From Patescibacteria group bacterium (GTDB lineage Bacteria > Patescibacteriota > Patescibacteriia > UBA9934 > GWF2-40-263): a stretch of DNA of 64,000 nt. Both the position numbers and the translations under genes were made by a program. The DNA is taken from NCBI GenBank assembly GCA_004297215.1, contig SCUM01000001.1, positions 481,181 through 545,180 of the forward strand, in the 5' to 3' direction. Below are positions 1 to 64,000 of this stretch, one piece after another (the first letter of the stretch is position 1; the number at the start of each line of letters is the position of its first letter). The notes under the pieces were generated by a model that saw only the letters and a list, made by a program, of their open reading frames with translations, searched no databases and was not told where the DNA came from.

Positions 1-512
1 AAACTTGAAGGACCAAAACTTGAAGGACCAAAGGGCTTGAAAAAGGACGAAATTTGAAGAGAAAGGCGTTTATACGACGACTTTGCCGATGATGGCACCG
101 AAAATACGAACCAGTTCCCCTGCCTCGGCGGTCAGCCGTCCTCGTTCCTTCGCAAGCACGACACTGGAACCCACATCAAGGATTCCAAGCCAATACCCGC
201 TTTCACGCGATTCCTTCTTTGCAATCTTCAAACGAAGAACGAAATCTTTCCGACTTACCCCTTCGTTCCCTTCCAAATAATTCGCCCCAATGGACCCGGA
301 CGACCGAATGAGTTGTTTGCCATCTTCCTTGTTCCAAGGATTCATCGGCAGCCGCTTCACCAACTGACGGACGTCCATGGCGAACTCAGATGTCCGCCGC
401 TCAAGATCATAAATCCTCATAACTTCTTTCTATGCTATTTCAATCCTTCGCCCTTTCACCCTTCGTCCTTTCACGTTTCCATTGGTCCTTCAAGTTTTGG
501 TTCTTCAAGTTT
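1..512. mobile_element. Low-GC MITE-like element with terminal inverted repeats, carrying a four-helix-bundle gene as cargo. Left arm 1-66 is possibly truncated by the window edge; right arm 421-512.
   Basis: 1-30 aaacttgaaggaccaaaacttgaaggacc is the reverse complement of 483-512 ggtccttcaagttttggttcttcaagtttt. Both arms match the gene-less copies at 19901-20033 and 27920-28065. The arms are AT-rich within a roughly 65% GC context. Confidence 0.6.
70..420 (-). CDS. Four-helix-bundle protein (TIGR02436 family, formerly '23S rRNA intervening-sequence protein'; Avd-like).
   Basis: 116 aa. MRIYDLERRTSEFAMDVRQLVKRLP...GYWLGILDVG matches the conserved pattern of this family. Lower GC than its neighbours. 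Confidence 0.8.
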   Translation of the reverse strand: MRIYDLERRTSEFAMDVRQLVKRLPMNPWNKEDGKQLIRSSGSIGANYLEGNEGVSRKDFVLRLKIAKKESRESGYWLGILDVGSSVVLAKERGRLTAEAGELVRIFGAIIGKVVV

Positions 513-554
513 TAAGAAAATTGGCCCCAGGAGTCCCCCGGAGCCACATCGTCG

Positions 555-2660
555 TCACGGAATCATCAGAATCAGTCCACACCCAGTGCTCGTCGGGTCG
601 TCGGACGTGTCGATGTCCACCGCTTCCCCGTCCACGTCGGCGGCGGCCGTCCCTTGCCTCGTCCCGTACAGCCCTTGCGAGGCGTCGTAGGGGCCGATGC
701 ACGACCAGCTCACGTGGCCGTCCGGCATCTCGTATTCCGCCGAGAACCGGAAGCGGTCGCCGCTCCCCACCCCGTCGAGGTCGTAGGTGACGGTCGCGGC
801 GTCGTGGACCGTCCCGAGCTCGTGGTAGAAGAAGCCGTAGCTCCCGTCCGCGAACAGGTACTCGCCGGAGAGGGTGATGCGCTGTGCGGTCGCGGAGAAC
901 GGCGTGGTCCAGGTCAGGTGGAGCGCATGAGCCGCTCCAGCATCGTCTGCTCCGTCTGCGCCTCCTCCATCGTCCTCGGTCCCGTCCGTGTCGCCGCCAT
1001 CAGGCGGAACGCCGTCAGCAGCAGGGTCATCCGATGCCGCGCCGTCGTCTCCGTCGTCGCTTTGCGGCGGTTCATCTTCGTTTCCTCCATCGTCATCTCC
1101 TTGTTCCGGCTCCGGGTCGAACTCCGCCACGCCGGGGATGACGGTCTCGTGCACGCACCCGTCCGGGTCGAACCCGAGACGCGTCGTTGGAATAAGCGCG
1201 TCCGGCTCGTACCGGACCGCCAGGTCGCCCGCGCCTTCGCACGAACGGTTGATTCCGGCAACGTCGCCGGTGATGACCACGAACCGCACCAGGTCTCCGG
1301 GCACCAGGTCGTCCACGACCGCCACGAACCCGTTCCCGACAGGCTCGAACGGATACGGCGCGTAGGCGCGGATGAGGCTCTCATCCGCGTGCGCCGTCTC
1401 GACCAGGAACCAGGTCTGGTCCGGGACGTTGCCGGGCACATAGGCGATGCCGAGCTGTCCCCCGTCGAGCGCGAGCAGCGCGTCGGGATCCGGCGACCCG
1501 TCCGGCGTCTGCTCCCCGCCGGCACCGCCATCATCGGACAGGCCGAACGCGACGGGCTCGTCGCAGGTCGAGACCCTCGCGCGCGTCACGCAGCCGAACC
1601 CGGTCGTGCAGTCCCCGAGCGGGAGCCCGGAGGCGGCGAGCGTGCCGTCAGGCACGAACCGGATGCGTGCCGGCGCATACCCGAGCATGAGCAGCGTCGG
1701 CCAGTCCGCGATGGGCATGAGCCCGCGCGGGGTCACGGCGTACACGTCGCTCCTCGACATCTCGCGCACGAGCGTGCCGGTCACGAGGCCTGGCGCCGGC
1801 GTCCAATCGAGGTCGGCGGGCGAACTGATGGTGGCGCCGACCCCGTAGCAGGCGAGCTCCTCGTCGGAGATCGTCAGCACGTCGTCGAAGTCGTAGCCGA
1901 GCGCGTAGAACGCGTTCTCGTCCACGACGTGGCGCGCTCCTCCGCCGTCCAGCTGGTACACGTGCGGGTCCGCGGGGGTCTTCACGAGCGCCCCGTCGGG
2001 ATGCCGCAGCGGCACCGCGAGGTCCGACGCATACGAGCGGCCGCCCGGGATGCCGCACACGGCGTCGCTCCCATCAAGCCGCAGGCTCGTCCCGTCCGCG
2101 CCGCGCACGAGCACGGCGGAGGGGATGCTTTCGCCGCGTTCCGCCGGGAGGGCGGCATCGCCGCGGTGCACGCCAACGTGCACGTGGTCGCCGTCGCAGG
2201 CCCCGGTGCACCCCTCGTAGCCGATGAGCGTCCCCACGGCCACTTCCTGGCCGTCGGTGACGAACGCCCGCTTGAGGTGCGCGACGAGCGCGTAGGTGCC
2301 GTCGCCAAGGTCGACGTTCACGTGGATGCCGAAGCCCGTCGCCGGGTCCTCGTCATGCACCCGGGCGATGCCGGCGATCGGCGCGTACGCCTCCTCGTCC
2401 CGGTCATTGCGCGTGTCCAGATCGAGGTCATGCCTCGTGGATCGCGCGCGGTGGCTGTGCTCCCCGTCCGTTCCTTGGGTGCACAGCATCGAGGCGCCAG
2501 CCGGGACGGGAAGGTGAAGCGCGGCGATCCCGTCCGTCGCCCCTCCCACGTCGAGGTCGGGAGGCGTTTCTTCTGCCGATCCCGTGGTCGGCGCGAGGTG
2601 ACACCCATACGCGAGGAGCGCGATGGCGAGAAGGGCGAGACAGGCGTTCGTGCCTTTCAT
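555..2660 (-). CDS. Secreted M23-family metallopeptidase with an acidic D/G-rich low-complexity region.
   Basis: Lipoprotein-type signal MKGTNACLALLAIALLAYGC at the internal Met (start 2660). HxH motif in GCTGACDGDHVHVGVH. Long run DDGGNEDEPPQSDDGDDGAASDDPAADGVPPDGGDTDGTEDDGGGADGADD. Confidence 0.75.
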   Translation of the reverse strand: MKGTNACLALLAIALLAYGCHLAPTTGSAEETPPDLDVGGATDGIAALHLPVPAGASMLCTQGTDGEHSHRARSTRHDLDLDTRNDRDEEAYAPIAGIARVHDEDPATGFGIHVNVDLGDGTYALVAHLKRAFVTDGQEVAVGTLIGYEGCTGACDGDHVHVGVHRGDAALPAERGESIPSAVLVRGADGTSLRLDGSDAVCGIPGGRSYASDLAVPLRHPDGALVKTPADPHVYQLDGGGARHVVDENAFYALGYDFDDVLTISDEELACYGVGATISSPADLDWTPAPGLVTGTLVREMSRSDVYAVTPRGLMPIADWPTLLMLGYAPARIRFVPDGTLAASGLPLGDCTTGFGCVTRARVSTCDEPVAFGLSDDGGAGGEQTPDGSPDPDALLALDGGQLGIAYVPGNVPDQTWFLVETAHADESLIRAYAPYPFEPVGNGFVAVVDDLVPGDLVRFVVITGDVAGINRSCEGAGDLAVRYEPDALIPTTRLGFDPDGCVHETVIPGVAEFDPEPEQGDDDGGNEDEPPQSDDGDDGAASDDPAADGVPPDGGDTDGTEDDGGGADGADDAGAAHALHLTWTTPFSATAQRITLSGEYLFADGSYGFFYHELGTVHDAATVTYDLDGVGSGDRFRFSAEYEMPDGHVSWSCIGPYDASQGLYGTRQGTAAADVDGEAVDIDTSDDPTSTGCGLILMIP

Positions 2661-2912
2661 CCTGATCTTCCTTTGTGAAGGTCCGCTGATGAGGCCTGCC
2701 GCGGTGTGCGACCGCCTCGCCCGGCGCGCCAGATCTTTCGCGCCGCGGCGAGAGCGTTCGACATGGCACGACCCTTGTCCCATGCCCGGTTTCCCCGACC
2801 GCCCGTCCCTTCCGCTCCGCGATGCCGCCCCGTTGGCTTCATTCGTATGCATCTACCGCCGCCGGTCGCGAGCTGGGCAGAGGATGGAAGTGGACGCGTG
2901 CGATCTTGCCTC

Positions 2913-2942
2913 CATTTCACTCGTTTTTTTCGCTCTTGTCAA
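2913..2942 (-). promoter_or_regulatory. Candidate sigma70-type promoter for the M23 peptidase gene (-35 TTGACA, -10 TGAAAT, 18-nt spacer).
   Basis: Read on the minus strand: ggTTGACAagagcgaaaaaaacgagTGAAATgg, about 250 nt upstream of start 2660, inside an AT-rich intergenic stretch. Confidence 0.3.
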
Positions 2943-2973
2943 CCATTTTTTTGCTAATTTTAGCATAAAATCG

Positions 2974-2996
2974 TGTCATGTCGATTTGACATGACA
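2974..2996. promoter_or_regulatory. Perfect 9-bp inverted repeat TGTCATGTC-n5-GACATGACA, operator-like, just upstream of the candidate -35.
   Basis: Sequence tgtcatgtcgatttgacatgaca lies between the serS terminator and the M23 promoter. Confidence 0.3.
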
Positions 2997-3004
2997 ATGC
3001 AAAA

Positions 3005-3022
3005 TACCGCCGTTTGGCGGTA
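3005..3022 (-). terminator. serS rho-independent terminator hairpin.
   Basis: taccgccgtttggcggta forms a perfect stem-loop. On the minus strand it is followed by TTTTGCATT, 27 nt after the serS stop. Confidence 0.45.
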
Positions 3023-3048
3023 CGTTGCGCGACCATCCCGTTGTCAGC

Positions 3049-4344
3049 TTAGGCGAACGTCTTGGGGTGGATAACATCCGTTCCCATCCACTGGCGCAAG
3101 ACGACGGGGACGACGACCGACCCGTCCTTGTGCTGATAATTTTCAAGGATGGCGATCAGGATGCGGCCGATGGCGAACGCGGTGCCGTTGAGCGCATGCG
3201 CGAGCCCCTTCGCCTTCCCAGCCCCCCCTGAGCCTGCCGAAGGGTCCTTGTAGCGGATGTTGAGGCGACGGGTCTGGAAGTCGGTCGTATTGCTCGTGGA
3301 ATGCGTCTCGCGATAGCGGTTCTGCCCCGGCATCCAGGTCTCGATGTCGTACGTGCGGGCGGAGGGAGCCCCGATGTCGCCCGAGCACAGCGCGACCACC
3401 TGGTACGGGAGCTTGAGCCCTTGCATGAGCCGCTCCTGAAGCGACAGGATGAGCGCGTGCTCCGCGTCGGACTCCTCCGGCTTCGTGAAACTGAACATCT
3501 CCACCTTGTCGAACTGATGCATGCGCAGGATCCCCTTCGTGTCCTTGCCGTAGCTGCCAGCCTCACGGCGGTAGCATGGAGAAATGCCCACGTAGCGCAG
3601 CGGAAGGTCCTTCGCGTCCAGCGTCTCGTCCATGAGCATGGGGCCGATTGCCTGTTCGCTGGTGCCGATGAGCACCGCGTCGTCGTTCTTCAGGTGATAC
3701 ACCTCCTCCTCGCCTCCGTGATCGAGGTATCCCATCGCCGCCATGGCCTTGGTGGAAATGATGTGCGGCGGAAGCACGGGGACGAACCCCTCTTTCATGA
3801 GCTCGGAAAGGGCGTACTGCACGAGCGCCAACTCGAGCTGCACCGCGGCGCCGGTGAAATACGCGAATCGCGCTCCGGATACCTTCGCGGCGCGTTCCAC
3901 GTCGATCATCCCGAGCGCGGTCGCGAGCTCCATGTGGTCCTTCGCTTCGAAGTCGAACGTGGTCGGCTCCATGGATGTCCGGAGAACGACATTGCCGGTC
4001 TCGTCCTTCCCCTCCGGGACGTCGGCGCGAAGGATGTTGGGATACATCCGCACCTCACGCGCGAGCTCGGCTTCGATCTGGCCGAGCTCCGCCTCAAGCG
4101 CCTTGGCCGCCTCCTTCACTTCTTTCCCTTCCGCGGCCAGCGCCGGACGGGCCTCGGCGGAGGCCGTGGGAATCGCCTCGGCGATCTCATTCCCTCGGGC
4201 GCGCAGGGCGTCGATCTTGCCGATCTTCTTCGCGCGTTCCGCGGCCAGGCGCGAGGCCATGGACACGTCGATGGGCTTGCCGCGCTTGCGGTTGTTCTCG
4301 GCCACCAGCTCCGGGTTCTCCACGATCAGTTTCGGGTCGATCAT
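3049..4344 (-). CDS. serS: Seryl-tRNA synthetase.
   Basis: Full-length class II aaRS with an N-terminal coiled-coil arm and catalytic core (…GISPCYRREAGSYGKDTKGILRMHQFDKVEMF…). Start taken at MIDPKLIV. The longer ORF-track N-terminus reads through REP palindromes. Confidence 0.9.
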   Translation of the reverse strand: MIDPKLIVENPELVAENNRKRGKPIDVSMASRLAAERAKKIGKIDALRARGNEIAEAIPTASAEARPALAAEGKEVKEAAKALEAELGQIEAELAREVRMYPNILRADVPEGKDETGNVVLRTSMEPTTFDFEAKDHMELATALGMIDVERAAKVSGARFAYFTGAAVQLELALVQYALSELMKEGFVPVLPPHIISTKAMAAMGYLDHGGEEEVYHLKNDDAVLIGTSEQAIGPMLMDETLDAKDLPLRYVGISPCYRREAGSYGKDTKGILRMHQFDKVEMFSFTKPEESDAEHALILSLQERLMQGLKLPYQVVALCSGDIGAPSARTYDIETWMPGQNRYRETHSTSNTTDFQTRRLNIRYKDPSAGSGGAGKAKGLAHALNGTAFAIGRILIAILENYQHKDGSVVVPVVLRQWMGTDVIHPKTFA

Positions 4345-4389
4345 ACGTGGACATCTTGCCGGAGAAGGGGCAGGTTGTCCAAGCCCGAA

Positions 4390-5229
4390 TCCAACACCAG
4401 GTGTTGGATTCGAAGATCGCACCCGTCCAACACCCGGTGTTGGATATTTGACTTTTCAAGGTTTTTCATATAATCTTAACTCAATCTCATTCATGACCCT
4501 CCGGTTTTCGGGGGGTTTTGCTTTTCCAACACCGGGTGTTGGACCAAACTTATGCGCGAGACGTCATTTATGAACGGAGAGTACTATCATGTCTATAACC
4601 GTGGTGTGGACAAGCGCCTCATTTTCCAGGCTGAAAGAGACCGACTGCGCTTCATGAAAGGAATCGTGGCCTTCAATGATGTCGGACGCCATGCTACCAA
4701 GTCGCTCCAACGCATCAGCCCTGTGGTACCGAGCAAAACGCCCTACGTAGAAGTGGTAGCCTACACGCTGCTACCAAACCATTATCATTTTCTTCTTCGC
4801 CAGGTCGCCGATCGTGGCGTCCCTGAATTCATGCGCCGTGTCGGGACTGGGTTCACGAAATACTTCAACCTTCGCTATCAGCGAAATGGCCGGCTATTCC
4901 AATCACCATTCCAGGCAAAACATGTGATGGATGATGGCTACTTGCTCCATCTCTCTCGGTACATTCATCTCAACGTCCTCGATCTTTCATTCCCTGAATG
5001 GCGGGATGCTGGGATTCAAGATTGGCCAGCTGCCATACGCTCGATGCGAGGCTACCTTTGGTCAAGTGCCAAGGATTATCTGGAAGGAACCAAAAGATTC
5101 TATATTCGACCTGATTCCATCCTCGAACAGTTCAAGCTCCCGGACGCATATCCCCGCTTCCTGAAAGACTGGGTCCAACACCCGGTGTTGGACCCGTAGA
5201 TGGTGCCCGTCCAACACCCGGTGTTGGAC
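4390..5229 (+). mobile_element. REP-RAYT unit: a RAYT gene flanked by 3 upstream and 2 downstream REP palindromes.
   Basis: Copies of TCCAACACC(A/C)GGTGTTGGA at 4390-4408, 4425-4444, 4525-4543, 5173-5193 and 5209-5229. The RAYT CDS is about 48% GC versus about 65% in the flanks. Confidence 0.8.
4552..5199 (+). CDS. REP-associated tyrosine transposase (RAYT; IS200/IS605 TnpA-like HUH-Y1 enzyme).
   Basis: HUH motif NHYHFLL and a downstream conserved Tyr region (YIHLN). 215 aa. An alternative start is 4570 (MNGEYYHVYNRG). The C-terminus reads into REP4. Confidence 0.8.
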   Translation: MRETSFMNGEYYHVYNRGVDKRLIFQAERDRLRFMKGIVAFNDVGRHATKSLQRISPVVPSKTPYVEVVAYTLLPNHYHFLLRQVADRGVPEFMRRVGTGFTKYFNLRYQRNGRLFQSPFQAKHVMDDGYLLHLSRYIHLNVLDLSFPEWRDAGIQDWPAAIRSMRGYLWSSAKDYLEGTKRFYIRPDSILEQFKLPDAYPRFLKDWVQHPVLDP

Positions 5230-5392
5230 GGGAGGAAAAAGGCTAACCTTCGCCCCGCTCTTGACATATCCCCATTTTTCTGGCCACCATGGAAGTGCAA
5301 GTGGGCCCACGCGGGCTGGCCCAACGCTCTTTCAAACAGCCCCAGAACCACCCGCCGCTCCCCAAAGGACGACGGGCAGAAAGGAGGGCGCC

Positions 5393-6073
5393 ATGCGTCC
5401 CTTCCTGATGATGGCGACACTCGCCGCCCTGCCCCTCTTCGGAGGGTGCCCGAACGGCAACGGCCCGGACCCGAACGAGGGCGAGGGCGAAGGTGAGGGC
5501 GAAGGTGAAGGTGAGCCCGATAGGCTGGCCTTCGACATCCAGGCACCCGATGGTGTCTCGGCATGCGACTTCTACGTGCTGCCGATCTCGACAGAGCTCG
5601 ACTACGGCACGCTCTCCGACTTCACGTCCGAGATCGAAGGGCTCGTGCCGGACTGCACGGACACGCGCACGTGCAGCATCGAGAAGGCTGGCAGCGACCC
5701 GTCGCTCTTCCACACCTACATGAGCTGCGTCAACCATCTCGCGGCGGACATCGTCGGTGAGCTGAACAACGAAGGCAACGTGGAGGTGCGCTGGCAAGAC
5801 GAAGGGATTTGCGGCCTGGCGCCTGAAGCCACCTACTCGGGACCCACCGGCACGTTCTCGGTGACGACCTACATGGATGGCGGCACGCTCATCCTCGACG
5901 GCCTGCCGATCATCGGCGCCGTGGTGACGGGTACGACCTTCACCGCCGTCTCGGAGTTCGACGCGAACCAGACCATGACGGGCGAGATCCTGGATGACGA
6001 CACCATGTCGCAGATCCACTACATGTGGTGCGACACGGTCACGTGTACCGAGGATGTCATCGACAGGCAGTAA
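5393..6073 (+). CDS. Lipoprotein with a poly(Gly-Glu) linker.
   Basis: RBS aaaggaggg precedes the start. Signal plus lipobox MRPFLMMATLAALPLFGGC. Linker EGEGEGEGEGEGEP is encoded by hexanucleotide repeats at about 5476-5514. Confidence 0.65.
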   Translation: MRPFLMMATLAALPLFGGCPNGNGPDPNEGEGEGEGEGEGEPDRLAFDIQAPDGVSACDFYVLPISTELDYGTLSDFTSEIEGLVPDCTDTRTCSIEKAGSDPSLFHTYMSCVNHLAADIVGELNNEGNVEVRWQDEGICGLAPEATYSGPTGTFSVTTYMDGGTLILDGLPIIGAVVTGTTFTAVSEFDANQTMTGEILDDDTMSQIHYMWCDTVTCTEDVIDRQ

Positions 6074-6077
6074 CGCA

Positions 6078-6108
6078 ACTGGCACAGCAGAAGCTGTGCC
6101 AGTTTTTT
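6078..6108 (+). terminator. Rho-independent terminator after the lipoprotein gene.
   Basis: actggcacagcagaagctgtgccagt followed by tttttt. Confidence 0.6.
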
Positions 6109-6123
6109 CATTAGGCGACCGCG

Positions 6124-9100
6124 TTAAGGCTGCACGATAACGTATCCATTGTAATTGACCCATGGATTATCATCCGGGCAGCCGGTACCACCAGGGCACT
6201 GCAAGGGACGGCACTCATTTTGACTAAGGCCACCCTGACTCTCACCGTCGTAACACTTATCCGATGCATCAACGCCACCGGGACAGACGCCTGTGCAATA
6301 TCCCCAATTATCCTTCACGAACACGCGGGGCTGGAACACGCAGGCGCCGCCGGCCTCTGGCACCTGGCCGCCCGTGCAGGGGGCGTTCAGCAGGCGGCCG
6401 TTATCCGGATCGATGCGGCAGGTGCGACCGGCGGTTTCCAGGTCGGCCACGAGCGTCGCGCTGCAGCGGTAGTCGTGAGAGTAGGATCTGTACGTAGAAT
6501 CGCATGCCCGCGGAGTGAGGCCGAAGTTTGCCGGGCTGCTCCCGCCGCAGATGGGTTCGCCGTCGCGCGTAGCGCCGCGGTGGTTCTTGTAGAAGTTCCC
6601 GTCGTCGGTGGAACCGCTCTGGCTGTCGGTGGGCCAGTCGGCAGGCCCGTTCCCAGGTCCAGGATGTCCGTCGCCCCAGTCCACCACGATGTTCTTGATG
6701 GGCATCTGGTTGGAATTCGCGTACGTATAGAAGCTCACGGCCACGTGCTGCCGGCCGTCGATGCCCTTCACGTTGCCGCCCGCGAGTTCGTTCACCGTGA
6801 AGGTGCCGGGCGACCCTTCTTCGCACGTGCTTCCCTCGCATTTCTCCACGGACGTCACGACGGGGACGGTGCCGGACTTATTCGAAAGGTCCAGATCATC
6901 CGACGTCGGGACGTATGCGCCGCCCGTTTCCCCGTCCGGATCGTCCTCAAAATCGTACTGGAATCGGTTGAACACCTTCGTGAAGAACCGCGAGATGCCG
7001 CTCTGCACGCTCACGCCGAATCCCGTAAGGCCGTTGTCAGGCGTCGGTGCGGCCGGATCGCTGCTCCCGACCGCCGCCAAACCCGCAAGCGTGGCCGACA
7101 CCTCGCCATTTACCGCCTTCCGCTCGTCGCCGCTGCCATCGACCGCATCCAAATCCTCGAACGGCCGCGCGAGCGCGAACGGGAGCATCCCTTCCTTCAG
7201 CGCCGGACCCTGCGCGTACTCCCCTTCGCCTGGATATGTGCGCGCGCCCGCAGAGCAGGCGTCGGCCAATGCGGTCTCGTCCCCGACATTCAAACCGATC
7301 GTGCCTATTCCCCCTCCGGTTCCCGCCCCATCATCGTCCGCGCACACCGGCAGCGGCCAGCTATCGCTCCCGACGACGTTTCGAGCCATCGCGAATTCGC
7401 CCGTATCGGGATCGCGCACGAACATCTCGTCCAGCAATGCGCGGCCGGCCGGGGTGGGGATCGTCTCCGGCCCGTACGGGAACGCTTGCCCGCCGTACGC
7501 GTACGATGACGTGAATCCGCTGTCACTCCAGAGGTTGTCGGTCTGCGCCTTGTTATCGAGCCCCTTGCTGCCGGTGCCTGTGACCTGCACGAGCTCCTGA
7601 CAGGCGTAGTAGGGATAGACGCTTCCGGTGACGAACGGCCCGTCGGACACGCATTCGTTCGCGTCGGAGAGGTCATCCACCGCCGAAGAGCCCAGGCAGA
7701 TTGTCATGCAGATCCCGAAGGATGTCCCGCCCACCACGTACGCGGCCGGGTTGCTCGCACAGCTCGCAAGGCAGTCTGCGAGATTGTCCGTTGCGGCTCC
7801 TGTGCCCTCGATCCGGCAATCATCCTTCACGGCGCAGCGTTTGCCAGTGAGGTCGCAGTGCTTCACCTTCGCGCCCGGGGCGCGATGGGCGATCCCGTAG
7901 GATCCTTGCGGGTCATTTTGCAGTCTTTCGTCATTGTTGTTGTCATCCTTGGGCGTCCCGTTGTCCGTCTGCACCCACCCGTACCCTCCCGGTCCCCACC
8001 CGCGGCCAGGCATCCCGTCGAACGTGCGGATCCAGATCGGGTCATAGCCGGTGCCTGGCGTCATGGGCACGCCGCGCACCGAGCAGTCCGCGAGATATTG
8101 GAAATCCGACACGCTCCCCGGGCCATTTGCGATGTCCCCAAGGCCGTACACAGGCGTCTCGAACACGGACGTACCTAGCTTGGAATAATGCGCGAGGCAA
8201 TCTTCTCCCGGGTTCGCCCCCGCCGCATGGTGAGAATTTTGGGGGATGCAGATGTACGGGCAGTCATCCGTGGGGCGCGTCTCGCTCACGGCTAACGGAT
8301 CAGGGATGCGCGGCTGATCGAAATCCGATGCGTTGTTCCCCGCTTTGCAGAATGTGCCTTTGTCTTTGGTCTCATCCGAACTCCCACCGTTCCCTTTCTC
8401 GTCGCTGTCGCAATAACCAAGCATGGCCACATACCCGTCCGGACAGAACGCGTTGCGGATGCAGCCGGTGTCATCGTTATTTTTTTGCGGAGAGTGGGAA
8501 TCATTCTTTTCCCCGTATGAACCAAAGTCGCAATAGCCGCCTGGCCCGGCTTCCGCATCGGACGCTGCGCACGCATAATCCACGCTCCGTGTATCAGGGT
8601 CGGGCGAAGTCGGAAGGCCTGTCGTAGAATCCAATTGCACGCCCAACGGCCACAAATCCGCATACACCGCCGTCTCCGCGCAGTAGTAGATTTCCCCGGT
8701 GGCGTCGGCCGGGCGCTCGAAGCCAGCTTCGATGGACTTGCCGAACAGGTCGGTGGCGCCGGAGAGCTGGTCCACGGGGAGCCAGGTGAGGCAAGAACGG
8801 TCGCTGGGATCCTGGCTTCCGAACAGCTGGAACGAGGAGTCGCGCTCGAGACAGTACCCTTCCCACCCGAGCAGGGTATCCTCGGCCGTGCGCTTGGAGC
8901 AGCTGCCCGGACGGAATCCGGCGCTCACGGGGTTTTCGGACGTCGGCGGAGTGCCGGAATCGCAATCGGCGTCGTATTCGCATTCCATCCCTTTCTTCTC
9001 CGGGTTGGTGCACACGCCCGTGGGCGGCGCATCGGCGCGATCCGTGCCGTAATACCTGGTGATGGCCCCGTCGCCGTACGTCACCTTCTGGTACGAACAC

Positions 9101-12100
9101 AGGCAGTCGTCGCTCGTCGCCCACCCCGAGCCGGATGCGACGGGGGCGCAGGTGTTGCTGCCGGAAAACTGGGGGATGAACGTAACCGGGGTCGGCGGTT
9201 GGAGATGTTCGCTGTCCCCGGCATTGATGTCAGGGCTATGCACCGAGACGATCTTCCCGGCGTCGAACGGCGAGGTGGGTTCGGGGTATGCGCGGCAAGC
9301 CGTGGACTCGGCGGTGGTGAGCTGAAGCTTGGCAATGCCGGAGACGTCGGTGAGGCAGCTGTCGTTGTAGCAGGCTCCAAGCTTCGCCTTGGCGCTCGAG
9401 ATGCACTGCTGCGTACCGGAACACGCGACGGAACCGTCGGGCGAACAGGTGTCATCGAGCGTCTTCAGCTGGTCCACGCACTTGAGGTCGTCACAGATGC
9501 GGAATCCGCTCGCCGTGCAATCCGCGTCGGTCACGCATCCGGCGTTGTTCGTGGCCTGGCAGAAGCCGAACACGCACGTGTCGTCGCTCACGGAGGAGGA
9601 ACAATCGTTGTCCGTGACGCATCCCGCGTTGGAGTTCTTGCAGAACCCGACGGCGCACGAACCGCCGCGGCCCACGCCGCCCGTTCCCGCTTCTTGGCAG
9701 CTTCCGGCCACGTAGGCGAGGCGGAAATCCTCCGGGGCGTCTTCGCAGGTCGCGTCCGAGGCGCAGTCGTCGTCGGAGGCGCAGGCGATCTCGCGACCGA
9801 CGATCGTGCCCGGAAGGGTGACGCCCAGGTCGAGGATGGGATTGAGATTGACGCCGCGGTTGGGGATATTGATGTTGACGGAGGGGGCGGAACCTTGGGC
9901 CGGGTTGCCGTCCGCATCCACGCACCACCTCCCCGGGTTCACGTTGACTTGCGACAGGAGGTCCATCGAAAGCTGGTTCGGGATGGCGTACCCGGAGTAC
10001 TCGAGCCCGTTCCAGCTCACGTCGCGGCTTGTGTAGACGGCCTCATCGAGCGTGATGGGCTGCGGGTCCACGAACCCGGCGCAGGCGTTGTCGCCGGTGC
10101 CTTGCCCGCGCGTCTCGCACAGCGCCAGGCCGTCGCAGATGGTGCGGAAGGTGGACGTGTTGGGGTCCCAGCTCGCGTGCGAGCTCGCGCACTGCAGCCA
10201 CTCCGCACAGTCGCGGTTGCGGTTCACCTTGATGACGTCGTTCGCGTCGTTCTTGAACGCGGCGTCGATGCTCACGGCGGCCACCGCGGTCCCGTCGCTG
10301 CCCTTGCCCGTGCGCAGGTCCACGCAGGTACCGGAAACGGCGTCGCCGCGGTCGTCTTCGAGCGACGGGCAGTCCGAGTCCACGAGGCAGGAACCGGCGT
10401 ACTCGGCGGCGGCATCGGCCGTGGACGTGTCAGAATTCCCCACGGCGAGGTCGCGATCCGCGCCCACGGGATAGCGGCACCGACGGCTGCACAGCGCCTG
10501 CGGGTCCGGAAGGCCGGCGAGATTCGCGAGGTCGTACCCGGCGGAGGTCGCGGGGCAAGACACCGGGTCGCGCAGGTCGAACGGGCGGCCGCCGAACAGC
10601 ACGTCGGCATGCTCGGAGGCCACGTAGCTTGGACCGGACGCGAACTTGAGCGACGGGTCGGTGACATTGCGGAACACGGCGCAGCCGAGCTTCTGGCTCA
10701 CCTGGCCTTCGCAGCGTTCGCTGCCGGTAGCGGTATCGGAGAGCGCATCATTATCGAGGAAGGTGTACTGCACCCCCTGCGGATACGCGCCGTGGTCGGT
10801 GTCGGACGGGTCCACGAACGCGGTGCACAGGTCGTACTGGGAGCCGCACTCCCCCACCCAGCCTTCGTAGCCGGCGTCGCCGTTGCGCCGTATGCCGAAC
10901 GTGTTGCCGCTGATCACGACGTCCTCGTCGCACGGGACGATCGTCCCCTTCACGAACCATCCCGAGGCGTTCTGGCCGCCCACCCTGATGTCGGTCTTGA
11001 ACTCGCAGCGCTGGTCGAGGGGATCCTTGAAGTAGAAGTTGCCGTCCTTGGTGGAGGAGAACTCCTGGCAGAACAGGTCCTCGTGCCCGCACAGCACCTG
11101 GTCGTACGTGTCCGGGTCGTCGATCACGAACGCGCTCGTAAACGAGGTGACCGCGGTCTTGTCCTGATTGAACTTGGGAGTGCCCACTTCGGTGCAGCCC
11201 ACGGCGGCCACGGAACACTGGTCGGAGCCGTCGTCCACGAGATAGAGCGGGGAGTCGTTGTACACGACGCGCGCCTCCGGGCCCATCGTCACGTTTGGCG
11301 TCCCCGGGGGGATCACGCCGTCAGCATCGAACAGGCAGAATCTCTTTCCCGGAGCGATCTGGCATGCCGTGCGGCCCTGCACCGCGCACGGGGTGAGGAC
11401 GGACACGGCCGCGCCACCCGTCGCGACGCAACGCGCGTTAAAGGTCTGGCCGTACTCCGACTCCGACGCATGCGTGTCGAAGAACGCTTCGCAGCCCACC
11501 GCCTGCTCGCTGCACAGCCGGCCGAAGCGGTAGAACTCGTCGGTCGCGCCTGCGCGATCCGTGTACGCTTCGCAGCCGAGATAGAACTGCGGCGCGTTCT
11601 GGCCGTTGGGGGCCGTGTCGCAGGAGGCCGGGGTTACCCAGGAATCCTTGATGAGCGCGAGCGTGTCGTCGGCCATGGTGACCCGGACGTTATCCAGGAA
11701 GAACTCGGTGCCGCCGCTCACGGCCGTGAACTGCAGGGCGGACTGGTCGTCGAACCCGTCGATCGTGGAGGAATCGATGGGGCCGAGGGAGTACGGCCGC
11801 CAGTCCGTGGTGAGGTCGGCTGGGACGTCCGAAATCGGGGAGGGCGTTCCATCGACGGGGCGGAACGCCACGTTCACGTCGCCGGTGCCACGCGCGAAGA
11901 AACTCACGGTAAACGTCCTCCCAGGGACGACGTTCCCCACAAACGGGCTCACGCTCCCTTCAAGGGTGGAAGCCCCTGCCCCGGCGGCGGCGTTGCTCAC
12001 GCGCAGCGAATGCCCGCCCGCGGAAACCGCGTCGTTGCTCACCGCGACCGTGGCGCTCCCCTGCGCGGTCCAGTCGGTCGCGCCGTTTTCCTCGAACGTC

Positions 12101-15100
12101 TCCTCAAGCACGGTGGCCACGTTGCGGCCCCCGCCGCCGGTGTAGGCGCGGCACCCCGCGGCAGAGGCGGGACATGAGCGCGATCGCGACGGCAGGCCGA
12201 AGTAATGGCATTCGCCGGAAGCGGTGAAGAACCCGCCCGTGACGAAACAGGTGTCCCGCGCCGCGGCGGGGTCGGAAACGAGCTGGGTCTTGCGGTACGG
12301 GTGGCAGCTCTCGTCCACGAACACCGTCTCGCTGAAGCGGCGGTAGTGGATGTCCCCGTCGCCGTCGTAGAATTCGCCGCAGTCGAGATCGGTGATGGTG
12401 TCGGAGTGCTCGTCGCACGCGGCGTCCGCGCGCGTCGCCGGATCCGCGTCGTCGCACCTGATCGAATTCGGGTCGTCCATCACCGTGGCCGTGCACGGCG
12501 CGTCGTCGCGATTGGACTTGAGCAGCTGCGTCGGGCGCAGCTGGAACCCCTGCGCCTGCGTGCCGGTCCAGGTGAAATAGGTGACGCGATCCGCCCCGGC
12601 TTGGACGGGGGTGGTGCACGCGCGCAAATCGGTGTAGTGCTCCACCGCTTCCCCGCCCGCGGCGAGCGTATCGAGGTTCGTGAACGCATCGCAGCCGACG
12701 TTTGCCTCGGAACAGGCCTGTGCGGTCGTCGGGATGAAATTCACCGGGAACGCGGAGGCCTCGTACTTGGTTTCCTCCTGCTTGAACGCGGCGTACCCCA
12801 CGCACGCGGCCGGGCAGCGGTCGATGTCGGAGGCGACGGCCGAGACGGACGGGTCGCCGTCCTCGGGCCGGTAACGCTCGCACCCGACGTCCACGGCCGC
12901 GCACACGGGCGCGAAGCCGGCGCATTCCTTGGGATCCGTGGGCAATCCGCGGCAGTCGAGGTAGCTCGGCGGAACCTTGAGCGAGGCGACGGCCGCGTCC
13001 ACGTTGCCGGCATACCCGTCGGTGAACGGCGTGGCGTTTTCTCCCCGTTCAAGTTGCACCGAGTCGAGCGTTGCGCCGGACGGGGCGCTGAACGAGACGC
13101 TCGCGAGCGCGTTTGCGGGGAGGCTGAACGTGCAGGTCGTCGCGGCGTACGCCGCCGAAAGATTCGGCGCGGCCTGCACCTGGTTGCGCGGGGCAGCGGC
13201 GCCGATCACGGCGCACCCGCGCGTGGAGACATTGGTGAGGTCGATCGCGACGCCGGCAAGGGTGGTGAGCGTGACCGTCCCGACGGCCGTGCCGCTCCCC
13301 TTCGCCTCAAAGCTCAAGGTATAGAAGGAATCCTTGGACAAGAACACGCCGGATTGCGAAATCGTCCCATTCGTCCCGGATCCGATCCCCACGGCATCGG
13401 ACCCCTGATCGGCGCCGAGCGCATCGGAGTACGTGACGGCCGATCCGAGCTGCCAGCCTTCGACGACGGGCGGGCTCCCGGCCGTGCCGCGCTCGAAGCT
13501 CCCGTTCTGCAACAGGTTGAAGGTGACGTTTTCCGCGCGAAGCAGCCCGGCGCATCCGGCATCGTTGCCGTTGCAGGACTTCACGTCATTGTTGAAATAC
13601 GCGCGATCCCTGAACGCGTCCTGGGCGGCGTCCTTGGCGGCGACCACGTACGTTTGGCCGGCGGGGAGGAACTCGAACGTGTCATCGGCCGTGTCCGACG
13701 CGGTCCCGTGCGTATCCGGGAACTTGTTCACCCTGGACCACAGGCAGCCGGCGTTCCCGGAGTTGCAGCCGGCGAAATCCACGGTGTTGAGCAGGAACCC
13801 GTTGCGCTGGTTCGTCTGCGTGTTCTGGAGCGCCAGGCACCCGGCGAAGTCGGCCGGACAGGCGTCGCCGCGGAACTGCCAGACGTTCTTCTCGCGCACG
13901 CAGTAGCCGAACCCGCCCGTGCACTCGCCGTCGGCGTTCTCGGACAGGCAGCTCGGGGTGTCTGCGCACACCGGGGCGCGCGCGCCGGAGTTCGCCGCCG
14001 CGAGCGTCTCGCCGTTCACGAACGCGCGGCACTGGGTGTCGGGATACTTGAGGATCCAATTTGGATCGATGAGGTGGCACCAGCGGTGCATGTCGTCGGC
14101 GGTCCCTGCGGCATTGCAGTCGTCAAACCCGGCGATCACGTCCTCGAGCTTCACCGTCTCGTTGGGCTTCACCTTCCCCGCCGCCATCTCCCAGCCGATG
14201 GGGAGGATGCGCGCCTTGCGCAGCTTCACCAGATTGCCGAAACAATAGGCGCTGTCCTTGCACAGGATGTCCTGGTTCTTGGGGTCGTCGGGTCGCACGA
14301 GCGGCCAATCCTTGTGGATGAACCGCTCCTCGATCGCCTGCGCGACCGTGAGCGGATTGTCCGTGGCTCCGCGCGAGACCGCTTGGAAGAACGGCTGGTC
14401 GATGACGCAATGGTTGGGTCCGCGCATGACCACCCCGCCCGTGGGACAGGTGATGAATTCGCCGAGGATGTTGTAGTTGTCGACCGACGTGGGCGTGACC
14501 GCGATCAGCTTGGAGAAGTGCTCCTGGGCCTGCTCGCGCGCGTTGCTGACCACGGCAAGCGAATCGAACGGATTGCTCGGGAGCTCCGGGGCCGGGAAGA
14601 AACCCTCGTAAAGCTGCTGCGTCCATTTGGAGCCGAGGGTGCTCGTGAACACGCCCACCGTATGCCAGAGCATCCCCCACCAGAACTGCGGGTTGGCCGC
14701 GATGAGCGCCGCCACCCGCTCCTGCTTCTTCTCGTCCTTGCCCACGTTGGCGTGCAGGAAATCCTCGCGCAGGAGGACGGCGGGGGTCTTTATCTGGCCG
14801 GTCACCACGTCGGTGACGTCCTTGAATCCGCCGTTGAACTCCCGGTCGAGCAGGTCGAGGGTGCGCTTCTTGTTGTATTCCTCGCGCGTGGAGAAGGCGA
14901 GGTCGATGGACATGGACAGCTCGTTCTGGCCCGGTCGCAGCCCCTGCGCAAACGCGGCGAGCACGGGGCCGGTGGGATCCTTGGCGAGTTCCGCGGCCGA
15001 AGAAAGGAAGCTATTCCAGTTCTTGCCAATGGAAAGGAAATCGCATTTGGGCTTCTGTACCGTGTAAGATGCCTTGATGCCCAACGAGAGCGCAAGCTTG

Positions 15101-15627
15101 AAACCGTCCGTAAGCAGGCCTGGGTTGCAGATGTCGAACTTGAAGCCGGTGAGCTCGCCGAACCCGGTGTTCAGGAAATCCATGGACCCCCCCACGATGT
15201 CGAGGCCGATCGGATTGTTCCCGGAATCGAGCGGGTCGAACACGTGGTAGAGCGGCTGGTCGCCCTTTCCGCCGCTTGCCACGAACAGGGCGGACTCGTA
15301 CGCGAGGCGATCGAGCACGAACGACATGAAATCGAACAGGGCGAACACGATGTTCGCCTCTACGATCGGCTTGAGCATCCCCTTGTCCACGGTCTCGATG
15401 GAGGCCGCCGCATGTTCCGCGATGCACCCCTCGCTGTTACCGGCAACGACAGGACAAGGGACGGCTTTCAGCGCCGCCTCCGTTGCGGGCACGGCCGGAC
15501 TGGACGCGCTTTCATCCGCATGCGCAGGAACGGCAAGGAAGAACCCGATGATCGAGACCGAACATACGATCGCGACCGCCCCGGCGACCCATCGGCTCAA
15601 CGCTGGAATGCCTCCCGTTCTACGCAT
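6124..15627 (-). CDS. Giant secreted Cys-rich surface protein (3167 aa).
   Basis: Single 9.5-kb ORF with cleavable signal MRRTGGIPALSRWVAGAVAIVCSVSIIGFFLAVPAHA. More than 150 Cys. Repeated modules such as GFCKNSNAGCVTDNDC / GFCQATNNAGCVTDADC. All overlapping opposite-strand ORFs are Arg/Pro-rich shadows. Confidence 0.85.
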   Translation of the reverse strand: MRRTGGIPALSRWVAGAVAIVCSVSIIGFFLAVPAHADESASSPAVPATEAALKAVPCPVVAGNSEGCIAEHAAASIETVDKGMLKPIVEANIVFALFDFMSFVLDRLAYESALFVASGGKGDQPLYHVFDPLDSGNNPIGLDIVGGSMDFLNTGFGELTGFKFDICNPGLLTDGFKLALSLGIKASYTVQKPKCDFLSIGKNWNSFLSSAAELAKDPTGPVLAAFAQGLRPGQNELSMSIDLAFSTREEYNKKRTLDLLDREFNGGFKDVTDVVTGQIKTPAVLLREDFLHANVGKDEKKQERVAALIAANPQFWWGMLWHTVGVFTSTLGSKWTQQLYEGFFPAPELPSNPFDSLAVVSNAREQAQEHFSKLIAVTPTSVDNYNILGEFITCPTGGVVMRGPNHCVIDQPFFQAVSRGATDNPLTVAQAIEERFIHKDWPLVRPDDPKNQDILCKDSAYCFGNLVKLRKARILPIGWEMAAGKVKPNETVKLEDVIAGFDDCNAAGTADDMHRWCHLIDPNWILKYPDTQCRAFVNGETLAAANSGARAPVCADTPSCLSENADGECTGGFGYCVREKNVWQFRGDACPADFAGCLALQNTQTNQRNGFLLNTVDFAGCNSGNAGCLWSRVNKFPDTHGTASDTADDTFEFLPAGQTYVVAAKDAAQDAFRDRAYFNNDVKSCNGNDAGCAGLLRAENVTFNLLQNGSFERGTAGSPPVVEGWQLGSAVTYSDALGADQGSDAVGIGSGTNGTISQSGVFLSKDSFYTLSFEAKGSGTAVGTVTLTTLAGVAIDLTNVSTRGCAVIGAAAPRNQVQAAPNLSAAYAATTCTFSLPANALASVSFSAPSGATLDSVQLERGENATPFTDGYAGNVDAAVASLKVPPSYLDCRGLPTDPKECAGFAPVCAAVDVGCERYRPEDGDPSVSAVASDIDRCPAACVGYAAFKQEETKYEASAFPVNFIPTTAQACSEANVGCDAFTNLDTLAAGGEAVEHYTDLRACTTPVQAGADRVTYFTWTGTQAQGFQLRPTQLLKSNRDDAPCTATVMDDPNSIRCDDADPATRADAACDEHSDTITDLDCGEFYDGDGDIHYRRFSETVFVDESCHPYRKTQLVSDPAAARDTCFVTGGFFTASGECHYFGLPSRSRSCPASAAGCRAYTGGGGRNVATVLEETFEENGATDWTAQGSATVAVSNDAVSAGGHSLRVSNAAAGAGASTLEGSVSPFVGNVVPGRTFTVSFFARGTGDVNVAFRPVDGTPSPISDVPADLTTDWRPYSLGPIDSSTIDGFDDQSALQFTAVSGGTEFFLDNVRVTMADDTLALIKDSWVTPASCDTAPNGQNAPQFYLGCEAYTDRAGATDEFYRFGRLCSEQAVGCEAFFDTHASESEYGQTFNARCVATGGAAVSVLTPCAVQGRTACQIAPGKRFCLFDADGVIPPGTPNVTMGPEARVVYNDSPLYLVDDGSDQCSVAAVGCTEVGTPKFNQDKTAVTSFTSAFVIDDPDTYDQVLCGHEDLFCQEFSSTKDGNFYFKDPLDQRCEFKTDIRVGGQNASGWFVKGTIVPCDEDVVISGNTFGIRRNGDAGYEGWVGECGSQYDLCTAFVDPSDTDHGAYPQGVQYTFLDNDALSDTATGSERCEGQVSQKLGCAVFRNVTDPSLKFASGPSYVASEHADVLFGGRPFDLRDPVSCPATSAGYDLANLAGLPDPQALCSRRCRYPVGADRDLAVGNSDTSTADAAAEYAGSCLVDSDCPSLEDDRGDAVSGTCVDLRTGKGSDGTAVAAVSIDAAFKNDANDVIKVNRNRDCAEWLQCASSHASWDPNTSTFRTICDGLALCETRGQGTGDNACAGFVDPQPITLDEAVYTSRDVSWNGLEYSGYAIPNQLSMDLLSQVNVNPGRWCVDADGNPAQGSAPSVNINIPNRGVNLNPILDLGVTLPGTIVGREIACASDDDCASDATCEDAPEDFRLAYVAGSCQEAGTGGVGRGGSCAVGFCKNSNAGCVTDNDCSSSVSDDTCVFGFCQATNNAGCVTDADCTASGFRICDDLKCVDQLKTLDDTCSPDGSVACSGTQQCISSAKAKLGACYNDSCLTDVSGIAKLQLTTAESTACRAYPEPTSPFDAGKIVSVHSPDINAGDSEHLQPPTPVTFIPQFSGSNTCAPVASGSGWATSDDCLCSYQKVTYGDGAITRYYGTDRADAPPTGVCTNPEKKGMECEYDADCDSGTPPTSENPVSAGFRPGSCSKRTAEDTLLGWEGYCLERDSSFQLFGSQDPSDRSCLTWLPVDQLSGATDLFGKSIEAGFERPADATGEIYYCAETAVYADLWPLGVQLDSTTGLPTSPDPDTRSVDYACAASDAEAGPGGYCDFGSYGEKNDSHSPQKNNDDTGCIRNAFCPDGYVAMLGYCDSDEKGNGGSSDETKDKGTFCKAGNNASDFDQPRIPDPLAVSETRPTDDCPYICIPQNSHHAAGANPGEDCLAHYSKLGTSVFETPVYGLGDIANGPGSVSDFQYLADCSVRGVPMTPGTGYDPIWIRTFDGMPGRGWGPGGYGWVQTDNGTPKDDNNNDERLQNDPQGSYGIAHRAPGAKVKHCDLTGKRCAVKDDCRIEGTGAATDNLADCLASCASNPAAYVVGGTSFGICMTICLGSSAVDDLSDANECVSDGPFVTGSVYPYYACQELVQVTGTGSKGLDNKAQTDNLWSDSGFTSSYAYGGQAFPYGPETIPTPAGRALLDEMFVRDPDTGEFAMARNVVGSDSWPLPVCADDDGAGTGGGIGTIGLNVGDETALADACSAGARTYPGEGEYAQGPALKEGMLPFALARPFEDLDAVDGSGDERKAVNGEVSATLAGLAAVGSSDPAAPTPDNGLTGFGVSVQSGISRFFTKVFNRFQYDFEDDPDGETGGAYVPTSDDLDLSNKSGTVPVVTSVEKCEGSTCEEGSPGTFTVNELAGGNVKGIDGRQHVAVSFYTYANSNQMPIKNIVVDWGDGHPGPGNGPADWPTDSQSGSTDDGNFYKNHRGATRDGEPICGGSSPANFGLTPRACDSTYRSYSHDYRCSATLVADLETAGRTCRIDPDNGRLLNAPCTGGQVPEAGGACVFQPRVFVKDNWGYCTGVCPGGVDASDKCYDGESQGGLSQNECRPLQCPGGTGCPDDNPWVNYNGYVIVQP

Positions 15628-15633
15628 AACACG

Positions 15634-16317
15634 TTATGGGGCTGAGGGGGGGAGCACGTCCGTAAACTGCCCGGCGGCGACCGCGTCCTTCACGGTCTTG
15701 TCGAACAGGTCGCGCAACGCCTGGTCGTCCATGGAATCCACGGCTTCCTTGGGGAGCCCTGCCTGGATGAGCGCCGCGCGCAGCTCCTCCGGGGAGATGC
15801 TCTTGAAATACGCTTCGAGTTCCTCGGTGGAACGGAACGAGGTCGGGGCCGACGCGAGGATCGGGGCCTGCGGAGGCTCCGGCACCGCGATCGTCGCCGG
15901 GCGCGCGAATGCTTCGTACCCGCTCCCACGCCCGCATTCCTTGCCAAGCGGACAGTTGGGGTCGTTGCCAGCAAGCACCTCCGTCTTGTCGTCGATCCCG
16001 TCGGAGTCCGAATCCTTGAGGTAAGCGCTCGTGCGATAGACGTTCTGCTCGTCGTAATCGGACAGGCCGTCCTGATCGGTATCCCGGGACTTGGAAAGCT
16101 CGATGGACTTAGCTTCCTGCTGGCTCGGGGTCAGGTACCCGACGGCGCTTCGCGCCAGCTGCTCGTCGATGGGCCGATGGATGCTTGATCCGAAGGACGC
16201 GAGGCCGATGCCGGCCGCGGAAGCCCCCATGACGACAAGAAGGACAAAAGCGGTCTTTTGTTCCCGGGAGAGCGCCTGGAATTGACGAAAAAATTCACCC
16301 ACGGGAACGGGATTCAA
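15634..16317 (-). CDS. Small membrane-anchored protein with thrombospondin-type-3-like Ca-binding repeats, translationally coupled to the giant gene.
   Basis: One TM helix (TAFVLLVVMGASAAGIGLASF). DTDQDGLSDYDE and DSDSDGIDD fit the DxDxDGxxD pattern. Its stop lies 6 nt before the giant gene's ATG. The start codon is uncertain (TTG at 16317 or a nearby GTG). Confidence 0.55.
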   Translation of the reverse strand: MNPVPVGEFFRQFQALSREQKTAFVLLVVMGASAAGIGLASFGSSIHRPIDEQLARSAVGYLTPSQQEAKSIELSKSRDTDQDGLSDYDEQNVYRTSAYLKDSDSDGIDDKTEVLAGNDPNCPLGKECGRGSGYEAFARPATIAVPEPPQAPILASAPTSFRSTEELEAYFKSISPEELRAALIQAGLPKEAVDSMDDQALRDLFDKTVKDAVAAGQFTDVLPPSAP

Positions 16318-16337
16318 AACGGGATTCCCGTGCGGAA

Positions 16338-17267
16338 TTATACCACATCAAGCGCCCGAGCGAGCGAAACCCATTCATCCACAGCGAGCGTCTCGGCTCG
16401 AGCCTTCGGATCGAGCCCGGCCTTCGACAGCATTTCCTTCACTTGTCCGGTCGTCCCATACCCTGCCGCGACCAGATTCCCGTGCAATTGCTTGCGCGGA
16501 TGGGAGAAACCGGCTTTCGCGAGGCGTATCACCTTCTCCCTCGGCGCGACCCCCTCATGCTCCCCCTTTCCAAGGGGGAGATAGCTCGTTTCCGCTACCC
16601 TCCCCTTGGAAAGGGGAGGCATGGCGGGGTCTGTGCGCAGGTCGAGCCTCACCACCGCCGAATCCACCTTCGGAATCGGCCGGAACGCCCCGCGGGGCAC
16701 GTTCGTCACCTTTCGGACGTCGGCGTACAGCTGACAGACGACGGACAAGAGCCCCATGTCTCCCGGCTTGGCCGTGATGCGGTCGGCCACCTCCTTCTGG
16801 ACCATGAGCACCATTCGCGACGGCCGCGGCTCGTGTGCCAAAAACCGCTCGAGGATGGGCGAGGTGATGTGGTAGGGGATGTTGGCGACGAGCTTGAAAG
16901 CTCCACCCACGACCCCCTCATGCTCCCCCTTTCCAAGGGGGAGATAGCTCGCTTCCGCTACCCTCCCCTTGGAAAGGGGAGGCATGGTGGGGTCTGTGCG
17001 CAGGTCGAACTTGAGAGCGTCGCCTTCCACGAGCGTGATGCGGTCACCGAACCGTTCACGGAGTCCCGGAATCAGGTCGTGATCCGCTTCGATGGCGGTC
17101 ACCTTGGCGCCGGCGTCGACAAGGGCCTGCGTGAGCACGCCGGTGCCGGGGCCGATTTCGAGCACGGCCTCGCCCAGGACGATCCCGGCAGCCGAAACGA
17201 TCTTCCGCAGGACGGAGGCGTCCTGGAGGAAGTTCTGTCCGAATGATTTCTTGGCGCGAGGAAGCAT
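16338..17267 (-). CDS. rsmA: 16S rRNA (adenine1518/1519-N6)-dimethyltransferase with two in-frame 32-aa insertions.
   Basis: KsgA motifs QNFL, VLEIGPGTG, NIPYHITSPI and SHPRKQL. Two extra segments DLRTDP(T/A)MPPLSKGRVAE(A/T)SYLPLGKGEHEGV have no counterpart in canonical KsgA. Confidence 0.85.
   Translation of the reverse strand: MLPRAKKSFGQNFLQDASVLRKIVSAAGIVLGEAVLEIGPGTGVLTQALVDAGAKVTAIEADHDLIPGLRERFGDRITLVEGDALKFDLRTDPTMPPLSKGRVAEASYLPLGKGEHEGVVGGAFKLVANIPYHITSPILERFLAHEPRPSRMVLMVQKEVADRITAKPGDMGLLSVVCQLYADVRKVTNVPRGAFRPIPKVDSAVVRLDLRTDPAMPPLSKGRVAETSYLPLGKGEHEGVAPREKVIRLAKAGFSHPRKQLHGNLVAAGYGTTGQVKEMLSKAGLDPKARAETLAVDEWVSLARALDVV
16548..16645. repeat. 98-bp double-hairpin palindromic element, copy A, inside the ksgA coding region.
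   Basis: gaccccctcatgcTCCCCCTTTCCAAGGGGGAGatagctcgtttccgctaCCCTCCCCTTGGAAAGGGGAGGcatggcggggtctgtgcgcaggtcga. About 97% identical to copy B. Confidence 0.8.
16911..17008. repeat. 98-bp double-hairpin palindromic element, copy B, inside the ksgA coding region (direct repeat of copy A).
   Basis: Same sequence as copy A with 3-4 substitutions. The unique flanks differ. The two copies are 363 bp apart. Confidence 0.8.
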
Positions 17268-17340
17268 AGTTTCCCTGGGACCCGGTCCCGGCTGAAGGCG
17301 AAAATTTCGGGTTTGAAAATTCCAAACTTCGTTTGGAATT

Positions 17341-18282
17341 TCATGCTTGAGATTTCAGATGCGTCCTCATCCATGCCACCGTCTTCGCGAGCCCCTCCTC
17401 GAGGCCGACGGCCGGTTCCCATCCGAGGACCCGTTTGGCGAGCGACGCGTCGAGCACGCTCCGGCGTTCCTCGCCGCGGACCTCCGGGCCCGAACCGATC
17501 TTCCCGCGATAACCCGTTTCGCGCCGCAGCAGCCGGACGATCCCGTTCACCGACGTCTCGCGGCCGGTCGCGATGTTGAATACCCCGTGCGCGGACGGCT
17601 TCATCGCGAGAAGGTTCGCCCTGACGACGTCATCGACGTACACGAAATCCCGGCTCTGCTTGCCGTCGCCGTACACGACCGGCGTCTTCCCGGCGAGCAT
17701 CTGGCGCGCGAACACGCTCACCACCCCCGCTTCGCCTCGCGCGCCTTGCCTGGGACCATAGACGTTGGCGTACCGCAGCGCCACGTACGGCAACCCATGC
17801 GTATGGCACACGCTGTGCAGGTAGAGCTCGAACGCGAGCTTGGAAACCCCGTAGGGGGAACGCGGCAGGCTCGGGACGTTCTCGGGGGTCGGGATGACCT
17901 TGAGCCCGTGATAGATGGCGCCGCCCGAAGAGGAGAAGACGAGCCTCTTCGCCTTGGCGCGCACGCACCCCTCCAGCACCCGCAACCCGCCGATCACGTT
18001 CACGCGCGCATCGCGGATCGGCTCGCGCACCGACACCCGCACGTCGATCTGCGCGGCCATGTGGAACACGACGTCGGGCTTGAGCTTCTCGATGAGCGCG
18101 GAAACCTTCGGGCTCTCGACGGAGAGCCTGAAGAAGGTCGCGTTCGGGTTCAGGTTGTCCCGCCGCCCGAGGGAGAGGTCGTCGATGACGTACGTCTTGA
18201 TGCGGCGTCGGATGAGGGCGTCCGAGAGGTGCGACCCGATGCACCCGGCGCCTCCGGTGACGAGCGCGCGTTTGTATCTCAT
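17341..18282 (-). CDS. NAD-dependent epimerase/dehydratase (UDP-glucose 4-epimerase / UDP-sugar epimerase family).
   Basis: Rossmann motif VTGGAGCIGSHL at the N-terminus, YxxxK catalytic region, and extended SDR architecture. Start at MRYKRALVTGG. Confidence 0.8.
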   Translation of the reverse strand: MRYKRALVTGGAGCIGSHLSDALIRRRIKTYVIDDLSLGRRDNLNPNATFFRLSVESPKVSALIEKLKPDVVFHMAAQIDVRVSVREPIRDARVNVIGGLRVLEGCVRAKAKRLVFSSSGGAIYHGLKVIPTPENVPSLPRSPYGVSKLAFELYLHSVCHTHGLPYVALRYANVYGPRQGARGEAGVVSVFARQMLAGKTPVVYGDGKQSRDFVYVDDVVRANLLAMKPSAHGVFNIATGRETSVNGIVRLLRRETGYRGKIGSGPEVRGEERRSVLDASLAKRVLGWEPAVGLEEGLAKTVAWMRTHLKSQA

Positions 18283-18342
18283 AGTTCGTAGTGCGTAGGT
18301 GGTAGTGCGTAGGTGGTAGGACGAAATCCTACGCACTACGTA
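18283..18342. promoter_or_regulatory. Intercistronic hairpin / tandem repeat between prfB and the epimerase gene.
   Basis: gtagtgcgtaggtg occurs twice in tandem and is followed by its inverted copy cctacgcactac, giving a perfect 12-bp stem. Confidence 0.35.
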
Positions 18343-19462
18343 CTACCCCCTACCCCCTTTTAATTCCAGCTGCAAATAGGCTTCCATGAACGGCTCAAGC
18401 TCGCCGTTTAGCACTCCCTCGGCGTCGCTCGTCTCGTACCCGGTGCGGTGGTCCTTCACCAGCTTGTACGGATGCAGCACGTAGGAACGGATCTGGTTGC
18501 CCCATTCCGCGCTCTGGTAGTCGCCGCGCAGCCCCGCCTCCTTGGCCCGGCGCTCTTCCTCCTGCCTGGCCACGAGCTTTCCCATCAGGATCTTCATGGC
18601 GGTCTCGCGGTTCTGCTTCTGGCTGCGCTCGTTCTGGCACTGCACCGTGATGCCGGTCGGGACGTGCACGATGCGCACCGCGGAGTACGTGGTGTTCACG
18701 CTCTGGCCGCCCTTCCCTCCCGACATGAACGTGTCGATGCGCAGGTCCTTCTCGTCGATCTTGATGTCGGGCAGCTCGTCGAGCTCCGGCACGGCCTCGA
18801 CGAGCGCGAAGGTGGTGTGGCGCATCTTCTCGGCGTCGAACGGGGAAATGCGCACGAGGCGGTGCACGCCGTGCTCGGACTTGAGGTAGCCGTACGCGTG
18901 CCGGCCCGTGATGCGGAAGGTGATGCTCTTGAAGCCGACGTCGCCCCGGCTCTCGTCGAGCACGTCCACCTCGAAGCCCTTGGCTTCGGCGAAACGCATG
19001 TACATGCGGAACAGCATCGCGCTCCAATCGTTCGCCTCGGTGCCGCCGGAGCCGGCATGGATGGACAGGATGGCGTTGCTGCCGTCGTAGGGCCCGGAGA
19101 ACAGCACGGCGAACTCCATCTTGGCGAACCGCTCCTCGAACCCCTTGAGTGACGCGGCGATCTCGTCGCGCATCCCCCCCTGCCCTGAGCTCGTCGAAGG
19201 GTCCGCGTCGGCGAGCTCCGCGACGTCCTTCAGGTCGGAAATCTCCTTCAAGAAGGACTCCCAGGATCCCACTTCGCCCCGCAGGTCCGCCGCGCGCTTG
19301 CCCACCTTGCGCGCGTGCTCCTGGTCGCTCCAAAAATCCGCCGATTCCATCTCGGCTTCGAGCGCCTTCACCTCCGTCTTGACCGTATCGAGGTCAAAGC
19401 AACCCCCACGTGCGCAGGACGCGCTCGCGGAGGGCTTCGATCTGGCGGATGAGGTCTTTCAT
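18343..19462 (-). CDS. prfB: Peptide chain release factor 2, made by a programmed +1 frameshift.
   Basis: ORF1 MKDLIRQIEALRERVLRTWGLL ends at the classic shift site CTT TGA C (plus-strand 19393-19399), preceded by the internal SD-like GGGGG. The +1 frame continues DLDTVKTEVKALEAEMES… and includes the GGQ motif (SGGKGGQSVNTT). Confidence 0.85.
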
Positions 19463-19550
19463 ATCGAGAGGTCGTAAAGGTGGTAAGGGTCGTAAAGGTG
19501 TTGGAATCTTTTTTAAAAAATTTCCTTCACCTTTATCACCTTTCAAACCT

Positions 19551-19883
19551 TTACAACTTTATCGTCTTCGCGAACTTCCCCAGCACGGGCATCTCCCACT
19601 GCTTCCCGTTGTACGCGTTCACCATCCCGAGGATCATCAGGCAGAACAGGGCGAGGGAACCGAAGAGCCACACGACCGGTCCGATGGGCGGCACCGCGAT
19701 GCCGGCCCACAGGAGGATGAGGGCGATGAGCAGCACGAGCCCTTGCTTGCCATGGAACCGGGCGAACGGACTGTCCTTCGCGAGGAGCAACGGGACGAGG
19801 CACAGGATGCCGAGATAGCCGATGGCGGCAATGGCGCGGTTCTCCTGCGCGTCGTCGATGGGTTGTTTGGCTGAGTCTGACAC
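19551..19883 (-). CDS. Small membrane protein (DUF4870-like).
   Basis: Two or three hydrophobic helices (AAIGYLGILCLVPLLLA, LVLLIALILLWAGIAVPPIGPVVWLFGSLALFCLMILG). The ORF-track N-terminus (MKPFRFSF…) is the translated TIR element, so the true start is probably the GTG near 19883. Confidence 0.5.
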   Translation of the reverse strand: MSDSAKQPIDDAQENRAIAAIGYLGILCLVPLLLAKDSPFARFHGKQGLVLLIALILLWAGIAVPPIGPVVWLFGSLALFCLMILGMVNAYNGKQWEMPVLGKFAKTIKL

Positions 19884-19900
19884 AGCGGATGAAGCATAAG

Positions 19901-20033
19901 GTAAAACATGAAATCGTGAAAGGATGTTGAAAGACATGTGAAGGAATGAAAAACGAAACGGTTTCACCCGTTTCGCCTTTCACACGTTTTCACGTGTCCG
20001 TTCAAGATTTCAAGTTTTCACGTTTCAAGTTTT
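19901..20033. repeat. MITE-like low-GC TIR element, gene-less copy B.
   Basis: Right arm ccgttcaagatttcaagttttcacgtttcaagtttt, central hairpin cgaaacggtttcacccgtttcg, and a degenerate left arm. Lies between the groEL stop and the downstream gene. Confidence 0.6.
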
Positions 20034-20036
20034 CTC

Positions 20037-21737
<1,701 letters not shown>

Positions 21738-22028
21738 TTATTCGATCACCGCCATCACGTCGTCGGCCTTGATGACGAGGTACTCGTCCTTGCCGACCTT
21801 CACCTCGTCCGGCGCGTACTTCTTGAACACCACCTTGTCGCCCGCCCTCACCTCCATGGCGGCGCGCGACCCGTTCTCGAGCAGCTTGCCGGGGCCCGCG
21901 GCGATCACTTCGCCCCGTTCCGGGCGTTCCTTGTCCACGGTGTCGGGAATGATGATGCCGGAGGCGGAAGTCTCCTCCTTGGAGGAGGCTTTCACGATGA
22001 GGTGGTCGCTGAGCGGACGGAGGTTCAT
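21738..22028 (-). CDS. groS: Co-chaperonin GroES.
   Basis: MNLRPLSDHLIVKASSKEETSASGIIIPDTVDKERPERGEVIAAGPGK…; 96 aa; its stop is 3 nt before the groEL start. Confidence 0.9.
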   Translation of the reverse strand: MNLRPLSDHLIVKASSKEETSASGIIIPDTVDKERPERGEVIAAGPGKLLENGSRAAMEVRAGDKVVFKKYAPDEVKVGKDEYLVIKADDVMAVIE

Positions 22029-22150
22029 AGGGTTTAGCAGTCGAATATTTTGAGTGCTAATGCCGGCATCTTGAAGAAAACGGGGGGGGATGTCAAGGGA
22101 TGAAAAAAGCCCTGGCGAACCAGGACTTCGTGACGGGCGCGCAGCGTGCG

Positions 22151-23140
22151 TCAGCCGATCTTGATCTTGCGTCCGCCCGGCGGAAGCGGATCGGGGCAGA
22201 AGGAACGGTCGGTGACGAAGACGGAACAGGCGTCGAACGCCTGGTCGCGGGCGGCGGTCACGGATGCGACGAGGAGATTCATCGGGTCGTCCTTGTCTTT
22301 CGACGGGATGAAGACGGACGCCTGCCTGATCCCCGACCGGTCCATCAGTCCTTTCAGGATCCCGACGGCTTCCGCGTCCCAGTCCCATGCCGACGGACGT
22401 GCCGCCATCTGGTTGACGTCGGCTCCCAGGCGGATCTTGCGTTCACGAAACCCCGTCGGGTCGTCATGGAACGTGGCCGCGTCCCCGTCCAAGACGAGGA
22501 CCGCTTCGGCGTGGATCGTCCTGCTCACCTCAAAATCGTCATGGACGGCCACGGCCCGGTCGAACTCCTCGCAGGTTTCCCGCTCGAGGAAAGCGATGGC
22601 CGACAGCCCCATCTCCCGCACGAAGGCGCGCGCCTGCTCCGCCTTCTTGCCGCGCGCGCATTCCTCGAACAGGAGCATGATGGCCGCGTCCACGGTCGCC
22701 TCTCGCTCCTGGGAGCGCGTCGCCATGGTGGCGCGATGCTCGGTCCCTTCCAGCGCGACGAGCACGAGGCCCGACCCGATGACCTTGACCGGGCCGTAGA
22801 GCACGCGCCGGTCGGCATCGGCGTCCTGGAGCATCCGCACGCCGGCGGACCCGAACGCCTTCTCCGTGTCGACGAAACGCCGGAGCTCCCTGGAACGCGC
22901 GTTGGGCGTCACCTGGTCCCAGATCATCTTCGCGCGCGACGCCGGATCCTGCATGGGCGGCGCGAAGTGCAACAGCGTCTCGAGGAACGCGCCATCGAGC
23001 GCGCCGCGCTCGCAGGCGAATGCCAGGCGGCCGCGCAGGTCATGCGTGCCCATCCTGCAGGCGAGGGCGGCCATCCTGTTGGCGCGATAGGCGTCGCGCA
23101 ACTCGGTCATCGAACGGGAAAAGGGGGAAAGATCGGACAT
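22151..23140 (-). CDS. Hypothetical protein.
   Basis: 329-aa ORF. Start at MSDLSPF is preceded by GGAGG. No family recognised. Confidence 0.5.
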   Translation of the reverse strand: MSDLSPFSRSMTELRDAYRANRMAALACRMGTHDLRGRLAFACERGALDGAFLETLLHFAPPMQDPASRAKMIWDQVTPNARSRELRRFVDTEKAFGSAGVRMLQDADADRRVLYGPVKVIGSGLVLVALEGTEHRATMATRSQEREATVDAAIMLLFEECARGKKAEQARAFVREMGLSAIAFLERETCEEFDRAVAVHDDFEVSRTIHAEAVLVLDGDAATFHDDPTGFRERKIRLGADVNQMAARPSAWDWDAEAVGILKGLMDRSGIRQASVFIPSKDKDDPMNLLVASVTAARDQAFDACSVFVTDRSFCPDPLPPGGRKIKIG

Positions 23141-23210
23141 CGGATGCCTCCTTGGTTGCCCGCCAGGCATTGGTCGGGACGACAAAATCTACCAAGCCGG
23201 ACCCGACGCG

Positions 23211-24482
23211 TCAACCTTTCCCCCGTACGACCGAGGCGCCCGCCACGGCGGCGAGCGACAGCCCGGCCCAGAGGCTCCACAGGTAATGGTCGAACAGGCC
23301 AAGGGTGATGAGCAAGACGGTTCCGGAGAGGGCAAAGACGCGTTCGGAGCGGACGTGGATTCCGTTCACCGCCTTCCATCCGCGACGCAAGAACGGAAGG
23401 GAGGCGAACAATCCTACGAGGCCCACCTCGACGAGATACAAGAGGAATGCGTTATGGACCGGCTGATATTCGTACGCCGGCGCGCCGGGTCGGAACGTGG
23501 AAAGCGCGAGGGTGTAGAGCGACGGGCCCACTCCGGTGACCGGGCTGATCGCAAAGGCCTCGGGAGCCTCTCGGTACGAAGCCGAACGCTCGGCGAGCGA
23601 ACGGGCCTCGAGGCGCGCGCCGGGAGTGAAGCGCGTAAAAAGCTGGGTGTGGAACACGAGCATGGTGATGACGAGCGCCAGCAGCGATGCCCAGATGAGC
23701 GGCAGCCCGGCGTGCGCGCGAAGGCGGCCGTGCCACATGAGCGCCGCGACCACGAACCCGAGCGAAAGCGCCGCGGCAAGCCAGGCACCGCGTGAGAAGG
23801 TGATGACGAGCGTCGCGGCGAGGAGCATGGCGGGCAACGCGAGATGGTGTCGGCGCGCGTGGTCGCGCAAACGCGACGCGAGGACGGCCAGGGCCCAAAG
23901 CCCGACAGCCAAAAATCCACCGAACACGTTCGGATGCGGGAACGGGCCGTAGGCGCGCAGCGTGCGCTCCCCTGCCGCCGACTCGACGACCGACTGCCCG
24001 AGCGTCGCGGCATCATGACCGGCAAGCCCGAGCCATTTCTGCGGGAATGACGAGCCGGCAATGACCTGGTCCCAGCCGAGCAACGCCGCGGGGATGAGCC
24101 CGACGACGAATGCCGTGAGCGCCTGCGTCGCGTCCGTGCGTTCGTCGAGCAGGAGCAGGAACAGGAGCGCGGCCATGGCGGCATGGAAGGTGGCGCCTAG
24201 CGCGACCGCGGGGATGGGCGTGAAGACGGACGAGAACGCGCAGGCGAGGAGGATCCACGAGAGCGGGATCGCGAATCGCGACCTGTCGCCGAGCCGAAGA
24301 CGGCCGTAGAGCGCGGCGGAGGCGAGCACGAGCAGCTCCGCGGCGTAGAGGGAGACGGTGCCGTACTCCCAGGGGAGACCGTCCATCTTTCCGGATACGA
24401 CGATCCAACGCGTCTGCCAAGGAAGCAGCACGAGGGCGAGCAGGAGGGCGAAGCGCCCGAGGCGTTCACGCGTCATAGGCAT
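23211..24482 (-). CDS. O-antigen ligase family membrane protein (Wzy_C/RfaL-like).
   Basis: At least 10 predicted TM helices. Motifs GPFPHPNVFGGFL, ITFSRGAWLA and PVHNAFLLYLVEVGLVGL are typical of O-antigen polymerase/ligase domains. Confidence 0.7.
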   Translation of the reverse strand: MPMTRERLGRFALLLALVLLPWQTRWIVVSGKMDGLPWEYGTVSLYAAELLVLASAALYGRLRLGDRSRFAIPLSWILLACAFSSVFTPIPAVALGATFHAAMAALLFLLLLDERTDATQALTAFVVGLIPAALLGWDQVIAGSSFPQKWLGLAGHDAATLGQSVVESAAGERTLRAYGPFPHPNVFGGFLAVGLWALAVLASRLRDHARRHHLALPAMLLAATLVITFSRGAWLAAALSLGFVVAALMWHGRLRAHAGLPLIWASLLALVITMLVFHTQLFTRFTPGARLEARSLAERSASYREAPEAFAISPVTGVGPSLYTLALSTFRPGAPAYEYQPVHNAFLLYLVEVGLVGLFASLPFLRRGWKAVNGIHVRSERVFALSGTVLLITLGLFDHYLWSLWAGLSLAAVAGASVVRGKG

Positions 24483-25422
24483 AGGTCCGGCAAAGGGCCA
24501 TCCATCGGTCGCGGTATTCCGCACGGCGGTCGTTTTCGTGGAACTTGAGCATCTCGTCGTTCACCACCACGCGGGAGTCGCGGTTCATGAGGGTGCGCAG
24601 GGAGTGCGGGAGGCGGCGGAGTTGGATCCAGCGGGCCAGACGCTCGACATGTCCACCACGTCCAACACCCGGTGTTGGACGTGTCGTTTCCTTAGGAAAA
24701 CCAGGGTTCTCAAGATCTCGATTTTCAAAATCGCCAGGTTTTTTACAAAAACTGGAATTCCCAACACCAGGTGTTGGGTCCTGTGAACGGACATCTCCGT
24801 ACACCGTCCGCAGCGACCGGATCCACACCTCCAGATACGGATCCCCTCCCGGCAAAGCGAGCGTCTCGAGGGCGGGCGCGGCCGTGGACGCGAAGAAGCT
24901 GAAGCAGAACGGGTCGCGCGCGCCGTCTTCGGGCCTCTGGCGCAGGATCGCGAATGGCGTGACGCACATGAGCCGCGCGGTCCAGGTAAGCCCCGGCATC
25001 GTGCGTACGAACAGGTCGATGTCGCTCTCCGGCCGCGTATGCATGAACGCGAGCGTGTTCGCGGCCGCGACGGCGCGCACGCCCGGGACACGACGAAGGA
25101 ATCGGACGGCGCGGCGAAGGGCACGCATCTTGCGCAGCGCGTCACGACGACGCGCGTGGCGCGTACGCGCGAGCGCCACGGCGTCAGTGCCCGGAAGCGC
25201 ATGGAAGCCGTCCTTAGACGGGTATCCCCCGCCCCGTAGCGCGGCATCGACCTCGTCGAGGGACGGCTTCTCGCCCGTGACGAACAACCATTTCCAGGTC
25301 TCGAACGCCGTGGGGGCGTAGTCAAAAAGCGAAAACCAAGCGAGGGTCCGGAGAATGGCCTTGTGGAGCGCTTCGTCCATAAACGCAAAGGATGCCCGTC
25401 TGGGGCATCCTACATGCTTCAT
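24466..25422 (-). CDS. Hypothetical protein (possible minimal nucleotidyltransferase-like motif) that contains an in-frame REP doublet.
   Basis: A 318-aa ORF reads through two REP palindromes (translated PTPGVG…PTPGVG). TRPESDIDLFV resembles an NTase hG[GS]…DxD motif. Overlaps the ligase start by about 17 nt. Confidence 0.45.
   Translation of the reverse strand: MKHVGCPRRASFAFMDEALHKAILRTLAWFSLFDYAPTAFETWKWLFVTGEKPSLDEVDAALRGGGYPSKDGFHALPGTDAVALARTRHARRRDALRKMRALRRAVRFLRRVPGVRAVAAANTLAFMHTRPESDIDLFVRTMPGLTWTARLMCVTPFAILRQRPEDGARDPFCFSFFASTAAPALETLALPGGDPYLEVWIRSLRTVYGDVRSQDPTPGVGNSSFCKKPGDFENRDLENPGFPKETTRPTPGVGRGGHVERLARWIQLRRLPHSLRTLMNRDSRVVVNDEMLKFHENDRRAEYRDRWMALCRTYAYDA
24660..24778. 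repeat. REP doublet with an AT-rich spacer (BIME-like), located inside an ORF.
   Basis: gtccaacacccggtgttggac (24660-24680) and cccaacaccaggtgttggg (24760-24778) flank an 80-bp low-GC spacer. Confidence 0.75.
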
Positions 25423-26156
25423 CCGATGACCTCCACTGCGGCTGGTTTCTTCTTCCGGAACGCGACCATCTGCTGTCCGATCGACACCAGCGTGTTCGTG
25501 ATCCAGTACAGGAGCAATCCGGCCGGCAACCCGGCGCCGATCACGGCGGTCATCACCGGCATGGTGTACTGCATGGACTTGTTCATGGCCGCCAGCATGT
25601 CCTCGTCCTTGGCCCCTTCCGGCACGGGCTTCTTGACTCGGGTCGCCGTGAGCATCCGCATCTGGGCGAAGGTGGCGAGTCCGGTGACGAGCGCGAGCGG
25701 GACGTTCTTCTTGGTAAGGTCGAGGATGCCGAGGAAGGTCTCGTTGATTCCCCCTGGATTGGGCACGAAGGAGTACAGGTTTGAGAACCCTTCGGTCGTG
25801 AGGCCGGACTGGAGCACGGCATACAGGGCGAACAGCACCGGCAGCTGCACGAGCACCGGCAGGCAGGAGGAAAGCGGGTTCACCTTCTCGCTCGCGTACA
25901 ACGCGATCACCGCCTTGCCGAACGCGTCCTTATCGGCCCCGTGAGCCGCCTTGAGCGCGTCGATCTTGGGCTGCAACTCCTGCAGCGCTTTCTGGGACAA
26001 CAGGGAGGAGTGGTTGAGCGGCCAGAACACGAGCTTCACGAGGATGGTGAGCGCGATAATCGCGAGCCCCATGTCGTGCCCGGGAATGATGTCGTACAGC
26101 CCGATCAACAGGTTGTAGAGCGGCTGATAAAGGACGGCGTGCAAGAGACCTCCCAT
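25419..26156 (-). CDS. yidC: Membrane protein insertase YidC (short form).
   Basis: 245 aa with 5 TM helices and conserved YidC/Oxa1 segments (LLQSGLTTEGFSNLYSF…, AGLLLYWITNTLVSIGQQ). Confidence 0.85.
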   Translation of the reverse strand: MGGLLHAVLYQPLYNLLIGLYDIIPGHDMGLAIIALTILVKLVFWPLNHSSLLSQKALQELQPKIDALKAAHGADKDAFGKAVIALYASEKVNPLSSCLPVLVQLPVLFALYAVLQSGLTTEGFSNLYSFVPNPGGINETFLGILDLTKKNVPLALVTGLATFAQMRMLTATRVKKPVPEGAKDEDMLAAMNKSMQYTMPVMTAVIGAGLPAGLLLYWITNTLVSIGQQMVAFRKKKPAAVEVIG

Positions 26157-26162
26157 AGGATG

Positions 26163-27428
26163 TCAGGAGTTAGTCGTCGGGAGTGGGGAGTCGGTAGGCT
26201 CGACGACCGGTTCAACGGTCGCCGTTTCCAACGCGGCCTCGGCCACGACTTCGGGGGCCGGCTTCCCAGCTTCTACGATGTTGATCTTCCAACCCGTGAG
26301 GCGGGAGGCGAGGCGCACGTTCTGTCCGCCGCGGCCGATCGCGAGGGAGAGCTGGTCGGCGTCCACGTGCACGGTGGCCGTCTTCGACCCCTCGTTGAGG
26401 TCGACCCCTTTTACCTTCGCCGGCGAGAGGGAATGGGGGATGAACCTGATCGGGTCGGCGTTCCATTCGACGATATCCACCTTTTCCCCGCCCAGCTCCG
26501 AGATGACGGTCTGGATGCGGGTGCCGCGCTGGCCGATGCACGCGCCGATCGGGTCTACCGCGTCGTCGCCGCTCGACACCGCCACCTTGGAGCGGCTGCC
26601 GGCCTCGCGCGCGATGGCGTTGATCTTCACCGTCCCTTCCCCTACCTCCGGGATCTCCACCTCGAACAGCTTGCGCACGAGCTCCTCCGACGCGCGGGAG
26701 AGCAGGATCTCGGGGCCGCGCGTGGTAAGGGAGACCTGCTTCACGAACACCTTGATGCGTTCGCCCGAATTGTACCGCTCGCTCGAGACCTGGTCCTCCG
26801 GGCGCAGCACGCCCGTGGTGCGGCCGATGTCCACCAGCACGATGCGTCCTTCGCGGCGCTGCACGGTGCCCACGATCACCTTCCCCTCATGCTCCTTGAA
26901 CTCGCTGAACACGATCTCGCGCTCGGCCTCGCGCAGCTTCTGGGTGATGACCTGCTTGGCGGTCATGGCCGCCATGCGGCCGAACTCCCCGGCCATGGGC
27001 ATCTCGGTGCGCAGGACGTCGCCGACCTGCGCGCCCATCTTGAGCACGCGGGCCTCGGAGATCATGATGTCGGTCTTGGGGTTGAAGCGCGGCAGGCCCT
27101 CCTCGTCGATGCTCACCGAAGAGATGACCTCGCCGCGGGCGCGCGCCTCGCGGATGCGCTCGGTGAGCGCCTCGATGCGCGCCTTGCGCTCGAGCTCCGC
27201 GCGCTCGAGCTCCTCCGGGTCCACGTCCTCGACCACGGTCTTCACGTCGAACACCCGCGTCTCGCCGGTCTCGGGGGAGAATTCCGCCTCGACGTTCATG
27301 TTCTTGTCGCCGAAGTCCTTGCGGTACGCGGCCGCGAGCGCGGACTGGATCGCGTCGATGACCGCCTCGTACGCGAGCCCTTTTTCCTCGCAGATCTGAC
27401 GGATGGCTTGTTCGATGGGAGAAGGCAT
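26163..27428 (-). CDS. nusA: Transcription termination/antitermination factor NusA.
   Basis: N-terminal domain, S1 domain (GKVIVGTVQRREGRIVLVDIG) and two KH domains (IGACIGQRGTRIQTV, LAIGRGGQNVRLASRLTGWKINI). Confidence 0.9.
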   Translation of the reverse strand: MPSPIEQAIRQICEEKGLAYEAVIDAIQSALAAAYRKDFGDKNMNVEAEFSPETGETRVFDVKTVVEDVDPEELERAELERKARIEALTERIREARARGEVISSVSIDEEGLPRFNPKTDIMISEARVLKMGAQVGDVLRTEMPMAGEFGRMAAMTAKQVITQKLREAEREIVFSEFKEHEGKVIVGTVQRREGRIVLVDIGRTTGVLRPEDQVSSERYNSGERIKVFVKQVSLTTRGPEILLSRASEELVRKLFEVEIPEVGEGTVKINAIAREAGSRSKVAVSSGDDAVDPIGACIGQRGTRIQTVISELGGEKVDIVEWNADPIRFIPHSLSPAKVKGVDLNEGSKTATVHVDADQLSLAIGRGGQNVRLASRLTGWKINIVEAGKPAPEVVAEAALETATVEPVVEPTDSPLPTTNS

Positions 27429-27510
27429 AGTGAGGAGGCATGAAGGCCTCAGGCGGACAAGGCATCAGCGCTGAAGCCTTATCGCCTGCGGCCTTAATCG
27501 CCTTTTTTTA

Positions 27511-27534
27511 ACAGTCGAACCCGTCGCATGCGAC
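27511..27534. promoter_or_regulatory. 24-bp near-perfect palindrome between yraN and nusA.
   Basis: gaacccgtcgcatgcgacaggttc (1 mismatch), with the core GTCGCATGCGAC perfect. Confidence 0.3.
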
Positions 27535-27556
27535 AGGTTCCAGTGCACGAAGGCTA

Positions 27557-27916
27557 TCACCCTGCGCCCGGACTGTCAATCGACGGAAAATGGGTGATGG
27601 CCCCGCTCGGGTCGATCGCGATCACGTCGAGCCGCCACGGCCTGGCCTCCAAGGCCTTCGCCGAGACGTACGCCTCAGCGCTCAAGCGCATGGTCAGGAA
27701 CTTCTTGCGGGTGATAGCTTCCTCCGGCGCGCCGAACCTCGCGCTGCGCCTGGTCTTCACTTCCACGAACACGAGCTCCGGCCCGTCCTCGCACACGAGG
27801 TCGATCTCCCCGAACGGCGTGCGCGCCTGGCGCGCGACCATGGCGAGGCCCTTTGCGCGCAGGAACCGTTCCGCCGCACGCTCCCCCGCGTTGCCCAGCT
27901 GCCTTCGAGGATCCAT
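27557..27916 (-). CDS. yraN: YraN-family (UPF0102) endonuclease-like protein.
   Basis: RQLGNAGERAAERFLRAKG…GEIDLVCEDGPELVFVEVKTR is typical of UPF0102. Start at MDPRRQ; the upstream ORF-track residues are the translated TIR element. Confidence 0.75.
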   Translation of the reverse strand: MDPRRQLGNAGERAAERFLRAKGLAMVARQARTPFGEIDLVCEDGPELVFVEVKTRRSARFGAPEEAITRKKFLTMRLSAEAYVSAKALEARPWRLDVIAIDPSGAITHFPSIDSPGAG

Positions 27917-27919
27917 AGG

Positions 27920-28065
27920 CGAAAACTTGAAACATGAAAACTTGAAATCTTGAAAGGACACGTGAAAACGTTTGAAGAACGAAATGGCTAAAACCGTTTC
28001 GTCCTTGTTCCATTCGTCCTTTCACGTCTCCATTGGTACTTCAAGTTTTCACGTTTCAAGTTTTT
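27920..28065. repeat. MITE-like low-GC TIR element, complete gene-less copy C (146 bp).
   Basis: Left arm gaaaacttgaaacatgaaaacttgaaatcttgaaagg, right arm cttcaagttttcacgtttcaagttttt, and central hairpin cgaaatggctaaaaccgtttcg. Confidence 0.65.
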
Positions 28066-28067
28066 AT

Positions 28068-28472
28068 TCACGGCAGGTATTTCTCCTTCTCGCGACGCAG
28101 GCGTTCGGCTTCGCGCGCCTTCGGCGCCACGCGCAGCGCCTGCCAGGCGATCGCGCAGGCCCACAAGAGGGCGCCGAGGACGAGCGCGGCGTACCAGAAC
28201 CGGTCGCCGAGGAATCGGACGTTCTCGTAGCTCAGGAACGCGAGCACGAGCCCGACGATCCCGCAGGTGGAAAGCAGGCGGCCGACGCGGCGCAAGGCGC
28301 GCATGGCGTGGCGGTCGTACGAAGAGCGGGACGCGACCACGCGTACCACGACTCCCGAGACGACGCACAGGGCGAGGAGGCCGAGCAAAATCCGCCCGGC
28401 GACCGAAGAGATGTCCGGCGCGGCGCCGAACCAGAAGGAGACGGAAAAAAACGACTTGAGGAAAGAAATCAT
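28068..28472 (-). CDS. Small membrane protein (134 aa, 3-4 TM helices).
   Basis: MISFLKSFFSVSFWFG… with hydrophobic helices. Only the C-terminal 134 codons of the long track ORF 28068-29339 are coherent. Confidence 0.5.
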   Translation of the reverse strand: MISFLKSFFSVSFWFGAAPDISSVAGRILLGLLALCVVSGVVVRVVASRSSYDRHAMRALRRVGRLLSTCGIVGLVLAFLSYENVRFLGDRFWYAALVLGALLWACAIAWQALRVAPKAREAERLRREKEKYLP

Positions 28473-28513
28473 AGCGCCCAAAGAATGACAGCCGCGGCCG
28501 GAAACGTCAACGG

Positions 28514-29065
28514 TTATGCCGCCTTGAACACGAGGCCCCAATGGTGCGGGCCGGCGCGGAACGACTTGTGCTGCACGAACCCGGCGGACGTGACGATCGG
28601 GACGAGCTCCTCGGCGCTCAGGCGCCTCGCGGCGGGCGGGCCGAACGAGGCGCCGGCCTTGTCCCAATCCACCACGAGGAAGGTGCCGCCACGCTTGAGC
28701 ACGCGCTTCACCTCCTTGAGCACGTCCGGGCTCTTCTTGATGAGCGAGGCGATGTTCACGATGGACAGCAGGTCGGCGGCGGCGTCCGGGATGGATACGC
28801 CGTGCAGCCGTTCGATGTCGCCCCACACCGTGGTCACGTTGCTCATCCCCTCGAGCTTCATCCGGCTCTCCACGCCGGCGAGCGCGCCCTTCAGGATGTC
28901 CACGGCCCACACGCGGCCGTCCTTCCCCACCATCTCCGAGGCCGGGAACACGAAATGCCCGAGCGTGCCCGCGCCGAAGTCGGCGTACGAGGCGCCGACG
29001 GACAACCCCGCCTCGGCAAGGACGGCTTTCGGGTCGAGGAGCGCACAGCCGGTGGAGAGTTTCAT
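28514..29065 (-). CDS. Class I SAM-dependent methyltransferase.
   Basis: Motif I DFGAGTLGHF; motif post-I VWAVDI; …LKRGGTFLVVDW. Confidence 0.75.
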   Translation of the reverse strand: MKLSTGCALLDPKAVLAEAGLSVGASYADFGAGTLGHFVFPASEMVGKDGRVWAVDILKGALAGVESRMKLEGMSNVTTVWGDIERLHGVSIPDAAADLLSIVNIASLIKKSPDVLKEVKRVLKRGGTFLVVDWDKAGASFGPPAARRLSAEELVPIVTSAGFVQHKSFRAGPHHWGLVFKAA

Positions 29066-29068
29066 AGG

Positions 29069-29317
29069 TCAGCGGACGAACACGCGGGCGAGCGAGGTAA
29101 GCATGTCGGAAACGATGTTGGTGGCGATGAAGATGCCGAGGAAGGCGACCGCGAGGCCGATCAGCTTGAGGAACAGCCGGGTCTGCCCCACCCCGATCCT
29201 CTGCTCGGCGAAATCGATGGTGCCGGTCCAGGTGAACACGACCTCGGTCTTCCACACGAGGAGAAACCCGAGAAAAGCCACGACGAGGCCGAGCGGGATG
29301 CGCGCGATCGGGGACAT
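29069..29317 (-). CDS. Small membrane protein (82 aa, 2 TM helices).
   Basis: MSPIARIPLGLVVAFLGFLLVW…LIGLAVAFLGIFIATNIV. Confidence 0.45.
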   Translation of the reverse strand: MSPIARIPLGLVVAFLGFLLVWKTEVVFTWTGTIDFAEQRIGVGQTRLFLKLIGLAVAFLGIFIATNIVSDMLTSLARVFVR

Positions 29318-29370
29318 AGATGGCGGAAGTATACCACAAACCCCCCGTCGGCCTGACAGGGGGTTTCGGG

Positions 29371-29444
29371 TGGGCGCTGTAGGGATCGAACCTACGACCT
29401 TCTCGGTGTAAACGAGACGCTCTGACCAGCTGAGCTAAGCGCCC
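29371..29444 (-). tRNA. tRNA-Val (anticodon TAC).
   Basis: Reverse complement GGGCGCTTAGCTCAGCTGGTCAGAGCGTCTCGTTTACACCGAGAAGGTCGTAGGTTCGATCCCTACAGCGCCCA folds as a cloverleaf with anticodon loop TTTACAC. Confidence 0.85.
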
Positions 29445-29535
29445 GGGTTGACGAGGGCGTTTCCGAAGGGTATCTTAGCCGACGCGTCGCTTCAAGGAAG
29501 CGCGCGCATCACCCTACACGCAGCGGAGAAGCACG

Positions 29536-29925
29536 ATGCTCACCAGCAGGGTCCTGAACCGAGAACCGGCCATCAACGAGAAGAACGTCCTGGAAGCCCT
29601 CAGGAACGGGGCGATGGACCGGGACAGGCTGTTCGTCCGCCTTGATGCGGCCTACCCGAACAAGAAGCCGAACAGGGACGGCATCCGCGGCGGCCGCCTC
29701 CATGACATGCTCGAACGCATGGAGCGCGGGGGACAGATCGCCGTCACGCGCGTCGAAGCCGCGGGCTACGGGTCGAAGCCGTGCGTCTTCTACTCCCTCC
29801 CGCCGGTCGTCGAGCAAAAGAACGCGACCGAGATGGACCCGTCGCCCGTCGGCATGCCGACGGCCGATGTCGCGTTCCTCCCGCCACAGGTCCCGCCGGC
29901 CCTCATGCCGTCCCACGGGACCTGA
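29536..29925 (+). CDS. Hypothetical small protein, possibly a winged-helix fold.
   Basis: 129-aa ORF between the two tRNAs; no recognisable family. Confidence 0.35.
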   Translation: MLTSRVLNREPAINEKNVLEALRNGAMDRDRLFVRLDAAYPNKKPNRDGIRGGRLHDMLERMERGGQIAVTRVEAAGYGSKPCVFYSLPPVVEQKNATEMDPSPVGMPTADVAFLPPQVPPALMPSHGT

Positions 29926-30036
29926 TCCCTCCTTCCCCGTCGACGGGAAACGCCTGACCTGCCCCGTGCAGGTCTTTTTCATCCGTCCATGCTTGCCAAA
30001 CGGCGGGTCGGCTGTTATCCTGCCGGCACCAATTTC

Positions 30037-30122
30037 GCGGACGTGGCGGAATGGTATACGCACTAGCTTGAGGTGCTAGCGCCCGCAAGGGCTTGAGAGT
30101 TCGACTCTCTCCGTCCGCACCA
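30037..30122 (+). tRNA. tRNA-Ser (anticodon TGA), class II with a long variable arm, CCA encoded.
   Basis: GCGGACGTGGCGGAATGGTATACGCACTAGCTTGAGGTGCTAGCGCCCGCAAGGGCTTGAGAGTTCGACTCTCTCCGTCCGCACCA. Confidence 0.85.
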
Positions 30123-30154
30123 TCGACGACATCCTTGAACCGAGGAAACACGAG

Positions 30155-30186
30155 GAAAACCGACCATTCGTGGCCGGTTTTCTCGT
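30155..30186 (+). terminator. Hairpin followed by a T-rich tract after tRNA-Ser.
   Basis: aaaaccgaccattcgtggccggttttctcgtt. Confidence 0.4.
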
Positions 30187-30261
30187 TGCTGCAGGGTGCA
30201 AGGACGCGAACGTCATTTGCGACCTGTGGATAAATCACGATGGTACGTCTGGGCGGCCGCT

Positions 30262-33200
30262 TCATCTATAGACAGCGGCTGATCCCTGGTTTGCATTGCC
30301 TCCGACATCGTCGAGGTCAGCACCCACGATAAGTGTCTCCGCCGATTCTGATACCGAAACGCCAAAGTGATCGATCGTGGCGCCGTCAGCGGCGCTGAAC
30401 TTCTGGGCCTGATTCCAGGTCGATCCGGCACGGACGAATACGTACGCGGAACCCTGGTCGACGTTCGCGCCGACGGTATCTCGCTGGGCGCCAACGGCGA
30501 CGACGTCGCCCGAGATGCTCACGGAAATCCCGAAGTCAGCGTTCGTGGAGCCATCCGAGGCAACGAGCTTCTGCTGCTCGGTCCAAACAGAACCGCTGCG
30601 GACGAACACGTAGGCGCTACCCTGGTTCAGGTTGCTTCCGACGTCGTCTCGGTTCGCGCCGACGACGACCGAATTTCCGGAGATGCCGACGGAGATGCCG
30701 AAGACGTCGTTCCCGGCCGCGTCGCTCGCGACGAGCTTCTGCTGCTGATTCCAGGTCGAGCCGACGCGGAGGAAGACGTACGCCGCGCCCGGCTGCCCGC
30801 GGCCGGCGATGTCCACCCCGTCGGCGCCCGCGACGACGGAGTCACCATCGATCGCGACGGACCGGCCGAGGAAGTCCGAGGCGACGCCGTCGCTCGCGAT
30901 CAGCATCTGCTGCTGCGTCCACACCCCGCCGCTGCGCACGAACACGTACGCCGCGCCCTGCGCCGACCTGCCGGATACGGCATGGAAGAAGGACCCGACC
31001 ACGATCGTGTTGCCAGAGATCGCCACGGCGCTGCCGAACTGATCGTCCGCGGCTCCGTCGGTTGCCACGAGCTTCTGTTGCTGCGTCCACACCCCGCCGC
31101 TGCGCACGAATACGTAGGCGCTTCCTTGTCCCGTGTTGCCGTTGACGGCGTCGAAGAAGGCGCCGACGACGGCGGTGTCCCCGGAGATCGACACGGCTTG
31201 CCCAAACTGCTCGCCCGAGCCGGGCGACGTGGCACCGTCTCCGGCGACGAGCTGCTGCTGCAGGGTCCACTGCGCCCCGTTGCGGATGAAGACGGACGCG
31301 GTGCCCTGGTTCGAGCTGCCGCCGACGTCGTCGCCGGGCGCACCGACGATCGCCGTTTCACCCGAGACGCTCACCGAATGCCCGAAGGCGTCGCTTGCGG
31401 CGCCGTCCGCGGCCGTGAAGGCCTGCTGAAGTCCGGTCGGGAAGATCGGCGCCTGGACACAGCCACCTGGCGGTGAGGTCGCGGCCCCGCTCGCCCAGAA
31501 GGCGCTCCCGTCGAAGGACACCGCCAAGCCGCCCGTCCAGTCGCAGCTCACGTCGAAGCCGGTCCACCAGAAGTCGGCGGTCTGGGCGAGGTCGGCCTCG
31601 GCGACCATGTAGTGGGAGGCCGACAACACGTCGCTTGGCTCGCAGCGACGGAAGTTGAATCGCCAGGGAAGGCCGTTCGTACAGCTGGCGCACTCGTTCG
31701 GGAACGGCGCGTCTCCGACAGGCAGGTCGGGGAGCAGGTACTCGACCCAGCCGTCTCCGTCGCTGTCGTCCACCGGGATCTCCTGCCCGCTCTCTGCGAT
31801 CCCTTGCGCCCATCCGATGACGCATAGGTCGCTTCCCGCGACGAGGTTCGAGAGCGCCGTGCCGTCGTGGAGCTGAAACGCGCTCGGGTCGAGGAGCACC
31901 ACGCGGCTGTCGAGCGAATCGAGGCGCAATGGGGGAAGCGGCAGGCACGTGCCCGCCAGGCATTCCTCGTTGTACGCGCATGAGCCGCATGAGCCCCCGC
32001 ACCCGTCGGAACCGCACGTGCCCGCACACTGCGGCGTGCATGTGTCGACCATGAAGGAGCAAGACGATCCAAGCCCTGGCGACTCCGTCGGGTCATCGAC
32101 GAGCGTGATCGGTCGCTCGTCGCTGTCGAGCACCACGAGCTCCGCGGCGCAGGCCGAAACGTCGGCCGGCGTCGGACAGAACCAGGCGTCGCTCGACGCG
32201 ACGGTCGCTCGAAGGTCGAAGCGCAAACCTTCGCCCTGAGGCGGCGTGAGCAGGCATGCGTCCTGCGACCCGCTCGTCGAGCACATCGAGACCCACGGAC
32301 CGACGGGCTGTCCGGTGGCGAGGTCGAAACGCTGCGCGAGCAGCTCGAGGCCCGTGACGGAGGGCCCGAGGCAGCGGTAGATGGCGTAGACGTCTCCGCC
32401 GGCGATGTCGCAGTAGTCGAGGTTCGCCCAGCAGTCCGGATCCTGGCAGTCGATCCACCCGTCGCCGTCGTCGTCGACCGCGTCGAAGCAGGATTCCGCG
32501 CAGACGCCCTCGTCCACGAGCGCGTCGCAGTCGTTGTCGATCGTGTCGCAGCGCTCCAGGGCGCCCGGGTTGACCAGCGGATCGCCGTCCCCGCAGTCGC
32601 CGGCGGCGCACGCCGCGCCGTCGAGCCGCGTCATCGTGAGGTCGCAGTACCCATCCCCGTCGCTGTCGCAGAACTCGTCGACGTTCCCGTCGCAGTCGTT
32701 GTCCTGGCCGTCGCACACCTCGCTCGACTCGATGCACGGGCCGACGCAGCCCGGCTCGCCGACGAACAAGCAGCAGCGACGCTGCGCGGGGTGGCAGCCG
32801 ACGTCGCCGCAGTACGTGAGCTGAAAGTCGTTCCACTGGCACTGGCCGTCGAAGCAGCCGCCGGGCTCGTACACCTTGAGCTGGGTTTCGCCGTAGCACT
32901 CGGAGGGAGGGATGGTGTCGCAGGCGTCGGGCTCCCCGCAGGGGTCGCCGCAGTTGTCACTGCCGCAGATGGCGTTGCGGGCGGCGCAGTCGGACACGCA
33001 GTCGGGAACGCACACGGCGGTCGTAGAGCTGGTATTCTCGCAGTGCTCGCCGAAGCCACACGGTGGCGGAAAGATGTAGAGCCCTTCCCCGTTCTCGTCG
33101 AGTACCCAAGGGTGAACGGTGTCGCCTGGGTTCGGCGCCCAGCACTGCACGACGTCGGGCGTCGTGCAGATGGGGACACCAGCGCAGTCAGGATCGGCGC

Positions 33201-35226
33201 AGCCGATGAGGCCGTCGGCATCTTCGTCGGTCTGGGCGCCAGTGCACTGCTGGTCGACCGCAGGACACCCATCGACACAATCCTCCGGGGACGATGAGCA
33301 GTCCTCGGTCACCGTGGAGCAGACTCCATCGCCTCGGACGGGGCCGAAAGGTGGGTTGGAGCAGAGCGCGAGCACCTGTTGGCAATCGGCGCTCGACGCG
33401 AGCGTGGCGCAGTCGCTCGTGCTCTGATTCTGGGGGTTCGCATACAGATGAATGCGGACGCGTCCGTCGAACCCCGGCAGACTCCTCGTGGCTTCCCACC
33501 ACATGAAACCGCGCGAGAAGTACTGGCATGGATGGCTCGAAGGACAGAGCGGCTGGGACGCTGGCGCGCTCGGCGCCAGCTTGCGTTCGTCCGCGTCGCT
33601 ACCAGCGATATGCTCCTCGGACTCGGGAGCACCGAGCTTCGTCGGGCCGCCGGTCGGGTCGTCGTCAACCGGATCTTCCCCGTCGGCCATCAAGCACTTG
33701 AACGCGCCCCAGAACCCGCACCTTATCTGATGAACCGCGGTCTTGTTGTCGCGAAGGATGAGCGCACTGTCACGCGATCCCGGGCAGAGATCGTTGGGTG
33801 CGATGAAATCCTGGATCCAGACGCGTGGAGTGCCGGACTCGGGCCAGGGATGAACGGGATCGAGCGCGTCGCCGAGCTCCGCCGGACGGTCGATCCCGTC
33901 GACATCCCGACCTTCGATGTATCGCTCGACGAACGCGTATGAGTCGACATCGACGATGCCGTCTTGATCGAACGGTCGCCAGACTGCGGCGGTGGAACTT
34001 GTGCCTTCGAGCTGAACCCATCCAGGCCCGCATCGATCGCAGTAGGGATACTCATGCGCGGTAACCGCGTTGCCGTCCCACAGGAGGAAGCCGCGGTGGA
34101 AGTCTTGACGAGCGCCGTTCTCGAAGGAGTACTCGTCGGTGATCGGCAGGCCGAGCGTTTCCTCGGGGTTCTCTCCGAATGCGCACTGCGGCCCAGAGCC
34201 GGAGCAGGAACGGTAGAACTCACCGAATCCAAGTTTCAGGATTACTGCGCGATGTGCACCACCGAGGGCGTCGAAAACGATATCAACGCTGCCATTCAGC
34301 AGATCGGGCGCAGCGCCGTGATCGAACCTGTAGAAGTTCCTTGCCACACCACTCGGTCCGAACGAAGAAGCCACCACAGGCACCGCACTAGATCGAGCCC
34401 ATGCTTCATAGGGGTGGGCCCACGTTGCTGGGACCAGGGTCGTCCCCGTGAGTGAAACACCGAGCCTGACGACGGCGTCACGCATCTTCGCGTCGTTCCA
34501 TGACCTCAACCGCTGTGCTCGGTTGATGCAGCCCTCATCGACGCCGATGGGCTCAACAAGCTCCGCGCTGCCGTCCGCGTTGGTGTCGGCGCTGAGTTCG
34601 ACACCAAGATACTCCGAGCAGATCTGAGTATCCTTCTGGTGATCGAAATGAAGATGTGGCGCGAAACAGTCGTCGTAAGAAAGAGCGCCCGGACGACAAT
34701 CACAATCTGCTAGACGGCCTGCACCGCCAAGGTATCCGACAACATCCCCTGCCGCAAGCAGGTTCCCCTTGCGAACTTCAACGGAGGACATGTGGGCAAA
34801 TCGCGCGTACGTCCCTCCGTCGCCACAGCTATCGACATCCTCGTTCCCGTATCTAACCACTACGATCCGGCCATAACAACTCGACGCCTTCTCCGCACGA
34901 CAAACAACACCGTCCTGTGGCGTTACGATGGGAATCCCTTCATCATTATAGCCTTCAAACGACGTGCAAGCTGACGCCGAGACGTTGGGGTAGGTAGCCG
35001 CGTATCGTACCCAATCGATCCAGTTGAGATCCCAGGCGGCCTCATGTGCATGACTTGTTCCGCCACACCATCCGCGAGCCAACCACACCGCCTCGCCGCC
35101 GATAATCGGCATCGCAGCGTCGAGCGAGTCGCTCGCACACCCGTCATCACGATCAGGGCAGGGTGTGGCCAGTATCCTTGTGGCGACAGACACCACGGAA
35201 AGAAACACGATAGTCTGCTGTTTCAT
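30262..35226 (-). CDS. Giant secreted multidomain protein (1654 aa): M23-like N-terminal region, Cys-rich CxxDxDCDG repeats, and C-terminal FG-GAP beta-propeller repeats.
   Basis: Signal MKQQTIVFLSVVSVATRILA. HLHFDHQKD follows GDVVGYLGGAG (M23-like HxH). CDGQDNDCDGNVDE and CDTIDNDCDALVDEG are Myxococcus-type Cys-rich repeats. At least seven repeats of FGxSVxISGxTxVVGA…GSAYVF (FG-GAP). Confidence 0.8.
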   Translation of the reverse strand: MKQQTIVFLSVVSVATRILATPCPDRDDGCASDSLDAAMPIIGGEAVWLARGWCGGTSHAHEAAWDLNWIDWVRYAATYPNVSASACTSFEGYNDEGIPIVTPQDGVVCRAEKASSCYGRIVVVRYGNEDVDSCGDGGTYARFAHMSSVEVRKGNLLAAGDVVGYLGGAGRLADCDCRPGALSYDDCFAPHLHFDHQKDTQICSEYLGVELSADTNADGSAELVEPIGVDEGCINRAQRLRSWNDAKMRDAVVRLGVSLTGTTLVPATWAHPYEAWARSSAVPVVASSFGPSGVARNFYRFDHGAAPDLLNGSVDIVFDALGGAHRAVILKLGFGEFYRSCSGSGPQCAFGENPEETLGLPITDEYSFENGARQDFHRGFLLWDGNAVTAHEYPYCDRCGPGWVQLEGTSSTAAVWRPFDQDGIVDVDSYAFVERYIEGRDVDGIDRPAELGDALDPVHPWPESGTPRVWIQDFIAPNDLCPGSRDSALILRDNKTAVHQIRCGFWGAFKCLMADGEDPVDDDPTGGPTKLGAPESEEHIAGSDADERKLAPSAPASQPLCPSSHPCQYFSRGFMWWEATRSLPGFDGRVRIHLYANPQNQSTSDCATLASSADCQQVLALCSNPPFGPVRGDGVCSTVTEDCSSSPEDCVDGCPAVDQQCTGAQTDEDADGLIGCADPDCAGVPICTTPDVVQCWAPNPGDTVHPWVLDENGEGLYIFPPPCGFGEHCENTSSTTAVCVPDCVSDCAARNAICGSDNCGDPCGEPDACDTIPPSECYGETQLKVYEPGGCFDGQCQWNDFQLTYCGDVGCHPAQRRCCLFVGEPGCVGPCIESSEVCDGQDNDCDGNVDEFCDSDGDGYCDLTMTRLDGAACAAGDCGDGDPLVNPGALERCDTIDNDCDALVDEGVCAESCFDAVDDDGDGWIDCQDPDCWANLDYCDIAGGDVYAIYRCLGPSVTGLELLAQRFDLATGQPVGPWVSMCSTSGSQDACLLTPPQGEGLRFDLRATVASSDAWFCPTPADVSACAAELVVLDSDERPITLVDDPTESPGLGSSCSFMVDTCTPQCAGTCGSDGCGGSCGSCAYNEECLAGTCLPLPPLRLDSLDSRVVLLDPSAFQLHDGTALSNLVAGSDLCVIGWAQGIAESGQEIPVDDSDGDGWVEYLLPDLPVGDAPFPNECASCTNGLPWRFNFRRCEPSDVLSASHYMVAEADLAQTADFWWTGFDVSCDWTGGLAVSFDGSAFWASGAATSPPGGCVQAPIFPTGLQQAFTAADGAASDAFGHSVSVSGETAIVGAPGDDVGGSSNQGTASVFIRNGAQWTLQQQLVAGDGATSPGSGEQFGQAVSISGDTAVVGAFFDAVNGNTGQGSAYVFVRSGGVWTQQQKLVATDGAADDQFGSAVAISGNTIVVGSFFHAVSGRSAQGAAYVFVRSGGVWTQQQMLIASDGVASDFLGRSVAIDGDSVVAGADGVDIAGRGQPGAAYVFLRVGSTWNQQQKLVASDAAGNDVFGISVGISGNSVVVGANRDDVGSNLNQGSAYVFVRSGSVWTEQQKLVASDGSTNADFGISVSISGDVVAVGAQRDTVGANVDQGSAYVFVRAGSTWNQAQKFSAADGATIDHFGVSVSESAETLIVGADLDDVGGNANQGSAAVYR

Positions 35227-35814
35227 TTATCTCTCGATCTCGAGGCTATCGACGATTCCATCACAGGCATCCGAAATTGGTTGCGCTTGGGCATCAGCCA
35301 CCAGTTCCGAGCGGACTGTGTTTGAGACCTCAATAACTGTCCGCGGATCAATGACAACGAATCTTTGCGCTAGAACCATGACGTTCTCGGTCTCCACTAG
35401 ACGTCTAAATGCGACATTGCCTCGCAATGTAGTGAAGGTGTTCTCGTCTCCTACGCCCGCGGGAAGGTCTCCATCGTCACGCAGAGAATTCGCGAACTCC
35501 TTCAGGTCCTCGTCCGTTCGTATTGCGAAGGGACTCTCGTACAGCTTCATCGCGCACAAGAGCTCATTCCACCGAGCGGTGTTCCCATCTGGGGAGGCGT
35601 GCCATACGTTGCTAATGGGTTCACGGACGCTCCAGCCGAGTGGTGTCGTGAAGCGGGCTGTAACTGCGCCACCGAGTGAGATTCTCTCAACCCCATCCGG
35701 GAGCGGCTGCACGGGCTCGTCGGTGCATCCAGCGCCTGCGAGTGCCACGACGAGCAGAGCTAGTGCGAGAGCCTTTGCGAGGTGTCGTCGATGTCCTGGT
35801 GTTTCGGTCGGCAT
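35227..35814 (-). CDS. Lipoprotein, translationally coupled to the giant gene (its stop abuts the giant ATG).
   Basis: MPTETPGHRRHLAKALALALLVVALAGAGCTDEP: signal plus lipobox Cys. 195 aa. Confidence 0.55.
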   Translation of the reverse strand: MPTETPGHRRHLAKALALALLVVALAGAGCTDEPVQPLPDGVERISLGGAVTARFTTPLGWSVREPISNVWHASPDGNTARWNELLCAMKLYESPFAIRTDEDLKEFANSLRDDGDLPAGVGDENTFTTLRGNVAFRRLVETENVMVLAQRFVVIDPRTVIEVSNTVRSELVADAQAQPISDACDGIVDSLEIER

Positions 35815-36060
35815 AGTGCTGGTACCCTCGGTCAAGCCGTCGGGCGATGATAGCGCGGTCAGCGGATCCGCGTGGAGGCGCACCGACTTGCGTCCCGACT
35901 GCGCCGCCCAATTGATGAGGCGCAGTCCACAAGTCGGTGACGCTCGCACCCTCATGGTGCCCGACGTCGCCACTGCCGTCCAGACTACGGCGCCGTTGCA
36001 TCTATGTGGCGAAGTTGGCAAGGCTTCCCGACGGCGCCCTGGCGCCCTTGGAGGCAGCGC

Positions 36061-36978
36061 ATGCGCATCGACGAGGCGGCGCGGCTTTTCGTGGCCCACG
36101 TCCGGGATGAACGCCGATTCTCCCCGGCCACGGTAGTCAGCTATCGAGCCGAGCTACACCTGCTCGGCGTGTTCGCCGTGACTCGCGCCGTCGCCGATGT
36201 CGAGGGCGTCACGCACGTCCTGCTCGTCGAGTACCTCGGCTCCGGGGAGCCGCCCGTCGCCCCCTCGACCCGCAACCGCAAGCTCACGGTGCTGCGCAGC
36301 TTCTTCGCCTTCCTGGTGGATCAGAGGCTCGTCGCGGCGTCCCCCGCCCAGGACGTCCCCTTCGCCCGCGCCCCTCGGCGCGACGAGCCGAGCCTCTCGG
36401 CTCGCGACGTGGGCAAGCTCCTCGCCGTCCTCGCCAAGGAGGTCAGCTGGCGGGGCGTCCGTGACAGCTGCATCGTCCTCCTGCTCTTCCACACCGGGCT
36501 CCGGCTCTCGGAGATGCTCTCCCTCGACGTGGGCCAGGTCGACCTTGGCAACGCCCTCCTGCGCGAGGTGCGGCGCAAGGGAGGGCGCGAGCAGCCGCTT
36601 CCGCTCAACGCCGACGCCCTCTCGGCGCTCAAAGCGTGGCTGGAAGCCCGCAAGGGGCTTGTAATCGAGGGAGACGCCCTGTTCGTCTCACGCCTGGGCG
36701 GACGGCTGTCCAAGCGCGCCGTGCAAGGCCGGGTGAAGGAGGTCGGAGAGGCCGCAGGGGTCCCGTCCCTGCACCCCCACCTTCTGCGCCATAGCTTCGC
36801 CACCGAGGTGCTGGCCGCCGGTGGGAACCTCGAGGAGGTCCGGCGCCTGCTCGGGCACGCGAGCATCACGACGACGAGCCGGTACAGCCACCCGAGCGAC
36901 GAGGCGCTCCGGCGCGCCGTGGACCGCCTCTCGACCCCACCCAGCCCGCCCAGGCGTCCTCCGCGGGGAGCGCGATGA
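36061..36978 (+). CDS. Tyrosine recombinase (XerC/XerD-like, phage-integrase family).
   Basis: Catalytic R…HxxR…Y residues: LLFHTGLRLSEM, LLRHSFAT, LLGHASITTTSRYSH. Confidence 0.8.
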   Translation: MRIDEAARLFVAHVRDERRFSPATVVSYRAELHLLGVFAVTRAVADVEGVTHVLLVEYLGSGEPPVAPSTRNRKLTVLRSFFAFLVDQRLVAASPAQDVPFARAPRRDEPSLSARDVGKLLAVLAKEVSWRGVRDSCIVLLLFHTGLRLSEMLSLDVGQVDLGNALLREVRRKGGREQPLPLNADALSALKAWLEARKGLVIEGDALFVSRLGGRLSKRAVQGRVKEVGEAAGVPSLHPHLLRHSFATEVLAAGGNLEEVRRLLGHASITTTSRYSHPSDEALRRAVDRLSTPPSPPRRPPRGAR

Positions 36979-37127
36979 GAGCGCGGCACGACCGTGCGCT
37001 GTCTCGCGCGCTTGACTTCCTCCCGCGTAGTCTAGATGCTTCTGCGCCGTCGGTCGGGCGGCGCGCCGCACCCACGGAACCGCGGGGGCGAGTTCTCGTC
37101 AAGGTGCCGCACGACCCAGGAGGAAAG

Positions 37128-37892
37128 ATGAAGACACGCCATCGGATCGTTCAGGTTCTCGTCGCTGCGGCGACGCTCGTGGTGCTCGTGGCGTGCGGGA
37201 CCATCAAGACCACGCGCGATCGGTACGCGGTCGTCCCGTACGACGAGAAGGAGTTCCGCCAGGAGAAGGACGGCCTCATCGTCGAGTTCAAGCCGGTGGA
37301 TACCTACCCGCCCGAGCTCATCGTGAACCTCGCCTCGTGCTCCGAGACGTACCAGCAGCAGATGCAGCGCCAGAAGACCGGCGGGGAGGCGCCGCGCGAA
37401 GACGTGCTCATCCTCGATCCCCGTCGCGGCGAGTACTTCTCGCGCGTGACGGTCACCAACACGAGCGACCACGTCGTGCGCATGACCACCGGCGTCTTCA
37501 AGCTCTTCGACCCGGCGAACAACGCCAACGACGCCATGACCAAGGACGACATCGTCGCGTCCATCGAAGGGGCGCGCTCATGCGCCAACACCGCCGAGGC
37601 GACGGCCAAGGCGCGCAACATCAAGCTGTTCGACCGCGCCGTGGAGTTGGTGCCCAACAGCAGCTTCTCGGGCTGGATCGTGTTCAAGGTCGCGCCCGAG
37701 ATCATGTCGACGCCGGGCACATGGAAGGTCGCGCTGTATGAGCTGCCCATCGCCGTCGACGACGCCGGCAAGGTCACGAAGACGACTCGCTTCGAGATCC
37801 GCTCCATCTCGAAGAAGTTCGTCGACCGTTACGAGCAGGCCAACATGTTCGCCGCGCCACAGCTCGTCGGCACCGACGAGGTGACGCAATGA
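37128..37892 (+). CDS. Lipoprotein.
   Basis: RBS aggagg precedes the start. MKTRHRIVQVLVAAATLVVLVACG lipobox. Confidence 0.6.
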   Translation: MKTRHRIVQVLVAAATLVVLVACGTIKTTRDRYAVVPYDEKEFRQEKDGLIVEFKPVDTYPPELIVNLASCSETYQQQMQRQKTGGEAPREDVLILDPRRGEYFSRVTVTNTSDHVVRMTTGVFKLFDPANNANDAMTKDDIVASIEGARSCANTAEATAKARNIKLFDRAVELVPNSSFSGWIVFKVAPEIMSTPGTWKVALYELPIAVDDAGKVTKTTRFEIRSISKKFVDRYEQANMFAAPQLVGTDEVTQ

Positions 37893-38464
37893 GGCCGGCG
37901 ACCGAGCGGGCCACGCTCGCGTTCGCCCTTTGTGCACTGAGTGCGTGCGTCCCGACGCCGTCAAGCGGTGAGGGTGAAGGCGAGGGCGAGGGTGAAGGCG
38001 GGACTGGCGGAACAGGCCTGGCCCTTGGAGTAATCTGCATCAGTGCTGGCGGCGACGAGATCTGCCAGAATCAGGATGAGCTCATCGACCCAAGCATCAG
38101 CCGTTCCTCCGGTGGAGGGAACGTGTCGCTCTCCATCGAATTTGGCGACCCGTTCGATGGGCCCCTCAGCGCAGGCAGCTATGTATCGGGTCTGTATATC
38201 CTCGGCATTCCCGACGATGCTGAGGTGCCGTATGAATTCTTTGAGATTGGAAACGATGCACAGTGGTCAGTGTCGTGTGGTGCGTTGGCAACGAACAACC
38301 ACAACAATAACCCAGAAGATGGACATATATATTCATATTCATCATCATCGTTTGAAGGTGATTTTCATATGACTGAAAATGGATATGATCCATTTTCAGG
38401 ATCACTCGACGGGTGTCCGACTGTTGCGCCCGATCTGTCTGTTCGGTTCAATCTCATTCCGTAA
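37889..38464 (+). CDS. Lipoprotein with a poly(Gly-Glu) linker and a low-GC C-terminal patch.
   Basis: Lipobox ALCALSAC. Linker SSGEGEGEGEGEGG. ATGA overlap with the upstream gene. 38280-38400 is about 33% GC. Confidence 0.6.
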   Translation: MRPATERATLAFALCALSACVPTPSSGEGEGEGEGEGGTGGTGLALGVICISAGGDEICQNQDELIDPSISRSSGGGNVSLSIEFGDPFDGPLSAGSYVSGLYILGIPDDAEVPYEFFEIGNDAQWSVSCGALATNNHNNNPEDGHIYSYSSSSFEGDFHMTENGYDPFSGSLDGCPTVAPDLSVRFNLIP

Positions 38465-38487
38465 TGCGACGCGGCAGTCCAAGAAAA

Positions 38488-38510
38488 GTGCGCCACTTCG
38501 GGTGGCGCAC
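38488..38510 (-). terminator. GC-rich hairpin terminator between convergent genes.
   Basis: gtgcgccacttcgggtggcgcac forms a 9-bp perfect stem. The A-run aagaaaa on the plus strand gives a U-run for the minus-strand gene. Confidence 0.4.
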
Positions 38511-38520
38511 GCGACGTTGA

Positions 38521-39843
38521 CTACCGAACCGCCATTACCAGCCTCCCAGCCGCGCGCTCCAGCTCTTCGCGCACGGACATGTTCCAGGTCGGGACGAGAT
38601 GCGCGGCTCTCGTGAGGGCATTCACGGCGTCGGCCAGCGTGTCGCCGGGCTCCTGCTTCCAGGCGTCGACGAGGGCGTTCACGACGGCGTCGCCGTCGCG
38701 TTCTCCGGGGACGACGACCTCCCTCGTCTCGACCCAGCGCTTGAACGTCGCCAACGGCTCGACCTTGAGCGTGCGGGCGTGGCCCCACGCGTCGAGGAAG
38801 AACCCGATCTTGGAGCGAGCCGCCTCGACGGCGACGGGGAGCGCGGCGCGGATGCGCTCGCGGTCGCCGCGGTGCACCTGGCTCGTGGTCTCGACGTCGC
38901 CCTCGGCCACGATGATGAGGTTGAGGCAGAGGTTTCGCAGTACGACAGCCGTGACGCGGATGCGCCCGCGTCCGGTGTCGTCGCACTCGAGCCTCACGCC
39001 GACGCGGAAGACGTCGCCTGCGGCGAGGTCGACGACATGCTCGGGCATCCACAGCGCCGTCGCCGTCAAACGTGCGTCCTCGTACAGCAGCTCGACGCGC
39101 GCATCGGCGAGCGCGGGCATCGCTGCCGTCACCACCTCATTCGCGTCGACGGAGGCGTACGTCGGCGTGACGACGGCGAAGGCCGACCTCCCACCGTCGT
39201 TCCGCCTGGTCCGGAGCACCACCGGCCGGGAGCTGCGCAGCTTGATCTGGGCGTTCACGTTCCTCGCGCGCAGCTCCGGCGTGCACAGCTCGGCGAGGTA
39301 CTTGGCTCCCGCGCCGAACCCGAGGTGCTGGCAGAACGCCTGGAACGGCCGCGCTTCGAGGTTCATCGAGGCGCCGTCGGCGTAGCAGAGGCGGCCGTCG
39401 GGTTGGAGCCACAGCTCCTCGGGCTTCACGGTGATGTCGCTGCGCCTCTCGTTGCGGATCCGCTCGACGAGCGCAGCGGCGGCCATCGGGAAGAGCGGGA
39501 GCGCTTCGACCTGCTCGCGCTCGACGCGGAAGTTGCGGTCCCCGAGCTCGACGACGCGCGTACCGGGCGCGAACAGCGGCGGAGGCAGGGCGAACCCGCT
39601 GCCGACGAGTTGGCGCTCCTGCTCCTCGATGCGCTCCTTCGCGACGAGCGAGAGCTTGCCGGCGGCGGTCGTCGCGGGGGCGAGGAGCGCGACCGCCTCG
39701 GCCGCTTCCTCCTCGTCCTTCACCGACACCAGCGCAGCGGTCTGGTCGCCCGCCTCTCGTGCCTGCCAGTACGTGCGCATGGCATCGGCCTGCTGTTCAT
39801 CCTGAATGAGCGTGGTCTCTCCAGCGATCGTGAGACTGAGCAT
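38521..39843 (-). CDS. Hypothetical protein (mobile-element-associated; possibly DUF932-like).
   Basis: 440 aa. RBS gaggag precedes the start. No confident family. Confidence 0.45.
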   Translation of the reverse strand: MLSLTIAGETTLIQDEQQADAMRTYWQAREAGDQTAALVSVKDEEEAAEAVALLAPATTAAGKLSLVAKERIEEQERQLVGSGFALPPPLFAPGTRVVELGDRNFRVEREQVEALPLFPMAAAALVERIRNERRSDITVKPEELWLQPDGRLCYADGASMNLEARPFQAFCQHLGFGAGAKYLAELCTPELRARNVNAQIKLRSSRPVVLRTRRNDGGRSAFAVVTPTYASVDANEVVTAAMPALADARVELLYEDARLTATALWMPEHVVDLAAGDVFRVGVRLECDDTGRGRIRVTAVVLRNLCLNLIIVAEGDVETTSQVHRGDRERIRAALPVAVEAARSKIGFFLDAWGHARTLKVEPLATFKRWVETREVVVPGERDGDAVVNALVDAWKQEPGDTLADAVNALTRAAHLVPTWNMSVREELERAAGRLVMAVR

Positions 39844-40050
39844 GTCGTTCTCCTCGTTGCCGGCTTTGCTTCATGCAGAGACCGGAGGGCGCCCTCGACT
39901 CGGTTGGTCGTCGAGGTACGCCCTGCGATCTCCGTGACCGTCTCCCCCGCCGACGTAGCGGCCGTGCACCGCAACATCGGAGTCCGTCCCATCGCGCACG
40001 GCGACGGGAGCGGAGCAGCCACCTCGGGTCTCCGGGGGCCGCGGGGAGGG

Positions 40051-40212
40051 TCAGGCTTTGCAGCGAGAGCAGCGGGCGATACCGGTGCCGTCGACGGCGT
40101 GCTCGGCGTCGAGACGTCGGCGGCAGTCGCGGCAGCGGCCCGAGAGCATGCGCCGCACGCGGCGCCAGCGACGCATCCGCGCCTTCGCCGACGGGCGCTT
40201 CCTCGTCGTCAT
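40051..40212 (-). CDS. Small zinc-ribbon protein (53 aa; CxxC…CxxC).
   Basis: MTTRKRPSAKARMRRWRRVRRMLSGRCRDCRRRLDAEHAVDGTGIARCSRCKA. ATGA-coupled to the upstream mini-gene. Confidence 0.35.
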   Translation of the reverse strand: MTTRKRPSAKARMRRWRRVRRMLSGRCRDCRRRLDAEHAVDGTGIARCSRCKA

Positions 40213-40364
40213 ACGTTGCCGACCCGCTTGCAGCACCAGTAGCAGCGGGGCTTGCCAGCGACGGACTTGTACGGCCCGGTGATCTTCGCCTTGCACAGGC
40301 CGCACTTGGGTTTCGGCCGGTGGAACCGCTGGAATCCACGTCGGGGGGAGTACACGAAGCGCAT
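40209..40364 (-). CDS. Small zinc-ribbon protein (51 aa; CxxC…CxxCC).
   Basis: MRFVYSPRRGFQRFHRPKPKCGLCKAKITGPYKSVAGKPRCYWCCKRVGNV. Below the ORF-track size cutoff. Confidence 0.35.
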   Translation of the reverse strand: MRFVYSPRRGFQRFHRPKPKCGLCKAKITGPYKSVAGKPRCYWCCKRVGNV

Positions 40365-40380
40365 ATGGTCGGTGGTGAGG

Positions 40381-41220
40381 TCAGAACAAAGGCTGCTGAT
40401 CGTCGTCGACGGCCGACGTGTGCCAGACGGGGCCGAGGAGCTTCGCCGGCTCCTTGATGTCCGCGGCCTCGGCGAGGAGTGCGAACCAGAACAGGCGGGA
40501 GGTCGCTCCAGGGAGCGCGGCGCGCGCCGCCGCCCGAAGGCGATCGAGCCTGGGCTTCGTCGTCGTGAGGGTCAGCACCCGGTGCGATGCGCATCCCCCG
40601 AAGGCGAGCGCCCGCGTTCGCCTGGAGCGCCAGTACGCGGCGTATCGGTCGGCCATCCTCTTGGGCGCCACCGTCCCCATGTCAATCTCGACGTCGAACG
40701 CGTGGGCTTGCCCGCCGTGCTGGAGCGTGACGGAGGCGTCGGGGACGACGCGGACGCGACTGGCGTTCCAGCCCTCGCTCGGGGCACGGAACTCGACCTC
40801 CTCGGGAACCTGCTTCCAGCAGAGGAGTCCCACGTCGCGCGCGAGGTCGCGGTCGAGCGTCGTGAGCGCGAGGCGGAGGTCGTTGCGGCGCAGCGTATGG
40901 TCGAGGAACAGGCCGCTGCGCCGCTCGGACTCGGACACCGTCCGGCGCTCCGCCTCGGGACGCGTCTGCTCGAGGGCGCGGGATCCCTTCCTCGAGAGCG
41001 CCCACACCGTGCAGCTGCGCCGGTCGTATGGCCGCACCGGCATGAACACCTTGGTGACGAGCGACGAGGCGTGCAGGCGACGCAACCGCGCGGACGCGGC
41101 CTCCTCGGTCGGGAACCAGAGCGTCGCGAGCTGCGGCGTGGTCGCGAAGCGGCATGCGCCCAGCGTCGAGAGCACGTCGAGGTCGCGTTCGGTCGTGAGC
41201 AGCGTGATGGGCTTGCTCAT
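40381..41220 (-). CDS. Replication-relaxation family protein (Replic_Relax).
   Basis: MSKPITLLTTERDLDVLSTLGACRFATTPQLATLWF…, 279 aa. The ORF-track N-terminal extension is an out-of-frame shadow. Confidence 0.6.
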   Translation of the reverse strand: MSKPITLLTTERDLDVLSTLGACRFATTPQLATLWFPTEEAASARLRRLHASSLVTKVFMPVRPYDRRSCTVWALSRKGSRALEQTRPEAERRTVSESERRSGLFLDHTLRRNDLRLALTTLDRDLARDVGLLCWKQVPEEVEFRAPSEGWNASRVRVVPDASVTLQHGGQAHAFDVEIDMGTVAPKRMADRYAAYWRSRRTRALAFGGCASHRVLTLTTTKPRLDRLRAAARAALPGATSRLFWFALLAEAADIKEPAKLLGPVWHTSAVDDDQQPLF

Positions 41221-41780
41221 ACGGGGAGGTTGGATTCGAGCCGGGCAAGCACCTGCTCTTCGAGGACGAGGACGCCGCAGAGCACGGCGAGGAACAGGCG
41301 CGAGTGGTACCGGTCCTTCCCGTTGCGCTCGCGGCTGCCGGCCTCTTCGTCGAGGCGCGAGGCGAGCTCCGGGAACAGCTCGATGGCCGCGTGCGCCACG
41401 GCGAGGTTCGTCGCGAGCCCGGCCTTGGCGCGCACCATGGCCTTCGCGCGGACGTGCTGCGCGAGGCGCTTCTCGATGGCGATGCCGCGCCGGCCCGCCT
41501 CGCTCTCGATGAGTGCCAGTTGGGCGTCCATGGTCGCGTTCGTGTCCTTGGGCTTCTGGGTGACGACGGCGATCGTGGTGACCCGTCCCTCGTCGAGGAT
41601 CTCCCCGATCTGGGCGCCGAACTTTTGCTCGCGTCCCGACGCCGACGGGAGCTTGCGGACGTTCAGGACGAACTGGTCGAGGAGCCGCTCCGAGGTGACG
41701 AGAGCGAAGCCTACTTCCCGGCCGCTGGGTGCGATTGCCAGGCAAGTGGGCGTGCATGGCACGCGGCGCACGGGCCTCAT
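41217..41780 (-). CDS. Hypothetical protein.
   Basis: Coherent from MRPVRRVPCTPTCLAIAPSGREVGFALVTSERLLDQ… ATGA overlaps on both sides. Confidence 0.35.
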   Translation of the reverse strand: MRPVRRVPCTPTCLAIAPSGREVGFALVTSERLLDQFVLNVRKLPSASGREQKFGAQIGEILDEGRVTTIAVVTQKPKDTNATMDAQLALIESEAGRRGIAIEKRLAQHVRAKAMVRAKAGLATNLAVAHAAIELFPELASRLDEEAGSRERNGKDRYHSRLFLAVLCGVLVLEEQVLARLESNLPV

Positions 41781-42139
41781 ACCGAGAGGCCGCCCTCCTC
41801 GTCGTACAGCACCTCCTCGAACGCGGCGGTGAGGTCGTGCAGCACCACGAGCGGCGCCATATGGAACGAGCAGACGGGTGTGAGCGCGTCCTCGACGAGC
41901 GCACCGGCAGCAGCGTCGACGGCGATGAGCACCACGCGGTTGGGCCATCGGGCCTCCAGCATGCCGGTGACGGCCTGGGCAAGACGCTCGATCGACGGCT
42001 GGTCACGCGGCGCGACGACGAGGAACACCTTGCCGCCGGCTGCGGAACTCCGGGAGAAGATGACGCGTTCTGCCGTGACAGCGATGACGAGGTCGACCTC
42101 CTCGCCTGTCGCGGTCGCCGGTGATGTCGTGGGTTTCAT
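41777..42139 (-). CDS. Hypothetical protein.
   Basis: MKPTTSPATATGEEVDLVIAVTAERVIFSRS…; first gene of the minus-strand operon. Confidence 0.3.
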   Translation of the reverse strand: MKPTTSPATATGEEVDLVIAVTAERVIFSRSSAAGGKVFLVVAPRDQPSIERLAQAVTGMLEARWPNRVVLIAVDAAAGALVEDALTPVCSFHMAPLVVLHDLTAAFEEVLYDEEGGLSV

Positions 42140-42548
42140 ACCCCGACATCGTCCCAACGATCGCCAATCCCATTCAGGCGGTGCCGTATCGCCCCCGAGC
42201 TATGCGCCCCTGTGGATTGCCCCCTTGGATCCCCCTATCACTAAATTACTAATAGTCACCTGAGAGAGATGGCTGGAGAGGAATGGAGGGTGCAGGGAGG
42301 AAGGGGAGGAGAAAGGGAGAGACCGACAACTTCCTCGATCCACAGGCCGTCCGTCCGTCGATGGAAGATGGACACATCAGCGTGGACAACGTCCTCGACC
42401 GTTGGATGGGGCAGTCGCCATGCCGGGCCGCACCCACGGTCTGGGCACGGGTCCGAGGACGACAAGAAGACATGGCGTTGAAGCCATGTCCGTCATCCTC
42501 ATCAACGCTCATGTTGCTGGTACGATATCGGCAACTAATCGTCGACGT

Positions 42549-42818
42549 ATGTCACGAACAATCCGATATCGGAACGCCATCAAGTCCCTGCGGCTCCTGA
42601 AGAAGCTGCGCCAGCGCGACCTGGCAGAGCGTGCAGGCTGCGTCCAGGCCGACATCTCGAAGTATGAGCACGGACGCACGGTGCCAGACCTGCTCATGGC
42701 CATGAAGATCGCCACGGCGCTCGGTGCCCCCGTGGAGCGCGTGTTCTACGACGTGAGCGACGTGGCCGTCGCAGAGGTCGGCGAGAACATCCTTGGCGCG
42801 CAATCTCCTCCAGCCTGA
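42549..42818 (+). CDS. XRE-family helix-turn-helix transcriptional regulator.
   Basis: MSRTIRYRNAIKSLRLLKKLRQRDLAERAGCVQADISKYEHGRTVPDLLMAMKIATALGAPVERVF; diverges from the minus-strand operon. Confidence 0.7.
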   Translation: MSRTIRYRNAIKSLRLLKKLRQRDLAERAGCVQADISKYEHGRTVPDLLMAMKIATALGAPVERVFYDVSDVAVAEVGENILGAQSPPA

Positions 42819-42879
42819 GCAGGGAGGCCCATGCGGGGCACGCTGGATTACGTCGGCACTTCGTCGACGTGGAGGAGAC

Positions 42880-43575
42880 ATGAACCAGCCGCTCACCGTG
42901 AAGATCCCGATCAAGGACCGCGACGGCCGCGTCGTCGGCGAAAAGGAGGTCGCCACCTTCGCCGGCTTGCTCAACCGCGCCCATGAGGAAGGGCTCAAGC
43001 GCATCGAGACCAAGGTCGTGCAGTTTCCGCATCCGGACAACGGCGAGACGGCCGTCGTCGTGGCCGTGGTCGAGACCGCGAAGGGCACGTTCTCCGGCAT
43101 CGGCGACGCGAACCCCGGCAACGTGAACCGACGCATCGCAAGCTGCCTCATCCGCATGGCAGAGACGCGAGCCAAGGCCCGCGCGTTGCGCGACGCCGTG
43201 AACGTCGGCGTGCTCGCCGCCGAAGAACTCGGCGACGACGGGGACGGCGCAGAGCCCCCACCCAGGCGCGCGAGCGGCCAAGCGCGTCAGCAGCCGCCGC
43301 GGACGTCGGCGAACGGGCACCGCGAGCGCGAGCTCGGCGACGACGGCAACCACTCGGGCAACGGCCGCGACGACCTGATGACCGTGCCCCAGCGGCGGAT
43401 GCTGTACCGCCTCCTCTCCGAGCGCGGCTGCGAAGGCGAGGAGGCCACCGTGAAGCTGCGGGAGGCCGCGGGCGTCGAGTCGACCACGCAGATTTCGAAG
43501 TCGACGGCCAGCCGTCTCATCGAGCGGTACCAGAGCGAGCGTGACCGCCCGACAGAGAACGGTCACGCGAGGTGA
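42880..43575 (+). CDS. Hypothetical protein.
   Basis: MNQPLTVKIPIKDRDGRVVGEKEV…; acidic/Gly-rich linker; no family recognised. Confidence 0.4.
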   Translation: MNQPLTVKIPIKDRDGRVVGEKEVATFAGLLNRAHEEGLKRIETKVVQFPHPDNGETAVVVAVVETAKGTFSGIGDANPGNVNRRIASCLIRMAETRAKARALRDAVNVGVLAAEELGDDGDGAEPPPRRASGQARQQPPRTSANGHRERELGDDGNHSGNGRDDLMTVPQRRMLYRLLSERGCEGEEATVKLREAAGVESTTQISKSTASRLIERYQSERDRPTENGHAR

Positions 43576-43649
43576 CCACCAGCAAGAGGACTCGTGGCGC
43601 TGAGCGATCCCCTCGTTTTTCGCGATTGCGTAGCCCGTGAGGATGCAAC

Positions 43650-45010
43650 CGGTACGATGTCGGACAGGTCGACCCGAACCTCGGTGAGCGGGTAGCCTTG
43701 CATGGCCGTGACGATGGCACGTCGCACCGGCGCCATCGATCGGACGCCCGATCGATGCTTGCCACTGCGGCCCGTCGTATGCGGCGCCATGAAGAACCGC
43801 GCCCGCAAGAACGACAAGTCCGTGACCACGACCCAAGTCCACCAGTTCGTGCAGGGGATCCTCGAGGAGGATTTGCACGCTCGACGCGTCCTGTCGCTCG
43901 CGAACGCCGTGACCGGCGCCGTCCATGCGGCGGCGCTCTCGATCCACGCGATCGGTGCGGCGCTCGCGGCGGCGTCGGACCTCAACAAGAAGCACGCGGT
44001 CAAGCAGGTCGACCGCATGCTGAGCAACGCCGGGATCGCCATCGAGGAGCTCTTCCCTGTGTGGGTCGCGTTCGTGCTCGGAGTGCGCAAGAAGATTCGC
44101 ATCGCGCTCGACTGGACCGACTTCGAAAAGGACGACCAGGTCACGCTGGCGGCGTATCTGATCACGGAACACCACCGCGCGACGCCGCTGGTCTGGAAGA
44201 CCTACGCGAAGTCGACCCTCCGTGGAAACCAGTCGGACTACGAAGCGGAGTTCATCGACCTGCTGGACCGCGTGATTCCCGAAAGAGCCGAGGTCACGAT
44301 CGTCGCTGACCGCGGCTTCGCCAGCGTCGAGCGCTACGGCCACCTCGACTTCCTGGGCTTCAAGTACGTCATCCGATTTCGCGGAGAGATCCAGGTGACG
44401 GACGCGGAAGGGACCACGCAGACCGGGAACCAGTGGGTGCCGCCCAAGGGGCGGGTGCGCCGAATCGAGGATGCGCGCGTGACGGCGGCCAAGGGCGTCG
44501 TGCCCGTCGTCATCTGCGTGAAGAAGGCGAAGATGAAGGACTCGTGGTGCTTGGCGACGAACCATGCGGAGCTGACGAGCGCCGAGATCATCAACTTGTA
44601 CGGCCGGCGGTTCACGATCGAGGAGACGTTCCGCGACGTGAAGGACCAGCGCTTCGGCATGGGGCTCAGGGCGACGTCGATTCGCCAGCCCGAACGACGT
44701 GATCGCTTGTTGTTCGTCGCGGCGCTCGCGCACGCGCTTCTCAGCCTGCTCGGCGCGGCTGGGGAACGGCTGGGCCTCGACCGGATGTTGAAGGTGAACA
44801 CGTCGAAGACGCGACAGCTCTCGCTCTATCGCCAGGGGCTCTTTTGGTATCAGGCGCTGCCGAACATGCGGGAGGAGCGCTTTGCCGCACTGATGACCGC
44901 CTATTCCGAGATTATTCAGGAGCATGCCGTCATGCGGAGAGTGTTCGGTGTTCTGTGATGGAAACGAGGGGATGGTTCAGCTCGTGGCGAGAACTCTCAG
45001 TGACGCAGGC
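43650..45010 (+). mobile_element. IS4-family insertion sequence; ends approximate, terminal inverted repeats not resolved.
   Basis: A single transposase ORF that interrupts the element's gene array. Confidence 0.45.
43702..44958 (+). CDS. IS4-family DDE transposase.
   Basis: DDE triad contexts IALDWTDF, VADRGFAS, YGRRFTIEETFRDVK. 418 aa. Confidence 0.75.
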   Translation: MAVTMARRTGAIDRTPDRCLPLRPVVCGAMKNRARKNDKSVTTTQVHQFVQGILEEDLHARRVLSLANAVTGAVHAAALSIHAIGAALAAASDLNKKHAVKQVDRMLSNAGIAIEELFPVWVAFVLGVRKKIRIALDWTDFEKDDQVTLAAYLITEHHRATPLVWKTYAKSTLRGNQSDYEAEFIDLLDRVIPERAEVTIVADRGFASVERYGHLDFLGFKYVIRFRGEIQVTDAEGTTQTGNQWVPPKGRVRRIEDARVTAAKGVVPVVICVKKAKMKDSWCLATNHAELTSAEIINLYGRRFTIEETFRDVKDQRFGMGLRATSIRQPERRDRLLFVAALAHALLSLLGAAGERLGLDRMLKVNTSKTRQLSLYRQGLFWYQALPNMREERFAALMTAYSEIIQEHAVMRRVFGVL

Positions 45011-45087
45011 GCACTGAGAACTGAGACCGCCTTGCCGCCTTGCTCGCCGACTTCCATTGGAGTCGGTTTTTCAGACAGAAGTCTGCT

Positions 45088-45609
45088 CTACTTCGTTTTC
45101 TTCTTTCCTGACTTCCCCCCTCTCGTTGGCGAAGAATCCTCCGTCTGCTTTTCAGCGGCCTTCCGGTCTGCAACCGCTAGGTGATGGAGGTGCTTCGCAT
45201 AGCGTGCGAGCGCTTTCTCCTCGTCGACGTCGGTCTTCTCGGCCATGACCATGCCTTTTTGGGGATTGGTCAGACCAAAGCACCATAGCTCCCCGTCGAC
45301 TTCGAGCCGCGCTGTGAACCGATGCCGGTAGATGCAGACCGCAACCGTGTTGCGACTGTTGGATAGCTGCTCCGCTAGATCGACAATCCGCATGCGGTGT
45401 CGCGGGGCCTTGATGAGGAGAGCAAGAATTCGTTTCGCTAACGGCTGCCCTGGCTCCCCACGCAGATAGCCGAGCGCCTCCTGCACCGCCCGAATCATCT
45501 TGTCGGTGACCTTGAGCTCGTCTCGCGACTTCGCGATGCGAGCCTCTATCTCAAGACGAAGCGCCAGCTGCTGATCCAGCTCTGCTTCGAGTTCCTCGAT
45601 CGTCTTCAC
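45088..45609 (-). CDS. Hypothetical protein (N-terminal coiled coil).
   Basis: MKTIEELEAELDQQLALRLEIEARIAKSRDELK…; Lys-rich C-terminus. Confidence 0.4.
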   Translation of the reverse strand: MKTIEELEAELDQQLALRLEIEARIAKSRDELKVTDKMIRAVQEALGYLRGEPGQPLAKRILALLIKAPRHRMRIVDLAEQLSNSRNTVAVCIYRHRFTARLEVDGELWCFGLTNPQKGMVMAEKTDVDEEKALARYAKHLHHLAVADRKAAEKQTEDSSPTRGGKSGKKKTK

Positions 45610-45624
45610 CGGGCGGAGTCTCTC

Positions 45625-45700
45625 TCAAGTCGCAAGGAAGCTCAATGACGAGACATCACACATGTATCCTACATGTAATATCCCATGTAATGTTTCTTGT
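45625..45700. promoter_or_regulatory. AT-rich divergent promoter region with direct repeats.
   Basis: tacatgtaatatcccatgtaatg contains catgtaat twice, followed by ttgacaacatgacagcatg; lies between divergent genes. Confidence 0.3.
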
Positions 45701-46515
45701 TTGACAACATGACAGCATGGGCAGCGCAAGATGAAAAACGCGCCCAGGCGGGCGCGAAGGAGGGGAGGCAGCGAGTGATTAGTGACGGGGTCGACAGCCA
45801 GCGGTGGACGCCGCCCGGTTGCCCGGCCCGCCAACAAGCGCGGAGGACGCGCATGTCGAAGAGAGACCATCGGCCCCGTCGGCCACGGCCCAAGCAAAGG
45901 CCGTCGACGACAGGGGCCGAAGCAATCCCTCCCCAAGGTGCCTTGGGGCATGGATCCCGTCAAGACGACGTCGCCTCCAGAGCGCGAACGCTAGTCACAT
46001 TTGATGAAGTCGCGCGGCTCCTGGAAGCGGCGCATCTGCCGACCTCGTCGGGCGCTCACGACAATGTGGCGCTCGCCGCAGCCTTCCTTGCGGAAGGCAT
46101 GGCCCGGCTCATCGTCACAGTGATTACCCGTGCCGCTCGCTCGGGCCCGATGCCGCTCGACAATCCCCACGCTCTGCACCCCGCAGAGGAGCGCATGGTC
46201 GCCGGCGGCTATGCGTTCGATCTCCGCTCTGGCGTCGCATTCGCGCTCGACGGGTCGCGACCGCCCATCAAGTTGAAGCCGGCGATCCATCAGCTCCTCC
46301 GCTTCCTGTGGCTGCGCCCCTCGCGTGGGGCGACAAGCGCGGAGATTCACGATCACCTCCGCGCGCTCGGCGTGTACGGCGGAGACATTGAGAACGTGAG
46401 AAAGATCGTGGATCAGTTCCGGCGCGAACTTGGCCTTGGGCCTCGGGACGTCCTCGTCGGGCGCGCGGGGACCAAGGGCGGCGGATTCGACCTGGCTCCC
46501 GAGGACACGGCGTAG
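45697..46515 (+). CDS. Hypothetical DNA-binding protein with an OmpR/PhoB-type winged-helix C-terminal domain.
   Basis: QLLRFLWLRPSRGATSAEIHDHL…VRKIVDQFRRELG; start uncertain. Confidence 0.4.
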   Translation: MFDNMTAWAAQDEKRAQAGAKEGRQRVISDGVDSQRWTPPGCPARQQARRTRMSKRDHRPRRPRPKQRPSTTGAEAIPPQGALGHGSRQDDVASRARTLVTFDEVARLLEAAHLPTSSGAHDNVALAAAFLAEGMARLIVTVITRAARSGPMPLDNPHALHPAEERMVAGGYAFDLRSGVAFALDGSRPPIKLKPAIHQLLRFLWLRPSRGATSAEIHDHLRALGVYGGDIENVRKIVDQFRRELGLGPRDVLVGRAGTKGGGFDLAPEDTA

Positions 46516-46605
46516 TCCCGAGGTGCGCACCCGATCCGGACGAGGTTTCTCTCGGGTGCTTCTGGATCGTGCGCGCGATGGATCTGTCTTCACCGGAGGC
46601 AGACC

Positions 46606-48549
46606 ATGCAGCAGTACCGCAATCGCGCCGACATCCTGGAGGCGATCCTCCAGGCGCTCGCGTCCCTCGACAAGGCCGGACGCCTGGCCGTCGCCACCGC
46701 GCCGACCCCGAAGGCCGCACGCGCGGCCGTCGAAGGGATGGAGCGCGAGAAGCGCCGCGACAATCGCCGCAAGGGGATCGAGGTGCCCGCCGACCTTCCT
46801 CGCGAACAGCACGCCGGTTGGCGGGCCGAGGTCGAGGAAGCGCCGGAGCGCGGCACGAAGGGCAAGCAGGAGACGCCGGCGTTCATCGTCGAGGCACAGA
46901 AGGCCGCCGTCGCGGCCGAGACGCAGCTGACGGCGTTGGGCACGGACCTCGGCCAGGTCGACACCGCTCTCGCCTACGCGCAAGAGCGCCGCATCCTCGG
47001 ACTGCGCCGCAGTCGCGTCGACGTCACCGCGCTCCTGAAGAAGCTGCGGCAGTACAAGCTCGTGAAATCCGTCGCCATCCTGCTCGAGCTCCTGCTCGGC
47101 CTCGCGGCGGTCGCCTCATACGAGGGGCTCCTCGACGTCTCTTCGGTCTCGGACGTCACCGCGGGGGAGTGGATCGAGACCATCCTGCTTGCCATTCCCG
47201 TCGACGGTGCGCTCGTGCTCGTCTCGTTCGGCCTTGCCTGGTGGCTGAAGAGGAAGGACATCACCAAGCCCACGGGCCTGCATGCCGCGGCGCTCCTCGG
47301 CGTCCTCGTCGTGCTCGTCGGCTGCCTCACGATCCTGCGGGTCGTCGCCGCCACGCCCGCCGACCATCTCGACGGCGCCGTGAGCGCGCTGGGAGCCATT
47401 GCCCTCACGATCCTGTCGGCCGCGGGCTCGGTCGCCACCGCGGTGGCCGTCGCGGTGACGAGCTTGCTCGCCGAACCCCTTCAGAAGGCGCTCGACGTGC
47501 ACAACGCGCTGGTGCGCGACCTCGACGAGGACGTGGCGCAGGCGCACAGGCAGCATGCGCCGCCGCACGCGAAGGCGACCGAGCTGCAGGAGATTGTCGA
47601 GCGCCCCGCGCGCTGGACGCTCACGTTCAACGCGGCCGCCAAGGCATACGCGCTGCGCTCCCGCGACGACGAGGAGCAGGTGAAGTTGCTCGGCGACCAG
47701 GCGGAGTCGCTCTCCGCACGCGTGCTCGAGCTGTCGAGGCCCAGCCGCGAGGACCTGGTCCGCGACCTCGAGCAATACGAGATCGTCGACCGCGACAAGC
47801 ATGGCGGCAACGGTGTCGCGAAGGGCATCGTGGCCGGGATCGCCGCATTCCTTCTCGCGCACGCCGCGGCGTGCCAGGAATCGGTGCCGCTGAACGCCGT
47901 GGTCATCTGCGACGCCACGGGCAAGCTGCCCGCATGCACGCCCTCGGTGCGCCAGGGCGTCGCTGCGCAGTGGGCGGGCACCGCCTTTGACCGTCCCGGC
48001 AGCGAGCTGCGCGTCATCCTCACCGCCGACACCTTCGAGAGCACCCGCTCCGTCGTCGTCGCTACCTCTCCCGAGCGCGAGAAGGGCGATCGCCGGCTCG
48101 CCCGCGTCCGATTCGTCCGCGAGGCCGTCGCGGACATGGGGAACCTCGACGTGCCCGGCGACGAGGGAGGCAGGAAGAACCGTTCCAACCTCGTCGCCGC
48201 CCTCGCGGTCGCGACGCTCGACGCCCGCGAGAAGCGCACGCCTCCCCAGCTCATCATCGCCACGGACGGCATGGTGGTCGTGGACCACGACAACGGCGAG
48301 CGGGATCCGACGGCATACGAGCGCATCGCCGGTCACCTCGGCGACATGGGCGTCGAGATCGACATGGGCCGGTTCGCGAGCGTCGTCGCCTGCGGTTTCC
48401 GCCGGGAGGGCTTGCCGCCCAGGCTCGTCGCCGCCCGGGACCGGTTCTGGGCGACGATCCTCGGTCGCTCGCCCAACGATCCTGTGCCCCCGTCCTCATG
48501 CGCAGGGCTGTTCAACGTGGGGAAGGGCGATCTGCGGGGGACGCCGTGA
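46606..48549 (+). CDS. Large membrane protein (647 aa) with a coiled-coil N-terminus and several TM helices.
   Basis: Hydrophobic helices ILLELLLGLAAVASY, LVLVSFGLAWWL, LLGVLVVLVGCLTIL, AIALTILSAAGSVATAVAVAVTSLLA. Confidence 0.55.
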   Translation: MQQYRNRADILEAILQALASLDKAGRLAVATAPTPKAARAAVEGMEREKRRDNRRKGIEVPADLPREQHAGWRAEVEEAPERGTKGKQETPAFIVEAQKAAVAAETQLTALGTDLGQVDTALAYAQERRILGLRRSRVDVTALLKKLRQYKLVKSVAILLELLLGLAAVASYEGLLDVSSVSDVTAGEWIETILLAIPVDGALVLVSFGLAWWLKRKDITKPTGLHAAALLGVLVVLVGCLTILRVVAATPADHLDGAVSALGAIALTILSAAGSVATAVAVAVTSLLAEPLQKALDVHNALVRDLDEDVAQAHRQHAPPHAKATELQEIVERPARWTLTFNAAAKAYALRSRDDEEQVKLLGDQAESLSARVLELSRPSREDLVRDLEQYEIVDRDKHGGNGVAKGIVAGIAAFLLAHAAACQESVPLNAVVICDATGKLPACTPSVRQGVAAQWAGTAFDRPGSELRVILTADTFESTRSVVVATSPEREKGDRRLARVRFVREAVADMGNLDVPGDEGGRKNRSNLVAALAVATLDAREKRTPPQLIIATDGMVVVDHDNGERDPTAYERIAGHLGDMGVEIDMGRFASVVACGFRREGLPPRLVAARDRFWATILGRSPNDPVPPSSCAGLFNVGKGDLRGTP

Positions 48550-49001
48550 AGAACGCGCTCGTCGTCATCAGCAGCCTCATGGTCGCTGCGGCAATCGGCC
48601 TGCCGCTCGGCCAGCCCATGCGCCTGGTGGCACTCATGGCAGTGGTCGGGGGCGCGTTCGCCTTGGTCGTCAGCGCGAAGGAATGGAGCGGCAAGCTCTT
48701 CGCCGTCGGCATCGGCCTTGCCGTCTTCGGCACGTTCTGGGACGGGCTGTCGTTCCAGCTCCACCAGCTGGCCATGCTGGCGCTGCACGATCCGTCGGTG
48801 GTCGTCGTGCTCGTCATCATGGCTCTCGCCGCGCTCGCGCTCCTGCTCGCCAAGGCGTGGGCGCGTGGCACGCACGCCAAGGCGTCGACTCCGCGGGCCC
48901 GCGAGCGCGCGCGCCTCGTCGAACCGCACGACGGCCCTAGCCGGATTCCGTCAGCGAGCGCGCCTGACGATCTCGGGCTGTTCGGACCGCGGCATGACTG
49001 A
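48546..49001 (+). CDS. Small polytopic membrane protein.
   Basis: GTG start overlaps the upstream stop (GTGA). 4 TM helices. Confidence 0.45.
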   Translation: MKNALVVISSLMVAAAIGLPLGQPMRLVALMAVVGGAFALVVSAKEWSGKLFAVGIGLAVFGTFWDGLSFQLHQLAMLALHDPSVVVVLVIMALAALALLLAKAWARGTHAKASTPRARERARLVEPHDGPSRIPSASAPDDLGLFGPRHD

Positions 49002-50409
49002 CGACCTCGTCCCCATCGGGTTCTCCTTCGACGGGGGGCCGTTCGTCCTCCCCATCGAGCGGGTGCTGCGCCACGCGCTGGTGACGGGCGCGACTGGCGC
49101 AGGGAAGACCGCCTTCGTCGTCGGCGCCGTGCTCTCGATCGCCAAGCGGTCGCCCTCGACCAGGTTCGTGCTCGTCGACCCCAAGGGAGAGCTGCTCGAC
49201 ACCATGCGGACGTTCGTGGGCGCCCTCGGGGAGCGGCCACCCTTCCTCGCCCGCCAGCTCCTGGTGATCGACCCGTTCGCTGCGGGGATGACGACGCCCA
49301 TGAACCTGCTCGCGCCGGAGCCGGGGCTCGAGCGCTCGGTGCAGGCGAACGTGATCGTCTCCTCGCTCTGCGAGCTGTTCGACGGCGGGTTCGGCCCGCG
49401 CATGATGTCGGCGCTCACGACCTGCGTGCGCGCCGCCATCGAGGCCGGTGGCACCTTGCTCGACGTGCTCGAGCTGCTGCGCCGCCCCGCATACGGGGCA
49501 CGCCTTGCCTCGCTCATCGCGGATGCGGAGGTGCGCCGCGCGGTCGTCGAGGACTTTCCGGAAGAGGCGGAGGCGACGCGGGCAGCGTTGCGTGCCCGAC
49601 TCGAATGGCTGGTGTCGTCCAGGCCGCTGCGCGCCTGCCTGTGCGCCAAGGACGCCGCCACTGGCACCCAGATGCTCGAGCACGGCCTCACGCTGGTCTC
49701 CCTCGGCCCGCCAAGCGGGATGGGCGCCGCCGGAAAGGCGATGGCGGCGCTCATCATGGCCAAGATCTCGGCGGCGGTCTTCATGCGGGCGGTCGACCAG
49801 GCCGCAGACGTCCTCGTCGTCATCGACGAGGCGCCCGAGGTGCTGCGGCGCAGCGCCGCCGACGAGATGGAGCGCCTGCTCTCGATGGCCCGCTTCAAGC
49901 GAGTGGCCGTCTGGTCCCTTGCCCAGGGCATGCAGCAGGTCTCATCGTCGTCGGTGACCCTCGCGCGCTCGCTCGCGACCAACGCCTCGCTGCGAGCGTG
50001 CTTCCGCGGTTCGTCCCAGGACGTCGCCGACATCGCCCATGCCCTGCCGGTCACGGGCAGGATGCGCGACCCGCATCAAAGAGACCGGCTGCTGTCGGTC
50101 GCGCAAGAGCGTGCGCTTCTCGTCGAGCGTACCGTCTCGCTACCGCCCCGCTGCGCGCTGTTCGTCGAGGCCGGCGTCGGCGCGACCCTCCTGCGCACGC
50201 CGACGCTCCCGTTCGAGGAAGCGCGCGAACGGTTCGAGGCGCTGCCGGCGGCGGAGCGGGAGCGCGTGCGGTACGGGAGCAACTCCGTTCAAGTCGACGA
50301 GCTGCTGCGCACGGCAAAGCTCGCCGCATTGTCGGTCACCACGGCCACTGCGAGAGGTGCTCGGCCGGCAGCATCGACGAAGCACCGTCCGCGCCTGGTG
50401 CTGCCATGA
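48994..50409 (+). CDS. P-loop NTPase of the TraD/VirD4/HerA-FtsK-like superfamily (candidate DNA-transfer ATPase).
   Basis: Walker A VTGATGAGKTAFVV, Walker B VLVVIDEAPEVL, arginine-finger region. 471 aa. Overlaps the upstream gene. Confidence 0.6.
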   Translation: MTDDLVPIGFSFDGGPFVLPIERVLRHALVTGATGAGKTAFVVGAVLSIAKRSPSTRFVLVDPKGELLDTMRTFVGALGERPPFLARQLLVIDPFAAGMTTPMNLLAPEPGLERSVQANVIVSSLCELFDGGFGPRMMSALTTCVRAAIEAGGTLLDVLELLRRPAYGARLASLIADAEVRRAVVEDFPEEAEATRAALRARLEWLVSSRPLRACLCAKDAATGTQMLEHGLTLVSLGPPSGMGAAGKAMAALIMAKISAAVFMRAVDQAADVLVVIDEAPEVLRRSAADEMERLLSMARFKRVAVWSLAQGMQQVSSSSVTLARSLATNASLRACFRGSSQDVADIAHALPVTGRMRDPHQRDRLLSVAQERALLVERTVSLPPRCALFVEAGVGATLLRTPTLPFEEARERFEALPAAERERVRYGSNSVQVDELLRTAKLAALSVTTATARGARPAASTKHRPRLVLP

Positions 50410-50753
50410 CCCGCGCCCTCGTCGCCGCCCTTGCCGACCTGCATGGCGGCGCCTTCGTCGCCGGCACGCTGGTGGTGGGCGCCCTGCTCCCCGTGGCAAC
50501 CCTTATCGACGGGATCTGCATTCTCGTCCGGCTGCGTCGCCGTGCCCGCGTCCTTGCCGCTTCGCGTGCCCTCTGTCCTGCCGGCCACGAGGTCGACCTC
50601 GTCGGGGGCTGGCGATGCGAGGGCTGCGGCGCCGGCTTCGACGGGCACGGCCTTGATCGCTGCCCGTGCTGCGGTGCCGTGGCCGCCCGCGTCACATGCG
50701 CGTGCGGGCGGTACGTCGCGAATCCGCTCTTCGCCGACCTGGACGCGCCGTGA
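50406..50753 (+). CDS. Small TM protein with a C-terminal Cys-rich zinc ribbon.
   Basis: TM helix FVAGTLVVGALLPVATLIDGICILV. CPAGH…CEGCGAG…CPCCG…CACG. ATGA overlap. Confidence 0.45.
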   Translation: MTRALVAALADLHGGAFVAGTLVVGALLPVATLIDGICILVRLRRRARVLAASRALCPAGHEVDLVGGWRCEGCGAGFDGHGLDRCPCCGAVAARVTCACGRYVANPLFADLDAP

Positions 50754-51667
50754 GAAAGCGCGAGCAACGCCAGGACCCCGGTGGCGCGCGCCTCATGCCC
50801 CGCGACCTGCGCGCGCTCGAGCTCGTGGCGCTGGCGCAGCCGGTCACCACCTCCCAGCTCGCCCGGTACCTGGGGATGAGCCTGCCCATGGCGCGCCGGC
50901 GCGTGCGCGCCCTGCGCGACCTCGCTCTCGTGAACGTCGCCGCGCCCCGGCTGGATGCGGAGAACAACGTCCTGCTCGCAAAGCGCGGGAGGCGCCTGCT
51001 CGTGGAGGAACGAGGCTTCGACATGGACGCCATCGCCGTCATGCGGGGGATCTCGAAGATCCACCTGGCCCACCACGCTGCCGGCGTCAGCTTCTTCGTG
51101 GGGCTCACGAACGCCTGCGAGCGCTCGACGAAGGTGTCTCTCGCGCGCTTCGCCTTCGAGGCCGAGCTGCGACGCCTCGCGGGCGGAAGCCCCGAAGTCC
51201 AGGTGCCCGATGCCGTCGCCGTCGTTCAAGGCCGCGGCGAGCGTCTTGCCCTCGCCATCGAGATCGACATGGGGAGCGAGAACCCGTCGTTCGTCGTCAC
51301 CCGCAAGGCCCACCCGTACGCGCGGATGCATGCCTGCGGCGCGCCGCTCTTGGGCGAGGCGTGCTGGGTCGTCGCGTTCGTCGTGACGAGCGAGCGCCGT
51401 CGCAACCGCCTCGTCAGCGCGTTCCACGAGGCCGCGGTCCCCGAGGGGATCCTGTACCTCGCCGTCGGCCCAGGGCTCGACGAGCAGACGCTGCTCACCG
51501 ACGGCTGGTGGACGACTCGCACGTCGCCGGACGGCGAGCATGCGCGGCTCGTTGAGGAGTCGCCTTTCGCGCCCGTGCTGACGGACCGTTCCGACCGTCG
51601 TCACGGCCAGGCGCCTGCGGACCTGATGGGTTCCGCGGGCTTGCCCGGTCGAGGGGTACGCGGATGA
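50750..51667 (+). CDS. Replication-relaxation family protein, second paralog.
   Basis: MPRDLRALELVALAQPVTTSQLARYLGMS… is homologous to the first paralog's N-terminus. GTG start overlaps the upstream stop; an alternative ATG is at 50795. Confidence 0.55.
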   Translation: MRKREQRQDPGGARLMPRDLRALELVALAQPVTTSQLARYLGMSLPMARRRVRALRDLALVNVAAPRLDAENNVLLAKRGRRLLVEERGFDMDAIAVMRGISKIHLAHHAAGVSFFVGLTNACERSTKVSLARFAFEAELRRLAGGSPEVQVPDAVAVVQGRGERLALAIEIDMGSENPSFVVTRKAHPYARMHACGAPLLGEACWVVAFVVTSERRRNRLVSAFHEAAVPEGILYLAVGPGLDEQTLLTDGWWTTRTSPDGEHARLVEESPFAPVLTDRSDRRHGQAPADLMGSAGLPGRGVRG

Positions 51668-52240
51668 CGCGCCCCCTCGCTCCCCATCATCACCCTCTTG
51701 CCGCCGTGCCTGTCGCGGTGGCGAACAACCTCGTGGAGGGGGCGACCAGGCACCTGCGGGTCGATTTCTTTCACGAGCCGTGGCCGGTCGGTGCGGGGTC
51801 GCCCGCTCCGGTCGTTAGCGCGCTTCGCGTGCCTTGTCCGATCCGCTCCGGCGGCGAGGACCGGCGCCGCGCCCGGGCTCCGTCGTCATCGACGGACGCC
51901 TTCGCCTGTCCGTCTGACGCGCACGTCTTCACGGACGTGCGCGCGGATGGCTGGCGTTCGCATGACGGTGGTGGGGAGCAAGTTCCAACGGCGTCAAAGG
52001 GTCGTACGCCGGCGCGCCCGCTCCTCCGCTCCCTCGCTGGCTCCTTCCTTTCCCGAAGCGCCCTGGTGCGATCCGCACGCTTCGTCGAGGAGGCCCCGGC
52101 GCCGAGCGGCACCATGCACGCCGTCGTCGACGGGCCGGCGCCATCCTCGTCGTCTGGAAGGCAGGGACGGGTACGCGAGCGCGCGGCGACAGGCGGGTGC
52201 TCCGCACCGGCCGGCCCACGGTTTTCGGTTGGGGCATTGC

Positions 52241-52477
52241 ATGGCGACGGATGAACCGACCGATCTGCTCACGGGCGACGGTCTCCCGGCCGTCCTCACC
52301 GTCGACGAGGTCGCCGGCCTGCTGCGGGTGAACCGCAAGACGGTGTACGCGGCGGTCGCACAGGGGGCGATCCCTGGCGTGGTGCGCGTGGGCGGCACCA
52401 TCCGCGTCTGCCGCGACGCCGTGCTAGCCTGGCTCGCAGGTGAAGGTCGCGTCTCGTCGTCACGGAGGGATCCATGA
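52241..52477 (+). CDS. Excisionase-family HTH DNA-binding protein (Xis/AlpA-like).
   Basis: LTVDEVAGLLRVNRKTVYAAVAQGAIPGVVRVGGTIRV; ATGA overlap with the integrase. Confidence 0.65.
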   Translation: MATDEPTDLLTGDGLPAVLTVDEVAGLLRVNRKTVYAAVAQGAIPGVVRVGGTIRVCRDAVLAWLAGEGRVSSSRRDP

Positions 52478-53673
52478 CGGTGAGAAAAGAGAAGCGGCGC
52501 GACCCGGCGACGGGACGCGTCCGCGAGTTTTGGATGGTCGACGTCGACGTGGAGTTGCCCGACGGGAAGCGCACGCGGGTGCGCAAGGCTTCCCCGGTGC
52601 AGGCGAAGCGCGACGCCGAGCGATACGAGACGGAGCTGCGCCGGGCGATCCTCGACGGCAGCTACGGGAAGGAAGAGGAGGTCGAGAAGGTCGTGCCGCT
52701 CATCAAGGACTTCGTCCCCGCGTTCATCGAGGGCCACTGCCGCGCCGAGCAGCTGAAGCCCTCGACGATCGCCTCGGTGCGCCAGGTGCTCACGCACCGC
52801 ATTGTGCCGAGGATCGGGGACAAGCGGCTCGACGAGGTGACAAGCAGCGACGTGCAGCGCATCAAGGCGGAGCTGTCGTCGCTCTCGAAGAAGACGGTGA
52901 ACAACACGCTCGCGTGCCTGCGCGTGATGCTGCGCAAGGCAGCCGAGTGGGACGTCATCAAGGACGTCCCGTGCGCGATCAAGCTATTGAAGGTGCAGAA
53001 GGAGGAGATGAAGTTCCACGACTTCGACGACTACGAACGCCTCGTCGAGGCCGCGGGACGCGTGGACGCGCGAATCCAGCTCGCCATCCTGCTCGGCGGC
53101 GAGGCGGGGCTGCGCATGGGGGAGATCGCAGCGCTCGAATGGGGCCGCATCGTGTGGGCGAGGAACACGATCGTGGTCGCCGCCTCCGATTGGCGGGGAC
53201 ACGTGACGAAGACGAAGAGCGGCAAGGTCCGCGAGGTGCCGATGACGACGAGGCTCGCTGCCGCGCTCCGGGCGCACAGCAAGCTGCGTCGGCTCGACAA
53301 CGACCTCGTGCTGATGCTCGACAACGGGAGGGCGTTTCATCGGGACGCTTTCCGCAAGGGCATCATGCGCGTGGAGCGACGGGCGGGGCTCGAAGTGACG
53401 GGAAGGGTCCATATCCTCCGTCACACGTTCTGCGCTCACCTCGCGATGCGCGGCGCGCCGGCGAAGGCGATCCAGGAGCTCGCCGGGCACGCCGACCTGT
53501 CGACCACGATGGGGTACATGCACCTGACGCCGTCGGCCCGCGCGGCGGCCATCGGCCTGCTCGAACGACGAGGACAACCGCAGGGTTACGGCAACCTGAC
53601 GGCAATGGAAGGCACGAACGCAGAGGTTCTGGCGGTCGGCGAAAAGAAAACCCTCGGTTTCCCGAGGGCTTAG
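52474..53673 (+). CDS. Tyrosine-type site-specific integrase (phage-integrase family).
   Basis: SAM-like N-domain plus catalytic R…HxxR…Y: LLGGEAGLRMGEI, ILRHTFCAHL, LAGHADLSTTMGYMH. Confidence 0.85.
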   Translation: MTVRKEKRRDPATGRVREFWMVDVDVELPDGKRTRVRKASPVQAKRDAERYETELRRAILDGSYGKEEEVEKVVPLIKDFVPAFIEGHCRAEQLKPSTIASVRQVLTHRIVPRIGDKRLDEVTSSDVQRIKAELSSLSKKTVNNTLACLRVMLRKAAEWDVIKDVPCAIKLLKVQKEEMKFHDFDDYERLVEAAGRVDARIQLAILLGGEAGLRMGEIAALEWGRIVWARNTIVVAASDWRGHVTKTKSGKVREVPMTTRLAAALRAHSKLRRLDNDLVLMLDNGRAFHRDAFRKGIMRVERRAGLEVTGRVHILRHTFCAHLAMRGAPAKAIQELAGHADLSTTMGYMHLTPSARAAAIGLLERRGQPQGYGNLTAMEGTNAEVLAVGEKKTLGFPRA

Positions 53674-53863
53674 CAGGACGAAAAACTGGCGGAGCGGACG
53701 GGACTCGAAGACGAAACCGCTTACGCCCACAACATGGCGACGCGACGCGACTTCCACCCATTTCTCGTCGACGAATCGCAGAAAAGAGACGTCCATCCTG
53801 TGCCGCGCCGTGCCGTCCGATCCCGCCGTTCGGTGCAGGGTCACGGCAACATGGCGGCAACAG

Positions 53864-54103
53864 CTACTTGGGCTCCGCCCAGCCATCAGGCGGGGTCCTC
53901 TGCGTCCTCACCCACTCTTCTGCGCTCTCCTTCGCGTGCCGTTCGGCGGACGTGTGCACGCGGCCCTCTCCAGAAAAATCCGGGCCGACACGATCGCCCG
54001 TGTCGCGGCGAACGACCGTCGCCGTTGCCTGCCATCCGACACGAACCTTCTGCTTCCCGCTCACCGTGATGCTCCAGTACTTGTTGATGTCGTACGTCGC
54101 CAT
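53864..54103 (-). CDS. Hypothetical small protein (79 aa).
   Basis: Good RBS ggagga 7 nt upstream of the ATG. Lies downstream of the lipoprotein gene. Confidence 0.3.
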   Translation of the reverse strand: MATYDINKYWSITVSGKQKVRVGWQATATVVRRDTGDRVGPDFSGEGRVHTSAERHAKESAEEWVRTQRTPPDGWAEPK

Positions 54104-54127
54104 GCATCCTCCGGCTCCCGCCAGCGT

Positions 54128-55186
54128 TCAATCGCACGTCGGGTGCAATTCCCGCCTTGTCGAATCCCCGCACGTGGCCCAGCTCGACGAGGCGTTGTAC
54201 TTCGTGTTGAAGTACTCGGCCATGCTGTCGTCGTTGCAGACATGACCACCGGTTGTCGGCTCAATGGCGTCGTAGGGCGTGGAGCAGCCGCCTGCGTTTC
54301 CGTAGAGAAAGGTGTCGCTCGACTTGAACGGTTGGAGCGGAGGCAGATAGTTGGAGCGGTCGCCCCACGTCTTCGGGCAACCCGCGGCATCGAACATCGA
54401 GTTGTGTGTCGCCGCGGTCCCGTGGTTCTTTGTGTCGATAGTCTTCAGGAGCGCCGTTCCGCTCGAGTTATATACAAATACCAGCGCAGCAGAGTGTTCG
54501 CCGAACGACCAGCAGCACGGCTTCCACCGGATGTATGCCCTGTGCATATATCGTACTGAGGTCGCAGTGAATCCTTGCATCATTGAAGAAAAATCGAGGA
54601 TCTCGCCATTGGCTTGATCCTCGACCTCCGACACATCGGGCTGTGGGTCAGCTGCGGGCAGTTTCACGCCGCGCCATGTCTCGTCTTGCAAGGTGATATT
54701 CGCGATGTCCCGGAGTCCTTCTAGGCTCCACTTGAACTGTGCAAGGATCTCCTCATCGTTCTCCAGAAAATCGGCGGCGTCTCGGGCAAGAACCAGATCC
54801 TCATATCGCTGCTTCATGTTCAGATCGTCGGGGGGAGGCCGTATGCGTTCCCCCACATCGGGATCCAACGCTGTGTCTCCGCCGAACTGCGTAAGGAACA
54901 CGAGGTCGTTCCGATCCGCAACCAGCAGATCGTCAAGAGTGCTCGATTCTTCGTCCGGGTTCCCAAGCCAGCTTTCTGGTCGCAGGGGTCCGCGCTCGAA
55001 CTCGATCGACACGCGGGCCTCGCCGCGCTCGACGACAACCTTGAGTTTCGTCGCCGAAATCTCCTTGGAGACCATCTGGACATCGCTGAGTGCCGTCTCG
55101 TTGGCAGGATCTTGCACGGCGCACCCCATGCCGACGAGGGAGACGGCGGTTGCAAGTGCCAGGACGGTAGTCGTGAAGTTGCGCAT
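54128..55186 (-). CDS. Secreted lipoprotein (low-GC gene).
   Basis: MRNFTTTVLALATAVSLVGMGCA lipobox; about 52% GC with AT-rich codons. Confidence 0.6.
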   Translation of the reverse strand: MRNFTTTVLALATAVSLVGMGCAVQDPANETALSDVQMVSKEISATKLKVVVERGEARVSIEFERGPLRPESWLGNPDEESSTLDDLLVADRNDLVFLTQFGGDTALDPDVGERIRPPPDDLNMKQRYEDLVLARDAADFLENDEEILAQFKWSLEGLRDIANITLQDETWRGVKLPAADPQPDVSEVEDQANGEILDFSSMMQGFTATSVRYMHRAYIRWKPCCWSFGEHSAALVFVYNSSGTALLKTIDTKNHGTAATHNSMFDAAGCPKTWGDRSNYLPPLQPFKSSDTFLYGNAGGCSTPYDAIEPTTGGHVCNDDSMAEYFNTKYNASSSWATCGDSTRRELHPTCD

Positions 55187-55440
55187 AGAAGGCTCCCATG
55201 TAGGAGAAGGTATCACCCGGAGCCTTGGTTTGGCGAGCTGACCCCCTAGATCAGATCTGAAGTCAAGTGCTTTCCTCACATTTCGGGGACTTGCGTGGGC
55301 GACCGCCGCGCAGGGACAGCCAGCCATGTGTCAGGCTGGCAGCAAGGGGCCGCAGGCATCGTCGACAAACGCCACCGCGCGCTGGCTGAGCAGCGGTGCG
55401 AGGCGCCCACTATACTGGCGAGGTCAACGACGAGGTTTCG

Positions 55441-55875
55441 ATGACCGCACCCGCCACCATGCACACCCTCGCCCTCACTATCACCAAGCCGTACGAACAC
55501 CTCCGCCCGCGCGTGAACAAGCTCCTCGCCAAGCGCTTCCACCTCACGCCCGCCGTCCCGTGGTCCAGCTACCTCGGCCCGCAGCGCTTCCCGCCGAAGA
55601 TGACGGTGGCGCTGCTCAAGCGGCTCTTCGCGCGCATCGGGCTGCCCGCCGAGGGGTACGACGCGCTGCTGTCGCCGTCAAACCACCTCCCCATCGCCTT
55701 CGGGATGCTGTCCACCGCCCGTCGCCGCGTCGACTACGGCCTCGTCGCGCACCTCCTCAAGGAGGCCGCGAACCGCATCGAGAGCGGAGCCCCGGCCACG
55801 GGCTTGATGCGTCAGATTCGGGCGGCGTCCACCGAGCTTCATGCGCGCCAGGCACGCCACCCGCGTTCGGCATGA
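55441..55875 (+). CDS. Hypothetical protein.
   Basis: MTAPATMHTLALTITKPYEHLRPRVNKLLAKRFHLTP…; 144 aa. Confidence 0.4.
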   Translation: MTAPATMHTLALTITKPYEHLRPRVNKLLAKRFHLTPAVPWSSYLGPQRFPPKMTVALLKRLFARIGLPAEGYDALLSPSNHLPIAFGMLSTARRRVDYGLVAHLLKEAANRIESGAPATGLMRQIRAASTELHARQARHPRSA

Positions 55876-55887
55876 GCCGGCTGCGGT

Positions 55888-56232
55888 GTGTACGATCCAG
55901 CCGTGGAACTTACTGGCAGCGGCTCCATCCGATACGGCTTCGAAGTGCGCGTCCGATTGCGCGCGAGCGCCGACCCCGGTGCGTTCATCGACCGGCTCAT
56001 CGACGCGGTCGAAGTCGGCGGACTGTCGTTGGGCGGTGGCGGTCGCGTGGATCACTTCGCGGGCTTCGTCGCCCGCATGGACGACTTGAGCGCGACGGAG
56101 GCCGATCGCACATGGCTTGGGGCGTTTCTCGTTGCAGACGCCGACGTCGAGCACCACGAAGTCGGTGGACTGGTGGACGCGGACGCCGAGCCCGATGCCG
56201 CCGACCACAAGACGCGTAGCGGAGCCGCCTGA
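55888..56232 (+). CDS. Hypothetical protein (GTG start).
   Basis: 114 aa; ATGA-type overlap with the HIT gene. Confidence 0.35.
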   Translation: MYDPAVELTGSGSIRYGFEVRVRLRASADPGAFIDRLIDAVEVGGLSLGGGGRVDHFAGFVARMDDLSATEADRTWLGAFLVADADVEHHEVGGLVDADAEPDAADHKTRSGAA

Positions 56233-56768
56233 TGACCTGCATCTTCTGCGACATAGTTGCCGGCAAGGCGCCTTCGCATCCCATCTGGGAGGACGACCAT
56301 CATCTGGCGTTCCTCTCCATCTTCCCGAACACCGAAGGCGCTTCCGTCGTCGTCCCCAAGCGTCACTCCCCGAGCTACGCGTTCGACGTCCACGACGACG
56401 TGCTCATCGACCTCGTTCTCGCCACCGGGCACGTGGCGCGGCGCCTCGACGGGGCGCTCCAGGGCGTCGGACGCACCGCCATGGTGCTGGAGGGGTTCGG
56501 CGTCGACCACCTCCACGCCAAGCTGTTCCCCATGCACGGCACGCAGATGGCCGAGTGGCGTCCGGTTTCCTCGACGGTTCGTACCCACTACGCGACCTAC
56601 CCGGGCTTCATCGCTTCCCACGACGGGGAGCGCGCTGACGAAGCCGCGCTCGCCTCGCTCGCGGCGAAGATCCGCAGCCACATCTCAAGAGCCGACATGC
56701 ATGAGGACCACTTGGATCGGAAGGTGCCGGTGCAACGGAAATGGATACGGACAGGTGATATGCCCTGA
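56232..56768 (+). CDS. HIT-family (histidine triad) hydrolase.
   Basis: CIFCDI N-terminal zinc-binding region; histidine triad GVDHLHAKLFP. Confidence 0.75.
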   Translation: MTCIFCDIVAGKAPSHPIWEDDHHLAFLSIFPNTEGASVVVPKRHSPSYAFDVHDDVLIDLVLATGHVARRLDGALQGVGRTAMVLEGFGVDHLHAKLFPMHGTQMAEWRPVSSTVRTHYATYPGFIASHDGERADEAALASLAAKIRSHISRADMHEDHLDRKVPVQRKWIRTGDMP

Positions 56769-56809
56769 TTGATCTTGGTTTAAGTAGTGACAATTAGTCG
56801 GAGGCATGG

Positions 56810-57025
56810 ATGTCACAGCTGAACGTTGATGGGCTCACTCCCGAAGAGATCAAGCTCCTTGAAACGCTCGCGAACACGCTGCGCGCGTCGCGCGACCGGG
56901 AAGCGGTGCGCGAGAGTTTCCGGACTCGCTGGGAGGAGTGGACCCGGACGGCCCCCTCGCTCTCGGAAGAAGAGGTGGGCACTGCCATCGCCGAGGCGAT
57001 CGCTGAGGTCCGGGGACATGTGTGA
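56810..57025 (+). CDS. Hypothetical small protein.
   Basis: 71 aa, acidic, helical. Confidence 0.3.
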   Translation: MSQLNVDGLTPEEIKLLETLANTLRASRDREAVRESFRTRWEEWTRTAPSLSEEEVGTAIAEAIAEVRGHV

Positions 57026-57267
57026 TTAGGGCGGCTGTTCGGCGCCGACGAGGCCGGAGCCGATGGTCGTCCCGGGCGCGTCCGCGCTCTGGCGGATTTG
57101 GCGCCGCCGACGGAGCGGCGCCATGACCGAGATGCCGAAAAGGCCGAGGGCGTTGGCCCACGGTTGCATTGATATCGTGAATGCTGGACAATTCCTTTAT
57201 TTCATGGTTAGTATTTGTCGATCCGTGGATGCGCCACGGTTCACGGAAAAACCAAAGGGAGTCGGTC

Positions 57268-57546
57268 ATGGCATCCCCCATCCAAGTCTCGTTTGAGGCG
57301 CCGATAAGCAGGGCGCGCAAGGCGGAGGTCGTGCGTCGAACGCGCCAGCGCATCGCGATCGAGCTCTTCAAGGACAGCACGTGGTCCGCGGGGCTCGCGG
57401 CCAAGATGTGCGGCCTCACCTACCGTGACTTCCTCGAGCTGCTCCGGAAGGAGGGCGTCACGTATTCGCGCCCCGTGAAGGGGGCCACGGCGGCAGGGCG
57501 ACGGGCACTCTCCGGTGTCAGGCGTCGCGGCGCCGTGGGCCGATGA
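57268..57546 (+). CDS. UPF0175-family antitoxin-like protein.
   Basis: RBS aaaggga precedes the start. MASPIQVSFEAPISRARKAEVVRRTRQRIAIELFKDSTWSAGLAAKMCGLTYRDFLELLRKEGV fits the UPF0175 HTH pattern. Confidence 0.55.
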   Translation: MASPIQVSFEAPISRARKAEVVRRTRQRIAIELFKDSTWSAGLAAKMCGLTYRDFLELLRKEGVTYSRPVKGATAAGRRALSGVRRRGAVGR

Positions 57547-58046
57547 AGCTGATCGTTGACGCCGGACCGGTCATCGTCCTTTCCCAGATCGGCCGCATCG
57601 ACATCCTCCCCGAGTTCTTCGACCCGGTGGTCGTGCCCAGGGAGGTCGCGCATGAGCTCGCACGCCCGGGGGACACACGGCCGGGATCGGGGTTCGTCAG
57701 CTTGCCGTGGGTGCGCGTCGAGCATGCCGATCCCAGACACGAGAGCCTCTTGCCGCCCGCGCACGGTCTCCACCGCGGAGAAGCCTCGGCGCTCATCCTG
57801 GCGGTTCAAGCTCTCCAAGCCGGCGAGGAGATGAGGGTGCTCATCGACGACGCCGCGGCGGTCAAGGCGGCCACCGCCTTGGGCGTGCCCTTCTTCCGAG
57901 TCGGCAACCTGCTCGTCCATGCCGCGCAGGAGGGCGTCATCGACCTCGCGGCCGCCGAAGCCGCGGTGCGCCAGCTCGCGGCTTGCAGGTACATCGACGC
58001 GCGCGTGGAACGCCGGCTCCTCGCCGACCTCGCGAAGCGACGGTGA
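57543..58046 (+). CDS. DUF3368 / PIN-like nucleic-acid-binding protein, the putative toxin partner.
   Basis: MKLIVDAGPVIVLSQIGRIDILPEFF… D-rich PIN-like N-terminus. ATGA overlap with the antitoxin. Confidence 0.55.
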   Translation: MKLIVDAGPVIVLSQIGRIDILPEFFDPVVVPREVAHELARPGDTRPGSGFVSLPWVRVEHADPRHESLLPPAHGLHRGEASALILAVQALQAGEEMRVLIDDAAAVKAATALGVPFFRVGNLLVHAAQEGVIDLAAAEAAVRQLAACRYIDARVERRLLADLAKRR

Positions 58047-58284
58047 CGAACCTCCGCCACGACGATCAGGAACGCAGAGGGTCCGAAAGGGCCCTCTTTT
58101 TTTCGCCTTCCCTCGGCACGGCATGGGGGCATGACCATGGCTTCCAGCCTCCCACGCGCGGGCGAGGCGGCGCACGATCCGCTCGTATGGCCCGCCTCCG
58201 CGATTTGACGCGTTCGTCGCTTCGATCAATTGATGGAGGCGGCCTCCCTTCGACAGCTAACCCTGCCCTATGACCCCCTGCGTG

Positions 58285-59736
58285 ATGTACACGCGGGTCT
58301 CGTCGGAAGAGCAGGCGAAGGTGGGGTACTCGATCCCTTTCCAGCGCGCCCGGCTCGAGGCTCACGCGCTCGACCGCGGCCTCGAGGTCGTCGAGCGCTT
58401 CGAGGACGTCCACAGCGCCAAGCAGACGGGGCGCCCGTCCTTCGAACGGCTGCTGCGATACGTCGAGGCGCACCCCCTCGTGCGCACGGTGCTCGTCCAC
58501 CGGGTGGACCGGCTCATCAGGAACCACTACGAGTACGGCCTGCTCGTCGAGCAGCTCGGGCTGCGCGTGCTCTCCGTCGTGGAACCGGCCGAGGACAGCG
58601 CGGCCGGGCGCCTGCAGCACGGGGTCTCGGTGGTGATGGCCAAGTACCACTCGGACAACCTCTCCCAGGAGGTCGTGAAGGGGCTGCGCGCGAAGTTCGA
58701 GGCCGGCGGCTGCGTCACGAAGGCGCCCGTCGGCTACAAGAACGTCACGCGCACCCGCACGGAGAAGGCCAAGGTCATCGTCGACGGCAAGACGGCTCCC
58801 GCCGTGCGTCAGCTCTTCGAGACGTACGCGACGGGGCAACACAGCCTGGGCTCACTGGCCGAGGAGTTCTCCGATCTCGGGCTCACGACGAAGGACGGCC
58901 ACCGCTTCACCGACGAGCGGGTGAAGCGCGTCCTGCAGCACCCGTTCTACGCCGGCCTGGTCCGCTATCGCGGTGACGTCCACGAGGGCACCCACCCGCC
59001 CCTCGTGTCCCGCGAGCTGTTCGAGCGCGTGCAGAGCGTCATCCGCGGCCGCAGCGACGTGCACGGAGCCAAGGGGAGCAAGTTCTTCCTCCTGCGCGGG
59101 CTGCTCTGGTGCGGCACGTGCGGCACAAAGCTCACCGCCGAGGACCACCCAAAGGGCAGCTATTACCGCTGCCTCCCTGGCCCCGATGGACGACGCGGAT
59201 CCTGCCCGTACGTGCGGGTGCGCGCCCTCGACGGCCAGGTCGTCGCGCTGCTCAAGCTCATCGAGCTCACGCCGGCATTGAAGGCCGAAGCACTCGTGAG
59301 GCTCCAGGCTGAGGACGCCGCGCGGGCGAAAGCTAGGGTGACAGACGAACCCAAGCTGCTTGAGCGCAAGCGCAAGCTCGAGGACAAGCTCGCCCGCCTC
59401 ACGGACGCCCTCGCCGACGGCACCCTTCCCAAGGAGGAGTACCGCGCCCGCCGTCTCGCGATCGACGACGACCTCCGCGAGGTCGATGAACGGACCGCCT
59501 TCCTCAACGAGGACTTCACGGCGCTGCTCGGCAACCACGAGGTCGCCATCGAGACCGCCGCGTCCCTCACCGCGTTCTACGGGTCGGCGGCCACCGAGGA
59601 GGAGCGCAAGACCCACCTGCGCCGCGTCTTCCAGCGGATCGAGGTCACGAACAAGGAAATCACAGGAATCGAGTACAACCCGCCGTTCGACCTGCTCCTG
59701 ACGAACCCCGTCAAAGCAGGTTCGAGGATGTCGTGA
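58285..59736 (+). CDS. Large serine recombinase (resolvase N-domain, recombinase domain and zinc ribbon).
   Basis: YTRVSSEEQ catalytic-Ser motif, …VLVHRVDRLIRN…, zinc ribbon CGTCGTKL…CPYVR, and a coiled-coil C-terminus. Confidence 0.85.
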   Translation: MYTRVSSEEQAKVGYSIPFQRARLEAHALDRGLEVVERFEDVHSAKQTGRPSFERLLRYVEAHPLVRTVLVHRVDRLIRNHYEYGLLVEQLGLRVLSVVEPAEDSAAGRLQHGVSVVMAKYHSDNLSQEVVKGLRAKFEAGGCVTKAPVGYKNVTRTRTEKAKVIVDGKTAPAVRQLFETYATGQHSLGSLAEEFSDLGLTTKDGHRFTDERVKRVLQHPFYAGLVRYRGDVHEGTHPPLVSRELFERVQSVIRGRSDVHGAKGSKFFLLRGLLWCGTCGTKLTAEDHPKGSYYRCLPGPDGRRGSCPYVRVRALDGQVVALLKLIELTPALKAEALVRLQAEDAARAKARVTDEPKLLERKRKLEDKLARLTDALADGTLPKEEYRARRLAIDDDLREVDERTAFLNEDFTALLGNHEVAIETAASLTAFYGSAATEEERKTHLRRVFQRIEVTNKEITGIEYNPPFDLLLTNPVKAGSRMS

Positions 59737-59812
59737 AGTGCGCGCTCGTGGGGAAGCATCGTGACTGGACGATGCCGCCCCGCCCCTCAAGGAATCTCCC
59801 TTGATGAGCACC

Positions 59813-59845
59813 AAAAACACCCGCATGAAGCGGGTGTTTTTGTTT
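59813..59845. terminator. Bidirectional rho-independent terminator.
   Basis: aaaaacacccgcatgaagcgggtgtttttgttt serves the convergent genes on both sides. Confidence 0.7.
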
Positions 59846-59848
59846 GTG

Positions 59849-60604
59849 TCAGAACATCCTGCTGCGTCCGGTGATGACCTTCAGCATCTTGGGCTCGATG
59901 GAAATGTCGAACCGGTCGGAGGTCATCTCCTCGCCGTCGGCCACGATGGTGAACGGCTTGTCGTCGCGCAGCTCCATGCGCGTGAACGGGAGCACGGTGC
60001 GGCCCATCTTGGGCTTCCGGAAGAACCTCCATCCGCGCGGCTCCTCCACCTCGAGGACGGCTTCCAATTTGCCGTCGCGCGGATCGGCCACCTGCTCCGG
60101 GCTGGGTACGAACCCCACCGCCAGGTTGCGCACCTGCAGGCTCCCGGCCTTCTTGGGCCGCATCCGGAACGACGCGCAGGAGATCTCGGCCCTGAACGGG
60201 GCGCAGGCGATGCCGGCCAGGAACCGCTTCCCGTTCACCACCCCCATGTCGATCGTCTCCACGATGCGGCCGGACAAGACGTCGCAGGCCTCCACCCCCT
60301 CCGGGATGCCGAGCAGGCGCGCCAGGAATGTGGGGGCGCCAAGCGGGATATAGCCGAAGGTGGTGCCGGGATATTCCGCCACCACGTCGAGCACGCGCCG
60401 CGCCGTCTCGTCGTTCCCGACCGCCACGACCGTCGCGAGCCCGCGCGACACCTCGCCCGCGATGATCTCGGAGGGGTCGCGAAAGAGGGCCAGGCGCACC
60501 ACCTTGCCGCTCAAACCGAGATCCGTGAGGCGCGACTCGATGTCGGCGAGTTCCTTCTGGAACTTCGGTTTTTGGACGAACTCATCGTAAATGTACCCGT
60601 ACAC
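59849..60604 (-). CDS. Diacylglycerol-kinase-catalytic-domain lipid kinase (YegS/BmrU-like).
   Basis: …ATVVAVGNDETARRVLDVV…GYIPLGAPTF… matches the DAGK_cat fold pattern. 251 aa. Confidence 0.5.
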   Translation of the reverse strand: MYGYIYDEFVQKPKFQKELADIESRLTDLGLSGKVVRLALFRDPSEIIAGEVSRGLATVVAVGNDETARRVLDVVAEYPGTTFGYIPLGAPTFLARLLGIPEGVEACDVLSGRIVETIDMGVVNGKRFLAGIACAPFRAEISCASFRMRPKKAGSLQVRNLAVGFVPSPEQVADPRDGKLEAVLEVEEPRGWRFFRKPKMGRTVLPFTRMELRDDKPFTIVADGEEMTSDRFDISIEPKMLKVITGRSRMF

Positions 60605-60608
60605 ATCG

Positions 60609-60983
60609 CTACTCCTCCGTCGCGGCGGCCTCCACGACGCCCATGCTGATGCGGCCGTTCACCACCGCGCCCGGCGCGACGGAGAGCATCTGCGCCTCGA
60701 TGTCGCCGTGCACGCGCGAGGACTCGAGCAGGTCGAGCCGGTCCGTGACGCGGATGTTGCCGGCCACCTCGCCGGCCACCACGGCGGAGGCGGCCGAGAC
60801 GTCGGCCTGGATGCGGGCGCTTTCGCCCACGCGCAACGACGCGTCGGTGTGCACCGTCCCCATCACCTCCCCGTCGATCACCACGTCGCCTTTGCTCTGA
60901 AAATCCCCCTCCACGCGGACCCCCGTGGCGATGATGGTGTCGGCATGGCTGTTCTGCATGCCTCCCTCGGAACGTTTGAACAT
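60609..60983 (-). CDS. Bactofilin-family cytoskeletal protein.
   Basis: Beta-helical repeats IATGVRVEGDFQSKGDVVIDGEVMGTV…ARIQADVSAASAVVAGEVAGNIRV. Confidence 0.8.
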   Translation of the reverse strand: MFKRSEGGMQNSHADTIIATGVRVEGDFQSKGDVVIDGEVMGTVHTDASLRVGESARIQADVSAASAVVAGEVAGNIRVTDRLDLLESSRVHGDIEAQMLSVAPGAVVNGRISMGVVEAAATEE

Positions 60984-61040
60984 ACCCGATATTCGTTTGT
61001 TTCCCTTACGGTACCGCGCCTCCGGACCATTGTGAAGGCG

Positions 61041-62390
61041 TCAGGGCCTTGAAAGCGGCAGGCGCACGGTAAACGCGGAACCCTTCCCCGCGCCTTCGCT
61101 TTCGGCCTCGATGGACCCGTGCATGGCCTCCATGAGCTTGCGTACCACGTACAGCCCGAGCCCGGAAGAGGATTTCACGTTCTTCGACGCGCTCCCGCGG
61201 GCGAATTTCTGGAACAGCTTCCGCTTGTCCGCCTCGCTCAGCCCGTAGCCCGTGTCCTTCACCTCGACCACCGCCTGGCGGCCTTCCGCGCGCACGGTGA
61301 CGGTGACCTTCCCCTCAGCCGTGTATTTCACCGCGTTGTCGACGAGGTTCATGAACACCTCCTTGAGCTTGTCGGCGTCCGCGAGCACGGTCACCGGCTT
61401 CTTCGGCGCGTCGCAGGTGAGCGACAGCCCCGCCTCCTTGGCCTTGGGACCGATGAACGACGTGATCCATCGGCAGATCTCGGTGACGTCCACCTTGTCC
61501 TCGCGCACGGCGAGCCGCCCGGATTCGATGCGGGTGAGGTCGAGCAGGTGGTTCACGAGCAGGATGAGCGACTCCGTGCTCGTGCGCAGGGTCTCGAGCG
61601 CCGCATGCTGTTTCTTGTTGACCTTCCCTACCATGCCGTCCTCGAGCATGGCCACGTACCCCTTGGTGACCGCGAGCGGGGTACGCAGCTGGTGCGACGC
61701 GATGGAAAGGAATTCGGTCTTGAGCGCGTCGAGGTCCTTGAGCTTCCTATTGGCCGCGCGCAGCTTCTCCATGGCGTCCTGGAGCGACTCGTACGTCTGC
61801 GCCTTCTGGATGGCGATCACGATGAGGCTCATGAGGCCGTCGAGCGTCTCGCGCTCGTACTCCGTGAGGTCGCTCCCGTCCCGGTTGAGGCCAACGGCGA
61901 TCACCCCGACCGCCTCCTGGTCGGAGTGGAGCGGGAGAACGAGGACGCTCTGCACGCCGGACTCCGTCTCGAACGCGGTGACGCGCGAGGCGCCGTAGGA
62001 AGGGACGAACACGTCCTTGAGGTCCTTCGTGCGGACGATCTTTCCTTGCCGGATCGCCTTCACGCAGGCGTTCGTCCTGCTTGCCAACGGGATCGGGCGA
62101 CCGGTAGGGACCTCGGCGCACAGGCCGTCGTGCGAGCTGGCGCAGGCGACCGCGCGCCAATGGAGCGAACGCCCTTCGGCAAGCGCGATCGCGATGATGC
62201 GGTAGTTGAACTCGGCGGCGAGGATGCGCACGATCTCCGCCGCCATGGGCGAGACCTCGAGCGAGGTCATGGCCGAGGCGTCGAGCCGGCGCAGGAGCGC
62301 CATGGTCTTGTTGCGCACCGCGAGCTCCGCGTTCTTCGCGTACAGCTCGCGGTTGACCGAGTCGAGCAGCTGGCGGGACGCGACCGCCAT
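61041..62390 (-). CDS. Cytoplasmic GAF-domain sensor histidine kinase.
   Basis: GAF region, HisKA H-box FLSIASHQLRTPL, and HATPase N/G boxes (NLVDNAVKYT, DTGYGL, GLGLYVV). Confidence 0.85.
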   Translation of the reverse strand: MAVASRQLLDSVNRELYAKNAELAVRNKTMALLRRLDASAMTSLEVSPMAAEIVRILAAEFNYRIIAIALAEGRSLHWRAVACASSHDGLCAEVPTGRPIPLASRTNACVKAIRQGKIVRTKDLKDVFVPSYGASRVTAFETESGVQSVLVLPLHSDQEAVGVIAVGLNRDGSDLTEYERETLDGLMSLIVIAIQKAQTYESLQDAMEKLRAANRKLKDLDALKTEFLSIASHQLRTPLAVTKGYVAMLEDGMVGKVNKKQHAALETLRTSTESLILLVNHLLDLTRIESGRLAVREDKVDVTEICRWITSFIGPKAKEAGLSLTCDAPKKPVTVLADADKLKEVFMNLVDNAVKYTAEGKVTVTVRAEGRQAVVEVKDTGYGLSEADKRKLFQKFARGSASKNVKSSSGLGLYVVRKLMEAMHGSIEAESEGAGKGSAFTVRLPLSRP

Positions 62391-62392
62391 AG

Positions 62393-62665
62393 CTAACGCA
62401 ACACGTCGGGCACGTCAGCGGCGGCCATGTCCGGGATGAGCGTCTTCACCGCGTCGCGGCAGACTTCCACGGACGCCGGGCCGAACAGCCCTTCATAACG
62501 GCCGACGAGGCGCGTGAGGACCTCCTTCGAGCTCCCCGAAATCCCCACCTTCTTTCCCGACACCTTGAGCCCGGGCACCTTTTCCGCCTCACGCCAAGCC
62601 AACGGCCCGATCACGAGCTCCTGTTCCTTGATGATGCGTTCGGCGAGGATGGATGCGGCGGGCAT
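62393..62665 (-). CDS. Hypothetical small protein.
   Basis: 90 aa; abuts the HK gene start; no family recognised. Confidence 0.3.
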   Translation of the reverse strand: MPAASILAERIIKEQELVIGPLAWREAEKVPGLKVSGKKVGISGSSKEVLTRLVGRYEGLFGPASVEVCRDAVKTLIPDMAAADVPDVLR

Positions 62666-62745
62666 ACTCCGTCAAGGGTATCACGTTTCCATTTGCCGCG
62701 GGAGTGCCCGGCGCGTACCATGTGCCGCGAACCGTATCCCCACGC

Positions 62746-63648
62746 ATGCCAAGCGCCTTCCCGAACTTCGAACCGCTGGGACTCGAGCACAAGCCGCTCG
62801 TCGAATCGTACGCATCCAAGTTCCCGCCCTATTCGGATTTCAATTTCACCAGCCTGTACTGCTACAACACCACCGGAAGCGTTGGCGTGTGCACCCTGAA
62901 CGACAATCTCGTCGTCCGCTTCAGCGACTACCTCACCTGCAGGCCATTCTATTCCTTCCTGGGGGACGTCAAGACGAGCGAGACGGCCCACGCGCTGCTT
63001 GAGCACGCGAAAAAGGAAGGAGGAGAGGCGGAGCTGAAGCTGGTCCCCGAATCTGCCGTCCACGGCCTCGACCGCGCGAAATTCCGCGTAGAGGAGGACG
63101 GGGACAACGTCGATTACGTCCTTTCGATCGATAGGCTCGAATCGTATGAGGGAAGCAAGCTGAAGCCCCATCGGAACGCCGTCACTCGTTTTTTGCGTTC
63201 GCATCGACCCGAGACGCGCCGCCTGGACCTGACGGATCCCGCCATCGAGGAGATGCTTACGACATTCTTCCTGCATTGGGTCGAACAAAGGAAGATCCCG
63301 TTCTCCGAGGCGGAAAACGAGTTCAAGGCGATGTCCAACCTCTTCAAGCTTCTTCCTCACGAACCTATTTTCGGCATCGGCATCTTCGTCGACGGGACGC
63401 TTGCGGGTTTCTCGATCAGCGAGATCCTCTCCGAAGGATATGCGACCATCCACTATGAGAAGGGGGATCCGTCGCGTTATATAGGCATCTACGAATACGT
63501 CACGCAGGAGACGGCCAAGATCCTTTCAGGAATGGGCTGCATGCACATCAATTACCAGCAAGACATGGGGCTGCCAGGCCTCAAGGCATACAAGAAGGGA
63601 TACCACCCCGCCTCCTACCTCCGAAAATTCCGCGTTTCGTGGAAGTAG
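62746..63648 (+). CDS. DUF2156-domain protein (related to the C-terminal aminoacyl-phosphatidylglycerol synthase domain of MprF).
   Basis: About 300 aa with an acyltransferase-like fold pattern (…FVDGTLAGFSISEILSEGYATIHYEKGD…). Confidence 0.5.
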   Translation: MPSAFPNFEPLGLEHKPLVESYASKFPPYSDFNFTSLYCYNTTGSVGVCTLNDNLVVRFSDYLTCRPFYSFLGDVKTSETAHALLEHAKKEGGEAELKLVPESAVHGLDRAKFRVEEDGDNVDYVLSIDRLESYEGSKLKPHRNAVTRFLRSHRPETRRLDLTDPAIEEMLTTFFLHWVEQRKIPFSEAENEFKAMSNLFKLLPHEPIFGIGIFVDGTLAGFSISEILSEGYATIHYEKGDPSRYIGIYEYVTQETAKILSGMGCMHINYQQDMGLPGLKAYKKGYHPASYLRKFRVSWK

Positions 63649-63679
63649 ATCCGCGCTTGTGATACCATTTCCTTACCTA

Positions 63680-64000
63680 TGAAGTCCCCCGAATCGAAAC
63701 GGCTGCGAGACGACTGGTCCTTGATGGTCGCCGTGGTGCTGTTCGCGGCCCATCTGGCATGGTGGGCGGCGTTGACCTTTACGAACGCCCCCGATGAGAC
63801 GAAAGCGATCTGGGGGGCCTCCTATCAGACGGTCGCGCTCTGGGGCGGCATCTGTGGACTCATCATCGCCCGCTCCTGGGGCGGGATGGGAAGCGTGATG
63901 GGGCGGTCCGTGGGCGCGTTCGCGCTCGGCCTTCTGCTGCAGAACCTCGGACAGAGCGTGTTCAGCTATTACAACGTCATCGCGCACGTGGAGATGCCCT
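63680..64000 (+). CDS. Membrane protein, 5' partial (runs off the window end).
   Basis: MKSPESKRLRDDWSLMVAVVLFAAHLAWWAALTF…; hydrophobic helices; no stop within the window. Confidence 0.4.

Follow-up and report, generated by a model that had tools for sequence, protein, structure and literature searches.

A 64-kb stretch of a Patescibacteria genome (the window, by which we mean the whole stretch analysed) carries a palindromic element, e1, that is best described as a cassette of the type known from 23S rRNA intervening sequences (IVS), lying in an mRNA spacer. On our reading, to which we assign a probability of roughly 0.55, e1 belongs to a widespread class of rRNA-IVS-type cassettes and two further palindromes in the window, e2 and e3, are its gene-less copies, all of which would be co-transcribed with their surroundings while the stem loops the insert out. 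Cassettes of this type consist of an S23p/IVP gene within a few bases of inverted arrays of ~7–8-nt purine-rich repeats. What is new here is the occurrence of IVS-type four-helix-bundle (4HB) cassettes outside rRNA, together with gene-less derivatives, in a Patescibacteria genome, and a regularity of build that holds across phyla. Our searches of the literature turned up no account of such cassettes outside rRNA.

A four-helix-bundle gene enclosed between inverted arms

The 4HB gene is a minus-strand ORF (70–420; 116 aa; S23p/23S-rRNA-IVS protein family, NCBI TAK04001.1) enclosed between the two arms of e1. The stop-side arm (1–66) is pyrimidine-rich on the sense strand of the gene and pairs with positions 455–512 of the start-side arm (421–513), which forms the terminal stem of the RNA fold; the arms are 81% complementary over 58 nt (1–58 versus 455–512) and pair into a long stem. 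In the predicted RNA fold of e1 (-205.9 kcal/mol, z -7.7) the ORF lies inside the loop. On the sense strand the start-side arm is purine-rich and built of 7–8-nt units with a period of 15 (AAAACTTGAAGAACC AAAACTTGAAGGACC ...), and its autocorrelation peaks at lags 7–8 and 15. The true left terminus lies 2 nt before the start of the window, where a 2.4-kb Logan contig from the same locus (L001) reads GAAAACTTGAAGG before breaking off inside the other arm; the right terminus falls at ~513.

Elements of the e1–e3 type have a GC content below that of the genome. The position of e1 is outside rRNA, as the window holds no rRNA and the flanks are protein-coding, with a gene for an M23 peptidase on one side and an unannotated gene on the other. 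The gap that separates the e1 terminus from the stop codon of the peptidase gene (555) holds, on the minus strand, an intrinsic-terminator-like hairpin with ATTTTCTT (522–546), which counts against simple read-through transcription at this site.

The 116-aa protein belongs, as the earlier note had proposed, to family TIGR02436 (66.1 bits in the HMM search against a cut-off of 24), and it also matches PF05635 (46.1 bits, cut-off 33.8). An AlphaFold2 model of the monomer shows four helices at a pLDDT of 94.8, and Foldseek matched it to 2RLD (E 2e-4, TM 0.75–0.81) and 2GSC (TM 0.75–0.80). The kinship with Avd that had likewise been suggested is borne out in the fold, at a likeness (4DWL, TM 0.71–0.74) weaker than that to the S23-family structures, but not in the sequence, for which the match to Avd is not significant. 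The PDB entry of 2RLD, the closest relative with a solved structure, contains five chains, and 2GSC, a Xanthomonas homologue, has been described as a homopentamer (PMC4990558). By analogy with Avd, the 4HB protein may be a nucleic-acid-binding homopentamer. The 4HB genes are under strong purifying selection, with dN/dS values of 0.05–0.08 where measurable.

Gene-less copies at two further loci

Two non-coding palindromes in the window are related to the arms of e1. The first, e2 (~19905–20033), fills the spacer between the groEL stop codon (20037–20039) and the GTG start codon of a DUF4870 gene (19895), and the second, e3 (27920–28066), lies between the stop codon of a 423-aa gene without a Pfam match (28068) and the yraN ATG (27916). 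Local alignment of e2 with e3 over ~145 nt scores 162 in inverted and 134 in direct orientation and includes a 100-nt ungapped stretch that is 84% complementary; both also align to the e1 arms. The motif TTCAAGTTTTN5TTCAAGTTT has five exact occurrences in the window against an expectation of 0. Both copies are predicted to fold into stable RNA hairpins (e2, -50 kcal/mol, z -6.2; e3, -67 kcal/mol, z -9.4). Judged by these alignments, e1–e3 are clearly homologous copies at unrelated loci, and the copies sit exactly in spacers between same-strand genes.

Much of what the earlier note had described at these loci agrees with our results. The arm complementarity, the cross-alignments and the long hairpin folds confirm three related palindromic loci, and the picture of a low-GC repeated element with one gene-containing and two gene-less copies is supported, as are the neighbours given for e2 and e3 and their position in spacers between same-strand genes. 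Inverted repeats of ~35 bp had been proposed; the arms are indeed shared, but the complementarity extends much further (58 nt in e1). A central hairpin had been placed at all three loci and is found in e2 and e3 only (CGAAACGG/CCGTTTCG), not in e1. The spurious N-terminal extensions reported for two ORFs are real: those called at 19551–19967 and 27557–27961 run into e2 and e3, respectively, and the GTG at 19895 and the ATG at 27916 are the true starts of the DUF4870 gene and yraN.

Searches for known RNA signals returned little. Terminator and promoter scans made no call inside e1–e3, and Rfam gave no match at gathering thresholds. At relaxed thresholds, a search of positions 1–600 and 18200–20100, which cover e1, e2 and two further hairpins described below (e4 and e5) but not e3, yielded nothing but a sub-threshold hit for e4 that resembles a microRNA precursor. 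On the sense strand, inspection by eye shows UUUUUCAUU after the inner hairpin of e2.

Palindromes gained in the source genome

The window encodes a GroEL identical to TAK04012.1. Candidatus Uhrbacteria are the nearest relatives, their GroEL proteins being 74–76% identical. A contig from Uhrbacteria RIFCSPHIGHO2_01_FULL_63_20 (L203) is syntenic with the window (yraN, nusA, yidC ... groES, groEL, DUF4870, prfB, epimerase, ksgA ... giant protein), and its 21.6 kb contain no such hairpins. An ordinary terminator within a 56-nt spacer takes the place of e2 in the relative.

The same comparison brings out two additional hairpins in the window. The first, e4 (19466–19561; fold z -6.7), is made of GTAAAGGTG units and lies between the DUF4870 stop codon and the prfB ATG, a junction that reads TAAgggtATG in the relative, with a spacer of 4 nt. 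The GC-rich e5 (18282–18358; z -5.0), with GGGGGTA/GTAGTGCGTAGG units, lies between the prfB stop codon and the epimerase ATG, where the relative reads TAAtATG and the spacer is 1 nt. These minimal spacers indicate that the palindromes were gained in the source genome. In build, e4 and e5 resemble e1–e3, a purine-rich repeat arm being followed by its complement; in sequence they are unrelated. The hairpins of the window start 0–6 nt past a stop codon, or include it, and stop 5–13 nt short of the start codon that follows, where a ribosome-binding site is not obvious.

Other repeats and signals were seen in the same region. The ksgA/rsmA gene (16338–17267, minus strand) contains an in-frame, GC-rich palindrome of 99 nt (33 codons) twice, at 16547–16645 and 16910–17008, in copies 98% identical to each other (translation DLRTDP.MPPLSKGRVAE.SYLPLGKGEHEGV; RNA fold z -7.7). 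The Uhrbacteria orthologue lacks the first copy, leaving a 28-aa gap, and the palindromes resemble Rickettsia palindromic elements, which insert in frame into genes. The prfB gene has a classical CTTTGAC +1 programmed frameshift site (~19395–19405, minus strand; also ~12075 in L203), which accounts for the stop codon in its single-frame translation. At 30545–31396, a 168-nt unit recurs five times in tandem at 61–74% identity, probably as a repeated protein domain.

Gene and arms as one inherited unit

Metagenome contigs scanned with an alignment of the 116-aa protein and 22 homologues yielded 80 loci at 51–60% identity. At these loci, the 220 nt upstream of the ORF were compared with the 220 nt downstream for inverted repeats, with neighbouring genes of the same loci as the control. 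The median inverted-repeat score was 18.5 at 4HB loci and 8.5 at neighbouring genes (Mann–Whitney p = 7e-12), and 53 of 71 4HB loci, from unrelated metagenomes, exceeded the 95th percentile of the control. The arms at homologous loci are inverted arrays of ~7-nt purine-rich or A-rich units (for example AAATCCG AAATTCG AAATACG AAAC, or AAATCCT AAATCCT), with a period-7 autocorrelation of 0.38–0.42 against 0.26 in controls. They lie close to the gene, at a median distance of 6 nt from arm to ATG; the repeat runs within them, mostly of 3–4 units, commonly stop 7–9 nt short of the ATG (median 13 nt).

Arm similarity follows protein identity across loci (Mantel rho 0.27, a value reached in 0 of 500 permutations). 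Some close cassettes occupy orthologous contexts with flanks 75–83% identical, which indicates vertical inheritance, while others up to 88% identical share no common flanks, which indicates relocation. Two genomes of the candidate phyla radiation (CPR), from Wolfebacteria (L204) and Gottesmanbacteria (L205), have cassettes of the same build as e1, and a divergent subfamily (L112) has inverted arrays of 8-nt repeats, GAAACTGG/GAAACTTG upstream and TTTCAAGT downstream. Taken together, the bracketing across loci, the co-divergence of the arms and the purifying selection show that, in many bacterial phyla, gene and arms form a single heritable unit.

Of 20 loci sampled, none is inside rRNA. At 50% identity the subfamily falls into 11,148 clusters for E ≤ 1e-3 and 3,938 for E ≤ 1e-10, and no relatives were found in the viral contigs searched. 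In 62 of 64 loci the gene upstream points in the same direction, a modest bias over the baseline of 86% (p 0.004), and the orientation of the downstream neighbour does not differ from the baseline. In two organisms (L137 and L141), a 4HB cassette with AATCCTAAA-type arms sits between apparent leuC and leuD genes, named by eye from the translated flanks, and the upstream flanks of the two are 77% identical.

The pairing between arms was also analysed for signs of selection on RNA. Mismatches of the G-U and A-C kinds are about equally frequent (106 versus 110). This lack of strand asymmetry gives no sign that selection acts on the sense RNA in particular, and upkeep of the arms as DNA would fit just as well. 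Arms of one class pair as well between loci as within a locus, so that pairing alone is no proof of locus-specific co-evolution, and as the arms fall into few shared classes, locus-specific covariation is not demonstrable from them.

Searching genome contigs for the arm motif gave many chance hits in AT-rich genomes, and among the matches listed none extended beyond the motif itself. These listed matches included L112 and several acidobacterial TTCAAGTTT palindromes, which have the opposite polarity, with the T-rich arm first, and are probably unrelated. In Acidobacteriota, intergenic TTTCAAG/CTTGAAA palindromes with the T-rich arm first were seen on three contigs (L003, ~560–700; L105; L100); the flank in L003 is MreB-like by eye, and L105 has apparently the same mreB–mreC spacer. 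Separately, a 96-aa GIY-YIG gene with 25-nt inverted repeats around it occupies the dnaK/dnaJ spacer of the Gottesmanbacteria MAG (JACQHE010000019.1, L205, 1111–1433).

Mechanism and alternative explanations

We propose that the cassette is transcribed within the surrounding transcript, and that pairing of the arms would loop the insert out and so reunite the flanking stop and start codons. A looped-out insert would be tolerable in a compact genome, which would explain why only palindromic inserts persist. By analogy with 23S rRNA IVS, the stem would likely be a substrate of RNase III.

How such elements come to lie at several loci admits other explanations. As in REPINs, a RAYT/IS200-type Y1 (HUH) transposase could move hairpin doublets in the form of single-stranded DNA. 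Such transposases leave no target-site duplication, and both the long-hairpin doublet build of e2 and e3 and the lack of duplications around them are in line with this, as is the missing G-U strand bias, which is compatible with a hairpin acting at the DNA level. A RAYT-like Y1 gene is even present in the window (4552–5199); it is flanked, however, by REP hairpins of its own (GTCCAACACCCGGTGTTGGAC; 4381–5229, with further REPs at 24630–24681 and 24761–24792) that are unrelated to e1–e3, and it scores below both curated cut-offs. The arms of e1–e3 are unlike these REPs and have, by eye, no obvious GTAG-type head, and the 4HB cassettes of the Wolfebacteria and Gottesmanbacteria genomes have no Y1 gene as a neighbour, so that we consider a REPIN-like origin unlikely. 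Still less credence goes to a classical MITE, that is, a non-autonomous element that depends on a DDE-type transposase acting in trans and has picked up the 4HB gene as a passenger, although it would account for the terminal inverted repeats, the small size, the GC below that of the genome and the number of copies (three in 64 kb, of which two are non-coding). The earlier note had read e1 in this way and pointed to target-site duplications as evidence to look for. The flanks differ at all three elements (CTATG/AAGAA at e1, AAGGT/CTCCT at e2, TAGGC/TATTC at e3), that is, there are no duplications, and no transposase with the termini AAAACTTGAA...TTCAAGTTTT occurs within the window. Random capture of cargo does not predict a gene bracketed at 53 of 71 homologous loci, with arms that hug its ATG at a fixed spacing and co-diverge with its protein. 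The description as a MITE carrying cargo is thus only partly right, and a MITE in the strict sense is highly improbable; the elements did not spread by cut-and-paste transposition of the kind that duplicates its target site.

A further possibility is that the hairpins are regulatory elements of the host (terminators, attenuators, mRNA stabilisers or processing sites) that arose where they now stand and have stayed similar through gene conversion, the 4HB gene being there by chance. The location of e2 at the exact place of an ordinary terminator in L203 is what such an origin would lead one to expect, as are the UUUUUCAUU after its inner hairpin on the sense strand, the A-tract ... U-tract ends of all elements, and the hairpins e4 and e5, whose like build and unrelated sequence suggest a local origin. 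The scans for terminators and promoters flagged nothing in e2 and e3, however, the homology of e1–e3 at unrelated loci is clear, and gene and arms remain linked across phyla; we regard growth in place as distinctly unlikely. The arms may instead be putative binding arrays, of RNA or DNA, with 3–5 units per arm for a 4HB homopentamer, serving self-regulation or the copying of the cassette, much as Avd aids the DGR reverse transcriptase. Arm classes are conserved across loci and co-vary with the protein phylogeny, and the arrays vary little in size and stand in a fixed register to the ATG, unlike the open-ended lengths that slippage would give, while the five chains of 2RLD and the homopentamer described for 2GSC (PMC4990558) offer a matching multiplicity. 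Co-inheritance explains the co-variation equally well, though, the unit count is only loosely five, and a polymerase partner is not seen in the window; we hold such arrays to be very unlikely as the explanation. More far-reaching, and in our view unlikely, is the idea that 4HB genes with inverted arms form a class of self-propagating cassettes without a conventional transposase, in which rRNA IVS would be copies that landed in rRNA, the pentameric protein would recognise the arrays and be needed for copying or retention, and e2 and e3 would be non-autonomous riders. We retain, at the odds stated at the outset, the reading of e1 as an IVS-type cassette in an mRNA spacer with e2 and e3 as its gene-less copies.

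Implications

Where IVS come from, how they spread and what their conserved ORF does have been open questions since the early 1990s. Old proposals see IVS as the remnant of a transposition or as a mobile element with an ORF that aids its mobility (PMC4990558). If a 4HB gene with inverted arms is a general cassette, then the rRNA IVS would be a special case of a far larger class of elements, to which the ~3,900 clusters at E ≤ 1e-10 (~11,000 at E ≤ 1e-3), the location of 20 of 20 sampled loci outside rRNA and the purifying selection all point, and the IVS question would become testable in ordinary operons.

There are practical consequences as well. Low-GC hairpins of this kind produce false N-terminal extensions in gene calls, and they may add to assembly breaks, given that L001 ends inside an arm, though the palindrome itself could explain this. 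Finally, the elements show a streamlined Patescibacteria contig of 0.84 Mb with many palindromic insertions that are absent from a relative.

Comparison with known systems

Correia elements of Neisseria are cut by RNase III. Like MITEs and Correia-type elements, e1–e3 are small palindromic intergenic repeats in several copies, and the Correia type is co-transcribed with genes. Unlike both, e1–e3 have no target-site duplication and, within the window, no cognate transposase, and e1 carries a conserved gene that belongs with its arms. With REPIN/RAYT systems, e2 and e3 share the build of hairpin doublets without target-site duplications, while the sequence families differ. Short direct repeats before start codons are known from Beggiatoaceae, Cyanobacteria and Bacteroidetes, where 2–6 heptamers (TAACTGA) end a few bases before start codons; these repeats and the cyanobacterial STRR occur across distant phyla with no known mechanism (PMC4679880). 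The TAACTGA-type arrays are direct, have no inverted partner and are not known to be linked to 4HB genes, whereas the e1 arms are inverted. With the Avd protein of DGRs, the 4HB protein has the four-helix-bundle fold in common, at the TM scores and without the sequence significance reported above. A crude motif scan found no reverse-transcriptase candidate in the 64 kb, the only Y[x]DD in a long ORF being that of the epimerase, and on present evidence the window gives no sign of a DGR.

The closest parallels are the 23S rRNA IVS themselves. The ORF-less IVS of Salmonella, Yersinia and Campylobacter (~100–150 nt) are paralleled by e2 and e3, which are hairpins of 130–150 nt without an ORF and relate to the ORF-bearing version as short IVS relate to long ones. 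Those IVS lie in rRNA, whereas e2 and e3 lie in mRNA spacers, and the likeness drawn here is one of build. The ORF-containing IVS of Coxiella burnetii, Leptospira, Brucella and Haemophilus match e1 in several respects, having an S23p ORF in the loop of a terminal-repeat stem, tandem short purine-rich repeats directly before the ATG (7-nt units there; 7–8-nt units with a period of 15 in e1), a GC content below that of the host, no known transposase and a sporadic distribution (PMC4990558). The terminal stem of the Coxiella IVS, 28 bp long and cleaved by RNase III, carries the S23p ORF in its loop, 3–4 tandem heptamers (GACAGAT) stand directly before the ATG, and the GC content is below that of the genome (PMC4990558). 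The differences concern location and state: the ORF-containing IVS occupy helix 9, 25 or 45 of 23S rRNA, whereas e1 lies between protein-coding genes and none of the 20 related loci sampled is found in rRNA, and where the Coxiella ORF is decaying, e1 has an intact ORF whose relatives evolve under purifying selection.

Follow-up and report, generated by a model that had tools for sequence, protein, structure and literature searches.

The locus at positions 4390-5229 of a 64 kb stretch of Patescibacteria DNA (the window, which is the whole sequence analysed) raises the question of whether a small transposase-like gene bordered by palindromes is a newly arrived mobile element or a resident enzyme with palindromes of its own. 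The original prediction described a REP-RAYT unit, recently acquired and active in this genome. The first part of that description is right in kind, but the palindromes are without the GT[AG]G foot of classical REPs. The unit is a REP-RAYT-like "REPtron" of a known general kind, and it is resident and inherited, not a recent import. Coordinates of the features are in Table 1.

Table 1. Features of the RAYT-like unit and of the palindrome pair at 24.7 kb, in window coordinates
Feature	Position	Strand	Remarks
serS	3049-4344	-	Divergently transcribed neighbour; anchors synteny
Palindrome 1	4390-4408, extended 4386-4412	.	CGAATCCAACACC a GGTGTTGGATTCG; 13-nt perfect arms; outer part of 5′ doublet
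Palindrome 2	4426-4444	.	9-nt arms; inner part of 5′ doublet 4390-4444
Promoter-like TTGACT-N15-TATAAT	4448-4474	+	TTGACT 4448-4453, TATAAT 4469-4474; putative function
GC-rich hairpin and T-run, terminator-like	4495-4524	+	10 pairs, then TTGCTTTT; putative function
Palindrome 3	4525-4543	.	Central G, reverse of copies 2, 4 and 5; 8 nt 5′ of ATG
HUH/Y1 protein ORF (RAYT-like, class-2 TnpA-Y1)	4552-5199	+	215 aa; NHYHFLL; H77-Y-H79, Y137-I-H-L-N141
Palindrome 4	5174-5192, extended 5171-5195	.	12-nt arms; over ORF 3′ end (…VQHPVLDP*)
Palindrome 5	5210-5228, extended 5206-5232	.	13-nt arms; outer part of 3′ doublet; hairpin -13.7 kcal/mol
Host gene	24469-25422	-	Conserved Uhrbacteria protein, no Pfam domain; carries palindromes 6 and 7
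Palindrome 6	24661-24679, extended 24657-24683	.	13-nt arms; within ORF 24469-25422(-)
AT-rich spacer	24684-24759	.	Separates palindromes 6 and 7; made up of three small hairpins
Palindrome 7	24760-24778	.	Variant CCCAACACCaGGTGTTGGG; within ORF 24469-25422(-)

The RAYT-like protein

The predicted HUH-Y1 transposase of 215 amino acids with a HYHFLL motif is encoded as described. Its AF2 model has a pLDDT of 91, is confident along the full protein length and displays the HUH/Y1 (TnpA-Y1) fold. Among solved structures it most resembles a RAYT, the Escherichia coli TnpA-REP in complex with a REP hairpin (4ER8, the top PDB match, E 3e-6); the TnpA proteins of ISDra2 and IS608 come next. Both HUH histidines (NHYHFLL) align with HLH of ISDra2 TnpA, and a profile alignment sets RYI on KYI of the same protein, with Y137 inside the predicted helix 128-140. 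Based on sequence and model, Y137 is a single tyrosine in the C-terminal core helix and the predicted catalytic residue. H77, H79 and R136-Y137-I138-H139-N141 are invariant in an alignment of 28 family members. The family consensus of the tyrosine motif is RYIHLNP; the window protein has RYIHLNV, which retains Y and N but has V instead of P.

A match to RAYT profiles had been proposed as a check on the assignment, and the outcome is borderline. The window protein scores 20.4 bits with Pfam Y1_Tnp (PF01797), below the gathering threshold of 23, and 33 bits with NCBIfam REP_Tyr_transpos (NF047646), for which the equivalog cut-off is 80. Family members do match these profiles, Y1_Tnp in 28/28 cases (best 1e-10) and REP_Tyr_transpos in 27/28 (best 4.9e-14), both at E <= 1e-3, and no other HMM family was matched. 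A search for an HTH-like C-terminal domain (Bac_DnaA_C, HTH_23/28) was negative, as Pfam gives Y1_Tnp alone for the window protein and the 28 members.

The C-terminus of the window protein is about 15 residues shorter than that of most homologs and ends within palindrome 4. An ortholog with 62% identity, from the related locus L043, has the same type of C-terminal end, and the short C-terminus is therefore old and tolerated. The gene is present in one copy in the 64 kb window, where a second copy was not found. No identical protein is listed under an NCBI accession, whereas the neighbouring genes do have accessions.

Palindromes around the gene and elsewhere in the window

Five perfect copies of TCCAACACCnGGTGTTGGA surround the open reading frame, three upstream and two downstream, all at the predicted positions. 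The 19-mer has 7 sites in the 64 kb window compared with 0.00 expected (100 shuffles), and its 15-nt core 7 sites compared with 0.17 expected by shuffling. Perfect arms reach 12-13 nt in four of the window copies. Folding shows that the hairpins are stable as single-stranded DNA; palindrome 1, for example, has -11.9 kcal/mol (z -6.9).

Two aspects of the arrangement were absent from the original prediction. Palindrome 4 covers the final 7 codons of the RAYT-like open reading frame, and the palindrome doublets at the two ends of the unit are direct repeats of 55 bp (4390-4444 vs 5174-5228, 48/55 identical). The doublets have 17-bp spacers at both unit ends, and their orientation is set by the central base alone. 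In REPIN-type folding the 5′ doublet can form one long hairpin; the 3′ doublet favours two separate hairpins.

None of the 7 window copies and 2 of the 151 palindromes of the family have GT[AG]G at the foot, compared with about 10% expected by chance, and no conserved foot motif of any other kind was found. A CGTC tag is absent at the palindromes, and GGGGWSAS does not occur within 4300-5300. Searches for known RNA families in the unit gave only sub-threshold matches to microRNA precursors, which represent generic hairpins. The variable loop of the window gene has no remnant internal palindrome at <=3 mismatches. Several public copies of the palindrome have A-runs and T-runs on their flanks, similar to bidirectional terminators. 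Outside Patescibacteria the 19-mer has 10 sites; these were taken as chance matches, as about 9 are calculated for 596 Gb and the flanks do not extend the pairing.

The REP copies that had been predicted at 24.66-24.78 kb are present, but they lie within a gene and in its reading frame, not in extragenic DNA. Read in frame, palindromes 6 and 7 contribute about 40 extra residues (…PTPGVG…PTPGVG…) to a variable linker of the host protein. The whole 131-nt unit folds into 5 separate hairpins (z -6.2). The closest orthologs of the host gene are without the palindrome pair, and the ortholog at locus L129 has a compensated single copy in the same linker. The proposal that the system has been active in this genome is based on these two extra copies in 64 kb. 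The spacer 24680-24759 and the leader 4445-4524 are both 80 bp long, but a candidate homology of the two was rejected, as their alignment is no better than that of shuffles (z -0.2 forward, 1.4 reverse).

The leader

Both parts of the predicted TTGACT…TATAAT promoter-like motif are present, but a canonical sigma-70 scan (16-18-nt spacer) finds no promoter in the unit because the spacer is 15 nt. In two syntenic loci the pair is kept with a 17-nt spacer, as TTGACA-N17-TAAATT (L043) and TTGACT-N17-TATATT (L125). Both loci also have a structurally equivalent hairpin and T-run at the matching place in the leader, and in L125 the upstream palindrome is likewise 8 nt from the ATG.

Synteny, base composition and inheritance

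The slot divergent from serS holds an ortholog of the RAYT-like gene in two related Uhrbacteria genomes. At L043 serS is 84% identical and the RAYT 62%; at L125 the values are 80% and 49%. The palindromes of the three loci form a compensated series (window TCCAACACC, L043 ACCAAGACC, L125 GCCATGACC). There are five palindromes at the window locus versus 3-4, some of them degenerate, at the orthologous loci. Palindromes have thus been gained in the window lineage, both as copies at the locus and as the pair at 24.7 kb, which the closest orthologs of the host gene do not have.

The gene had been described as about 48% GC and, from this, as a recent acquisition. It is indeed low in GC, below the 0.650 of the window, but the measured value is 0.515, with a GC3 of 0.574 compared with 0.84-0.86 in the neighbours. 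Recent acquisition does not hold: the same serS slot is filled in both related genomes, and the GC content of the family gene is below that of the host in 42/42 loci and correlates with host GC (r = 0.86). Low GC is also not diagnostic in this window because groEL, in the same window, has a GC3 of 0.537. For genome scans this is a caution, as the 13-point GC deficit is a standing trait of the family and no sign of recent transfer.

Palindromes and protein across the family

A survey of 85 related loci, mostly from Patescibacteria, and an alignment set of 28 family members (209-260 aa) place the window unit in a wider context. The density of perfect palindromes in the 85 loci is 2.54/kb up to 300 bp from the gene and 0.27/kb elsewhere, an enrichment of about 9-fold. 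In most loci the homologs carry their own locus-specific perfect palindrome on the flanks, and the same palindrome is found on both sides in 26/75 loci by a strict perfect-arm criterion. Median distances are 20 nt from the end of the upstream copy to the start codon and 2 nt from the stop codon to the beginning of the downstream copy (range of the latter -28 to +52). The flanking copies show no consistent relative orientation, with 15 pairs inverted and 11 the same.

Protein identity and arm identity are correlated (r = 0.21, 0/2000 permutations). Protein and palindrome thus co-vary, and this includes compensated arm changes in syntenic orthologs. The same palindrome core is also found with three separate protein lineages. 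About 30% of homologs have internal palindrome copies, which are read through in frame in intact open reading frames and recur at nt ~155-205 and ~433-468 of the enzyme gene across loci with different palindromes. Other Patescibacteria genomes have 2-7 exact palindrome copies on separate contigs, with 3, for example, on one 595-kb contig. The clade comprises 13,515 cluster representatives at E <= 1e-3, and many Patescibacteria and Omnitrophota have relatives. On viral contigs there were 23 pattern matches, none of which was confirmed.

Comparison with known systems

The closest parallels are with REPtrons, represented by E. coli YafM/TnpA-REP (4ER8), Bertels groups 2-3 and Quentin subclasses 2.2 and 2.5. 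Shared features are the HUH/Y1 fold, a Y---N(P)-type motif, a single-copy gene between cognate hairpin palindromes with copies elsewhere, co-evolution of protein and palindrome, and vertical inheritance at a fixed locus. The window unit differs in having no GT[AG]G, bulge-free perfect arms of 9-13 nt around a 1-nt centre, a very low dispersed copy number, an NCBIfam score of 33 vs 80 bits, a longer protein with a helical C-terminal tail, and a host from the phylum Patescibacteria. The REPtron Sm of Stenotrophomonas maltophilia (group 3 RAYT) has an 8-bp stem with a 3-nt loop; a perfect stem matters for its cleavage, which needs GTAG and cuts at CT (PMC8266576). The window palindromes are similar to those of Sm, where recognition is as a folded single strand, in the perfect short stem and tiny loop, but neither a GTAG nor a CT signal is evident.

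The tyrosine motif Y---NP is the signature of class 2 TnpA-Y1 (PMC6006769). Within this class the enzyme appears RAYT/TnpA-REP-like and, judged by its motifs, closest to subclass 2.1 (Bertels group 1; TIRYT/TIRtron, Di Nocera et al., 2013, PMC3733652). That subclass is characterized by NH[YF]H, by FQ replacing the W motif, by Y[IV]HLNP and by SS at the C-terminus, with a median length of 238 aa (PMC6006769). By inspection against Table 1 of the same paper, the family alignment has PNH[YF]H, LFQ/LFE, RYIHLN and WSS, with lengths of 209-260 aa. Some TIRtrons also have flanking repeats that are wholly self-complementary. Subclass 2.1 was reported without REP-like sequences nearby (PMC6006769), whereas the window clade has palindromes in most loci; it also differs in having no GGGGWSAS near the gene and no Pfam HTH/DnaA_C-like C-terminal domain.

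IS200/IS605 elements have a related catalytic core and hairpins at both ends, but their tyrosine motif is Y---Q (Y[IV]ENQ in IS200 TnpA; PMC6006769 Table 1). They also occur in multiple near-identical copies and have imperfect hairpins that differ between LE and RE and, in many cases, tnpB; none of these characteristics is displayed by the window unit within 64 kb.

Rickettsia palindromic elements are palindromic elements situated in protein-coding genes. Intragenic REPs are known (PMC3733652), and REPs are found in tnpA-REP genes of subclass 2.4 (PMC6006769). With respect to position within genes, the pair at 24.66-24.78 kb and the in-frame internal copies of the homologs are similar to all of these, and differ in that the internal copies of this clade recur at the same two positions within the gene of the enzyme itself.

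These observations extend REP/RAYT-type systems to Patescibacteria, whose genomes are ~1 Mb with very little intergenic space. The palindromes there are few and some are in frame inside proteins; they therefore shape coding sequences. Proteins similar to subclass 2.1, earlier described as REP-less, are now tied to cognate palindromes. With its dozens of naturally paired proteins and hairpins, the stems of which are simple and perfect, and among them graded orthologous series with compensated changes, the clade is well suited to studies of hairpin recognition by class-2 Y1 enzymes in the absence of GTAG as a guide.

A proposed mechanism and its alternatives

The locus is probably a REPtron-like unit of an Uhrbacteria-related genome, in which a gene with one copy and vertical inheritance encodes a class-2 HUH/Y1 single-stranded DNA nuclease-ligase and is accompanied by its cognate hairpin-forming palindrome. 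The enzyme would bind the hairpin formed by the palindrome in single-stranded DNA, for example on the lagging-strand template; Y137 would cut beside the hairpin, form a 5′-phosphotyrosine link and rejoin the strand. These steps are modelled on the assayed TnpA-REP enzymes of E. coli, Stenotrophomonas and Marinomonas (PMC8266576, PMC3479197). Palindromes or doublets might thereby be copied to new sites and copies within one genome kept alike, and the gene itself would remain in place as the palindromes spread. The leader may hold expression low through its promoter-like site, the terminator-like hairpin ~20 nt further on and palindrome 3, which is 8 nt from the ATG and could mask the start region in the mRNA. 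The IS200 leader also pairs a terminator-like hairpin with a hairpin that masks the start region. Points that do not fit the REPtron-like reading are the sub-cut-off HMM scores, YIHLNV in place of Y---NP, the lack of a foot motif, the presence of just two dispersed copies in 64 kb, the small number of exact copies in other genomes and the lack of an orientation rule for the flanking copies.

It is also conceivable, but unlikely, that the palindromes are mainly cis-acting, as terminators or insulators, autoregulation operators or mRNA hairpins, and are not mobilized by the protein, with copies elsewhere arriving by other routes or serving as hairpin terminators. Their stereotyped positions near start and stop codons across the family (medians of 20 and 2 nt), the A-run and T-run flanks of several public copies, the few dispersed copies and the separate terminator-like hairpin in the leader are all consistent with such a role. 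However, the same palindrome is found at unrelated sites, even in frame in coding regions, where there is little reason to have a terminator or operator, and the fold and residues of the protein are those of a DNA-cleaving enzyme, not a repressor. In addition, all copies of a lineage share lineage-specific compensated changes, so copying or homogenization is needed. An autonomous IS200/IS605-type insertion sequence that recently entered this high-GC genome from a low-GC donor would account for the low GC3 relative to the neighbour genes, for the 55-bp direct repeats that bound the unit and for relatives in many Patescibacteria and Omnitrophota. This possibility is very improbable and is largely refuted by synteny: the serS slot is filled at L043 and L125, and RAYT identity drops in step with serS identity. 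The GC deficit in all 42 loci, tracking host GC, also argues against it, as do the single copy in the window, the absence of tnpB, the Y---N motif in place of the Y---Q of IS200 TnpA (PMC6006769 Table 1), the same perfect palindrome at both ends in place of distinct imperfect LE/RE hairpins, and the lack of confirmed relatives on viral contigs.

There is little probability that the gene is a decaying relic, with an inactive enzyme and fossil palindromes, as might be suggested by the sub-threshold HMM scores, the C-terminus that ends ~15 residues early in palindrome 4, the change of NP to NV and the missing NCBI accession. Against this, the open reading frame is intact and keeps every invariant residue of the family, the model is confident over its full length, the L043 ortholog ends alike, and the five local copies, more than in orthologous loci, all have perfect arms. 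About equally improbable is that the hairpins represent working recombination sites, at which the HUH enzyme or DNA taken up by natural competence swaps gene segments or alleles, the whole forming a self-editing cassette. Such a system, if true, would explain the lasting GC deficit and the mismatch between protein lineages and palindromes, in preference to tolerated insertions at permissive loops. In the Patescibacteria/Omnitrophota clade, hairpins are found at four set places of the gene: before the start, at codons ~52-68, at codons ~145-156 and at the stop.

Organization of the unit

The unit consists of an HUH/Y1 gene encoding 215 amino acids, with the motif NHYHFLL, and five copies of a palindrome. 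Two further copies lie at 24.66-24.78 kb, the second a variant. Both the open reading frame and the palindrome positions are as the original prediction described and are confirmed by the sequence. Dinucleotide-preserving shuffles of the window never produced a palindrome match. Perfect arms reach 12-13 nt in four of the seven copies, and all seven fold into stable hairpins as single-stranded DNA. The ends of the unit form a 55 bp direct repeat (48/55 identical), each repeat being a palindrome doublet with a 17 bp spacer. Palindrome 3 ends 8 nt upstream of the ATG, and the final codons of the gene (…VQHPVLDP-stop) overlap palindrome 4. The original prediction mentions neither of these features, nor the direct repeat.

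Coordinates and sequences of features (window positions unless a locus is named)
Feature	Position	Remark
ORF fragment	1-400 (-)	GC 0.49
serS	3049-4344 (-)	divergent neighbour
Palindromes 1-5	4390, 4426, 4525, 5174, 5210	TCCAACACCnGGTGTTGGA
Palindrome 6	24661	TCCAACACCnGGTGTTGGA
Palindrome 7	24760	variant CCCAACACCaGGTGTTGGG
TTGACT	4448-4453	
TATAAT	4469-4474	
Promoter-like hexamer pair and terminator-like GC hairpin/T-run	4448-4524; L043:620-700; L125:7356-7433 (-)	
RAYT-like gene	4552-5199 (+)	
Giant ORF	6124-15627 (-)	3167 aa
groEL	20037-21734 (-)	
Palindrome pair	24661-24778 (insert 24657-24778)	in frame in ORF 24469-25422 (-)
In-frame copies inside RAYT-family genes	L045-L121 and L005	e.g. 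L121:100-1000, L005:47-703
PrgI, TraC-like and TraG/DUF87 P-loop genes	L124/L125:15987-17272	
Window palindrome arms		TCCAACACC n GGTGTTGGA
L043 palindrome arms		ACCAAGACC n GGTCTTGGT
L125 palindrome arms		GCCATGACC n GGTCATGGC

The predicted promoter hexamers are present, but a canonical promoter scan of the unit reported none because they are only 15 nt apart. A terminator-like hairpin begins ∼20 nt past them. In the window and in two related Uhrbacteria loci, L043 and L125, the leader has the same order: palindrome, TTGACw-N15-17-TAnAnT, GC-rich hairpin with T-run, palindrome. For the hexamer pair and the hairpin after it, structure but not sequence is kept in the three syntenic loci, and an 8 nt gap separates the final palindrome from the ATG in L125 as in the window. 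This architecture suggests that expression may be low and controlled.

Synteny and base composition

The unit was originally thought to be a recent acquisition, as the gene has a low GC content. However, the two closest serS orthologs with usable context have a RAYT homolog in the same serS-divergent slot. In L043 the RAYT protein is 62% and SerS 84% identical to those of the window; in L125 (Candidatus Uhrbacteria RIFCSPHIGHO2_01_FULL_63_20) the values are 49 and 80%, and the giant open reading frame beyond the RAYT gene is also common to L125 and the window. The RAYT gene is absent from a third locus, L126 (SerS 71%). Palindromes of the syntenic series differ by compensated arm changes. The window has five at the locus. 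L043 has two perfect ones upstream and degenerate ones downstream; L125 has three plus one ∼650 bp away.

The GC content of the window is 0.650, in agreement with the ∼65% background estimated earlier; that of the gene is 0.515 rather than the estimated ∼48%. Its GC3 is 0.574, compared with 0.84-0.86 in serS, in a neighbouring lipoprotein-like gene and in the giant open reading frame. The syntenic loci behave similarly, with GC3 of 0.577 for RAYT vs 0.918 for serS in L043, and 0.683 vs 0.863 in L125. Gene GC is below that of the surroundings in every one of the 42 family loci that span 5 kb or more (mean -8.6 points), and it tracks host GC (r = 0.86). The window's groEL, a core gene, is also low in GC (0.514; GC3 0.537), next to a groES with GC3 of 0.891 and in a genome whose other genes show 0.82-0.89; low GC is thus not diagnostic of foreign DNA here. 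Taken together, the uniform deficit, the host tracking and groEL mean that low GC characterises the family as a whole and does not indicate recent transfer. A search of viral contigs turned up no relatives.

The encoded protein

Only two profiles match the protein, Pfam Y1_Tnp with 20.4 bits (cut-off 23) and NCBIfam REP_Tyr_transpos with 33 bits (cut-off 80), each scoring under its curated threshold. At E ≤ 1e-3, these profiles match 28/28 and 27/28 aligned family members, respectively. A word-index search returned 2,050 relatives, nearly all with PF01797; those named are mostly Candidatus Uhrbacteria or other Patescibacteria, with some Omnitrophota. With an exhaustive search, the number of cluster representatives was 13,515 for E ≤ 1e-3 and 250 for E ≤ 1e-30. 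Residues H77, H79 and R136-Y137-I138-H139-N141 are invariant in the 28-member alignment, as are an N-terminal YH-x-x-NRGV and a C-terminal W-S-S. The AlphaFold model built from this alignment is confident (pLDDT 91, pTM 0.88). Among solved structures it is most similar to 4ER8, in which the REP-associated tyrosine transposase of E. coli is complexed with a REP hairpin (E 3e-6); the transposases of ISDra2, IS608 and IS200 come next. As 4ER8 ranks ahead of the IS-type enzymes, the modelled fold places the protein among HUH/Y1 enzymes, nearer the RAYT type than the IS200 type.

By inspection against published motif sets (Table 1 of Quentin et al., 2018; PMC6006769), the protein resembles TnpA-Y1 subclass 2.1 in NH[YF]H, 'FQ', Y[IV]HLNP, a C-terminal SS and a length of about 215-238 aa. 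Its counterparts in other schemes are Bertels group 1 and the TIRYT described by Di Nocera et al., 2013 (PMC3733652; PMC6006769). The likeness is one of motif; subclass 2.1 is reported to lack REPs whereas palindromes are present here. The HTH-like C-terminal domain described for the subclass was not detected in the protein, and its GGGGWSAS repeats are absent.

The window derives from a Patescibacteria MAG with an 842 kb contig, recognised through two proteins, P0121 and P0241, that are identical to ones encoded in the window. An identical protein to that of the RAYT-like gene (P0001, a 209 aa start variant) appears only in a Logan assembly record and has no NCBI accession, unlike the neighbours of the gene in the same MAG. 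The deposited annotation may omit the gene or label it a pseudogene.

Pairing of protein and palindrome

The 85 loci searched for perfect palindromes (minimum arm length 9 nt) were 80 metagenome loci encoding relatives, four other loci (L005, L034, L043 and L008) and the window. Palindrome density is 2.54 per kb in the 300 bp next to the ends of the gene vs 0.27 per kb elsewhere. Under this strict criterion, a matching palindrome is found on both sides of the gene in 26 of the 75 loci with enough flank. The sequence is specific to each locus (e.g., TTGAAGTCsGACTTCAA, ACTTGGCGGTTnAACCGCCAAGT, TCCAAGGACnGTCCTTGGA), and arm identity correlates with protein identity (r = 0.21; reached in 0/2000 permutations). 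The median distance is 20 nt from the end of the upstream copy to the start codon, and 2 nt (range -28 to +52) from the stop to the beginning of the downstream copy, so an overlap like that of gene and palindrome 4 is usual in the family. The orientation of the flanking copies shows no rule (15 inverted, 11 same). The tetranucleotide GT[AG]G, which defines classical REPs and guides cleavage in tested systems (PMC8266576), accompanies 0/7 window palindromes and 2/151 in the family, where ∼10% is expected by chance.

Perfect palindromes, usually the cognate one, also occur inside intact RAYT open reading frames at 26 of the 85 loci (∼30%), although none is present in the window gene. They cluster at nt about 155-205, a variable, lower-confidence loop leading from the first helix to the HUH strand, and at nt about 433-468, just past the tyrosine helix. 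Permissive loops together with local hopping offer a simple explanation. REPs within genes, and within subclass 2.4 tnpA-REP genes, have been described (PMC3733652; PMC6006769), and the internal copies are thus not new in kind.

Copies away from the unit

The open reading frame carrying the 24.7 kb pair has yidC on one side and a Wzy-like gene on the other, and its product is conserved in Uhrbacteria. Owing to the pair, a variable linker of this protein is longer by ∼40 residues (…PTPGVG-33 aa-PTPGVG…), after which the conserved C-terminal part follows in frame. The spacer between the two palindromes is AT-rich with three small hairpins. The insert is absent from the closest orthologs (64-73% identity in alignment); a more distant one, L129, which shares the synteny, carries one compensated variant, CCAACGCCgGGCGTTGG, in that linker. 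These copies make it plausible that the system has been active in this genome, as proposed, but the support is thin since the evidence covers 64 kb.

The exact 19-mer of the palindrome is found in 41 stretches of GTDB representative genomes. Named Patescibacteria lineages (Andersenbacteria, Zambryskibacteria, Paceibacterota, Saccharibacteria, Falkowbacteria and Levyibacteriota) account for 25 distinct sites, and unnamed bacteria or Omnitrophota for seven; ten lie in other phyla, about the number calculated by chance for 596 Gb. Pairing continues past the 19-mer with locus-specific bases at 19/25 Patescibacteria sites (p about 1e-18) and does not in the other phyla. Most copies have no adjacent RAYT homolog; at three loci (L005, L034 and L121) one is present, the proteins being only 31-37% identical to that of the window. 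Across L001-L041 the identical 19-mer recurs in at least six Patescibacteria lineages, with stem extensions that are locus-specific yet complementary, and it is cognate to three protein lineages.

Classification and proposed mechanism

This REPtron-like system belongs to a large Patescibacteria/Omnitrophota clade. The REP-RAYT reading was right in kind but wrong on history and in some labels; the unit lacks the GTAG tag of classical REP/RAYT systems and scores under the curated HMM cut-offs. A full-text literature search found no paper on RAYT or REP in Patescibacteria or the candidate phyla radiation. The evidence shows the fold and motifs of the protein, bracketing throughout the family, co-variation of protein and palindrome, synteny, and copies within genes. 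Tested TnpA-REP enzymes suggest a putative mechanism: the protein would bind the palindrome folded on single-stranded DNA, cut near it with Y137 and rejoin the strand. Such cutting and rejoining could spread and homogenise the palindromes, while the gene keeps its place (PMC3479197, PMC8266576).

Neighbouring genes

The giant open reading frame has no annotation and is syntenic with one of 3102 aa in L125 (35-48% identity in C-terminal parts). A few kilobases past serS, a related Uhrbacteria genome (L124/L125) carries PrgI, TraC-like and TraG/DUF87 genes, a set like those for conjugation or type IV secretion. The fragment at the start of the window (…RTSEFAMDVRQLVKRLP…GYWLGILD) presumably resembles the four-helix-bundle/23S rRNA intervening-sequence protein family; in L126, a gene with this Pfam assignment is found close to serS.

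What the first reader, a model, noticed from the sequence alone, without database searches (positions are those of the whole stretch)
16548..17008. Two in-frame insertions of a 98-bp double-hairpin palindromic element inside ksgA (like Rickettsia RPEs)
ksgA/rsmA contains two nearly identical (about 97%) 98-bp direct repeats, at 16548-16645 and 16911-17008. Each consists of two 9-bp-stem hairpins (CCTCCCCTT-TCC-AAGGGGAGG and CTCCCCCTT-GGA-AAGGGGGAG) separated by a short spacer. Both are inserted in frame, and each adds the 32-aa peptide DLRTDP(T/A)MPPLSKGRVAE(A/T)SYLPLGKGEHEGV. The insertion points are surface loops of KsgA (after the DALxFDL motif and after VDSAVVRL), so the enzyme core stays intact. 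A selfish palindromic element colonising a coding sequence in frame is rare outside Rickettsia. The two direct repeats could also mediate deletion of the catalytic core.
Basis: seen in the sequence. Interest (0 to 1): 0.85.

Follow-up and report, generated by a model that had tools for sequence, protein, structure and literature searches.

The report
Hairpin repeat inserted twice in ksgA
A 99-base hairpin-forming DNA repeat sits in frame in two flexible surface loops of the ribosome-maturation enzyme KsgA of a tiny uncultured bacterium (Patescibacteria); it is real, but small palindromic repeats tolerated inside genes have already been described in several other bacterial groups.

Summary
Two 99-nt direct repeats (16547-16645 and 16910-17008, 97/99 identical) lie in frame inside a 309-aa RsmA/KsgA gene (16338-17267, minus strand). 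Each repeat is a nested palindrome: an ~84-nt long hairpin whose arms each hold a 9-bp hairpin. Most of 119 Uhrbacteria-type orthologs lack both segments. AlphaFold2 gives an intact KsgA core with both inserts as low-confidence coil.

- The unit has the architecture of a REP dimer (REPIN-like).
- I found no copy outside ksgA in the window, JGI metagenomes, viral contigs or 1.84 billion protein representatives, so mobility is unproven.
- The closest ortholog has a homologous one-arm remnant at site 1, read in a different frame, so site 1 was occupied long ago.
- Both loops vary widely in length across orthologs.
- The window also holds a RAYT-like transposase gene with a different hairpin family. 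One unit of that family is also inserted in frame in another gene.
- Two REP dimers in one gene are already published (Di Nocera 2013), so "rare outside Rickettsia" is overstated.

Verdict: a new member of a known kind, of modest interest.

The parts
16338..17267 (-). rsmA/ksgA gene (16S rRNA adenine dimethyltransferase), 309 aa, host of both repeat units
   Evidence: ORF. Pfam RrnaAD at E 1.3e-51. Identical to NCBI protein P0001 on an 842,311-bp Patescibacteria contig. Conserved synteny prfB-epimerase-ksgA-~200-aa gene-~3100-aa gene in relatives. AF2 model matches solved KsgA structures.
16910..17008 (-). Repeat unit at protein site 1 (residues ~88-120, DLRTDPTMPPLSKGRVAEASYLPLGKGEHEGV), between the GDALKF strand and the NIPY motif
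   Evidence: Sliding-window MFE outlier at z -6.5. The junction is reproduced by the independent contig L130.
16547..16645 (-). Repeat unit at protein site 2 (residues ~208-240, DLRTDPAMPPLSKGRVAETSYLPLGKGEHEGV), in the linker after VDSAVVRL
   Evidence: Sliding-window MFE outlier at z -6.5. The site is empty in P0002 and in most orthologs.
16911..16994 (.). 84-nt nested palindrome of unit 1: two 38-nt arms, 82% complementary, 8 nt apart. The inner hairpins are at 16923-16943 and 16962-16982.
   Evidence: I4, I5, I6. Fold (-80.5 kcal/mol for 123 nt).
16548..16631 (.). 84-nt nested palindrome of unit 2. The inner hairpins are at 16560-16580 and 16599-16619. On the coding strand it reads CATG-[stem-TCC-stem]-GTAG-spacer-CTAT-[stem-GGA-stem]-CATG.
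   Evidence: I2. Folds (RNA -75.4 kcal/mol, z -6.6).

Best explanation
Each 99-nt unit is a REP-dimer-type (REPIN-like) nested palindrome: two short GC-rich hairpins in inverted orientation that together fold into one long hairpin. It sits as passenger DNA in two insertion-tolerant, disordered surface loops of KsgA.

Shown:
- Both units keep the frame.
- They are absent from most orthologs.
- They leave the methyltransferase core and its EIGPGTG and NIPY motifs intact.
- They lie in the two loops of KsgA that vary most in length across Uhrbacteria.
- The sister lineage has a one-arm remnant at site 1, translated in another frame and with a compensatory stem change. What is conserved is therefore the DNA/RNA hairpin, not the peptide.

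Inferred:
- Site 1 was occupied before the two lineages split.
- The site-2 copy, or the near-identity of the two copies, is recent. It arose either by a local hop of the element or by copying between the two sites.
- Propagation of such elements in this genome is by a single-strand, hairpin-recognising HUH/Y1 (RAYT/IS200-like) transposase. A candidate gene with its own, different hairpin family lies 12 kb away, and that family has also landed in frame in another gene.
- The inserts are probably neutral or slightly deleterious for KsgA, rather than functional.
For: - Repeat and nested palindrome.
- In-frame indels relative to orthologs with conserved synteny.
- Loop lengths in 120 orthologs: site 1 is 15-51 aa (median 19) and site 2 is 11-46 aa (median 16). 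22 other orthologs carry expansions of at least 12 aa.
- AF2: 223 residues at pLDDT >= 90, inserts coil with pLDDT below 50. Foldseek TM to KsgA structures is 0.80-0.86.
- P0002 site-1 remnant: local alignment score 18 against a shuffle mean of 6.9, sd 1.3, 0 of 2000 shuffles. It is the best-matching place in its locus. It is read as TLSLTRRG where ours reads PPLSKGR.
- Both differences between the two copies fall at unpaired positions of the long hairpin.
- The same nested architecture occurs in many cyanobacterial and other genomes.
- RAYT-like ORF at 4552-5199, flanked by doublets of TCCAACACCNGGTGTTGGA.
- Two hairpins of that family bound a ~118-nt segment read in frame inside ORF 24466-25422. 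The closest orthologs lack it.
- Published precedent for intragenic REP dimers, including two per gene: PMC3733652.
Against: - No third copy of this unit was found in the 64-kb window, a 3.5-kb extension, relatives' loci, JGI metagenomes or IMG/VR. No protein among 1.84 billion cluster representatives carries the peptide.
- Both known copies are in one gene, in the same orientation and frame. That is more expected from a local copy than from a dispersed family.
- No cognate transposase was found. The RAYT-like gene in the window scores below the curated cut-offs (20.4 vs 23 bits; 33 vs 80 bits) and is flanked by a different hairpin.
- GTAG adjoins only one arm (the other has ATAG), and it lies 3' of the hairpin. 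From my own knowledge, canonical REPs are written 5'-GTAG-hairpin.
- The unit is asymmetric, with a 14-nt tail on one side. Removing exactly 99 nt would leave both loops shorter than in any of the 119 orthologs (12 vs at least 15 aa; 6 vs at least 11 aa). The repeat therefore probably includes or replaced native loop codons.
Confidence: 0.55

Rival explanations
1. Private intragenic copy. A single old hairpin insertion at one loop was copied to the other loop of the same gene, or the two copies are kept identical. The mechanism would be template switching or gene conversion seeded by the shared TCGACCTG (…DL…) microhomology, with no transposase and no dispersed family.
For: - Only two copies are known, both in ksgA, in the same orientation and frame, 97/99 identical.
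- Nothing was found elsewhere.
- The repeat carries 14 nt of non-palindromic sequence on one side. That sequence encodes DLRT, and 'LDLR' is native at site 2 in some orthologs such as P0010 and P0105.
- Near-identity of the copies although site 1 seems old.
- GC content equals that of the genome (64.6% vs 65.0%).
Against: - A non-tandem copy 363 nt away, landing exactly in the second permissive loop, still needs a mechanism.
- The REP-dimer architecture is typical of families that multiply (PMC3337134, PMC3733652).
- The same genome has another hairpin family in frame in another gene, plus a RAYT-like gene.
- Only about 8% of the genome could be inspected.
Confidence: 0.25
2. Selected function. 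The inserts are kept because the hairpins (in mRNA or DNA) or the added loops do something. Candidates are control of ksgA expression or mRNA decay, an altered 30S interaction in a lineage with unusual ribosomes, or a recombination switch that deletes the catalytic core.
For: - A hairpin is retained at site 1 in two lineages, with one compensatory C-G to T-A change.
- The two differences between the copies avoid paired positions.
- The open reading frame is maintained.
- Recombination between the repeats would give an in-frame 188-aa product lacking NIPY.
Against: - The peptide is not conserved. P0002 reads the hairpin in another frame.
- The inserts are predicted to be disordered.
- Most orthologs have neither insert, and the loops hold unrelated sequences of many lengths.
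- No curated RNA family matches. There are only far-sub-threshold hits to generic miRNA-hairpin models.
- Only two changes and one compensatory pair are available, which is too little for statistics.
Confidence: 0.1
3. Assembly artefact. The short-read MAG assembly placed one repeat twice.
For: The genome is a metagenome-assembled genome. Repeats longer than the k-mer length are classic misassembly points. The independent Logan contig stops inside the repeat, and the site-2 junction could not be checked.
Against: - The Logan contig L130 reproduces the site-1 junction and the copy-specific base with 0 mismatches over 1387 nt.
- The copies differ at two positions and have different flanks.
- Both keep the frame and fall exactly in the two loops that tolerate insertions in orthologs.
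- NCBI annotates an intact protein.
Confidence: 0.03

Closest known systems
Intragenic REP dimers of the GTAG/CGTC REP superfamilies (Di Nocera, De Gregorio & Rocco 2013, PMC3733652), e.g. Opitutus terrae and Thioalkalivibrio uvrA genes carrying two REP dimers
   Same: - Short GC-rich stem-loops (9-bp stem, 3-nt loop) paired in inverted orientation into a larger hairpin.
- The dimer encodes about 30 aa.
- It lies in frame in a housekeeping gene, with two dimers at different sites of one gene.
- Proposed to be tolerated because the sites are flexible loops.
   Different: - The host is Patescibacteria, a phylum not covered in that survey.
- The family is not shown to be multi-copy.
- The GTAG tag is on one arm only, and its polarity is uncertain.
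- There is no sequence similarity to any listed family that I could test.
REPINs and their RAYT transposases (Bertels & Rainey 2011, PMC3116915; PMC3337134)
   Same: Two REP-like palindromes in inverted orientation, separated by a short spacer and forming one long hairpin of about 85-100 nt. A one-arm 'singlet' remnant exists in a sister lineage, as described for decaying REPINs. A RAYT-like gene is present in the genome.
   Different: REPINs are overwhelmingly extragenic, number tens to hundreds per genome, and flank their cognate RAYT. Here only two copies are known, both inside a gene, and the nearby RAYT-like gene is flanked by a different hairpin.
Rickettsia palindromic elements, RPE (Ogata et al. 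2000, 2002; summarised in PMC10969869)
   Same: A palindromic repeat inserted in frame in genes for conserved enzymes, adding a peptide at a surface position compatible with the fold.
   Different: RPEs are about 100-150 bp, belong to defined Rickettsia families with dozens of copies, and (RPE-4/6) carry a CGTC tag. Our unit has no CGTC, is in an unrelated phylum, and has only two known copies.
Cyanobacterial nested palindromes GATCCCCC…CCCCCTT-loop-AAGGGGG…GGGGGATC seen in loci L001-L120 and L126-L129. They may correspond to small dispersed repeats or MITEs described for cyanobacteria, but I could not verify the name.
   Same: Nearly the same layout: an outer inverted repeat (GAYCCCC…GGGGRTC) enclosing two CCCCTT-NNN-AAGGGG hairpins in opposite orientation, about 76-85 nt in total.
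   Different: - The cyanobacterial elements have AT-rich spacers and loops.
- None of 141 instances has our CATGC outer motif or our TAGC/GCTA inner motif.
- BLAST similarity is limited to one 22-23-nt hairpin.
- Common descent is not shown.

Membership tests
REP dimer / REPIN | Two short palindromes in inverted orientation, separated by a short spacer, able to fold into one long hairpin | tested here: met
   38-nt arms, 82% complementary, 8 nt apart. Each arm holds a 9-bp stem with a 3-nt loop. RNA MFE is -75.4 kcal/mol, z -6.6.
REP dimer / REPIN | Multi-copy family dispersed in the genome, mainly extragenic | tested here: inconclusive
   Only two copies in 64 kb, both intragenic. None was found in a 3.5-kb extension or in relatives' loci.
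REP dimer / REPIN | Cognate RAYT (Y1/HUH transposase) gene flanked by the same REP | tested here: inconclusive
   The RAYT-like ORF at 4552-5199 scores Pfam Y1_Tnp 20.4 bits (cut-off 23) and NCBIfam REP_Tyr_transpos 33 bits (cut-off 80). Its best PDB match is the ISDra2 TnpA HUH motif at E 0.32. It is flanked by a different hairpin, TCCAACACCNGGTGTTGGA. No transposase flanked by the ksgA-type hairpin lies in the window.
GTAG REP superfamily (Di Nocera 2013) | Unpaired GTAG (allowed degeneracy GYAG, GYRG, GTRG, GTMG) directly at one end of the stem-loop | tested here: inconclusive
   The coding strand reads …AAGGGGAGG-GTAG-CG for one arm. The other arm has ATAG, which is changed at position 1 and is not among the listed variants. 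Both tags face the spacer, which is 'TT dimer' geometry. GTAG lies 3' of the hairpin, whereas from my own knowledge canonical REPs are 5'-GTAG-hairpin. The paper's text did not settle the polarity.
Rickettsia palindromic elements (RPE) | Palindromic repeat inserted in frame in conserved protein genes at fold-compatible surface positions | tested here: met
Rickettsia palindromic elements (RPE) | Member of one of the RPE sequence families; CGTC tag for RPE-4/6; tens of copies per genome | tested here: not met
   The unit contains no CGTC or GACG on either strand (sequence). Only two copies are known. The host is a different phylum. Direct alignment to RPE consensus sequences was not possible because none were available.
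MITE | Terminal inverted repeats plus target-site duplication | tested here: inconclusive
   The outer arms GACCCC…GGGGTC act as inverted termini. No convincing target-site duplication exists: only TCG is present at both ends of the 99-nt unit, and the unit is asymmetric.
RsmA/KsgA (host gene) | RrnaAD domain with the SAM-binding GxGxG motif and the catalytic N-(L/I)-P-Y motif; two-domain KsgA fold | tested here: met
   Pfam PF00398 at 175.7 bits. EIGPGTG and NIPY are invariant in the alignments. Matches to PDB KsgA at E 4.6e-38. AF2 model TM 0.80-0.86 to 3fut, 3fuv and 1qyr.

The most novel reading that the evidence does not exclude
In Uhrbacteria, and perhaps more widely in Patescibacteria, hairpin elements would systematically occupy permissive loops of essential genes in frame and be maintained at the nucleic-acid level. 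The ksgA pair would then have a role, for example:
- an RNA-level control of KsgA expression; or
- a repeat-mediated on/off switch that deletes the catalytic core in frame (a 188-aa product) and so generates cells with unmethylated 16S rRNA.
Probability: 0.08. Interest if true: 0.6.

Novelty: new member of a known kind. Interest (0 to 1): 0.35.

Why it matters
Intrinsically, this is one more example of small palindromic repeats surviving inside genes by landing in loops that tolerate extra residues. Three aspects give it modest value.

1. The setting is Patescibacteria. I found no paper linking REP/RAYT-type elements or in-frame palindromes with this group. Their small genomes might make intragenic landings relatively more visible, though I did not measure coding density here.
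2. Comparison with the sister lineage shows the hairpin conserved while the encoded peptide is not. That is a clean illustration that selection or element turnover acts on the DNA/RNA rather than on the protein.
3. Two loops of KsgA emerge as recurrent insertion-tolerant sites across about 120 Uhrbacteria orthologs. This is useful for annotation (length outliers are not misassemblies) and for engineering KsgA.

For genome scanning, it warns that 99-nt intragenic repeats break short-read assemblies, as the Logan contig shows.

Tried and rejected
- **Genome-contig scan.** The pattern CCCCTTNNNAAGGGG…CCCCTTNNNAAGGGG was too loose.
- **First metagenome scan.** The strict two-arm pattern with CATGC flanks gave 0 hits.
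- **Second metagenome scan.** With fixed loops and free flanks it gave 4 hits, all of the cyanobacterial type.
- **Viral scan.** 0 hits.
- **Peptide search.** A concatenated six-frame peptide query returned one irrelevant ORF and did not even recover our own KsgA, so it is uninformative.
- **Exhaustive HMMER search.** The peptide profile gave 5 weak hits, all unrelated tandem-repeat ORFs. Only 50%-identity cluster representatives are searched, so copies inside non-representative proteins would be missed.
- **Extending the genome beyond the window.** Three of four attempts failed on start-codon guesses. One gave 3.5 kb with no copies.
- **Are the other orthologs' inserts all strong hairpins?** My first impression was tempered. 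The P0013 inserts and the P0002 site-1 hairpin reach only z -3.6 against shuffles, P0003 site 2 is not significant (z -1.3), and none is a 3-SD outlier in 90-nt windows.
- **The very stable hairpin at aa 237-249 of P0002.** It is native GC-rich sequence, not an insert.
- **Rfam.** Only far-sub-threshold hits to generic miRNA-precursor hairpin models.
- **GTAG tag as proof of REP membership.** Rejected as inconclusive: it is on one arm only and its polarity is doubtful.

Full report

Yes. The repeat finder reports two copies of a 99-nt sequence at 16547-16645 and 16910-17008. They are 98% identical and 363 nt apart. Both lie inside the minus-strand ORF 16338-17267 (309 aa).

- The ORF is a 16S rRNA adenine dimethyltransferase: Pfam RrnaAD at E 1.3e-51 and E 4.6e-38 to solved KsgA chains.
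- It is identical to an NCBI protein from a Patescibacteria MAG on an 842,311-bp contig.
- Corrections: the unit is 99 nt (33 codons), not 98 nt (32 aa). It is also more than two hairpins side by side. Two 38-nt arms, 82% complementary and 8 nt apart, make one nested ~84-nt palindrome that folds as a single long hairpin (RNA -75.4 kcal/mol, z -6.6; DNA z -5.2).
- In a 90-nt sliding window over the gene, the two units are the only outliers (z -6.5 each).
- Three of the six frames of the unit are open.

**2. Is it an assembly artefact?**

Probably not. A contig from an independent assembly (Logan, run SRR8426588) matches window 18353-16967 without a mismatch. It covers the site-1 junction and 42 nt of the repeat, including the base that distinguishes copy 1 from copy 2. 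It then ends inside the palindrome, as de Bruijn assemblies do at real repeats. I could not get the equivalent check for site 2.

**3. Are the units insertions?**

- Orthology is firm. The closest relatives share the gene order prfB, epimerase, ksgA, a ~200-aa gene and a ~3100-aa gene.
- Most of 119 Uhrbacteria-type orthologs lack both segments.
- The two positions are the most length-variable parts of the protein. The stretch between D83 and N129 is 15-51 aa (median 19; ours 45). The stretch between A204 and E244 is 11-46 aa (median 16; ours 39). 22 other orthologs have expansions of at least 12 aa at one or both loops.
- Several of those expansions look like translated hairpins. At the DNA level, three of the four other insert segments I could read fold moderately better than shuffles (z -3.6), and one does not. 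The statement that all these inserts are palindromic elements is therefore not established.
- An AlphaFold2 model built on the 120-sequence alignment has pTM 0.83 and 223 residues at pLDDT >= 90. Both inserts are coil with pLDDT below 50. The model superposes on solved KsgA structures with TM 0.80-0.86.

**4. How old are they, and what is conserved?**

- The closest ortholog (P0002, 74-75% identical in the aligned columns) has an empty site 2.
- At site 1 it has a 48-nt extra segment containing one hairpin followed by GTAGCG. That segment aligns with the left arm of our unit. The local score is 18 against 6.9 ± 1.3 for shuffles, with 0 of 2000 shuffles reaching it, and it is the best match in the whole locus.
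- The stem differs by one compensatory C-G to T-A change.
- The hairpin is read in a different frame (TLSLTRRG there, PPLSKGR here).
- So site 1 was probably already occupied in the common ancestor, and what persists is the nucleic-acid hairpin, not the peptide.
- Against that background, the 97/99 identity of our two copies means a recent copy to site 2 or homogenisation between the sites. Both differences lie at unpaired positions of the long hairpin, but two changes are too few to argue selection.

**5. Is it a mobile family?**

This is the weak point. I found no third copy in any of these:

- the window;
- 3.5 kb beyond it, or the relatives' loci;
- JGI metagenomes, where a strict pattern gave 0 hits and a looser one gave 4 hits, all cyanobacterial-type;
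- IMG/VR;
- 1.84 billion protein cluster representatives searched with a profile of the insert peptide in both orientations.

About 92% of the source genome could not be read.

Two further points matter. The unit is asymmetric, with 14 nt (TCGACCTGCGCACA, encoding DLRT) on one side of the palindrome. Removing exactly 99 nt would also leave both loops shorter than in any ortholog (12 vs at least 15 aa; 6 vs at least 11 aa). The repeat therefore probably includes or replaced native loop codons. That fits two readings: an IS200/IS605-like element whose end lies outside the hairpin, or a conversion tract that carried flanking sequence.

**6. Context in the same window**

- ORF 4552-5199 lies in a low-GC island (51% against 65%).
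- It is a distant Y1/HUH transposase relative: Pfam Y1_Tnp 20.4 bits (below the 23-bit cut-off), NCBIfam REP-associated tyrosine transposase 33 bits (below 80), and a best PDB match to the HUH motif of ISDra2 TnpA at E 0.32.
- It is flanked by doublets of another hairpin, TCCAACACCNGGTGTTGGA.
- Two more of these hairpins, at 24661 and 24760, bound a ~118-nt, 46%-GC string of stem-loops (z -5.7). This segment is read in frame inside ORF 24466-25422 (NCBI EPO34_02555).
- The five closest orthologs lack it. A sixth has a single PTPGVG, the translation of that hairpin, in the same loop.
- So hairpin repeats landing in frame in genes are a habit of this genome, and a candidate enzyme class is present. 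That enzyme's own repeats are not the ksgA ones.

**7. Comparison with what is known**

- Di Nocera et al. (PMC3733652) already report REPs inside genes in several phyla. More than half of those inserts are dimers or groups encoding 20-30 aa, and some genes (Opitutus terrae and Thioalkalivibrio uvrA, R. conorii uvrB) carry two at different sites. They suggest the inserts are tolerated in flexible linkers or loops.
- A 2024 review calls in-frame MITE fusions 'not unusual', with Rickettsia RPEs as the extreme case (PMC10969869).
- The loose genome scan also showed that cyanobacteria, and a few Planctomycetota, Latescibacterota, Alphaproteobacteria and others, carry elements with almost the same nested layout (GATCCCCC…two CCCCCTT-loop-AAGGGGG hairpins…GGGGGATC). 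None of 141 instances has our flank or spacer motifs, and similarity is limited to one 22-23-nt hairpin.
- Membership of the GTAG superfamily is inconclusive: GTAG is on one arm, ATAG is on the other, and the polarity is doubtful.
- Membership of the RPE families is not met: there is no CGTC tag, the phylum is different, and only two copies are known.
- No curated RNA family matches.

**8. Verdict**

The finding is real and correctly described, apart from small details. The most likely reading (0.55) is a REP-dimer-type palindromic repeat carried as passenger DNA in two permissive loops of KsgA. Site 1 is old, and the second copy, or the identity of the two, is recent.

- The main rival (0.25) is a private intragenic copy without any mobile family.
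- A selected function (0.10) and misassembly (0.03) are less likely.

It is a new member of a known kind. The setting in Patescibacteria, the hairpin-but-not-peptide conservation, and the recurrent use of the same two KsgA loops give it modest interest (0.35).

Noticed in passing
window 4381-5228 (ORF 4552-5199 +): A 215-aa RAYT/IS200-like Y1 (HUH 'NHYHFLL') transposase candidate in a low-GC island (51% against 65%). It is flanked by doublets of the hairpin TCCAACACCNGGTGTTGGA at 4381-4444 and 5165-5228, plus a single copy at 4525-4543. This is a REPtron-like arrangement in a Patescibacteria genome. All family scores are below the curated cut-offs.
   Followed up: partly
window 24661-24778, inside ORF 24466-25422 (-), NCBI EPO34_02555: A ~118-nt, 46%-GC string of stem-loops bounded by two of the RAYT-type hairpins. 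It is read in frame (DPTPGVGNSSFCKKPGDFENRDLENPGFPKETTRPTPGVG) in a conserved hypothetical protein. The five closest orthologs lack it, and another (P0128) has a single PTPGVG in the same loop.
   Followed up: yes
KsgA orthologs P0002-P0120 (alignment A6): Two KsgA loops are hypervariable in length across Uhrbacteria-type orthologs (15-51 aa and 11-46 aa). 22 of 119 orthologs have expansions of at least 12 aa. Several have peptide motifs typical of translated hairpins (PSLAGG, PLLYKEGMKGW, PPWQGE, PPLKGGQ). One ortholog (P0115) has inserts elsewhere, in the N-terminal part of the protein.
   Followed up: partly
loci L001-L120 and L126-L129: Cyanobacteria, and a few Planctomycetota, Latescibacterota, Alphaproteobacteria, Meiothermus, Cloacimonadota and FCB MAGs, carry ~76-nt nested palindromes (GATCCCCC…CCCCCTT-loop-AAGGGGG ×2…GGGGGATC) with the same architecture as the ksgA unit. 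Some occur as tandem arrays (L002, L026). I could not verify their published name.
   Followed up: partly
window 18282-18353: An inverted repeat, plus what looks like an internal direct repeat, of GTAGTGCGTAGG-type sequence, between the prfB stop and the likely epimerase start. It may be a terminator or another small repeat family.
   Followed up: no
window 19471-19557: An imperfect 43-nt-arm palindrome (74% complementary, 1 nt between the arms) just upstream of the prfB ORF.
   Followed up: no
window 6124-15627 (-): A 3167-aa ORF. Its syntenic counterparts in relatives are 3102-3146 aa and have no Pfam hit on record.
   Followed up: no
window 18343-19371 (-), prfB: The release factor 2 ORF contains 'DADPSTSSGQGGMRDE', which looks like a possible short hairpin-derived insert. 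I did not compare it with orthologs.
   Followed up: no

What the first reader, a model, noticed from the sequence alone, without database searches (positions are those of the whole stretch)
24466..25422. REP doublet embedded in frame within a protein-coding ORF upstream of the O-antigen ligase
The 318-aa ORF reads through gtccaacacccggtgttggac, an 80-bp AT-rich spacer and cccaacaccaggtgttggg without a stop. The translated protein therefore contains …PTPGVG-(24 aa)-PTPGVG…. Either a BIME-like REP doublet has inserted in frame into a gene, a second case in this window of repeats colonising coding sequence, or it marks a junction between two genes fused by the ORF caller.
Basis: seen in the sequence. 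Interest (0 to 1): 0.55.

Follow-up and report, generated by a model that had tools for sequence, protein, structure and literature searches.

The report
Mobile palindrome pair inside a gene
A 120-base pair of mobile DNA hairpins (REPs), served by a transposase gene 20 kb away, sits in frame in a flexible loop of an otherwise intact gene of a tiny-genome (CPR) bacterium; this kind of event is already known in other bacteria.

Summary
Two perfect palindromes (core CCAACACCNGGTGTTGG, at 24662-24678 and 24761-24777) lie 99 bp apart around an AT-rich 82-nt spacer, inside an uninterrupted minus-strand ORF.

This is a REP doublet inserted in frame into a single gene.
- The same palindrome flanks a RAYT-like Y1 transposase gene at 4570-5199.
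- Three syntenic orthologues (nusA-yidC-X-wzy) are single genes of 261-289 aa without the element.
- Removing the 40 inserted codons restores the 12-aa linker length of the nearest relatives.
- Third-position GC is 0.22 in the insert against about 0.80 in the flanks.
- An AlphaFold model is confident everywhere except the insert.
- No in-frame start codon follows the REPs.

The real CDS is probably 304 aa (24466-25380), not 318.

Beyond the finding, the REP core is widespread in CPR bacteria. It is inserted in frame in a glutamyl-tRNA synthetase gene, adding 8 aa compared with 11 close orthologues. Two loops of gene X carry REP-like palindromes in five other relatives.

In-frame REPs and Rickettsia RPEs are already published, so this is a new member of a known kind. 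RAYT-driven mobilisation and retained protein function are inferred, not shown.

The parts
24466..25380 (-). Host gene X. The likely CDS is 304 aa; the mechanical ORF extends to 25422 (318 aa). It is a conserved Uhrbacteria protein with a nucleotidyltransferase-like fold and no Pfam or NCBIfam family.
   Evidence: ORF. The exact protein P0001 and more than 120 homologues are. The AF2 model has pLDDT 87.9 and pTM 0.84. Foldseek gives weak MNT/AadA/KNT hits, best E 8e-3. No family was found.
24660..24779 (-). The 120-bp (40-codon) segment absent from orthologues: REP, 82-nt spacer, REP. It is translated as DPTPGVGNSSFCKKPGDFENRDLENPGFPKETTRPTPGVG. The boundaries are uncertain by a few bases.
   Evidence: Protein and DNA alignments with orthologues are. 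GC3 is 0.225 against 0.82 and 0.78 in the flanks. The pLDDT<50 stretch (residues 202-229; 10-residue block means 42-51 over 201-240) falls within the insert.
24657..24683 (.). REP copy 1, a 27-nt perfect palindrome CACGTCCAACACCCGGTGTTGGACGTG (core 24662-24678).
24679..24760 (.). AT-rich 82-nt spacer containing three small hairpins. It is unique, with no other copy found.
   Evidence: The ssDNA fold has z = -5.7. No other copy occurs in the window or in 126 loci. It is not significantly similar to the RAYT-upstream spacers or to the orthologue linkers.
24760..24778 (.). REP copy 2, a 19-nt palindrome CCCAACACCAGGTGTTGGG (core 24761-24777).
4570..5199 (+). RAYT-like Y1 (HUH) tyrosine transposase gene (the ORF as listed starts at 4552). 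It is the presumed mobilising enzyme of this REP family.
   Evidence: Pfam Y1_Tnp E 5.9e-4. NCBIfam REP_Tyr_transpos E 4.8e-8. The profile's best PDB hit is 4ER8, E. coli TnpA-REP. The HUH motif (NHYHF) and the Tyr (RYIHLN) are conserved across 6 homologues.
4386..4543 (.). Three REPs on the 5' side of the RAYT gene: 4386-4412, 4426-4444 and 4525-4543. The last two are separated by an AT-rich spacer of the same 82-nt length as in the intragenic doublet.
5171..5232 (.). Two REPs on the 3' side of the RAYT gene: 5171-5195 and 5206-5232. This pair is homologous to the 4386-4444 pair, including the 19-nt linker.
23211..24524 (-). Downstream neighbour, a Wzy_C / O-antigen-ligase-family gene. It overlaps the 3' end of gene X by 59 bp.
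25419..26156 (-). Upstream neighbour, yidC (60KD_IMP).

Best explanation
A non-autonomous REP doublet (two copies of the palindrome CCAACACCNGGTGTTGG around an AT-rich 82-nt spacer, 120 bp in all) has inserted into the variable linker of a single conserved gene. The doublet belongs to the REP family whose copies flank the RAYT-like Y1 transposase gene at 4570-5199.

Gene X sits in the order nusA-yidC-X-wzy and encodes a protein with a nucleotidyltransferase-like fold. The gene stays open for three reasons:
- The palindrome core has no stop codon in any of the six frames.
- The element is exactly 40 codons long.
- Its spacer happens to be open in the gene's frame.

The predicted product is the normal fold plus a roughly 40-aa disordered surface loop bracketed by two PTPGVG motifs.

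Shown here: the REPs match those at the RAYT gene, the element is absent from single-gene orthologues, it is in frame and free of stops, its composition is foreign to the gene, and it lies in a loop that tolerates insertions and deletions.

Inferred only: that the RAYT mobilised it (by single-strand, hairpin-directed cut and paste, as in IS200/IS605 and TnpA-REP), that ribosomes read through it, and that the protein still works.
For: - REP identity: there are 7 perfect cores against 0.01 expected, and 5 of them flank the Y1 transposase ORF.
- Transposase identity: the HUH motif and the catalytic Tyr are conserved, and the best solved-structure match is E. coli TnpA-REP, 4ER8.
- Transposase history: a metagenome relative (L126) has the same serS-RAYT synteny and the same REP architecture. 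RAYT identity is 44% and SerRS identity 46%, which fits a vertically inherited RAYT.
- Single gene: orthologues P0002-P0004 are single 261-289-aa genes in the same synteny, without REPs.
- Linker length: the window linker minus 40 aa is 12 aa, the same as in P0004.
- Intact C-terminus: the invariant C-terminal residues are retained.
- Foreign composition: GC3 is 0.225 in the insert against about 0.80 in the flanks. The composition resembles that of the RAYT cassette, which has GC 0.51 and a spacer at 0.35.
- Structure: the AF2 model has pLDDT 87.9, and its only stretch below pLDDT 50 (residues 202-229) lies inside the insert at residues 201-241.
- No split gene: there is no internal start codon after the REPs.
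- Open frames: 4 of 6 frames are open through the element.
- Independent precedents: an 8-aa in-frame REP insertion in a CPR GluRS compared with 11 orthologues at 65-91% identity; REP-like doublets or singles in two loops of gene X in four other Uhrbacteria; and a different palindrome family in the same linker in L124 and L125.
Against: - Only one genome carries this allele, and no empty-site allele of the same species was found.
- The exact protein is not in the contig collection, so the age of the insertion and its polymorphism are unknown.
- The 82-nt spacer is unique. The doublet is therefore not shown to be a replicating REPIN population.
- No target-site signature is visible.
- Only 64 kb of an 842-kb genome could be read, and within it just one REP locus lies away from the RAYT gene.
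- The RAYT scores fall below the curated family cut-offs.
- An insertion that is in frame and stop-free by chance is not very rare: about 1/3 x 0.13.
- Nothing shows that the gene is expressed or that the protein functions.
Confidence: 0.8

Rival explanations
1. The insertion inactivated gene X. The ORF is still open only because the event is recent and happened to be in frame, so this is a young pseudogene.
For: The REP cores are perfect and the insert's GC3 has not drifted towards the host value, so the event may be recent. The chance that a random insertion is in frame and stop-free is a few percent, not negligible. There are no expression data.
Against: The insertion lies exactly in the one region of the family that varies from 12 to more than 50 aa. 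Both conserved blocks are intact, with all invariant residues. The model folds confidently around the insert. Other family members and a GluRS carry comparable in-frame REPs. NCBI annotates it as an intact CDS.
Confidence: 0.1
2. The palindromes were written into the gene by gene conversion or templated repair from the REPs at the RAYT locus, or they are inherited remnants of an old insertion kept uniform by conversion. On this view there was no recent transposition of a 120-bp unit.
For: Some intragenic REP-like sequences show no net length change. The MnmA case in L055 matches PDB homologues in length. The copy at aa 68 of P0007 matches P0005 and P0006 in length. The spacer is unique and the same linker holds other palindromes in relatives.
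Against: The window allele is 40 codons longer than its nearest orthologues, and the whole segment, not just the cores, has foreign composition. The GluRS case is a clean +8-aa insertion.
Confidence: 0.07
3. Two adjacent genes with an intergenic REP doublet have been fused by the ORF caller.
For: REPs are normally intergenic. The AT-rich spacer looks non-coding.
Against: Orthologues are single genes. The N- and C-terminal blocks form one fold with pTM 0.84. There is no in-frame start codon or ribosome-binding site between the REPs and codon 279, no stop codon before the REPs, and no promoter-like site in the insert.
Confidence: 0.01
4. The doublet is an assembly artefact of the metagenome-assembled genome, a chimeric join through repeats.
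For: The source is a MAG, and REPs are repeats that can mislead assemblers.
Against: Both flanks belong to the same gene, in the same frame, in conserved synteny. The spacer occurs nowhere else in the window. The contig is 842 kb long.
Confidence: 0.02

Closest known systems
Intragenic REPs of the GTAG/CGTC super-families (Di Nocera et al. 2013, PMC3733652)
   Same: These are short palindromic REPs, often as dimers encoding 20-30 aa or more. They are found entirely within ORFs of known proteins, including tRNA synthetases, and the authors argue they sit in flexible linkers or loops. GTAG REPs are associated with RAYT genes.
   Different: The host here is a CPR (Uhrbacteria) genome. The stem is a perfect 8-13-bp palindrome with a 1-nt centre, and there is no unpaired GTAG or CGTC tag. 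CGTC does precede 3 of the 7 copies, but it is base-paired there. The core is conserved across CPR lineages whose RAYTs are only 31-45% identical.
Rickettsia palindromic elements (RPEs; summarised in PMC10969869)
   Same: RPEs are palindromic elements of about 100-150 bp inserted in frame into unrelated genes of a small, gene-dense genome. They add a peptide segment judged compatible with the protein fold.
   Different: RPEs have no known dedicated transposase, occur in many copies, and encode a conserved peptide. Here a cognate RAYT is present, only the PTPGVG ends are conserved, and the spacer is unique. Sequence relatedness to RPEs was not tested.
REPIN-RAYT systems of Pseudomonas and E. 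coli, and BIMEs (PMC8049555 and references therein)
   Same: Two REPs form a doublet that can fold into one long hairpin. The RAYT gene is flanked by REPs and is apparently vertically inherited.
   Different: Classical REPINs and BIMEs are extragenic, occur in many copies, and have conserved spacers and GTAG tags. This doublet is intragenic, its spacer is unique, and each REP is self-complementary, so it has no intrinsic orientation.
PATE/MITE derivatives of IS200/IS605 (my own knowledge, not checked here)
   Same: These are short non-autonomous units bounded by the hairpins that a Y1 transposase recognises, and they make no target-site duplication.
   Different: The ends here are the REPs themselves, and no autonomous multi-copy IS is evident.

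Membership tests
REP/RAYT system (REPtron) | A Y1 HUH transposase with an HUH motif and a catalytic tyrosine | tested here: met
   NHYHF and RYIHLN are conserved in 6 homologues. NCBIfam REP_Tyr_transpos gives E 4.8e-8 and Pfam Y1_Tnp gives E 5.9e-4, both below the curated cut-offs. The profile's best PDB hit is 4ER8, TnpA-REP, at E 1.7e-3, with HUH and Tyr aligned.
REP/RAYT system (REPtron) | The transposase gene is flanked on both sides by the REP palindromes | tested here: met
   There are 3 REPs on the 5' side and 2 on the 3' side of ORF 4552-5199. The same is seen in L126 and L005.
REP/RAYT system (REPtron) | The same REPs are dispersed at many other genomic sites | tested here: inconclusive
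   Only one locus away from the RAYT (24657-24778) was found in the 64 kb available. The other 780 kb of the genome could not be read.
REP/RAYT system (REPtron) | The RAYT is a single-copy, vertically inherited gene | tested here: inconclusive
   The serS-RAYT synteny is conserved in L126, and RAYT divergence (44% identity) matches SerRS divergence (46%). Copy number in the genome is not testable. GC3 of the RAYT is atypical in both genomes.
REP/RAYT system (REPtron) | A conserved unpaired GTAG (or CGTC) tetranucleotide at one end of the REP | tested here: inconclusive
   No GTAG adjoins the stems. CGTC precedes 3 of the 7 copies but is base-paired with GACG.
REPIN | Two REPs in inverted orientation that can form one long hairpin | tested here: met
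   The RNA fold pairs the two REPs in an 18-bp stem, with z = -4.6. As ssDNA each REP folds on its own, with z = -5.7.
REPIN | The whole doublet exists as a population of near-identical copies | tested here: not met
   The spacer has no second copy in the window or in the 126 loci held at that point. A metagenome scan for doublets with a 70-100-nt gap found only the RAYT-proximal doublet of L126. The rest of the genome is unseen.
BIME (enterobacterial) | Alternating Y and Z REP types with a GTAG tag and defined linker motifs | tested here: not met
   The sequence shows no GTAG tag. The two REPs differ only in the central base and in the outer stem.
Rickettsia palindromic elements (RPE) | A palindromic element of about 100-150 bp inserted in frame in a pre-existing ORF | tested here: met
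   120 bp, 40 codons, absent from orthologues.
Rickettsia palindromic elements (RPE) | Sequence belongs to one of the RPE families and encodes their conserved peptide | not tested
   No RPE consensus sequences were available to compare. The host phylum differs.
MITE | Terminal inverted repeats plus a target-site duplication | tested here: inconclusive
   The ends are inverted repeats (the REPs). No duplication is visible, and the orthologue linkers are too diverged to define the exact junctions.

The most novel reading that the evidence does not exclude
This REP family, with its vertically inherited RAYT, may be a CPR-wide generator of in-frame loop and linker insertions.

The case rests on four points:
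- The core has no stop codon in any of the six frames.
- The core is conserved across CPR lineages, and a compensatory variant CCAACCCCNGGGGTTGG also exists.
- The outer stem varies between copies but remains paired (covaries).
- In gene-dense CPR genomes the family appears inside genes, including essential ones: GluRS, and probably MiaA, Fmt, DprA and MnmA. It also appears repeatedly in the same two loops of gene X.

That would make it a transposase-linked counterpart of the Rickettsia RPEs. It would also imply that the elements have been selected for compatibility with coding sequence.
Probability: 0.3. Interest if true: 0.6.

Novelty: new member of a known kind. Interest (0 to 1): 0.4.

Why it matters
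This is a clean, checkable example of a mobile hairpin element becoming part of a protein without destroying the gene. It comes from the Candidate Phyla Radiation, a group for which I found no published description of REP/RAYT systems.

The cognate transposase and the intragenic copy lie in the same window. The case therefore links in-frame palindromic insertions to a RAYT, whereas the Rickettsia RPEs have no known enzyme.

If the wider pattern holds, REPs would be a recurrent source of variation in loop length in the streamlined proteomes of CPR bacteria. That wider pattern is the same core across CPR lineages, insertion into a tRNA synthetase gene, and repeated hits in two loops of one gene family.

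There is also a practical consequence. Annotation pipelines and structure predictions for CPR proteins should expect 'PTPGVG'-type segments that derive from REPs.

Tried and rejected
- Spacer origin. I compared the intragenic 82-nt spacer with three candidate relatives and found no significant similarity to any. These were the equally long RAYT-upstream spacer of the window, the L126 spacer (best p = 0.017, in one orientation only), and the linkers of orthologues P0002-P0004.
- Other copies of the element. blastn-short against the window and all loci found nothing. A metagenome scan for doublets with a 70-100-nt gap found only L126, which is a RAYT-proximal doublet.
- Source genome. The exact protein P0001 is not on record in the contig collection. 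A whole-genome REP census was therefore impossible.
- Promoter or terminator role. No promoter-like site lies in the insert. The only terminator-like match at the insert is on the strand opposite to the gene.
- Known RNA family. Rfam gave only a sub-threshold chance hit.
- Phage link. The core occurs in only 8 viral contigs, once in each.
- Stop-codon depletion. Four of six frames are open, which only 0.3% of spacer shuffles reach. I do not lean on this, because internal hairpins make the two strands non-independent.
- Controls. The palindrome hits in HisRS (L115) and PBP1A (L112) have no palindromic flank extension and look like native coding sequence, so they were not counted as REPs.
Full report
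OBSERVATION

The minus-strand ORF 24466-25422 (318 aa) reads without a stop through two perfect palindromes. The first is CACGTCCAACACCCGGTGTTGGACGTG at 24657-24683. The second is CCCAACACCAGGTGTTGGG at 24760-24778.

The 17-nt cores are 99 bp apart, with 82 nt between them. That spacer has GC 0.39 in a window of GC 0.65. The core CCAACACCNGGTGTTGG occurs 7 times in the window, against 0.01 expected, and none of 100 shuffles reached that number. No degenerate copies appear at up to 3 mismatches.

Two details need correcting. The PTPGVG motifs are 27 aa apart, not 24. The probable CDS starts at 25380 and is 304 aa, as in the NCBI protein P0001 and in the orthologues. The 14 upstream codons of the longer ORF cover a terminator-like hairpin that follows the yidC stop codon.

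WHAT THE PALINDROMES ARE

The other five copies flank ORF 4552-5199 (+), three on its 5' side and two on its 3' side. This ORF is a Y1 HUH transposase of the RAYT type.
- Pfam Y1_Tnp gives E 5.9e-4 and NCBIfam 'REP-associated tyrosine transposase' gives E 4.8e-8. Both are below the curated cut-offs.
- An alignment with five homologues keeps the HUH motif (NHYHF) and the tyrosine motif (RYIHLN).
- A profile of these six sequences finds E. coli TnpA-REP (4ER8) as its best solved-structure match, with both motifs aligned.

A metagenome contig, L126, has the same layout: serS next to a RAYT homologue, with REP-20-REP-78-REP upstream of the RAYT. RAYT identity is 44% and SerRS identity 46%. This fits a vertically inherited, domesticated RAYT as described in the literature (PMC8049555).

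The RAYT cassette is compositionally atypical in both genomes. GC3 is 0.57-0.59 in the RAYT against 0.81-0.86 in serS, and the cassette's non-coding spacer has GC 0.35.

IS IT ONE GENE?

Yes.
- More than 120 homologues, mostly Candidatus Uhrbacteria, align over both the N-terminal and the C-terminal blocks.
- The three closest (P0002, P0003 and P0004, at 57-70% identity) were located on contigs. Each is one uninterrupted gene of 261-289 aa in the same order, nusA-yidC-X-Wzy_C-...-groES, and none contains a REP.
- The family has a linker of very variable length between the two blocks. The window linker minus the 40 REP-derived residues is 12 aa, the same length as in P0004.
- All invariant C-terminal residues are present.
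- After the REPs there is no in-frame start codon until codon 279, inside the conserved block.
- An AlphaFold2 model built from 115 sequences has pLDDT 87.9 and pTM 0.84. The N- and C-terminal blocks form one domain arrangement. The only stretch below pLDDT 50 is residues 202-229, with 10-residue block means of 42-51 over 201-240; it lies inside the insert, which occupies residues 201-241.
- Foldseek gives only weak matches, to minimal nucleotidyltransferases and to AadA and KNT (best E 8e-3). The host protein is therefore best described as a protein of unknown function with a nucleotidyltransferase-like fold.

THE INSERT

The inserted segment is 120 bp, or 40 codons, and is absent from the orthologues at the DNA level. 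Its GC3 is 0.225, against 0.82 upstream and 0.78 downstream. It is therefore foreign to the gene, and it resembles the non-coding part of the RAYT cassette in composition.

The palindrome core has no stop codon in any of the six frames. This follows directly from the sequence, whose three reading frames give PTPGVG, QHxVL and NTxCW. The whole element is open in 4 of 6 frames. With a shuffled spacer, the gene's frame stays open in 13% of trials and 4 or more frames in 0.3%. Internal hairpins make the two strands non-independent, so I give this little weight.

As ssDNA the element folds into five hairpins (z = -5.7). As RNA the two REPs can pair with each other (z = -4.6). The spacer has no second copy anywhere I could look, and it is not demonstrably related to the RAYT-upstream spacers or to the orthologue linkers. 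No promoter-like site, sense-strand terminator or Rfam family lies in it.

MECHANISM

The best-supported reading is that a REP doublet of the RAYT's own family inserted into a permissive linker. Because it is a stop-free multiple of three, the gene remained intact. The product should carry an extra disordered loop.

That the RAYT moved the doublet is inferred by analogy with TnpA-REP and IS200/IS605 single-strand transposition. Translation through the element and retained protein function are likewise inferred.

The rivals are as follows:
- A young pseudogene (about 0.1).
- Conversion or templated repair rather than transposition (about 0.07). This is suggested by intragenic REP-like sequences with no net length change, in MnmA of L055 and at aa 68 of P0007.
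- An assembly artefact (about 0.02).
- Two fused genes (refuted).

WIDER CONTEXT FOUND ALONG THE WAY

In the CPR copies the flanks extend the palindrome by 3.7 bp on average, and by up to 12 bp, using different sequences in different copies. In the non-CPR hits the mean extension is 0.97 bp. RAYT homologues at 31-35% identity lie in four of these loci, and directly between two REPs in L005.

Several CPR copies lie inside housekeeping ORFs.
- The clearest case is a glutamyl-tRNA synthetase (L111, P0121). It carries 'LNWPTPGV' as a clean +8-aa insertion relative to 11 orthologues at 65-91% identity.
- MiaA shows +5 aa compared with solved homologues.
- The DprA copy lies between that protein's two Pfam domains.

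Gene X is hit repeatedly.
- P0027, P0039 and P0043 carry in-frame doublets in an N-terminal loop. Their core variant is CCAACCCCNGGGGTTGG, a compensatory change at the paired positions 6 and 12 of the window core. Their relative P0020 lacks these doublets.
- P0007 has copies at aa 68 and in the same linker as the window insert.
- In P0002 and P0003, a different palindrome, GAGGTTWAACCTC, occupies the start of that linker. The same palindrome recurs as an intergenic doublet on the P0003 contig.
- In all of these loci, the REP-like cores occur only in gene X.

COMPARISON WITH WHAT IS KNOWN

Intragenic REPs are documented for Proteobacteria, Opitutus and Rickettsia (PMC3733652). That work describes dimers encoding 20-30 aa or more, including cases in tRNA synthetase genes, and argues that they sit in flexible linkers. 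In-frame Rickettsia palindromic elements are a classic case (PMC10969869).

The present case works like these. It meets the core REP/RAYT criteria, namely the transposase motifs and REPs flanking the gene. It lacks a GTAG or unpaired CGTC tag. It is not shown to be a replicating REPIN population.

Three full-text searches found no description of REP/RAYT systems or intragenic REPs in CPR/Patescibacteria.

VERDICT

This is a new member of a known kind, of moderate interest. The wider pattern across CPR bacteria deserves a genome-scale census.

Noticed in passing
window 4386-5232: A complete RAYT cassette lies next to serS, with the layout REP-19-REP-82-REP-RAYT-REP-19-REP. The 5' and 3' REP pairs are homologous in direct orientation, including their 19-nt linkers (GAAGATCGCACCCG and GTAGATGGTGCCCG). 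The cassette has GC 0.51 in a genome of GC 0.65. Both the 82-nt upstream spacer and its L126 counterpart contain CATATAATC followed by a hairpin and a T-run.
   Followed up: partly
window 3049-4422 (-): The listed 457-aa serS ORF begins inside the REPs (MRSSNPTPGVGFG...). This is an artefact of mechanical ORF extension. The SerRS homology starts at MIDPKLIV (4344), as in L126.
   Followed up: partly
L001-L120 (genome-contig scan): The 17-nt REP core is strongly over-represented in CPR lineages (Paceibacterota, Andersen-, Shapiro-, Zambryski-, Nealson-, Nomura-, Saccharibacteria and others). Their RAYTs are only 31-35% identical to the window's. The outer stem differs between copies but stays paired. 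A few non-CPR hits (Omnitrophota L006, Planctomycetia L012 and L099, Riflebacteria L021) also have extended stems.
   Followed up: partly
L111 3426-3442 (GluRS, P0121); also L075 (MiaA), L076 (Fmt), L037 (DprA), L055 (MnmA), L106 (Lnt C-terminus): The same REP palindrome lies in frame inside housekeeping genes of other CPR genomes. GluRS is a clean +8-aa insertion relative to 11 close orthologues. MnmA shows no net length change compared with solved homologues, which is unexplained and could be insertion plus deletion or conversion.
   Followed up: partly
L128 1383/1427, L129 3554/3601, L130 384/452, L127 4083/4531: Orthologues of gene X in other Uhrbacteria carry in-frame REP-like doublets in an N-terminal loop, and in L127 also in the linker. 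Their core variant is CCAACCCCNGGGGTTGG, a compensatory change at the paired positions 6 and 12 of the window core. In these loci the cores occur only in gene X.
   Followed up: partly
L124 2933 and 2979; L125 2579, 4875 and 4891: A second, unrelated palindrome family (GAGGTTWAACCTC) occupies the start of the same gene-X linker in P0002 and P0003. It also occurs as an intergenic doublet upstream of groES in L125. The linker therefore seems to be a hot spot for more than one hairpin repeat.
   Followed up: partly
window 25389-25411 (-): A terminator-like hairpin (AGGATGCCCCAGACGGGCATCCT followed by a T-rich tail) lies between the yidC stop codon and the probable start of gene X. It sits inside the 14-codon extension of the 318-aa ORF. 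The ATG at 25422 overlaps the yidC stop codon (ATGA).
   Followed up: partly
window 6124-15627 (-): A 3167-aa ORF, Cys- and Gly-rich and resembling a giant secreted or surface protein, appeared in the ORF list near the RAYT cassette.
   Followed up: no
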